Source: Folioceros fuciformis (taxonomy: Eukaryota). Taken from it: 39,236 nt of DNA. Position 1 is the stretch's first letter. Every line of letters starts with the position of its first letter. Made by a program: the position numbers and the translations under genes. A model generated the notes under the pieces. It saw only the letters and a program-made list of their open reading frames with translations, made no database searches and was not told the origin of the DNA. This document shows, piece by piece, positions 1 to 39,236 of the stretch. The stretch is from the NCBI GenBank assembly GCA_049999805.1, contig JBNGIO010006380.1:413578-452813 (forward strand), given 5' to 3'.

Positions 1-3000
1 CGAGGTCGAAGGCGAGGCGAGGTCAAGGCGAGGCGGGCGGGGAGGAGGCGGAGTGAAGCGGGCGGCCAGGAAGAAGACGGTGGTGATGGAGTGGCGCTTT
101 AAAGCCAGAGAGCCTGGCGAGAGCGAGACGCGCTCTGAGGACGTCTCCGACGCGATGATACGGCAAGAGACGCGACTCTGGAGAGAGACACGAAGGGGGG
201 CCAGGAGAAGGGAAGCTTAGAGGAGGTTTGCAGCGTAGGTCGGGGCCCGGGAAAGGAAGCGCGGCTGGAAATAACCCACACGCGCACATAGCCATGCCGC
301 GCTCTCTCTCTCTATCTCTGGAGGCGAGGAAAGAGCGGTGGGGGGCAGCGGAATGGCGGGGGCCGGGTGGAGTCGGGACAAAGGAGGAGGAGGAGGAGGA
401 AGAGGAAGAGGAAAGGAGGTGTGTGTCTGCAAAAGCGCACGGGCGGTCACATTTGTGCTGCCAGACACGTGTCCATTCCGGGACGGCAGATTACATATGC
501 GTCCTGTTTGTATGTATGTATGTAAATACATACAGACATATGCATGTTGTTTATGTCTGGTATCCAGCTACCGTACATAGCAGCACAGGGTGAAGTTTGG
601 CCGCTATTGTGGCGCCGGAGTAGCTATATTTGGAGGCAGCAGGGGAGGCGTCCCTGTCCCCGGGGGTCGCAGTCGCCACCCTGGATCCAAGCCTGGCCAC
701 GGCAAGGGAGGGCTGGGGCCTGGAAGGGCACATCACACCGACACACTTCCCTCGGCAGGGAAGCACAGTTGTCTCGTGTAGGTAGCCTCTGCGCCACAGT
801 TGTCCTGGCTTGGGATTTCTCGGGGAGATTCTTATGCCCCGCCCGGGTTCCCTTTCCGAGTTTTGGGGCAATTTCATATTCGTATTTGCAGCTGCATGGG
901 AGTGGAGTGGGCGGCAAAGGCCTGCAGCGTGCAGCCGTGTAGGGTTTTGGGTGATATTTTACCTGTCAGGAGGGGTGGGCTGGCTGGCTAGGCTGGGCTG
1001 AGTTGAGCTGGGCTTGGCTGGGCTTGGCTTGACGGCAGCACACGCACTGGGCACACGCACACGAACACGCGAATGGATGGATCACGCACTGCAATGGCAA
1101 AGGCAATGGCAATGACAATGCCGTTGTGTGTTACCACTGGTTGTGCGTCATTTTTGGATTATGTAGCTCTTGGGTCCCAGTACCAGCTTACAAGGCTGGT
1201 TGATGATGTCCATGGCTTACGGTGGCCCTCTGAGAGACATGCATGGATGGAGCCACGACGCTTCGGAGCAGCAGATGGCAGGCGGGTACACTTTCCTCCT
1301 TTTGCTGCCGTTACGGCTCCAGAAGATATGATCCTCTGACGTCGCCGGAGCACGTTGTGACAGGCTCGAGATGGAGATGAGGAGGAGTGGTCATCTCGAT
1401 TTTTCACTTGGGCCGGGACTCACTATCGCGTCTTGCCGAGGCAAGAGCTTGGAAAGCGTTTGTATAAAGGAGCGTGTGCATCTAAGTGGATGATGCACAG
1501 ACGGATGCATCTCTGGATATGGATGCTCACCTCACTGGAACGGGGGTCTAGGGACTGGGGTCTAGACTGTTGCGGGATGCTGGTAGATCTGGTTCTGGCA
1601 TGCTCCGTCGGCCATGGTGGTGATTTTCATTTCCGGGGGTCCCAGTCAAGTTGCTGCTCCTGGGAACATGGGCTTTGACTGTACGAAGGGACAAAGGGAG
1701 GAGTATTGTAGGCATTTTTGCTCAGACGGGGGAACAGTATGTCGGGGGCGAGCCGGCTGCCCTCGTGTTGTGAACAGCGCATGCAGCGGCAAGGCTTGGT
1801 GGGGACGTGGGATTGGGGGCACCCAAGTCTTGTTGATGGGTGGACTGGACGAGACAGACCTGGCCAGGCCAGGCCAGGCCAGCCAAGGCCAAAGCCCCAG
1901 GATCAGGCCCAGGCCCAGGCCCGTGCCTGATGACAGGGTGACACACAAGTTGGCCGAGGGCACTAGGGCGGCACTAGAATACCACCAACTGGCCACCTCC
2001 TTGCACTTCCAGCGGGAATCCCAACCATTGTTTCTATTCGGATATTGACGAATATAAAGGAGCGGGTAGCAGAATGCATCGAAACTCGGATTCAGTGCGG
2101 CTTGAATCTAGTTGGAATTCCAACGCCAGCCCAGCCAGTCGGCGGGCCATGGCCCAATCTCCTCATCTCACCGCATTTCTTCTATTGGATCCAACTCCTG
2201 GTTGCCAGCCACTGGTGGGTAAGCCAGTTGATGTGACAAATTTCGGAGCCTGTTAGAATCTAGCATTGTTCCAACTCCACTGTCATCGTGGCATGTGACG
2301 CACCCACTGGCGAAGGCAACCTTGCTGCTCCAACGCATCCTGGATGCATTTATGGTGATCAAGTCCAGGTACTGTATGTTATGTGAGCAAGCAAGCTGGG
2401 TCGTTCACGCAGGCCTGCAGAATCTCATCACGCCATTGCCCATCCGGTCGCTGCCATTTGACCGCCAGGCCCTAATAAAAGGCTTGCAGCAACTGCAAGT
2501 TCTCCAACGCTTGCACCACACTGCACCAGGTGGTGCCGTGCGTGGCCTGGCCCTGCCTTGGTGCCAAGTGCAACAAGCAAGGTGAATATATGCAATGCCA
2601 AGTATGCACATGCACACAGATTTGTAAATCATGTCCATGCTTTCTTCCATATCCCTTCCTCTCTTGGACCCTTCTCTTTTGCCTGCTGGTGCACGTGAGG
2701 CAGTGGTTCGGTCTCCTCCATGTGCTGCGTGTGCCCACCTCAGCCCTCCGAAGCATCGCCACAAGTTCATTATGAAGGCGACGCCTGTCGGTGGGTGGTC
2801 ATTCTTCCCTCCTCTCTCTTTCCCTGGGGCTTGAATCTCGTCCTGTCCAGCCCTTTTGGTGCGGTAATCTTGCGATGTATTACTGCTGCGTATGGTAAGA
2901 AACCGGCCCTGTAGCTTGCAATGAGAGGAAGGTGCAGAGTCAAGTATTGTGGGCACTGTTGAGCCAACGTTGTCCATTGGCGTGGATGAAGGCGGTCAGG

Positions 3001-6000
3001 TCTTATCCTGGGCTTTCACTCACGCACTGCTATTGGAATTCCTTCTTTTGGTGAAACCACTGTTGGCCTCGGCGTTCGCTGGTGGTGAAGGGAGTGCTTT
3101 GGCACACACGGGGGGGGGGGGGAACAAGGGTGGAGTGGGGTGGGGTGGGCTAAGCTAGGCTGGCTGCTTTCTTTTTGGTTTGGGGCAGACAAAAGCATGA
3201 GGCGTGGGATGATTCCCGGCAGGTCGTCAGGGGTTGCCCCACTGCCTGCATCTTCCCCAGTAGGAATGTGGATTATGGTGGAGTAGGTGGGCAGAAATTA
3301 GACTGGCGGCCCAAAGCTGGCCGCGGGATTACAAAGGCTGGTTGTGGGTGTGTATGTGTGTGCGCGCGTGTGGCTACCGGTGGGACCGGTGCATTTTTAG
3401 AATACATCCTGCAACACGCAAGTTGCAACAAGGCACGCACATCAGGCAGCTTGTTGAGCCCAGATGCCCCTGCGCATTACAGGACAAGTCGGGTGTCACT
3501 TTGCAGATACCTTGCAGCTGCACTGGGCAGTTGGGCGTGGCTGCACCTTGATGTGGGATTTGTTTTTTCCCTCGTTTCCTTCCAGCATTGATTGGCACTT
3601 GGCTACGGCGCCTAACTGCACAGTAGCCAGATTTGGGATGTCTGGTGACGTGTGGGCTTTTGTGGATGGAATGTTGGTTGCCTTGATTCGTGAATCAACA
3701 AAGATCAAGGCCTGTAAAAGGATACCCGCTGGGTGTGATGAGAGCCTGGCCTGGCCTGGCCTCGCTTGGCCTGGCCTGCCCCTGGCCTGCCCTGACAAAT
3801 GGAGCTGCAGCCATGCCAGCAGCCCAACAGGGTCCACACAAGCTCACAACCAACAACAGCAGTTGTGTTGCTGCCGCATGCTGCATCGGCATGGGCTCCA
3901 GCCTCCAGGTCCGGATCCGGGGTCCGGGTCCGGATCCGGGGTCCGGGTCCGGGTCCAGGTCCAGGTCAGATCACCCCATTAACGAATTTGATGCCTTCCG
4001 AGAGCTTGCAAGGTACAGGGTGACTGAATCAACAGTTATTCACCTTCTTTGATATGCATTTGGCGTACCAAAGTACCGAGTTGAGCATACCGTCTGTACT
4101 TACGTCCAGGGCTTCTCTCAGTTGTGGGCCATGACCGTCACGTGAACCATTTGGCTTTTATTGCATCCATTTCTTATAAATCGCATGGCAGGGAAAGGGG
4201 AAGACATCTCCAGCTTCCCAATGTCAACAAACACTTGATGCGCCCCCCTGCCCAGTGCCCTGCACTGCCTCTGCAGCAGCCGGCCTGATTAGCGCAGGCA
4301 GCAAGCGAAGCGAACTGGACTGCACAAGCAAAGTAGCCTCAACTGCCGGAAGGAAGCAGCATCCTGGAAAGGGGAGGGGGTCGGGCCCGGCCCGGCCGGC
4401 CCAGGCTCCCAGGTTTAAGTGTGGCATGCCGGTTGTGACTCATTTGCACCACCATGGGCCAGGTTGACCTGTAGCCCACAGCCATTTATTGTGCTTGTTG
4501 ACGACGTTGTTGTTGTGATGACGAAGATTTATGGGTACCGACCGGGGACATGTTTGTTTCCTCATGAAGAACACTCCAACAACACATAAACAGCATGGCC
4601 TTGTTACGTTATAGCTACCATCACGTAATGGTGGTAGCTGCAGGGATATGGGCTCCCACTGGATGTTCGAGTGGGGAGAATATTTGCCCTTTCCCTTGCC
4701 CTTCCCGGGCCTTGCCTTGCCTTGCCCTCTTGTGGTCCCCTTCTGCAATGTGTCGTGGGCACCCGCATCCAGCAACATGCCTGTACCCGCAAGCACACAA
4801 AATATGGTAAAAGGGCCTGGAGCTAGCTAGACATTCTCGACCTTCTTTTCCAACAGACTGTTTCCACGAATCTAAAGGGGACAGGTATTGCAGTAGTACG
4901 CATATCTATGTTGGGCCTCGGCCCAGGGCAATGCCGTGTGTGTGTGCATGAATGTGCACAATGCTCGCCTCGCCGAGGCCTTTCTATGTGAAAAGAGGAC
5001 CCCAGTTGGGTTTGGAGGCTTTGGACTCTTCGGAGCCACACCTTCCTTGCCTGTGTGGCCTGACCTGACTGCCTGACAAAGCTACCGCCACCGAGGAGGG
5101 ATGGCTGGAACCGGAGGCGAGGCCGGAGCAAGACAAGTTGGCAGCTGTGATATGCACACATTTCCACTCACTTTACAGTTGGTTTCCCGGTAGCGAAGGA
5201 CACCTGCTGTGCAGCTTTTCCGAGCACCAGACCTTGGGCAGAAATTCAACACACCCAGCCCAGTATTCTTTCGTGTCACGCACCTGACCTGACTGCCAGG
5301 CAAGCTCACCTCCATGGAACTGGATGCTCGGAGGACATGCACAGGGGAGTGGCCTGTTCCAGAACTGCACGCCTACCTACTGCATATGCCCTGGGTCCAT
5401 GTCCAGCCCCAGGCCTCTCGAGGAGCGTGATCCCAGGCTGCTCTCCCGTCAGTGCACACCACGTGCAGCCCAACCTGACTCCTCCTGCTTCTCTCTGTAT
5501 CTGCTTTTGCTTCTGCATGCCCGTCTGCGTCTGCGTCTGCGTCTGAGGGTTGGCAAAGAGGAGAGGATCCAGCTCTCGGCTCTTACTCTTTACTGTCTAT
5601 CTTGCAGACAACGCAGAGCACCAGCACAGACCGAAGTTCCAAAACCTCTGGTTGGCTCAACACCGATCACACAGGCAACCCATAGGCAGATAACATCCCA
5701 GTTATCATCCCTCCTCCTCCTCCTCCTCCTCCAGGTGGCACCACATCCGTCACTGGAGACATGGAACAGAGTCCAAGCCAACAGTCATGACATCTTCCAG
5801 GTCGCCGCCCCACTCAATAGTTTACTCATTCCCCGATTGCAGATCTACTTTACGCTGTACTGCAATGACATTGTGTGGCCTCTCGCAGAAATACAGAGGA
5901 CGCATCTGACAAAGCTCAACGCCCTAGACAGGGCCTGCCTGTCAGGGCAGCCGCTTTGCTGTGCTACTCTCTAGACTGCTCTGCTCTGGCCTGCCCTGTG

Positions 6001-6300
6001 CACTGTGATGAGAGCCTGCCCTGCTGCGCTCATGCTGTGCTGTGCGGGGGGCGTGCTTTTCTTCCGACAAAAGTGGTCCAGTCGAAGCAAAGGCCAAGCC
6101 CACCACCAGCCCACGCAAGCAAATCCTTCCACACTACTCATCCCGATCGCAAGTCCTGCCCCTCCTACGCACTAATCGCAAGCCGGTCAGCCAGAGTCTT
6201 TGACTCCCCAGGACACACTAATCACCACCCCTTTGTATTCTATCCGACGACCGCAGCTCCCCAAAGGGGACCACACACCTGTCGCTGCCTGTACTTTCCT
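1..6300. other. Unidentified GC-rich block with many short penta/hexanucleotide tandem tracts and decayed exon-like reading frames (possible degenerate mobile element or pseudogene cluster)
   Basis: Tracts: (GGCGA)n ~10-33, (GGGCT/GGCTT)n ~978-1030, (CCAGG)n ~1860-1920, (CCTGG)n ~3745-3790, (GGTCCG)n ~3908-3965, (CCTTG)n ~4690-4730, (CGTCTG)n ~5522-5545. Protein-like frames broken by stops lie between them. No recognisable domain. Confidence 0.35.
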
Positions 6301-7579
6301 AGAAGCCAGCGAGCTGCTTGTCTTCCCCTCAAAAGTGACCTGTAGCCCTCTTTACTGGGATTCACGCCCCTTGCTCTCCATTATTGTGCCCTCAATCCTC
6401 TACGTACGCAAGTACAGCATGGCGTTGGACAGGGCTGAGCTACGCTGCACTGCTCACTGATGAGCACTGGTATGCGAGTAACTGAATCGGTCCGGCTGGC
6501 TCCGTCTACTGCTCTTTCTTCTGCTTGTGCTCCTCCTCTTATCAGGCATTGCAGGAGCAACAGCTACAACTCAGTACAGAAGGTTTGTTGCTTCCTCGCC
6601 ACAGCAACGCACCTGGAGAAAAGCGTGAATGAGACATTTATCTGCCTGCACACTACGTAGAACTTACTGATTGATGTTGCCACCAACTACCCACAAAGGG
6701 AGGAGTGCACTATCGAGTAGAAAGAAAAGGTTATCCTAGTACAGATTCGGATCAGGTCTCCTGAGGTCAGAGAAACCGGCGCCAGAGCCGGCTTCAAACC
6801 TCATCTTGTCGTAACAGCACATGCCGGCTTCAATGTTGCATCTTCTGGTGACAAAGCATCAGATTCTGTGACGTGATGATCCCACTTCTCATCAGCGGAG
6901 TGCTGTTCATGCTGTTCGGCACCACCCCCAAATCCCAACACGCGTGCTTCTGCAGGAAGGTTGTGTTGACGACTGAGGAATATGCATTCACCATTCCAAT
7001 TGCGAGTGAACCAATGTGGGTCCTGGAGACCTTCATAAGAAAGGGAAGTGTTTGCCGTTGAGAAAATACCATTCGGACAACCGTGTTCTCCTCAACCTCT
7101 CTCTGAGAGATTACAGTTCATTTGGACTTGGTCTCTGCTCTAAGTCATCCAGACGGAACCGACTATGGTCCTCTGATGCAGAAGAGGTAGGCCAGTCCAG
7201 GTCAAGGCAAAGGACCTTGACTTGAAGTCGGGCACCATGGGCCCTGGGTCCTAAAAATCCGCACCCGTCACAAGCTCTAGTCTCGTGTCTGAGCCTCAGT
7301 ATGTGACGGGCAGATGACTCTTCATTTCCTTAACACCCAGGTCGACAGGTTGTCACAAGAGCACATAGTGCTATGTCCGATTTCAATTATGGATGGCCTT
7401 ATCCCTAGCCCCTCTGCGGTCAAAACTGCCAGCAAAACCATCCACGTGCACTTGCAAGTCAGTTCTGCGCTGAGTTGCTATCTCGAACTTGGAAATGATA
7501 AATACAAGCTTGCTTACAAGGTCGACAACTTGGCAGACAGAAGATGACCTACTAACAATTCTGATAATCTCTGCGCACG

Positions 7580-8679
7580 TCAAGGAGCCCAACATTGGGC
7601 ATGCTTCGATTTGAGCCACGGTGGCAACGGATTTTGAGGACGAGATGGCTTTACGGCCGGCTTGGCCTCCCTCAGTTCATTCGGACGGTCCACAAATCTG
7701 CAGCAGAAGACAATAGCATTGGAGCATGACAGAATGCTTTGCACCCCAGCAGGCTAATATCACGTTACACAAGATACTCATTTCAAAGCAGCCAGGCACT
7801 ATCACACAAGCTCAAACCTAACAGCTCACCTCAGCTTTCTCTCCGCACACATGAAAGAGCAGCACGTTCCAACCAGCATTCTCACGCACACCGTCAATGG
7901 AAGGACGCATTGACAAATTCAGGGCTAGAAAAATACTCAATGTATGCCATTGGAGCAGCATCTCCTTGGCGGATCCGTGTCTGCAAAACTCTTGTGTAAC
8001 CGCCAGCACGCAATCTTGTAAGTCCACAAGGTAAGAAACATTTTAGCCAGACAGAACCACACCGCAGAACCCCATTGCCAATGACAAAACACTAGAAGCC
8101 ACGACCACACTCACTCACCTGTACCGCTCTGCCATTTCGGTGAACAATTTAAAAACATTGCTATCTCCATGCACAATTCCAGCAGCCCGCCTCCTCGCAG
8201 CTAGAGTTCCCTGCATCCAACAATTTTCAGACACATACAACGATCGATCGGCACTCGCTCAACACCAAAACCAGATCGCACAAGAGGCTGAAGACTTGCC
8301 TGCTTCCCCAAGGACACCATGTTGTCTGCGACTCTTCTTAACTCCTTTGCCTGCACGCAAGCCCTCACGATGAACCAAATCCACAGAACACCATGCCCCG
8401 CAAGGAATCCATACCCGCATGCACCATAACCTCATCTCCTGGTAAAGAGTCGCACCTTGGGTACAGTGGTCTCAATGCGCTCGTGCTGTATCAGCTGCGA
8501 AACCATATTCCTGCAAATCAAGTCTTAGACATGGGCAGTCCTCCACTGAGCTAGACGGCTGAGAACGAGGGCATCAAACCCATGTTTGTGCAGCACCGAG
8601 CTGATACACCATACCTAAGAAGTGCCCACCGATGTGCTGATGGGCGTCCCAGTTTGCGCATGGAGTGACGGTGCTTCAT
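7580..8679 (-). CDS. rpl17: Organellar (mitochondrial-type) 50S ribosomal protein L17 (bL17), 6 exons: 8679-8615, 8510-8456, 8350-8300, 8210-8119, 8014-7937, 7697-7580
   Basis: Spliced translation [68 protein letters not shown]...[38 protein letters not shown]...WAP* matches bL17 motifs (HERIxTT, GGYTR, RxGDxAPMAxIE). All intron phases are consistent. Intron 3 has a GC donor. Missed by the ORF track because the exons are short. Confidence 0.95.
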
Positions 8680-9399
8680 TGCTGCTGCCGCTGATCTGTC
8701 TCCCTGCTAATCGTACCCTGGCGGCTTCTGCCTCCTTCCACCCGAACGCTAGAACTCCACACAGTCGAACGCCATCAACAACTTCTCTATAATTTTCGCC
8801 CTCGACTGTACTTATGTATATTATGTACTTAAGTAGAAATTATGGACAATAAACAACGTAGTTTCCGGCCCCTGTTCCATGACGGCCATGGAAAAGCTCC
8901 TCCGATGAACGATGATGCTTCTTTTATCATAAAATTTGCAACAAGCAAGATGAATTCTCGGGGACTTAGACTACTAACTTGGTTTGGTACCGCCAAATTT
9001 GAGCATTCAACCCAATGTGGGTAGTAATGTGAACGAGAGTGCTCAATCGTCTGGCCCAAGAGTTGGCCTCTCACCGCAAGGAGGGGCGGAGCAAGGGCTC
9101 GTATAAAGCACTAAGCTACCATGCAACACAACAGATAATTAGAATAATTTTTTTTAGTCTATCAAGTGATTATTTTTTATTATTAAAAAAGAGATGGAAA
9201 GTTCGATCTACCCCAAAAGATTAGAGGAACAACTCGAGGCCAAAACATCATTCTTAAAAACTATCATTCTTAAAAACTATCTATTAGTCCCAAAATGTCA
9301 TGATGTGGAATAACAAAAGAACTACCTACCACCCTGTCGAAGAAAACTGCACTGGAAAATGCTCTTTGCAAAGCAATGAATACACATTGTTGAAAGAAG

Positions 9400-11930
9400 G
9401 CCACCACAAAAGAAAGAAAGAGAATATCATTCTTATGACTATGTTAAACCTACGCACTCCTTGAAGAACCTTGAAAAGTCCTTGCCCATGGTTCGATGAG
9501 TCTTAAGAGCAAAGGGGATGAAAATATTGCTCATCTTGTAGAAGAGAATATTTATGGACTTTGGCACTTGCACAACCCTCTACTGCCCATCTAGGGGAGT
9601 TGATGACGTCATGCTCGCAAATCGAATCCCTAGTGGGATATGTAACAATCACATCAGCAACACAAAAATGTTTCTCCCTAGTGAAGAAAAAGTTGGCTCT
9701 AAGTGAAACCTGTGGACACTCCCTATACGAAAGAAACCCACACTCCCCACAAGACAACGTGCTAGATGAGACCCTGTATATGACAATAGCAACCCTACAA
9801 CTACATGTAGAGAGATAAAAAGCCAAGGGGTAGACCAAACGTATGCGAAAGTTCATTGCAATGGTGGAAACTATAAATGCGATTTGAAACACTTGCATGC
9901 AAGATTGAGCCAAAAGCTAAGAGCCCACTCCATTACCTGAACAAGAGCGAATATGAACCCGAGAAGACCTAGAGAAGGATGAGTCTAAAAGAAGGGCTCT
10001 TAGTGCTTGGTCATATTGCTTTTCCACAAGGAAGCCTGGAGATCACTCAACCCTTCCCTACGAAAAGAGGTGAAAAGAGGTAGAGCCTCACAAGCCTCCA
10101 AAGGTAAAGAGTCCCTTAGTTGCCTAAGAGATACGTGTAAAGGGAAAACTCCCTCCTCAATGCCTGATATAAAACTTTTAAGAAGAGGAGAATCTTGCAG
10201 CAAAAACCGAGAGGCCAAAATTGGATTCGAGAGTGCCCAACTACCGAGAAAGGCAGTTGGGGTAGAGGTGTCCATGGCCAAAAAGCCAAACCCCCAAAGG
10301 TGACTGACAAGGAAGTATGCTTTCAAGCCAAATCACCGACGGCACACTCGAAGGTGCAAGGACCTATGATGTCCTCAAGAGCTTGCACAACTTGATTATT
10401 GAACTTCTTTAGACTTAATAAGAAAACTGAAGGAGACATAATAGTTCTAGTGAGGTAACTCGATTGCCACGGAAAACAAGTAGAAAGAATACCAAATGCA
10501 ATCTAAGGGTCATTGATTTGTGAGAGGTTCATGATATGAGCTAAATCTTCATTCAATGTTGCATCCACAAAGCTATGAATAAAATCAAGAAGTCCCACAA
10601 GAACACCCAAGACTTAAAGTTCTTGCGAGGGGGCAATATCCCCCCCTTGCTCTCTCGAATATTGAAGGAGGGGGGGAGTGATGCCTAAAGGGGACCAAAC
10701 CTTACATTTAGACAACTTAACCCTCAACCCCAGCTAAGAGAGCTTTGATGAGAAGAAATCAAATGTTGCTTTAACTATGACTTTTGGCCTAAGAATATGA
10801 GTGCAATCAGCCACAGATGGGAAAAGGCATTCCGGAAACACCAAGTCCATAGTAGACATCACTTGAAAATGCACCATTGCAAAAAGAGCACCTCTTAGCA
10901 GAACCCCTTGACCTATGCCTATTCCTGAACAAAAAATTAAGACCCCTTTAATATGCATTGGTAGTAGAGCTTGGATGGTGAGCCACAGAAGGAGCGAACA
11001 AAAGGAATGAGATGAGCTAATTGACTTTTTGCACTCGTGAGCTTTGAGAAGATGGAAACAGTGTTGAAAGCATTCTTGATATCAACCTGCAAAGGTACTC
11101 AGTGAGGATGTAACTTGATGGTTGCTTGAATACCAAGGGCAGTAGATTCACACCTACCTGAGATAATAATCCCAAATTGGTGGGGTGCAAGATACGCTTG
11201 GAAGTGCTCCCGAAGTTGAATTTTGATACTTCAGCTGATAAGGTGCAAAAACACTCCCCCACAGCAAAAGGACACACTTATGAGGTGGGTTTTCTAAAAA
11301 TAGCAGCCTACTAACTGTCAAACATGAAGATTTCAATTTGGAACTTCACCCTTAGTTATCGCTAGTGTAAAAAGTTTCGAAAAACCACTTAAAAGATACT
11401 CAAGAGAAAAATAATCTTAAAAAGGTCATAAACTATGCCAATAAACCCCTAAAGAAATCTACAGCACATAGTGCATGACCGAAAACAACCCTATCCAAGC
11501 ACAAAGGCTCCTTGCGGTATAGTGTCATGAGGTTTTGGGTACAGGCAACGAACTCAATCCGATGGTGTCCTTTAGTTGCAAATGTTGCTGGCTCCAAGAG
11601 CAGTGCTCCACCAACCCGAGCATATTCATCATTCCTTTTCAACATGAGACATCACTTGAGATGCCCTTTAAATAGGTCATGACAAACTTTGTCAACCTTA
11701 AGCTGACTCTAAACGAAATTTTGTTACTAATAGATCCTCCATTTGAAGAACTTATCGATCTCCAAATCAAAAACGGCCAAGTTGAAAGACCATATTCACT
11801 ATAACCTAAAGGACTACCCTAGAACGATGAAGCACCATTTGGAATTTGAGGAGAGAATTGAACAAAATCCAAGCCATCCAAATCCCTCCCAAGCAATGAT
11901 CCCACGAACATAGAAAGCAAGGCGAATATC
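9400..11930 (-). mobile_element. Degenerate non-LTR retrotransposon with RT and C-terminal CCHC/restriction-like endonuclease (CRE-like); boundaries approximate
   Basis: Minus-strand fragments in the expected order: CPFAVGE (cf. RPIAVGE), QVGV, QVDIKNAFNTVS (~11055-11090), GIGQGVLLRGALFAMVHF (QGDPL motif), SVADCTHIL (YADD), LGLRVKLSKC, GFGF...AFLGSWA, RIRLVYP..TCSC..LSCGECG, ADVIVTYP, AKVHKY, FHPL. Many stops and frameshifts. Confidence 0.85.
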
Positions 11931-12030
11931 ATCATTATTATATTCCATAATTCATAATTAGGACATCAAGCTGTTTTGGCGTTTGGCCATCGAAATCCTC
12001 TGCATTGAGCTTGCTATTGCTGCTGTGGCT

Positions 12031-14712
12031 ATGCTAACAACGTAGCCCTCGTGCCACGACCTGCAGAGCTTGTCGTGCGTGTCATTTTCCCAGAGCAGTG
12101 CCAGGAAGATGGGCACTGTGTGGAAACCAGATCTGTTGTGGACTCATCAAAGTGGCGGGTGTGCAGGGATTCTACCAGAGGCTCCAGTGCAGCTCACCTC
12201 GGGGAATCAGTCGATAGCAATCAGCCAAGCCTCCAGGTGCACCAGTGTAAGAAACCCAGCCCCTTCAATTCCTAGAAAACCTGTGCCTGGGGAAGGATTA
12301 TACACCGAAGGTCGTCGCCAAGAGCAAGAGGTATTGTGGCAACAATTTTTCTTGGATCCTACCATGTGGTGGAATAATAGGCGGGATAAGAAGGGCTCCC
12401 GTTCGCCTGACTTCCGCCATAAGGGATCCGGCGTGGTCCTCTGGTTAAACAATGTATCCAAGCCCATTTGGGTGGATGAGCGGCTCGTTTCTTTAGATAT
12501 GCAGGTGTGTCATGGTGTCTCTCCTTCCAAGTCCAGCTTTCTGGATAGGCCTGAGTTTTACAGTGCTGCAGAATCGGGAATGGGCACAGCGGTTGTAACT
12601 GTGAGCACCTTATGTCAGCAGGGGAAGCTTACGGAGGCCGTTGAAGCCCTGGAATCTCTGGCCCAGACTGACTATCCGGTTTCTCAGTCCCGATAGTATG
12701 GTGTACTGAAGCTGTGTGCAGCTAAGAGGGATCTGGTAGTGGGGCGACGAGTGCATGATCTCATTGTCAAGCTTGGGTACGAGTCGAATACATATTTCGG
12801 GAACCATTTGTTGCGCATGTATGCATGTGGGGGTAGGCTACAGGAGGCCATGGATGTGTTCACCAGGGTGGGCAAACCAGATACCTTCATGTGGGTTTCC
12901 ATGATCTCTGCATATGCCAAGCATGGCAAACCTAGGGAGGCCATACAACTGTACCATGAGATGCGTAAGTCAGGTGTGAAAGCGAATTCTCACGTCTTTG
13001 TAGCTGCCCTTCAAGCCTGTGCGTTTGCCACCGACTTGGAAGCTGGCAAAAGTGTGCACTCGGAAGTGTTGCAAAGCGGCATTCCTCCTGATTTGTTTGT
13101 CGGCACGTGCCTCGTGGACATGTATGTGAAATGCGGGCATCTGGAAGGTGCACGCACCGCCTTTTATAGCATGGCCACAAAAAATGTGGTGACATGGTAT
13201 GCCCTGATTGCGGGGTACACAAATCATGGTCTCGGTCAGTAAGCGCTTGTTCTTTATGGACAAATGGAGCAGGAGGGACAAAGTTGTGGCAGAACATGTT
13301 ACTTTTGCTTGCCTTCTCAAGGCCTGTGCAAGTGCAGGTGCTTTACAGAAGGGTAGGCAGCTGCACTCACAGATTGTGGAAAGGGGACAGTTAACATACT
13401 GGTGGGCACTTGTCTAGTGGATATGTGTGCAAAGTGTGGTGAAATGGACGATGCTCGCCAGGTTTTTGACAACTTGGCGACTAAAAATGTGGTGACATGG
13501 ACAGCCCTGATTGTTGAGTATGCAAATCATGGACTTGGCCAAGAGGCTCTTGTCCTGTATGGTCAGATGGAGGAGGAGGGTCTGATTGTGGTTGACCAGG
13601 TTACTTTGTCTTGCCTTTTAAACGCCTGCGCAAGCGCTGGAGCCCTGCAGAAGGGGAGGCAGCTGAGCTCACAGATTGTGGAAAGTGGACAGCTTGATGA
13701 CGTAGTATTGGGTAACAGCCTGGTGGACATGTACGCAAAGTGTGGAGAACTGCAAGAGGCACGCAAGGTCTTCGATAACTTGACCACAAAAAACGTGGTG
13801 ACATGGAATGCCATGATAGCTGGGTTTGGTACCTGTGATGAAGGTCACAAAGCGGTAGCTTGTTTTGAGGAGATGTTGGCCGCCGGTCTTCAGCCTAGCG
13901 ATGCTACGTTTACTTGCCTTTTAGCTGCGTGCAGTCACGGGGGTCTGGTGAATGAGGGTCGAAAGCACTTCGATTCCATAGTTGAACAGCATGGTATGAA
14001 ACGCACCGTTGAGCACTACATTTGCATGATTGATCTTCTTGGGCGGGCAGGTTATCTAGAAGAGGCAGAGAGCATGCTACTAACATGCGAGAGCAGCCAA
14101 AGCAATGTTGTTGGGTTGACATCTCTGCTGAATGCCTGCAAAAGGCACGGGGATATAGAGATGGCAACACGGTGTTTTGAAAGCCTTGTTAGACTGGAGC
14201 CTCATCAGGCACCTGCTTAAGTGCTCATGGGCAATGTGTATGCCGAGGCCGGTAGGTGGACCGACGCAGAGAGGATTGAGCGACAGAGAATGGTAGCAGG
14301 AGCTAGCAAGAAACCTGCAGTGGCGGGCATTGAGGTGAAGAAACAGGTACATACATTTGTGGTGGGCGAAAAGAGAGCTGATATTACGCTCACGGTGGAG
14401 AGCATGAATCCACGTTTGAAGGAGGAAGGAGGCCACTTGCCGCGCACAAAGTTGGTGTTAAAGTCCATGTCTGAGAAGGAGAAGGAGGATGCGCTTTGTG
14501 GGCATGCTGAGAAGCTAGCTCTGACGTATGGTCTTTTGAATACCCCGAGTGGCACTCCTCTGTTTGTAACCAAGAATCTACGCATGTGCAGTGATTGCCA
14601 CAGTTCCACCGAGATCATGTCAAGAGTTGAACAGAGAGACATTGTTGTACGGGATGGGTACCGCGTACATCGATTTGCAAGGAGTTCTTGCAGTTGCAGG
14701 GGTCGACCGTGA
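12031..14712 (+). pseudogene. Intronless PLS-class PPR gene: PDF motif + about 15 PPR motifs ((PLS)x4, P2-L2-S2) + E1-E2 + DYW:KP domain ending in GRP; disrupted by stops and frameshifts
   Basis: ORFs 12070-12696, 12739-13242, 13208-13417, 13402-14220 and 14221-14712 join into one PPR array. In-frame stops at 12043, 12694, 13240 and 14218; frameshifts near 13280 and 13395. C-terminus KKPAVAGIEV...CGHAEKLA...KNLRMCSDCH...HRFARSSCSCRGRP*. Start at ATG 12031 is tentative. Confidence 0.93.
12334..12486 (+). other. OSB-type PDF motif coding segment at the N-terminus of the PPR gene
   Basis: LWQQFFLDPTMWWNNRRDKKGSRSPDFRHKGSGVVLWLNNVSKPIWVDERL matches the remembered consensus of the organellar ssDNA-binding (OSB) PDF repeat: W..FF..P..WWDNR..K....PDFKHK.TG..LW......WV...L. 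Confidence 0.88.
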
Positions 14713-15923
14713 GAATGAGGATCAACTTGCCAGTGTCCAACAAGAGAGCCCCTGGATTCCGGGGGAAGAAACAACAGCCTCCTCAGTAGGATGTGAGAGC
14801 CGAAAGTGGTCTGTACGAGGCATGTAATATGAACTTTAGTCCATTGGAAAAGAACATGTTGGAACCATCGTCCTTGTGATGCTCTACGTATGATCGGCAT
14901 GTTTCTGGAGTAATTCTGGTTCGTCTTCCAAGTGACTTGACACAAGCTGTGACGCTGAGCTCCAGACTCAAAACACAGAGCTCCAAAAACTGAGCACGTC
15001 CAGACCTTGGCAGGGCTCTCTTCTGAGGTTCTCTTCGTTCCAGTTCTTCTTCTTCGAAGAGCTCGGTCTGACTGAAGCAGCCCTTTCAGCTGGAGGTGTG
15101 TGCCACGATTTCCTAACTTCATTAAATCCACGTCCATTTACTCACCTAAAGATGAGGCCGATTACCGTATCTATCGTGAGACTGTAAGCTGTCCCCGTAC
15201 GCGTGTGGCTGTCCTGATCCTCATTCATATTTTCGGTGTCTCTGAGTAATCCAAGGCAGTGCGCTGTACGGCCAATTTCTGTGTTGGCGGTTGTCGATTG
15301 TGGGTTAGGCTGATGGAGTGCAGGATTCACAGCTGCATTCTGGATCTGGGCACTTGGGATCAGGGCTCTAAGAAGGGACTGGTATAGACGACCGAGTCCT
15401 GTGATTGCTGTGCGGATGTCGTGTCGGGTCGATTTACTCGAGGAAGACCATTGGTGCATTTGTGGACTGCTTCTGCACTGCTGCAGGAGGCGTGTTACGG
15501 TGTTTGTAGCCGACCTGTGGGTGGTTTGGAGCCGGAATTTGGAGCTTCGTTGGTGGAGGAGTCCTTCGAGGAAACACATCATGCCAACTCTTAAGCAGAA
15601 AGTGGAGTGATGTGGTGTGACGCTACACGCTGCACTGGAATCCGTCCTAAGACAGCCTTTCTTTACGTTGTTGAGGAAAGAGGTAGCAGTGAGGTGATTT
15701 TACTGGTGCTGTACTGATGCCAAAAACGTCGCAGATGTTGTTGAAACTTCTGATTGGAAGAAGCTTGGAAGTTCAGGTGCTTGATGTGGCTGACAAACGA
15801 GATGCACAGATGGATGGAATCTCTGTGGGAATCCACAACGTCGTCCAAGTGATTCTGCCTGCTGTGGATCGGAGAAACGGTGGATGCCACGTGAGCAAGG
15901 TGTCTGCCGACCTTTTACTGGTC

Positions 15924-18432
15924 ATGCAACCTCTCAGATGCCTGAGCTCTCTCTCGTGGTCACTTTCGAGCGAGGCACTTAATTGGCACAGAGTAGCTGG
16001 TAGGAGTTGTGTTCATCGTGAAAGTGTGACTGTTTTGGACTCTTCGAGGGATGCACCTGCGTTTTCTTTGGGAGGGTGCTGGAGGAGGTTCAGAGAATTA
16101 GGTTACATGGATGTTCTGACGAGTACCATAAGCTTCGACAATAGTGCCTTCGGAGTGTTCGGACTTTCCACCTCCCTGAGGAGACAGGCGAAATGTAGAG
16201 ATGTCAATTACGCCACTCTGCAATTTGAGCTTGTGAACCAGGAAGATGATGGCCTCGCACATGAAGGCAGGGTGGAGGATTCTGAGGTTGTCCAACCTAC
16301 TTCGGACAATCTTTCCAAAACAGTCGTGCAGGCAGGCGAACCCGGCATCCAATCTGGAATTGGTGTCAATGGTACTGGTGAATCTGATTTTGGGAGTGAG
16401 ATCTTTGTCTGCGGTAAGGATCAGGATCATAGCCTAGTGCGGGCTGCGGCTTTTTCAACTGGTTCTGAAGCCTGTGCATCCAAGACCCATGGTGCCTCAT
16501 GCCAGGAAAAAAAGGCCCCTCCTCCTGAGAGTTGGTGGAGTATTGGGGATTCCATTTCGGAGACATTACATCTACCCAACGGCTTCGATCAACAAGTAGA
16601 GGTACTTTGACTGATGAAGCTCTGTTGTTTGCTTAGAACACTGTTTGGAGGTTCCGCAGTCGCATTTACTGTGTCAATTGGCAGAAGTTATTTAATGCGC
16701 TCAAATGCCGACTGGACTCTAGAGAACTTCTGTTGCGAGTTCTGGTGGGTTTTGTTTTTTCAAAGTCATGTTCAGTATTTTGACGCAAGTTGGCATACGC
16801 ACCCGTTGTCTGCACCGTAGGCTGGCTATGTATCTCGTGGCAACAACAGAATCGCAGTAGATGATCTGGCTCCTTTGAGAGCCTGTCTTGTGAAAAGCGC
16901 TGCGAGATTTCATGGCCAATCAGGAACTGAAGTCCTACCTCAATTAGGTGCACAGGAGCTATTACGAAGCCAACATGCCAGTTGCAATCCGGGATCAGAA
17001 AAAGACAACACACTGCAGAGGTTCAGCCCCTGCTGTCAATCCAGATGGAACGACGGAGGCTATCTCCGCAGTTACTTTCTCAGAGTGTCACTTCCAGGTA
17101 CGTAGTCCTCTGTTTTCGTATGAAGGGTGTGGTGAATAGGAGGAATTGTTCAGATGGGTGTCTTACAGAGAACCGTGCAGGCACGACAGAATCTGGCTCT
17201 GCTTGGCGATGGTTTGCTCAGTTTCATCACCATTGAGAGTTTGATTCATGAACGGGCCTTCCAAGCAAGTGTGAGCCTTGAAAAAACGTTTCCAATCTTG
17301 AAACAAGCTCCTCCTTGTAGCTACTGTTCTGTCAGTTAACACATTGCAAGGTTTCTGTCACTGCGACTTCGTAAGAGCTGCATCTAACGCCATGTTTCAG
17401 GGCGGCGAGATCACCCAACGTAGGTCTCAGCTAGTAAGCAGCTTCTTCGTCGTGCTGTGTATTTCACTAGTCTGTGTTTTTCGAAGCTGGGTGCCATTTT
17501 GTTGATGCGGCCAGCTAATCAGCAATATGTTGGCAGGTGTGTAACAACAATCTGGGACGAGTTTGGTCATCTTTGGGCCTTGACGATTTGCCCTTGGCGC
17601 ATCTATCTGTCGCTGAAAGAAACGGCTCGAAAACTCAGGTTCCTTCCCATCTTAATGTCTCTTTGCTTCCATCTCTGTTGATTTTATACCGAGTGGAATG
17701 CATGACAACTGACCACTAGATCCACAGGTGCACCTTTATTCTGATACATTTGAAGCGCTTCTTGGGGCTTTGAATGAAGAGAAGGTATGTTCTCCTGCTG
17801 TCAGCATGAATTGTCTGAACTCTGAGGTCACGTTAGTTCAAGGTCTGTCAATTCTGTGCACATATCCAACCTGTCCTGGAATCCTGAGCCATATAGTGTG
17901 GGGTTTTTTGTTTCTTTTTTGTCAGGGTTGCAAGTGGGTTGCAGACTTCGTAAAACAACAAGTCTTACCACTTCTGTGGGGTGTAGACAAGGTGAGGCCG
18001 GGCTGTGCTGGACGTAGAAATCACGCGCTTTGTAACTTCTCGTTGAGATGACAACCTTGCAATTCGTTGAATCTTATAGGGGTTGCTTGTGTACCACTTC
18101 AGGTACCAAGCCCCATTGCCTCGCTCCAAGAGCTTACAATGGTTTCCCTTCACGTCACACCAACCTACAAGTCAGTCCCTCATTACCTGGTCTTTGTTTC
18201 CTGTCGAGTATCGCAGTATCCTTACTTTCATGCCAACAGGTTGATTGGTATCGACAACAAGGACACGCTGCTGCAAGTATTTCGAGTCCGAGTGTATGTG
18301 AAAGGTGTTCGAATGGCCACAGGGTTGGGCTCATCACACAAGCTCGCCAAACAGGATGCAGCTAGGAAAGCAGTGCTGAAGTGGCCAGAGCGGATTGACT
18401 TACTGTCAAAGCTTCCAGGACATAATACATGA
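15924..18432 (+). CDS. RNase III-family protein (one RNase III domain + C-terminal dsRBD) with long N-terminal extension, probably organelle-targeted; 10 exons ~15924-16601, 16685-16744, 16948-17097, 17181-~17270, 17401-17433, 17537-17638, 17728-17784, 17926-17991, 18103-18170, 18240-18432
   Basis: Spliced: KLFNALKCRLDSRELLLRVL|VHRSYY...|ARQNLALLGDGLLSFITIESLIHE...|GGEITQRRSQL|VCNNNLGRVWSSLGL...|VHLYSDTFEALLGAL...|GCKWVADFVKQQVLP...|VPSPIASLQELTM...PTYK...VFRVRVYVKGVRMATGLGSSHKLAKQDAARKAV. GT-AG junctions are in phase. The start codon and exon 4 edges are less certain. Confidence 0.88.
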
Positions 18433-18734
18433 TTTAAATCTCTGCAATGCATGGAACAAAAACCAGTACTGCGAAGCATGCAGGAAATGGCCAACCCTCG
18501 CCTTGCTAAAGCTTTTGGCAAGACTTCACATCTAAGCAGCTGGCTTGGAGGTGCAGGGAAGTCTAGACCTTTCCAGCAAATGTAAAGAGCAGTGCCGTGG
18601 AATCTTCCCATGACACCAAGTCCGTGGTCGAAGAGGTCGCCACTGTCGCAGCTGAGAGAAACAGCAAGAAAAGACGGCAAGATGGGCCGGGGCAAGGATA
18701 TGAACGCCCTGGTTATGGGGATAATGAGACATAG

Positions 18735-20153
<1,419 letters not shown>

Positions 20154-21651
20154 ATTATCGTTTGCCGAGCCTTCCAATGGGTCTAGAAATGTTGTGAAAC
20201 GTGGTTGGCATTTGCCGCAGAGTGACCGAATGGTCTGAGTCCAGTCGTGACAACTCTGGAATGTACAGATCTTGATTTATGTGAATTCTTTCAGCAGTTG
20301 TAATTCGAAAAGATTGGCAGTCGCTATTGTGTGCACTCGTTTTCTGAATGTCGAGGACCTTGATGAGACGACGTTGGGTCAAGGTTTTGAAGTTCAAGGA
20401 CTGTCCCATGGTAGTGACATGTTCTCAAATGCACACAACCGAGTGTATGAAGGTGCGAGGAATAATAATCAGACAACTGTGAACTCAACAATCGTATGCT
20501 TGAAATGTGTGGTGATGCAAAACATCTTGTCCACACGTACCCTGACCAGTCGGATTGATCATGTACATAATCCGAAGCGGAGGAGGGAAGAAGGTTGACG
20601 GCTCTCGAAGCTCTCAACAGCTATTTGGTGTGAAGCTTCATGTCGTCCGAGAACAGTTCATTTCGATATTTCCCATACTCTAAATCATCGGACCCTTTGG
20701 TAGGAGCATGTATTGATAATGTGATGGTGAGCTGTCAATCTCATCCAGCCACTGACGATGGCCAGCACTACAAAATTAGACATGAAGGATCTTGCCTCTT
20801 CCCCCCTCTTGAAGCTGAAGGTGCTGTAGCTGGCGTCAGTGAACGCTCAGACCTGACAAAACAATGGAATTCCAGAGAACGGCCAGGATCCTCTACTGTA
20901 CGTTGTTTAGGGAGGCTAGCCTCCTTACGTCATCTAGCCCCAATGAGTCCAAATGGTGTGTACAGTGGTGGTGCAGGCCCATAGGACACGGCACCACTGT
21001 GCATAGCAGGCAGGAGATCCCTTCACTCGGAGACTATATAGGGCCTTATTGGGTTAGGAAACCGTGTGATGTGAGGATAGGAATTCAGGCTACTGACCAC
21101 CGATAGAGCACAACCCATTGGTAGATCACGAATCTCGCCCCCAGGGCTTCCCTTTCCATCGTTGATTCTCGGTGCAATGATTCTCATGCTGAATAAAATA
21201 ATTCCCTTGGCTTGACCATTGGTCACTCAGTCGGACAGGACAAAACTCCTTGCCCTAAAGGACAATCAGTGAACATGCTTTCGCTCTTGTGAGAGACGAA
21301 GGTGATCCGTGCAGGACGGGCATTCCGTCATGAAAGATCTTGCAAATGCCAGATAAATAGATCAACCAAACATGACAGGTGCTCTTGGAAAAAGCGCTTA
21401 GGATCAGAGCCATCTTGGCTCGCGGATGGAAACGGAAATGCTTCAAAGACGTTGCCAGAAGGGATGACAAATTCTTATCCTGCATATACTTAACCCAGAA
21501 TCATAACAGAAACTCGACAATCGACTTCAAATTAGGGTCTTCAGAATGTGAGTGTAGCTACACTTTCTGGATATGCGACCGTACTACTTAGTCCCTGAGT
21601 GCAGAACCATATTAGGGGTTCGACATTGTTTGACACCTCCTGACAGCCGCC

Positions 21652-23841
21652 ATGTCGGGCATGGGCGATGGTTACGTGGGCACTGCGCAAGACGCTGCCC
21701 GCATCCGTCGCTTGGAGAAGCAGCGTGAAGTTGAGCGCAAGCGGATTCAGGAATTGAAGAAAAAATCGGCGGAGGGCCCGGGTGGTCTGCTTCAGTTTGG
21801 TTCGGGCACCTCGGAGGTGAGCTTGTGATATTTTTCAGAGGCACCAGACTAGGCCGTGTGAGCTTAGGTTTGAGCACTGGTTTTGCTCGTTGCAGCTTCT
21901 GGAGAGTGCGTTCAAGAAAGAGACAGTTGGTCTTGTGACTAGGGAGCAATTTGTAGAGAAGGTACTTCCGCAACCCAGTCTCTTCATACGCAGTTACTTG
22001 TAGGCACGGGTGTCAGGTTTCTAATCTGGTCCCCGGACAGAGGGTTAATCTTCGGAGTAAGATTGAGGAGGAGGAGAAAGAGAAGCAACAAAAACTCGCG
22101 CAGGAGTATGTGACACTTTCCTTTCGTGCATCCGTTTTCGACCATGTATGAAAAGTGCTGCTCTTTACGCATTGGGGGATCACCGTGGTAGTGAAAGTGC
22201 AGGGAAGAAGAACGCCATTTACAGAAGCGGAAGAAACGAAGGGCTAAAGTTCCATCTCGGTTGTCCTTCGCTGAAGAACTGGATGGAGACACCGATGAGG
22301 ATGAGAACGGTGCAAATGGTGTGTTCAAATTTTTGAAGGGTTTTGTCTGGTTTTATTCCCCTTCTTCGTCCTTGCCAGGGGTAGTGGTGGAGCATCTCTG
22401 TTTTGTCGCACATGGGGCAACTCACTTCTGCTGGCCTGTCGTGTGTTTTGCCCTGTATGTTGTCTAGAGGCGTCTAACCAGAATGTGGCACTGTAGAGGA
22501 CAAAACGAAGAAACAAAAGCTAGGAAAGTTTGGGAAAGATCCAGCTGTAGAGACTGGTTTTCTTCCAGACAGGTGAGGTTCCATAGGCTAAATGTTTGAT
22601 AATGTCTTGGCAGTCTTTCTGGTGTGCCGGTGAAGTTTGGCAGAGCTTTTCGAGTTGTTTTATCTTAATTTTGCATTGTAAGGGAGAGGAGGTGGGTGCT
22701 CCAGAGAGCGGGAGGCTGAAGAGCAGGCAGAAAGGGAAAGGCTTCGCAAGCAATGGAACAACGAGCAGGAGCGTATAAAGAGTAAGTGTTGTTGGAATTC
22801 CAAACTTAAGGTTTCTGGAATCACTGAATTGATGTCATACCTATGACTTCTATGACTTGGCACCATTGCATATTGCGTTTGGGTTTCCACCTTACAGTTT
22901 CACTGTTCACTGTAGATGAACCCTTGGAAATCACATATAGCTACTGGGATGGTGCTGGGCACCGAAGAGTCATCCAGGTCTTGATGCTGGCTGGTTTTTT
23001 AAACTTGTACCATGTCAAGGAAGAAGAATCCTTGATGGATCTGCGGTGCCTGATGCAGGTTCGGAAAGGAGACTCTATCGCGGATTTTTTGCGGGCTGTT
23101 CAGCAGCAGTTGGCATCAGAGTTCAGAGAAATTCGGACAGCATCTGTTGAAAACCTCCTGTATGTCAAAGAGGATCTGATAATCCCGCACGTAAGTGCCC
23201 CTCAAACTTAGTGAGATTGTCCTTGCAGAAGCATTTCACACCTACTTAAGCTGTCAAAGTGGGTGTTTGATTTGCGAAATGATAATTGATAACCTTGGAT
23301 GATTTCAGCAACATAGTTTCTACGAGCTCATCATCAACAAAGCCAGGGGTAAAAGAAAAAAAAAAAAAAAAAAAAACGGACCTACTTTCGGTTTTGTTTC
23401 AGATGCATGCCAGGCTCTGATGTTTTATCCGTTCTCAACAGCTTTTCCACTTCGACGTCCACGAAGATATCAGAACTATAGCAGATGCAACCATTGAGAA
23501 GGATGAAGTACGTGGTGAACGATTTCGTCTTAAGCTGAAGCACTTTGCGTTCAGCCACAGTAGAAGCAGCCTGTTCCTGATTTTCTGGTTCTGGTCCCTT
23601 CGATTTTCAGTCTCATGCAGGAAAGGTGGTGGAGCGACACTGGTATGAAAAGAACAAGCACATATTTCCAGCATCCAGATGGGAGGTGAGTGCTCTTGTT
23701 CCTTTCCCGTGGAACGCCTATGTGTGCCAAGATCAGCCTTCTCTGAGCCATGTGGTAGCCTTTAACTTACTCATGCCCCCTTCACCTCAGATTTACGATC
23801 CTACCAAAAAATGGGAGCGATATACGATTCATGGTGACTGA
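21652..23841 (+). CDS. XCT: XAP5 CIRCADIAN TIMEKEEPER / FAM50 family protein, 12 exons; lesion in exon 9 (see findings)
   Basis: [26 protein letters not shown]..., [139 protein letters not shown] are XAP5/FAM50 hallmarks with in-phase GT-AG introns. Confidence 0.95.
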
Positions 23842-24239
23842 ATCAGCCGTGAGGTACCCGATACTGGAGCGCTGATTGTTAGGACTCCATATCTCAATCT
23901 GTCTCCTCTCATGAAACGGGGTTGGAGCACCCATCTTGGGACGAATTTCGGAATAGAGCGTAACAGTAAGGAGGCTGTACGAGTGTGCATTATCACGCTT
24001 GTCGAACTCTAGAGCCATGATGTTGTCACAGGCTCGTGGAAGCTCGAATTATCTCTGGAGTTGAACCACTACCCGCTCGTAACGAACTCACGTGGACGCA
24101 GAGTCCTCTCCTGGATTTATGATATGAAGTTACGTTGTAGTCTGCAAAATGGATGAAATTCAATTTGTTCATAATCGCCACATGTCGGGTAGCGCAATCC
24201 GTTGCGGGTCCGCAACTGTCCTTAAATACACCGAGTGAG

Positions 24240-24303
24240 AAAATGGTTGAACAATCGGCCGAGGAAATCGTCCATGAAATGGTTGAACAATCGGCCGAGG
24301 AAA
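24240..24303. repeat. Direct duplication of AAATGGTTGAACAATCGGCCGAGGAAA (36-bp period) between convergent genes
   Basis: Two exact 27-bp copies at ~24241 and ~24277. Confidence 0.85.
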
Positions 24304-24764
24304 GCCTCACATCGGGAAAGTGACCCACGCGCATCTGCATTAGTAGCGGAATTTGGCAAGCCAATCGGGTCGCTACTGTGGCTGACGAGGAAAGTAGCAG
24401 GCTGCAAATACATCATACATAGGGATTATGGAGCCAATTCCAGACTCCAACCGGTTGTTACTACCAATCAGCTACGACGCTGCCTCCACCCGATCACCGC
24501 CTGCGCCTGTGTACATAGCACTTGCCCAGCCAACTTTGGTTGTCTTCTACTTGTTCTACAAAGGCGCTCGGGACGTACGTCTTCCAGAAGAAGCGCACCG
24601 CCTCCATAAAAGGGGTCCGCAAATCTCAAAATTTCTCAAGCCTCTGGGTGGGGATCGCTGTTTATCCAGTTCCACCGGCTTCCTGACGGGGTAGGCTGCT
24701 AGCAAATCGCTGGAGGGCTTTTACACTGGTGCCGGGTGAGCCTGTGCTGACGAGTGGCCCATCA

Positions 24765-26311
24765 TTATGAAAGAGAATTTCCAACGTTCCGCTCGCATCC
24801 AGGGCAATTGTGCAGGCTCTCATGGATATAGATATCACAGTCGAAGCAAAAATGCTGGCCACAACGTGGACACGAGAGCCTGACTCCCTCGCTTCCACCA
24901 CCTGAAACCATACATAACAGGCCCTCAATCATCATCCACCTGGTAGATCAGGCAGGCAACGAGGGAAGGAAAAGTTTAAGCTTACTCCCTACCAGGAAGA
25001 GGGAGATCCTGCTGGCATCCGAAACACATCCTCGACGGTTGCTGGTTGCCGTTCAAGACCTTGGTTAGGAGTGCAACCTCTTCAAAAGGAGGCACTGCAA
25101 AGAGGTGGTGGTATGACCTGGCTAAATGCGGAGCCGACACGAGCGTCAGGCCACAAACATTGCATTCAGTCGGCAGGTCACAAATCCGTGCCCTGCAGCG
25201 GGGGCAAGTGTAGCCCCCTCCCACCTTCACTTCCCGATGGCAGGCACAGATGGCCACCACGCCTTCCGTTGCTTTCTGCGGAAAGCCCATTCGCACCAGA
25301 CTGGCTACCGACGACTTGGCCAAAGCCGGAGGAGGGGGTGCATGCTCTAGAACCAGCTCACGCATATGCGACTGCAGCACCTCATCCAATTGTCCCAATC
25401 ATCCATCCACCCAGTTGAAAAGGAAAAAGAGCGAAAGTTCGAACCTTGTTGAGAGGTGCCGAGGAGGAAACGACAACAGGGTGGAAATTTGGAAAAACCC
25501 TACCTCGGTAGTGGCCACCGAGTACGTTCCACCAGTGCGCTCGCACAGCAGCTTGCACACGAAGATCTCGGCAGCCAGACCGACCACGGAGCAACGGATG
25601 TTGGCTTCATGGCACTTCTTGATGGAGTCCATGATGTCCCCGGGGTCGCATGTGTTGAGCGCAGAGAAGAGAAGCAGCACTTCCCGGTGGCCATAGGTGG
25701 GGATATCACACAAGAACCCTCGAGCGCAATCCAGCGCGTTTTGGATGGACGCCTCTCCCACGCACTCCATGTTCGAGCGAAGACACCTGATATGCGACTC
25801 CGGGCTGCCGCTCAGATCCGTGAGCCGTTGCGCCACACCGTCCCTTATCACAATCAACCCCAGGTGGCTCAGCGGATTCTGATCGAAGAACTCTCGAATA
25901 AACAACTCCACGCAGTTCACGGCCAGTGCCATGCGGCTGGGCCGGAAGTCCGTCTCCGCTGCTGCCTAGTCACATAAGCACAAGCATGAGAGGAGCGTGA
26001 ATTTATCATCGACATGCCGCAGGCCTCACACTTGTGCCTCCTACCCGAGAGAAATCCACTACCACGTAGAGGTAGCGAATGATCCCGCGCTGTACGTGGG
26101 GCACAGCGATGGAGTGAAGACGCCGCCGCTGCTCCCGCTGCTGCTCTACAATGTCCACCGGCCGCAGCCTGCCGTGCTCGTCCTCCTGCAGCGTCTCCCA
26201 TGATCTCTCATCCGCATAAGCTCTCTCCCAGGCCTCCATCGTTTCTACTGCATCTTCGTCCACCTCCATGTCCTCCCCGTCTTCCTCCGGTTTCCGCCCC
26301 GCGACCTCCAT
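24765..26311 (-). CDS. GTF2H2: General transcription factor IIH subunit 2 (p44/Ssl1), 4 exons ~26311-26045, ~25965-25505, ~25371-24993, 24901-24765
   Basis: WERAYADERSWETLQEDEHGRL, RGIIRYLYVVVDFS, DFRPSR, FFDQNPLSHLG, TCDPGDI, MGFP, the C4 finger CPRC...LPTECNVCGLTLVSAPHLARSYHHLF and the C-terminal finger CFGCQ...CPRCGQHFCFDCDIYIHESLHNCPGC. Confidence 0.96.
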
Positions 26312-26569
26312 CGCCACTCCCTCCACTCCCCCCCTCCTCCTCACTCTCGCCCAGCTTTCTTGACGGTCGGCGGAAACAACATCAACCGTTTGTATGTCCA
26401 TGTCCTTTTAATCCTATGCAGTCTACTGTAACGATGTTCAACATACGTACAGGGGAACAACTCCACAACATGTATATACATACATGCCTCACCATGTTCA
26501 CTCATGCAAACTACCGAGGAGGTCATAGATTTGCTAGTTTCTATGTCAGTTAATAAATAGAGAAATCCA

Positions 26570-27352
26570 TGTAAGGAAGCATGGAAAGAGGCTGCAGAAA
26601 AATGGTACAAGCAAGGAAGCCAAGCAAGCTTGCGATCCCCTCTATTGACATTATTCTCAAGACAGTAAGTCGACAGACATCAAGAGAAGACTTGCAAGTT
26701 GTTCTCCATGCCTAGTGGACTAAATGCCCCTCTATTGACATTATTCTCAAGACGGCAAGTCGACAGACATCAAGAGAAGACTTGCAAGTTGTTCTCCATA
26801 TCTAGTGGACTAAATGCCACCCCTTCACCTGAAGATGACTTTGGGCTAGAGATAGCCTCTTTCATGCAGCAGGTATTGGTTTGTGCTACGTTTCAGAGTC
26901 AACAGGCGAGGGAGGTAGGAGGTTGAGTTGGTTGTAAAGTCAAGGTTGGCCACAGCGACGAAGCAGTTGGGGTGGAATGGAGAAGCTGTCCCTGATTTCA
27001 CCGAGTTTCCTTCATCACCATGGTGTTTGCCTACTGGCCTTCATCACATTGGTAATGGTGTACTCGTCTTCATCACCTCCATGTTCCCTAAGTCCTCCGC
27101 CTTCACTTTCTGCAACTTCATCAATTACTCCTCAACTGTCTTATCCAGCTCTCACTCAAATGCTTCAGGCTTCCAACCCTTTAGCTTCAGCGTCGCGTTT
27201 ACATTGTTATTAATGCACATCTACTGCCTAGGTTAGGGCACGTTCAGTCTACAAACTAGATATCAAAAGTCGAACTTAAGCAAACGGTTATACCGTTTCA
27301 CCTCTGTACTTAATGATCACGTTTCAATGCAAATCTAATCTTGACAATTACA
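26570..27352 (+). mobile_element. LTR (TGTAA...TTACA) followed by a tRNA-iMet primer-binding site; truncated LTR retroelement
   Basis: TTACA ends at 27352 and is immediately followed by TGGTATCAGAGC (27353-27364). The matching inverted terminus TGTAA is at 26570 (left edge inferred). A stop-riddled frame follows from ~27372 to ~27980. Confidence 0.7.
26637..26818. repeat. Tandem duplication of a 90-bp unit inside the LTR
   Basis: CCCCTCTATTGACATTATTCTCAAGAC...CTAGTGGACTAAATGCC occurs twice with few mismatches. Confidence 0.92.
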
Positions 27353-28493
27353 TGGTATCAGAGCAGGATCCATGTCGTGTGATAATCAATTTCATCCATA
27401 CATCGATCCATCCACACCATAATCCCCCACTAATTGCGACCTAATGCCAGGTGATTAGAGACAAAGACTCCTCACAAAAAAGGCAGAAAAACAAGCCAAA
27501 TACCTTGAATGGCAAAGGTTCAACAGAGAGATTCGATACCTCAAAGAGGCATAGGAAAACCTCTTGCATTATGGTTGGTTCAGGACTTGCGGTGTCCTAC
27601 TTTTAATTGGCAAAGAAATTTTTCTTAGAGGTCACCTAGAACCTAATGATTATGACTTCTCATACATCCAGGTAGAATACCTCTTCCGTCAACAATGAAA
27701 AGGGAGTTTACCACATGTCTAGACATCATCACTCCCATCTCACTCACAGATGTCAAGGAGCAAGTAATCTCTCACCTCAGTTCTCTATGTAGACAGCACA
27801 ACCTCTTCAAGCTCCCATCTACAAAGGAAATCCAAGAAACACAAACCTCAATAATACAGAAAATCAACACTCTAGACGAACCACATTCCCACATCAAATT
27901 CCCTCAACAAACTTATAGAGTTGTCCTCATCATGCAATTAGATGTATCCAGTATAATTAGAAACACTGTCTTCAGCGTTTAGAATGCCACAAACACAATG
28001 TCCTCCCACACCAGCCTGTCCAAAGTAATATGATTGTGGATCGCGAGGGGCACGAGTCGGTGATAGTTCGTCGGTGCTGGAATGCACGCAAAGAAGGAAG
28101 GGAAAAAGAAAAACGGTTATTAGATCACGGGGAGTCCAAAAATGTATGCTAAGTCAGTGTAGGTGGTTATAACTGTTCATAAAACCACTAACACTTAGTC
28201 AACCTAACCTTAGGTGACTAAACTGTTTCATTACTCCCTCTTGGTTGCAATGAACAGATTTAAAAGTATATGTGAAAACGTAACCCCTCGAATGAGTTTA
28301 TGTATAGACAGAACTCTAGCAAAAAACTTGAGTAGGATACGGGCTAAGTTGTTACGCCCGCATCCTGTGTTCTCCAGACACGCGCAAGCTCAGTCCTTGT
28401 CCTGATCCAGCTCACATCTCACGCTCCCTCTTTCTTTGTATAAAACCTTAGGGCTCCCTACTACATTTCAGTACTGTGACCTCTAAGCTGCGC

Positions 28494-31400
28494 TGTTGAG
28501 GTGTAAGTGCTACTGTCTGCTGATGGAGCCTCCCACAGAGCATGTCCTCAGAGGTGTGGAGTGTCTCCATTGTGGCAGGGAATGGATTCCTGGTTCAAGT
28601 GCTGAAGTTCTCTTCGCTTACGATAAAGGGAAAAAGAGAAGATGCAACAACCCTGACAATGAAGGACAAGCGCCTGTATGTACGTGACTTCTTCGTCCAC
28701 CCTGCCCTAATGTGCCCTGCTGTCTTCTAATGCATGCTTTCAACCACTACTAATACTCACCTTGCTTAAACACCTGCAGCTCTCCTAGATAAACTGAAGG
28801 AGACAGATCAGTTGCTACAATGTCTACAGGAGAAGATTAGAGACAAGGGATACCACATCGATCTATAAGCATGCAGAGAAGACTAGTAGGCTAGTGGGCA
28901 GTTCCAAGCTTAAGTGTAGGAGAGATTTGGCTAAGTCCTGCTGCAGTTACATGCTTAGTGTGCAGCAATTTTGGCAATGACTTAGTCAAAACATCAGCTA
29001 CATTATCCCCAGTAGGCACAAAGCGAACATCAACCTCACCTGTGTCATAAGCTTGCTTGATGAAATGGTGAGTGATCTCAATGTGTTTGGAACGGGCGTG
29101 AAAGACTGGATTCCTTGTAAGCGCTATAGCCAACTGATTGTCGCACCATAACCGTGTGGCACCTGCTGGTAATTGCTGAAGGCCTTGAAGGAAAGAACGA
29201 ATCCAAATGGCCTCACGGGCAGCCTGATATAGGGCTCCGTACTCAGCTTCAGTAGATGATAAGCAGATGGTCATAAGCTTCTTACTCGACCAGGATACCA
29301 TTGCACCTCCCAAAATATTGCAATAAGCTGCTATGCTTCGTCGTGAATCTGGGTCTCCTGCCCAATCAGCGTCGCAGTAGCTAACAAAGCTCCAGTCCAG
29401 CAGATTGCTTAGTATACTTCAAACCCAGTTGGGGTGTGCCCTTAAGATATCGGAATATCCTCTTTACAACTGACCAATGCACTTCACCCAGATTCTCTAA
29501 AAACTGTGAAACGTTGCTAACTGCCCTTGAAATATCTAGCCTGGTCCAAGCTGTTAAATACAAAAGGCTTCCTACTGCATGTCTGTAGGGACGAGTAGCC
29601 ATCAGATCCTTCTCCTCCTGAGTAGTAGGGAAGTCCTCTTTGAACAACTTCTCACTGGTGGACATGGATGTTGAAACAAGACGGACCTCTCCCATGTTGA
29701 AACGCTGCAATAGCTGTGTCACAAAATGCTCCTGATGCAGCTCAACAATGTGTTTGTCCTCCGAAAACTGAAACTGAACACCCAGGGAAAAACTAAGCTG
29801 TCACAGATCAGTCATGTCAAAACGTGAAAGGAGGGCACTCTTAGCCCTAGCCATCAAAACAAGAGAATTGCTGAAGAGAAAATTGTCGTCCACATAAACC
29901 AATATAATAAGGAAGTTGTCTTTGTCCCAAAGTATGTACACAGTGTTGTCAGCATCCAAACAAGTAAATCCTAGCTCAATCAATAATGCAGGAAACGTCT
30001 AATTCCAAGCTCAACTGGATTGTTTGAGACCATATAACGTTTTAAGTAATAAGCATACCTTCTCCTCATCAATGACAAATCCTTCGGGTTGCAACATATA
30101 AATTTCCTCTTCTAAAGTACCATGAAGGAACGCAGTTTTTACATCAAGTTGGTGAACATGCAAACCATAATGAGTAGCAAGAGATAACAATATCCTAACA
30201 GAAGTGGATTTAACCACAGGAGCAAACGTCTCAATATAATCTAAGCCAGCAACCTGACTGTAACCCTTTGCCACGAGTCTGGATTTGTAGCGACCAACAC
30301 TTCCATCTGTGTTGAGTTTCTTCTTAAAAACCCACTTGCAGGAAACTGGCTTCCGACCTTCTGGCAAGTCAACCAACTTCCAAGTGCCATTAGTTATGAG
30401 TGAGTCGTATTCAAACTGAATGGACTCCTTCCACAATTCTTCCTCTGGACCAGTGATGGCTTCTAGGTAGGTCAAAAGTTCATGAGTATTGAAGTTGGGT
30501 TTAGAAGGTGTGGAAGCTATGCCTGCTACAAAAGGGGGTTCTTTCCATTCATGTCTAGGAGGACGATGACGAGAAGACCTACGAAGGATTGGTGAAGATG
30601 GCTGGTCATTGACAGAGGTAGAAGAAGCAGGCCCAACTACAGTAGGAGGTAAATCTACCAAAAAATCGACTGGAGGGTCTACTGCTTCAGATTCAACAAC
30701 AGTCACAGGATCAACAAGAGAACTAGAAGGACAGGGTACAAGAGGCTCATCTGAATTGTGGGTGACATGAGTGTGATTGCTGCTGTTGGAAGGTGACTGT
30801 ATGTGTTGCCCCCGTGAAGCTAAAGTAGTGGGGCCTACAGTGAAATCATCAAAATCAAAGATAGCAATATTTGTATCCTTGTCAGTGACGAAATCGAGCT
30901 CAACATCAACACTGTGTATGGTGGCAGGGGGGAAGACAGAAGAGGGGGAAAGCAAGCTATCATGACGTCGTAACAAGGCATGCTCATGAAAATGACACTA
31001 CGAGAATAGGAAAGCTGACGGGTACTCGGGTCAAAGAGCTTGTAACCCTTCACATCTTTTGCATAACCCACAAATATACGTCAAACTGCCTTGGGATCCA
31101 GTTTAGTGCGCAGTTGAGAGGGAACCAAGGCATATGCAGGACTGCCAAAAATCCGCAAATAAGTGATACGGGGTTTCTTGCCTGTCCACCTTTCGTAAGG
31201 TGTGATGAGACCAAGTTCCTTAGTGGGAAGCCGATTCTGTACACAGTTGGCGGCCACTAATGCCTCTGCCCAGTATCCACGAGTCAAACCAGCAAAAGAT
31301 AAGCTAGAAAGAGCAGCTTCCTGGAGTGTCCTATTCTTGCGTTCAGCGAAGGAATTCTGATCAAGGGTATAAAGAACCGTGAATTGATGAATAACTCCCT

Positions 31401-32269
31401 TTGTTGAGCAAAAATCGGAGAAGGCATGACTGGTGTACTCCCCTCCATTGTCAGATCGAAATATCTTAAGCATGCACCTTGTCTGTCGTTGTGCCATGGC
31501 CACATAGTCTTGAAAATAGGCGAAGGTGTCACTCTTGCTATGCAGCACATAAACTGAACAATAACGACTCCATTCATCGATGAAGGTAAGAAAATAAAGG
31601 GCACCTCCAAAAGACGCTGTGGACATTGGACCACATAGATCACTGTGGACTGTGTGTAAAAAAGAAGTGGCTCGTGACAGGTTTCGATCTCGGAAGGGCT
31701 GGGAAATAGCTTTGCTAACCTGGCAGGAGTCACAAAAGGCTTGCCTATCAAAGGGGAAAGACAATTGATCATGAAAAACAGTATTGTTGACCAAGGTGGA
31801 AAGCCTCTGGAAATTGACATGGCCTAGGCGATAGTGCCATAGTTGCATTGGAGATAAAGAAGGAGATTGACTAATATGGACAGTGGGCTGGTGTGGTACA
31901 GTTCTAACGTTTAAAAGGTACAGGTCATTAAAGGGAGTGCCTGAAAAAATGTCATCCCAACCAGGTATACGAGATATTGAGCAACCTGTGTGATCAAAGC
32001 AGATACGACAAGAGTGCTCTTCTGCTAACTTCATGATCGACATAAGATTCTTGGTCATGGCTGGGACATGAAGCATGCCTGACAAGGTCATGACCTCAAA
32101 ATTAGGCAACTCGATGGTAACTGAACCCGAACCTTTGATGGCCAGACCACTGTCGTCCCCTAGCAAAACAAATTGCAGACTGTCAAGAGTAGAGGCAAAG
32201 TTGCTAAAAGCTCTCCTATCATAGCAAATGTGATTTGTGGCATCAGAGTCCAAAAAACACATATCAACC
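28494..32269 (-). mobile_element. Ty1/copia retrotransposon A (protease-integrase-RT-RNase H), degenerate, interrupted just upstream of the protease; tentative 3' LTR 28494-28755
   Basis: FLDSDATNH (PR), LWHYRLGH, HSDLCGP...RSDNGGEY...AERKNRTL (IN), YKSRLVAKGYSQ, HQLDVKTAFLHG, LYGLKQS, YVDD (RT), LSSTEAEY...HARSKHIE...ADVLTK (RH). PR-IN-RT-RH order defines copia. A weak PPT (AAGCAAGGTGAG) precedes TATTAG at 28755, so the LTR limits are uncertain. Confidence 0.93.
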
Positions 32270-32476
32270 AGTTAGAATTGCATGCGGAAGCGTCTTAAAC
32301 AAAGATGCTATATTAACAAAAGTTAAAATTAGTGTGTTCATAGGTAGGCTTTTATAGGTGGTCTCCCAAGGGATGTGTCCTTTCGCTAGCCTGGCTAACT
32401 ACCTATATTAACTGCTAGGTCTAGTTGACTAACCATATTAGTACAGAACCAATGTGGTCTGCTATTATTTCTAACT
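32270..32476 (-). mobile_element. 207-bp 3' LTR of copia element B with 8-bp inverted termini AGTTAGAA...TTCTAACT
   Basis: The minus-strand polypurine tract TGAGAGGGAG directly abuts the segment. It contains CTATAAAAG. Its far end abuts the protease region of element A. Confidence 0.75.
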
Positions 32477-35400
32477 CTCCCTCTCAGACATGTTGCAGTT
32501 CTGAGAGCTCCAAACTAAGAAAAGGAGATCACAACTAAAAATAACTGTCACTGAAGGCTACCATCTTCGACTCGGCTGTCACATCTTCCAGTCGCACCTG
32601 CTGACGCTGAGTCCGTCGTCGACAGCGACTCACGCAGTAGAGCACCTGTCATGACCAGAGCAGAAGCAAGTCCTCTAGTTAAGTTATCTTCGTAGATGAT
32701 GGAACAACCGCGGAAAGCCTCACCAAATGAGTGATTTGTGTAGCGTCACATAGCTACTACAATCTACAAGTCCTAGCCCTTCTCTGTGGAAACAGTGTTT
32801 CAACTTGGGCAAAGACTTCGTTAGAACATCAGCCGTATTATCATCTGTTGACACATACTTTATCTTCACTAAGCCCCTCTCAGCAGCATCTCTAACATAA
32901 TGATGTTGAATCTCGATGTGCTTAGTACGGGCGTGAAACACAGGGTTGGAAACCAGGGCGATGGCTGACATATTATCACAGTTAATAAGCATAGGTCCTA
33001 CTTGTTGCATACCCAAGTCTTCGCATAACTTCCTTTCCCACTCTGCCTCCTTAGTGGCTTCTGTGAGAGCTTTGTACTCCGATTCTGTGGAGGACAAAGA
33101 TATAGAGGCTTGTTTCCTACAAGACCAATTCACAATAGTGGAGCCGACAAGGAAGCAATAAGCAGAAAGACTCTTTCGCGTATCTGCATCGGAAGCCCAA
33201 TCTGCATTGACATAGCAAGTCAATTGTAGACTCCTTTTGCCACTGGGCTTGTAGCAGAGACCATAGTTAGGAGTACCCTTGAGGTACCGCATAATTCTTT
33301 TAAGTGCTACCCAGTGATCCCTTCCTGGGTTCTCAGAGAATTGCGCAATTGCATTAACAGTATTAGATATGTCTGGTCTTGTCTAATTGCTTAGAAACAT
33401 GAGGGTGCCAACCGCCATACGATAAGGCACACTCTCCATTTCCTTTTTCTCTTCATTAGATTGTGGACAAGAAGACGAGGAGAGCTTAACACCAACAGCA
33501 CCTCGAGTGAAAGCTGCTCGTGCATTCTCCAAGTTGAACCTCTTGAGCATCCTGGCTACATATCGACCTTGATGAAGGTAGATTGCTCCAGTGGACCTGT
33601 CTTTGTGTACGTGCATTCCAAGGATGTATTTAACTTGACCCAAATCTTTCATTTCAAACTCCTTGCTGAGATTAGCCTTGATCTGGTTAACCAGCTCCAC
33701 ATTATTACCGGGGATAACTAAGTCATCCACGTATAACGCTATAAAAACAAGTGAGCTGTCCTTTTGTAGCACATACAGGTTAGTATCTGCTTCGCTTTGC
33801 ATGAAGCCAATTTTTTTAAGATAAGAGTCAATTCTCTTGTACCACAGTCGAGGACTTTGTTTGAGCCCATAAATAGAACGAAGGAGTTTACACACCTTTT
33901 GTGGGAATCTGTTATCCTGATAATCCTCAGGTTGATCCATGTAGATCTCTTCTTCCAAGTGACCATAGAGGAAGGCTGTACAAACGTCCAGGTGATAGAT
34001 GTCCAAGTTAAGTTCTGCACATAAAGCAAGGAGCATCCTTATCGAAGCTGCTTTGACGACAGGTGAGTAGACTTGATCGCCTTGATAGTCGACTCCTTCT
34101 TTCTGACTATAGCCCTTGGCCACTAGCCTCGCTTTATAACGTATGCAGGGCTCAACCTCTTGAAACTTTGTTTTGAGTACCTACTTGCACTTGACAGTTG
34201 TCCTTCCTAGGGGTAGATCCACTAATGCCCAAGTGTTATTCTTGACTAAAGAGTTAAACTCATCGTCAACAGCCAGTTTCCACTTGTTAGCCTCGGGTCT
34301 CGCATATGCTTCTTGAAGTGTGAGAGGATCTCCCTCTGAAACAACAGAACTCATAGCAAAAGAATAGGCTGCTGGATCAAAATCAGTATAGCCAGCTTGA
34401 TTGAACTCCAAGTCAAATGGCTTCTCATGCTAGAGGTGTCTTGGGAGTCGCTGGCGAGTAGGGTACCCACGCTCAGGAACAACGACTTCAGGTCTTGGGG
34501 GTGATGGTGTAGGTAGAGGAATATCTGGAGCCGCACCAACATGTATGTCCCCCAAATCCAAAGGCATCTGCCCTTGTGCATCATCCATGGGCCAATCATC
34601 TTCCCCCTCTCGAGCAGGACTCGGAGGAACCGGAACTGCTTGAGGTAAAGGAGCCATGGTGGGGACAGCACCATCAGGAAAAGACGAAGGGCTTAAATCA
34701 AAGTGAACAGAAAGGCCATCAGTAGAGCGGGGACTGGTGGAGAAGTAAGCAAGAGCACCATCCTCATCCAAAAGCGGACCAGAGGATAGAATGCTAGCCT
34801 CATTGAAAGTGACAATCCGAGAATAAATAGGAGTCCGAGTAGCCACGTCAAGCAGCTTGTACGCCTTGCAATCCTCACCATAACCCACAAACACCAACTT
34901 CCGTGCTCGGGAAGAAAGCTTATCACGGAGTGGGGAGGGAACATAGGCATAAGCAGGAGAGCCAAAGACGCGCAAATGGGTAATCAAAGGCTTGTACCCA
35001 TGCCAGCACTCAAAGGGAGTACGGCCCACCACGGACTTAGTAAGTAACCTGTTCTTGATGTAGGCGGCCGTAGAGACTGCCTCCGCCCAAAAAGACTTAG
35101 GCAAGTGAGTCAGGGCTAACATAGCCCACGCCATGGCCATAAGGTCGCCATTGGTCTTCTCAGCAACGCCATTCTGAGCAGAAGTGTAGGGAATAGTGAA
35201 TTGTCTCAAGATCCCTCGCTCCTCACAATAGGCTTTGAACTAATGGTTGTTGAGTGCTCCCGCATTGTCGGATCTAATGCACCGCAGCTTGCAACCAGTG
35301 TGCAACTCGGCCATAGAAACAAAAGGTGAGAACACAGCAAAGGAGTCACTCTTGAGACGAAGGGGATACGCAAATGAGTAGCGGGAATAATCGTCCACTA

Positions 35401-37250
35401 TCGTCATAAAATGGCGTGCTCCACCTAAAGAAGTAACAGGGAGAGGTCCATACAAGTCTACGTGAACTATCTCCAAAGGTTGAGCAGCCCTATGAGCAGG
35501 AAGACTAGAGTAGGGAGAGCTCCGCCGCCTGGCGAGCACACACACTTCACAAAGAGGTGGTGTCTTAGCCAAGGAGGGCAACTTATCTCGATATAAGTCC
35601 TGCTGTGTCATGGCAAGGAGCTTGGCATGATTGAGGTGCCCAAGTTGATAGTGCCAGAGTTGAGCATTCCCTGATGGAGGAAGCCCTGGTGGTGAGTCAA
35701 CCTTAGAAGATGCTACCACGGCAGCAAGTGTAGGGGACACAGGGGTGCCTGTGAAGATGTAGAGATCACTTTGGGGCTGCCCTCTAGCTACAGCTTGCCT
35801 TGGCTGAGAGGAACGATAGAGGAAACAATCCTCTCGTCCAAAATCCAGCCGAAAACCTCCATCAAGCAGAAGTTGGCAAACAGATATCAAATTCTTAGCC
35901 ATCTGCGGGACGTGGAGCATGCTATTTAACACAAGGGAGGAACCATCCTCCAGTGTGAATGTCACGGAACCAACTCCAGCAATAGCAAGGCCAGAGTCAT
36001 TGCCCAAGAGCACAAAACATTGAGTGTCTGTTGTCGCCGTGTAGGAAGTAAACATGTGCTTGGAGCTGAAGATATGGGCAGTGGCCGCTGAGTCTAGCAA
36101 CCAGGAGGTCCTGAACTCGGAAGCTACCAAGCACATGGTTAAAGCAATCGCAGACTTGGACGGGTTTTTGGCCTTGGAGACGACAGCGGTATTGGCAGTC
36201 TTGATCTCACGCTTGGCCTCACCGGCGTGCTTGTTCCTGCACTCCCGCTCCCAGTGGCCAAGTGACTGACACCAGTTGCACGTCCCTTGACGTTTTGCAG
36301 GCTTAGAGGAAGAAGAGGCAGAAGAAGCAGCCTTTAATGTGCCGGAGTTGTTGTTTCTCCGGGGGTTGTACCCTCTCTTCATTTGTTGATTTTGTGACCG
36401 TCCTCGAGTCACAAACATCACCCGGTCTCCACCATGTTTAGATGTGTCGGAGTTGAAGCGGGATGCCTCCTCCTGAAGGAATGCGCCAACCAGCTTGGAC
36501 ACAGTGAGGGTGGATTGCCCACCAGCCACCACTGCTCGTTGTCAAGTACGGACCGACTGGTTTTGTGAAGAGACGAACGACTGATAAACAGCCGGAAGGC
36601 TAGCCAAAAGCTGGACAGCAGCATCAAATTCAGACAGGGTAGTCCCGAGTGCAGTCAATTGTGCCCGAAGGTACCTGAATCGGCTCACGTGATGGGCAAT
36701 ACTATCACCTTGTTGCATCCGAAGAGTGTAAAACTCTTGTCGGACGGTGACTAAGGTCATGACATTTGTTGACTAATAGATGTCATTGATTTGCTTCCAA
36801 GCCTCTACTGAAGAAGTCGCGCCATCGGTGTGATGCAAGGTGGTTTCGTCAAGGCTAGAAACCAGCATTTGCATGGCTTGACGATCCAGCTTGAGCCAAG
36901 CATCAACCGCCGAGTGAGGTGCAGTGGGCTTAGGGGATACACCCTCCACCAGTGGAAGAAGATCGCGCATGTTGAGAGCTGTCTTCATCCGTCGAGACCA
37001 AATCTCATATTTGGTCCCGTTGAACCTATCTCTCTCTTTGAAATCAGTAGAGACGTTCATAACATTAATTACAGGAGCCGGAGATGGCGGAGGTAGCGGT
37101 AGTGGTGAAGTTCCCCTTGACATGGTCAAATCCTTTGCTCCACAATTGTGTAAACGAGCAACGTGTTGTGACACAAGGCTCAGAAAAAAAAAACGCAAAT
37201 GTAGTGTGAGCAAAAATTTTCCAGGAGAGTTCAACGCAATCACACTCACA
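32477..37250 (-). mobile_element. Ty1/copia retrotransposon B internal region (gag-PR-IN-RT-RH), degenerate; 5' LTR not found in window
   Basis: gag FNGTKYEIWSRRM..., zinc knuckle CNWCQSLGHWEREC, WLLDSAATAH, LWHYQLGH, HVDLYGP...DDYSRY...IRSDNAG, QNGVAEK, AKGYSQKEG, YVDDL, DWASDADTRKS, RTKHIEIQHH. In-frame stops near 36773, 36542, 35240 and 33383, plus further lesions. Confidence 0.96.
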
Positions 37251-37259
37251 CCAGCCACC

Positions 37260-39236
37260 TACAACTCATCAGTTGGTTCCTGTGCTCCAATGTTGTTTTC
37301 CGGTACGCTCGCCCTATCAAAGCTTGACTCTATGTGCCGAACCATTTCAGCAACGTTCACTAGATTAGTGCTGATGTGTGTGATCGACTGCTAGAGATTT
37401 TGGTATTGGAGAGGCGCTCCGTTAAGTTGAGTCGGTGGCAGCCCTTCGAGGGGCACCGACTCTCGAACGGGCGCCCAAGTTATGGGCACCGATTCGCGAG
37501 GAGTCCCACCCCCGCGAGCCATTGCCCGACTTAAGTTGGGCGCCGTTTCGCTGAGGGTCGTGACCCCTTGCTTGGGCGCGCCTCCTGTGAAGCGCACGCC
37601 TAGTACAATCTCACTGATGGAAACCACCTAGGGCTGTGAATCTGGGCCACCATGAGAATCTCTGCTTCTAACAAATGGGGGCTGCGATTTTCTGATGAAT
37701 TTGGGCGCCTCTCTGCTCTAGATTGCTGCTGAGATGGATGAAAATCGGTGATGATCAGATCGTCGTCGCTCTCCCCCAAGGCGGAATTTCCAACAGAATT
37801 GAGGCCGTCGGACAGATCTTGCTGGAGGGAAGTGCTAGATTCTTCATGGCGCCTTGAGGACGTCCTGCAAGGTGAGGAATTGTGCTGGGAATCAGTGGAA
37901 AAACCAGAATGCCTGAATCTTGCTTGTAATCTCTTGTTTTGTCGATTGTGATGACTTGGGGATTGAGCGGGTCCAAATTCTTGAGATTGGGGGCCTCATC
38001 AGGTTGAGGAGTCCTCCCTTGGTTATCCAATGCTTGGATTAAGGCGTCCAGTAAGTTGTCGCCCAAGGATTGAAAGTGGCGAGGTGCAAACTGTCATCCG
38101 AATCCTCGTGAATTCCTTCGTTGAAGCGATCGCCCTTGAGAATGCTCCACATCATCACCATAGCGCTCAGAAAGAGCAGCATTGCGATGATTTCTTGCCT
38201 AATTTCCCTTTTTCTATTTTTACCCCTATTTTTCTGGATTTAATTCCAGAAATTCCAATTCAACTCTGTTTCACCTGCTTTCTTCTCCTCCTAGTTTGGG
38301 GCCTATTCTAGCACTCTAGGGTTAGTCTTCCATGGCCAAGGAACCATTTCGGCTGGAAGCTGATTCTGCTGAATAAGCTACCGTTTTCAGGCCAAGTTTA
38401 GGCTGTTGATCCCACCCCTTCCCACCTCTTCTCTATCTTTCACATTGCTCATGCTCCTCCCCTGGAGGCTGGCTCAGCCACCAAGGGTGAACAGTTGCAG
38501 GGGAAGACTTAGCGGGCAGCCATCCAGCAAGAAAGAGGCGGCGTCCGCAGATCTTTGAAGATCAGACATCCTCCGAAGTCTTAGGATAGTCTAAGAGGTG
38601 GTAGATCCTTGTGGTGGTAGGGCCAGGAGCTCATTGGTGGCAGGATGTGCTAGAAGTCTAAATAAGTGGCTGGTGATAGCCGGCTAGGCTAGTGGTCCTA
38701 TTAAAATAATATTTCTCAAGTTAGAGAGAGGTGAAGTCAGAGAGAGAGAGAGGCTCCTATAAGATCAGGTGAGCCTGTAGGAGGAGGTAGTCATTCACTT
38801 TGGGAGTCAGTCTGTCACTTCGTGAGCTCTTGGAGGTACTCTGTAAATGAGCTCTTGTGGTCTGTCCTTGCTTGGGTTAGGACCTGCAGTGTGTTGCCGG
38901 CTGTGCAACGTCTGGTAGGATCGCAAGCCGTGTGTTGCTGGTTGTACAGTGTCTGGTAGGATCACAAGGTGTAATGACCAGGGTGAAGGGGCTTGCCCCT
39001 AGCTCTTGATTGTAAAGGATGTGTCTTTCTCTCGACCTATCCACTCTTGTTCCCTGTTTGGACAAGTGCTGTAATGGGATTCCGTTAGGGTTTCCAGACT
39101 CTAACTCAACGGATATTCAACTTAAGTTTATAGAACAACGTTTATATTTAGGTCATAAAACGGTTACACACAAAAAACTCTTTTATAGCCTCTTGATCAC
39201 TTATGGAAGTTATCTTTCGTGCCTCTCTTGCTCTCG
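37260..39236. mobile_element. Probable further degenerate repeat/LTR element; candidate LTR end near 39070 (TGTAATGGG on +)
   Basis: It occupies the place of element B's expected 5' LTR. It contains short minus-strand ORF remnants, repeated TTGGGCGCC/GGGCACCGA motifs at 37450-37710, and on the minus strand CTATAAAAG followed by ...CCCATTACA. No diagnostic domain. Confidence 0.35.

What the first reader, a model, noticed from the sequence alone, without database searches (positions are those of the whole stretch)
12334..14712. OSB-type ssDNA-binding PDF motif fused to a PLS-PPR-DYW:KP (GRP) editing factor
Seen: a full PDF motif (LWQQFF.DP..WWNNR..K...SPDFRHK.SG..LWL......WV...L) lies in the same intronless frame as, and ~35 codons before, the first PPR repeat, after an S/R/P-rich transit-peptide-like leader. 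Known: PDF motifs are the ssDNA-binding modules of plant OSB proteins (organelle genome maintenance), while PLS-E-DYW proteins are organellar RNA editing enzymes. I do not recall this combination being described. Inference: a subfamily of editing factors may be tethered to organellar nucleoids or transcription bubbles (co-transcriptional editing), or the motif may add non-specific single-stranded nucleic acid affinity. This copy is disabled, so intact paralogues are the real target.
Basis: partly seen in the sequence, partly recalled or inferred. Interest (0 to 1): 0.82.

Follow-up and report, generated by a model that had tools for sequence, protein, structure and literature searches.

The report
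OSB DNA-binding motif on editing factors
A dead copy of a plant organelle RNA-editing gene carries, ahead of its RNA-reading repeats, a small module otherwise known from organelle DNA-binding proteins, and intact genes with the same build exist in mosses, clubmosses and ferns without apparently having been described.

Summary
Window 12313-12498 (+) encodes one OSB-type PDF motif. It lies in the same frame as a PLS-type PPR tract, an E region and a DYW:KP domain ending in GRP (12109-14712).

- **Match to OSB motifs:** the motif matches 588 database proteins at E<=1e-3. These include SSB-fold proteins with 2-13 copies. It keeps 16 of the 18 columns that are >=80% conserved in 152 SSB-linked copies.
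- **Pseudogene:** the window copy has three nonsense codons and a compensating frameshift pair. Four of these five lesions recur without differences in contigs from a second study.
- **Recurrence:** the architecture is not a one-off. 56 database proteins (isoforms included) have 1-3 PDF motifs directly N-terminal to a PPR tract. They come from Diphasiastrum complanatum (at least 30), Adiantum, Ceratopteris, Pteridium transcripts, Sphagnum and unnamed assemblies.
- **Conservation and fold:** the motif is their best-conserved segment. It is predicted to fold as a small domain on a disordered linker.
- **Literature:** ten full-text searches found no description of the combination.
- **Function:** binding of single-stranded nucleic acid is inferred from OSB precedent and was not tested.

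Verdict: a new variant of known kinds. Interest 0.65.

The parts
12109..14712 (+). Whole pseudogene reading frame: leader, PDF motif, linker, PLS PPR tract, E region and DYW:KP domain, ending in TGA.
   Evidence: The intact relative P0140 aligns over the whole length in frame +1.
12109..12312 (+). N-terminal leader (68 codons) with no family match. It may be a targeting peptide.
   Evidence: Pfam finds 0 families. The matching part of P0140 (residues 1-73) is predicted disordered, pLDDT <50. Composition. Targeting was not testable.
12313..12498 (+). OSB-type PDF motif, one copy of 62 codons. The P-D-F signature is at 12406-12414.
   Evidence: 588 hits at E<=1e-3; 83.5 bits to the profile; 16 of 18 OSB-conserved columns kept; AF2 pLDDT 89.3, helix-strand-strand-helix.
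12499..12588 (+). Linker of 30 codons between the PDF motif and the first helical repeat.
   Evidence: for coordinates. The matching part of P0140 (140-160) has pLDDT <50. Mean pairwise identity among relatives is 0.30 here against 0.55 in the motif.
12589..14130 (+). PLS-class PPR tract, with triplets repeating every 302-306 nt.
   Evidence: Pfam PPR, PPR_2 and PPR_1; direct repeats D1 and D2; alignment to P0140.
12694..12696 (+). Nonsense codon TAG (lesion 1).
   Evidence: Exact contigs of X1 and X2 cover it.
13240..13242 (+). Nonsense codon TAA (lesion 2). The next PLS triplet has E at this position.
   Evidence: An exact X3 contig, 12991-13325, covers it.
13278..13283 (+). One-base frameshift (lesion 3). 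Until the next shift the PPR-like text reads in frame +3.
   Evidence: Repeat spacing changes from 303 to 302 between 13277 and 13284. The frame +3 ORF 13208-13417 holds the PPR text. A relative's contig lacks one base at 13283 (table 4).
13391..13401 (+). Compensating one-base frameshift (lesion 4). TAG 13354 lies inside the shifted stretch.
   Evidence: Repeat register returns between 13390 and 13402. Frame +1 reads sensibly again from about 13402.
14218..14220 (+). Nonsense codon TAA inside the E region (lesion 5).
   Evidence: Exact X3 (14129-14313) and X2 contigs cover it.
14131..14334 (+). E region (E1/E2-like TPR-type motifs).
   Evidence: Pfam E_motif at 27.2 bits on the half after the stop, and TPR_14 on the half before it. 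The full E_motif scores 43.8 bits in P0140.
14311..14325 (+). K-P box, standing where canonical DYW domains have the PG box.
   Evidence: The same text is in P0140. [quoted passage not shown]
14431..14709 (+). DYW-type deaminase-like domain of the KP kind. It has HAE at 14503-14511 and a CxxC(H) at 14587-14601, and the last three residues are GRP.
   Evidence: Pfam DYW_deaminase, 111.2 bits, E 2.1e-32; coordinates. GRP is given as a named DYW:KP variant in PMC9478123 (passages).

Best explanation
**Shown**
- The locus is a dead copy (three nonsense codons and two frameshifts) of a gene for an organellar PLS-E-DYW:KP editing factor.
- Its N-terminus carries one OSB-type PDF motif.
- This is one member of a real and widespread class. 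PLS-type PPR proteins with 1-3 PDF motifs directly ahead of the PPR tract occur in a moss genus, a lycophyte, several ferns and this organism.
- The motif is the most conserved part of those proteins.

**Inferred**
- The PDF unit is a small, self-folding, aromatic and basic domain. It hangs on a disordered linker of about 20-30 residues at the end of the PPR superhelix that reads the 5' side of the target.
- As in OSB proteins, it most likely binds single-stranded nucleic acid without sequence preference.
- That would raise the factor's dwell time on, or local concentration near, its substrate. It could do so by holding ssDNA of the transcribing nucleoid or by holding the nascent RNA upstream of the PPR footprint.
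- The PPR tract and DYW:KP domain would then do the specific recognition and the U-to-C chemistry.
- The window copy itself makes no working protein.
For: **Identity of the motif**
- 588 hits at E<=1e-3.
- hits include proteins with the Pfam SSB fold plus 2-13 motif copies. 62 of the 150 listed have an SSB-like domain by phmmer.
- named OSB1 and OSB2 proteins of Elaeis, Morus, Cannabis, Humulus and Nelumbo match a PPR-linked copy at 55-63% identity.
- the window copy keeps 16 of the 18 columns that are >=80% conserved in 152 SSB-linked copies. The two misses are D to N and K to R.

**Recurrence of the fusion**
- 12 of the 150 listed representatives.
- 33 of 43 hits: 30 Diphasiastrum and 3 Sphagnum.
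- 3 of 3: two Adiantum species and one unnamed.
- In all, 56 database proteins, isoforms included, always with the motif(s) N-terminal to the PPR tract.

**Fusion present in RNA**
- P0091, P0127 and P0128 are ORFs of Pteridium aquilinum transcripts.

**Constraint**
- Mean pairwise identity among 31 such proteins is 0.55 in the motif, 0.26 in the leader, 0.30 in the linker and 0.47 in the rest.
- The two Adiantum orthologues are 0.88 identical in the motif and 0.80 in the rest.

**Fold and tether**
- AF2 of the window motif gives pLDDT 89.3.
- In intact P0140 the leader (1-73) and linker (140-160) have pLDDT <50. The motif and the PPR solenoid are folded.

**Chemistry**
- The window copy has 5 W and 3 F in 58 residues and pI 9.5. 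PPR-linked copies have mean pI 8.5 and SSB-linked copies 7.5.

**Precedent for ssDNA binding**
- Passages of PMC6963530 and PMC4166229.

**Pseudogene**
-. Exact contigs of a second study carry 4 of the 5 lesions.
Against: - No binding data exist for any PPR-linked PDF motif.
- OSB1 and OSB2 are reported to prefer ssDNA over RNA (PMC4166229 passage), so an RNA-clamp role is not supported by precedent.
- No evidence here places these factors at nucleoids.
- The closest intact relative, P0140, has a worn motif. The P of the P-D-F signature and one W are replaced, and it scores 57.1 bits against 83.5 for the window. Constraint may therefore be relaxed in this particular KP subfamily.
- The 58-column tree does not resolve whether the fusion arose once or several times: there are 17 separate all-PPR clades.
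- Conservation was measured on proteins only. No dN/dS was computed.
- The fold has no solved relative from which to read a binding mode.
Confidence: 0.55

Rival explanations
1. The PDF module on PPR proteins is a protein-contact module rather than a nucleic-acid binder. It would dock the editing factor to OSB proteins, to other PDF carriers or to editosome partners.
For: AtOSB2 is reported to assemble as a tetramer (PMC6963530 passage). Tandem PDF copies are common (1-13 per protein), which would also fit a contact module. Non-seed plants are said to lack seed-plant cofactors such as MORF (recalled, not checked here), so another partner-recruiting device is conceivable.
Against: The PDF motif of AtOSB1 is reported to be sufficient for ssDNA binding (PMC6963530 passage). 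15 of the 18 columns conserved in SSB-linked copies are also >=80% conserved in PPR-linked copies, among them the aromatic and basic ones, which fits a retained binding surface. No partner is known.
Confidence: 0.15
2. The module is a functionless passenger. An exon-shuffled OSB fragment would have been carried along as the PPR family expanded by retroposition or duplication.
For: PLS PPR families expand massively. 1,375-2,130 contigs at >=90% likeness pile up on this gene in each of four runs, and the largest all-PPR motif clade is 30 Diphasiastrum copies. One founder event could therefore explain many carriers. P0140's motif is partly worn.
Against: The motif is more conserved than every other segment across moss, lycophyte and fern proteins (0.55 against 0.26-0.47). 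It is retained between two Adiantum species at 0.88 and among Sphagnum paralogues at 0.77 where their leaders share only 0.30. It is always in the same position.
Confidence: 0.08
3. The juxtaposition is a one-off chimera of this pseudogene, or an artefact of gene models or assembly.
For: The window copy is broken. Many database carriers are automatic gene models named 'hypothetical protein'. One PDF carrier, the Coptis kinesin model P0051, looks like two merged genes.
Against: In the window the motif and the first repeats share one uninterrupted frame, 12109-12693. P0140 is a single 753-aa protein predicted on an unnamed assembled contig. Pteridium transcript ORFs hold motif plus PPR. 56 proteins from at least seven named species share the order. 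Exact contigs from two studies reproduce the window sequence.
Confidence: 0.02
4. The window gene is functional: the in-frame stops are assembly errors or are bypassed.
For: The motif and the DYW active-site residues are intact. A contig of run X3, guessed to be RNA, starts 18 nt before the ATG.
Against: There are five lesions. Four of them (TAA 13240, both frameshifts, TAA 14218) lie in zero-difference contigs of X3, which is from another study than X1 and X2. TAG 12694 lies in X1 and X2 contigs. No mechanism is known that edits nuclear mRNAs of this kind (recalled).
Confidence: 0.03

Closest known systems
[quoted passage not shown] Arabidopsis OSB1-4)
   Same: They have the same roughly 50-60-residue PDF motif. 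Named OSB1 and OSB2 proteins match PPR-linked copies at 55-63% identity. The window copy keeps 16 of the 18 OSB-conserved columns. Both are organelle-related nuclear genes.
   Different: OSBs have a central SSB-like OB fold with the PDF motif(s) at the C-terminus (passages of PMC4166229 and PMC13393729). Here there is no OB fold (Pfam gives 0 families on the N-terminal 216 residues). The motif is N-terminal and is followed by PPR, E and DYW.
PLS-E-DYW:KP editing factors, GRP variant (candidate U-to-C editors of hornworts, lycophytes and ferns)
   Same: It has a PLS PPR tract, an E region, a DYW-type domain with a K-P box, HAE and CxxC, and a C-terminal GRP (PMC9478123 passages).
   Different: The papers read here describe these proteins as PPR tract plus C-terminal domains. 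An N-terminal PDF module is not mentioned in the passages seen. This copy is a pseudogene.
Editing-factor domain fusions such as ORRM1 (MORF + RRM) and RRM-PPR fusions
   Same: In both, a sequence-specific or catalytic editing component is joined to a generic nucleic-acid-binding or accessory module (PMC13386178 passages).
   Different: The accessory module here is the OSB PDF motif. That survey does not list it: 0 occurrences of 'OSB', 'PDF' and 'single-stranded'. Its named carriers in these searches are all non-seed plants.

Membership tests
PDF motif (the module defined in OSB proteins) | A motif of about 50 residues with a conserved Pro-Asp-Phe signature | tested here: met
   P-D-F is at 12406-12414 within a 62-codon unit. 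The definition comes from a PMC6963530 passage.
PDF motif (the module defined in OSB proteins) | Significant sequence likeness to the PDF copies of OSB-type proteins (SSB fold plus PDF) | tested here: met
   E-values run down to 1.3e-71. The hits include P0013, P0029 and P0004, which reach Pfam's SSB gathering score, and P0028, P0037 and P0002, which match SSB below it (21.0-23.0 bits against a cut-off of 26). The window copy scores 83.5 bits to a profile of 416 copies and keeps 16 of 18 conserved columns. Named OSB1 and OSB2 are linked through P0149.
PDF motif (the module defined in OSB proteins) | Binds single-stranded DNA | not testable with these tools
   Known only from reports on AtOSB1 and AtOSB2 (passages).
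OSB protein family | A central SSB-like OB-fold domain | tested here: not met
   Pfam at E<=10 finds no family in 12109-12693 or 12301-12510, and none in 12046-12693. The body of the protein is PPR, E and DYW.
OSB protein family | PDF motif(s) at the C-terminus | tested here: not met
   The motif is N-terminal, residues 69-130 of 867.
PLS-class PPR-DYW editing factor | Tandem PPR repeats of P, L and S types | tested here: met
   Pfam PPR at 2e-22 and 2.7e-39 and PPR_2 at 1.4e-39. The triplet period is 302-306 nt.
PLS-class PPR-DYW editing factor | E motif(s) between the PPR tract and the DYW domain | tested here: inconclusive
   E_motif scores 27.2 bits against a cut-off of 27.3, on the half that lies after stop 14218 (profile positions 27-63). 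TPR_14 matches the half before it. The intact relative P0140 scores 43.8 bits.
PLS-class PPR-DYW editing factor | A DYW deaminase-like domain with HxE...CxxC | tested here: met
   DYW_deaminase scores 111.2 bits over profile positions 1-91 of 93. HAE is at 14503 and CxxC at 14587.
PLS-class PPR-DYW editing factor | An intact reading frame | tested here: not met
   Three nonsense codons and a frameshift pair, reproduced in public contigs.
DYW:KP subtype, GRP variant | K-P in place of the PG box, and a C-terminal triplet GRP instead of DYW | tested here: met
   The K-P box is at 14311-14325 and the last residues are GRP. The criteria come from PMC9478123 passages. That the name 'KP' refers to these two residues is partly recalled.
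DYW:KP subtype, GRP variant | U-to-C editing activity | not testable with these tools
   Reported for designer KP proteins (PMC9478123 abstract and passages). The window copy is a pseudogene.

The most novel reading that the evidence does not exclude
PDF-PPR proteins are an ancient class of land-plant editing factors, present from mosses to ferns. They would carry their own single-strand DNA anchor and so edit at the transcribing nucleoid (co-transcriptional editing). The class would have been lost in seed plants, where separate cofactors took over the affinity-boosting role. The PDF module would then be a natural, transferable enhancer for engineered PPR C-to-U and U-to-C editors.
Probability: 0.15. 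Interest if true: 0.8.

Novelty: new variant of a known kind. Interest (0 to 1): 0.65.

Why it matters
PLS-DYW proteins are the enzymes of plant organelle RNA editing, and DYW:KP proteins are the only known candidates for U-to-C editing. The papers read here describe them as a PPR tract plus C-terminal domains.

A conserved N-terminal module borrowed from organellar ssDNA-binding proteins, present on dozens of factors in a lycophyte and on orthologues in ferns and Sphagnum, would mean three things:
1. PDF motifs are not exclusive to OSB proteins.
2. A physical link between editing factors and single-stranded DNA or nascent RNA becomes directly testable with a defined 60-residue domain.
3. Builders of synthetic PPR editors gain a candidate affinity module.

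It also offers a predicted fold (pLDDT 89) for the PDF motif, for which no solved relative was found here.

Tried and rejected
**Searches that returned nothing**
- Word-index search with the window motif, lengths 'longer': 3 candidates, none scored. The exhaustive search was needed.
- Pfam on the motif and leader at E<=10: 0 families. Pfam seems to hold no PDF model.
- PDB sequence search: only a chance hit, E 1.1.
- Fold search of the AF2 model. Foldseek against the PDB gave 0 matches at E<=1e-3. VIA-align over 48,161 chains gave a best Z of 4.3 and none >=5. This is no evidence that the fold is new.
- The window's own genome is not held, so paralogues could not be listed from the assembly.
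- Earlier findings of this scan: nothing by words, sequence or place.

**Tests without a usable result**
- Homodimer test of the motif (complex prediction): no support, score 0.04. This is no evidence either way.
- Sequencing runs: no RNA holder is listed. Run X3 is only guessed to be RNA. It has no cover at 11334-12001 where DNA runs go on, and its exact contig starts at 12091. At most this is a weak hint of transcription from a single study.

**Papers not available**
- Zaegel et al. 2006, the paper that defined the motif, is not held. What it says is taken from passages in reviews.
- Supplements of PMC13393729 and PMC13386178 were not seen. They could list PDF carriers or domain fusions that bear on novelty.

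**Step stopped**
No profile-based named search or covariation analysis of PPR-linked motifs alone was therefore made.

**Reading rejected**
- That the TAG at 13354 is an independent lesion. It lies in the frameshifted stretch.
Full report
**What is in the window**

The window is plant nuclear DNA. Besides the finding it holds:
- a polyubiquitin gene (19215-20150, four ubiquitin units);
- an Ssl1/TFIIH-p44-like gene on the minus strand;
- copia-type retroelement remains.

No genome is held for the window.

In frame +1 a single reading frame runs from ATG 12109 to TGA 14710. Its parts are:
- a 68-codon leader;
- a 30-codon linker;
- a PLS-type PPR tract with a triplet period of 302-306 nt;
- an E region;
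- a DYW-type domain (Pfam DYW_deaminase, 111.2 bits).

The DYW-type domain has a K-P box at 14311, HAE at 14503 and CxxC at 14587, and its last residues are GRP. PMC9478123 (abstract and passages) names the PG box, the active site and the C-terminal triplet as the regions that separate DYW:PG from DYW:KP. It gives GRP as a named KP variant, described there for hornworts. Calling it a hornwort would be inference only.

**The copy is dead**

- Frame +1 has stops at TAG 12694, TAA 13240, TAG 13354 and TAA 14218.
- Between about 13285 and 13400 frame +1 reads nonsense, while frame +3 (ORF 13208-13417) reads good PPR text.
- The spacing of the PLS-triplet repeats changes from 303 to 302 between 13277 and 13284, and back between 13390 and 13402.
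- There is therefore a pair of one-base frameshifts, and TAG 13354 lies inside the shifted stretch.
- That makes five lesions: three nonsense codons and two frameshifts.

Public contigs with zero differences cover all of them.
- X1 and X2 (one sample, possibly the source of the assembly) cover TAG 12694.
- X3 (same organism label, another study) covers TAA 13240, both frameshift sites and TAA 14218.

**The motif is a true PDF motif**

- Pfam has no match, and a word-index search found nothing.
- The exhaustive phmmer search of 1.84 billion representatives found 588 proteins at E<=1e-3, 141 at E<=1e-10 and 16 at E<=1e-30. Many of them hold 2-13 copies.
- Of the 150 listed, 62 have an SSB-like domain by phmmer with one query, 12 have a PPR tract and 76 have neither by these crude tests.
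- Pfam matches the SSB fold in P0013, P0029 and P0004 above its gathering score, and in P0028, P0037 and P0002 below it. That is the OSB build described in passages of PMC4166229, PMC6963530 and PMC13393729.
- A PPR-linked copy (P0149) matches proteins named OSB1 (Elaeis guineensis) and OSB2 (Morus, Cannabis, Humulus, Nelumbo) at 55-63% identity.
- The window copy scores 83.5 bits against a profile of 416 copies.
- It keeps 16 of the 18 columns that are >=80% conserved among 152 distinct SSB-linked copies. The two misses are conservative.

**The fusion recurs in intact genes and transcripts**

- All 12 PPR-bearing hits have the motif(s) at the N-terminus.
- Names: Adiantum capillus-veneris (P0039, P0081), Ceratopteris richardii (P0114), Diphasiastrum complanatum (P0104, P0147, P0149), Pteridium aquilinum transcript ORFs (P0091, P0127, P0128) and unnamed assemblies (P0006, P0097, P0139, P0140).
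- One search returned 43 hits:
  - 30 Diphasiastrum PPR proteins;
  - 3 Sphagnum PPR-DYW proteins;
  - 10 SSB-fold proteins.
- One search returned 3 hits: two Adiantum species and one unnamed.
- Over all proteins fetched, 56 plus the window copy have 1-3 motifs, always before the PPR tract. Isoforms of one locus are included in that count.
- Carriers end in DYW (P0104, P0187, P0209-P0211), in GRP (P0140, the window) or within or after the E region. The module is therefore not tied to the KP type.
- P0140 (753 aa, predicted on a single unnamed contig) is 43-50% identical to the window protein over its whole length. It has the same K-P box and GRP end.

Contig depth summed over the motif bin 12336-12502 is about 40 times the single-copy flank in X1 (363 against 9.1). 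The leader bin is only about 2 times the flank. This suggests many paralogues in this organism share the motif. Contig depth is a poor measure, however, and the copies could not be listed.

**Constraint, fold and position**

- Among 31 carriers, mean pairwise identity is 0.55 in the motif, 0.26 in the leader, 0.30 in the linker and 0.47 in the rest.
- On a 58-column tree the window copy is sister to P0140 (support 0.83).
- Both sit in a clade of 14 (support 0.90). It is made of fern and unnamed PPR-linked copies plus three short fragments, two of which (P0127, P0131) run on into PPR-like text.
- PPR-linked copies form 17 separate pure clades, so one origin or several is unresolved.
- AF2 with a 32-row alignment folds the window motif at pLDDT 89.3 as helix, two short strands, helix.
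- In the full model of P0140 the leader (1-73) and the linker (140-160) are below pLDDT 50. The motif and the PPR solenoid are folded. This is the picture of a small domain on a flexible tether.
- The window copy has 5 W and 3 F in 58 residues and pI 9.5. PPR-linked copies are on average more basic than SSB-linked ones (8.5 against 7.5).

**How it most likely works (inferred)**

Reviews report two things about the motif:
- the PDF motif of AtOSB1 suffices for ssDNA binding;
- OSB1 and OSB2 prefer ssDNA to dsDNA or RNA (passages).

15 of the 18 OSB-conserved columns are also >=80% conserved in PPR-linked copies. The simplest reading is that the single-strand binding surface is retained.

The module is tethered at the end of the PPR tract that reads the 5' side of the target. 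From there it could do one of two things:
- hold RNA upstream of the footprint.

Nothing here separates these two. A protein-contact role or a passenger status remain rivals.

**Novelty**

Ten full-text searches were made:
- Four gave no relevant paper:
  - 'PDF domain' plus pentatricopeptide: 0 papers;
  - 'PDF motif' plus 'RNA editing': 0 papers;
  - OSB plus DYW as whole words: 1 paper, an Arabidopsis PPR localisation study judged incidental from its listing (title and abstract start) only;
  - the motif words: 1 irrelevant paper.
- The other searches listed nothing relevant by title.
- In some searches the only listed paper with 'PDF motif' beside 'pentatricopeptide' or 'PPR' is PMC6963530, a review of mitochondrial DNA replication components. 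Only its PDF-motif and reference-list passages were read, not where it mentions PPR.
- The 2026 OSB-evolution paper has 0 'PPR' (passages).
- The 2026 kingdom-wide survey of editing-factor domain fusions has 0 'OSB', 'PDF' and 'single-stranded' (passages).

Subscription papers and supplements were not seen. Zaegel 2006 is not held.

I therefore rate this as a new variant of known kinds, probably undescribed. The caveat is that the proteins themselves sit unremarked in public proteomes.

Noticed in passing
window 19215-20150 (+), open frame from 18735: Polyubiquitin gene with four head-to-tail ubiquitin units (Pfam ubiquitin, 4 stretches, E 1.4e-128).
   Followed up: partly
window 24985-26407 (-): Exons of an Ssl1-like (TFIIH p44-type) gene. 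Pfam Ssl1 scores 9.6e-62 on 25402-25965. The neighbouring ORFs gave no Pfam match.
   Followed up: partly
window 28891-32271 and 32720-37258 (-): Two copia-type retroelement remains in tandem orientation, both interrupted by stops. Domains found are RVT_2, rve, gag_pre-integrase and Pol_BBD.
   Followed up: partly
window 12500-14700: 1,375-2,130 contigs per run lie on the PPR-DYW body at >=90% likeness. This includes run X4 of another organism label. It indicates a very large family of near-identical PLS-DYW genes in these organisms.
   Followed up: no
P0002 (Kingdonia uniflora, 1160 aa) and P0003 (719 aa): Proteins with 13 and 9 PDF-motif stretches, far above the 1-5 copies given for OSBs in the passages of PMC13393729. 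They may be real expansions or merged gene models.
   Followed up: no
P0051 (Coptis chinensis, 1526 aa): A gene model joining an N-terminal part with three PDF copies (Pfam found no SSB fold in it) to a kinesin motor. It is probably two neighbouring genes merged.
   Followed up: partly
window 14217-15137 (-): A 306-codon open frame antisense to the DYW domain and its 3' flank. It was not searched and is likely spurious.
   Followed up: no
window 1-6400: A GC-rich stretch (0.53-0.60) with long overlapping ORFs on both strands and runs of E, S and L codons. It looks like simple-repeat or low-complexity DNA.
   Followed up: no
window 15052-16000: Run X3 (guessed RNA) has exact contigs here, but none at 14841-15007. 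The 305-codon ORF 15693-16607 (+) has no Pfam match.
   Followed up: no
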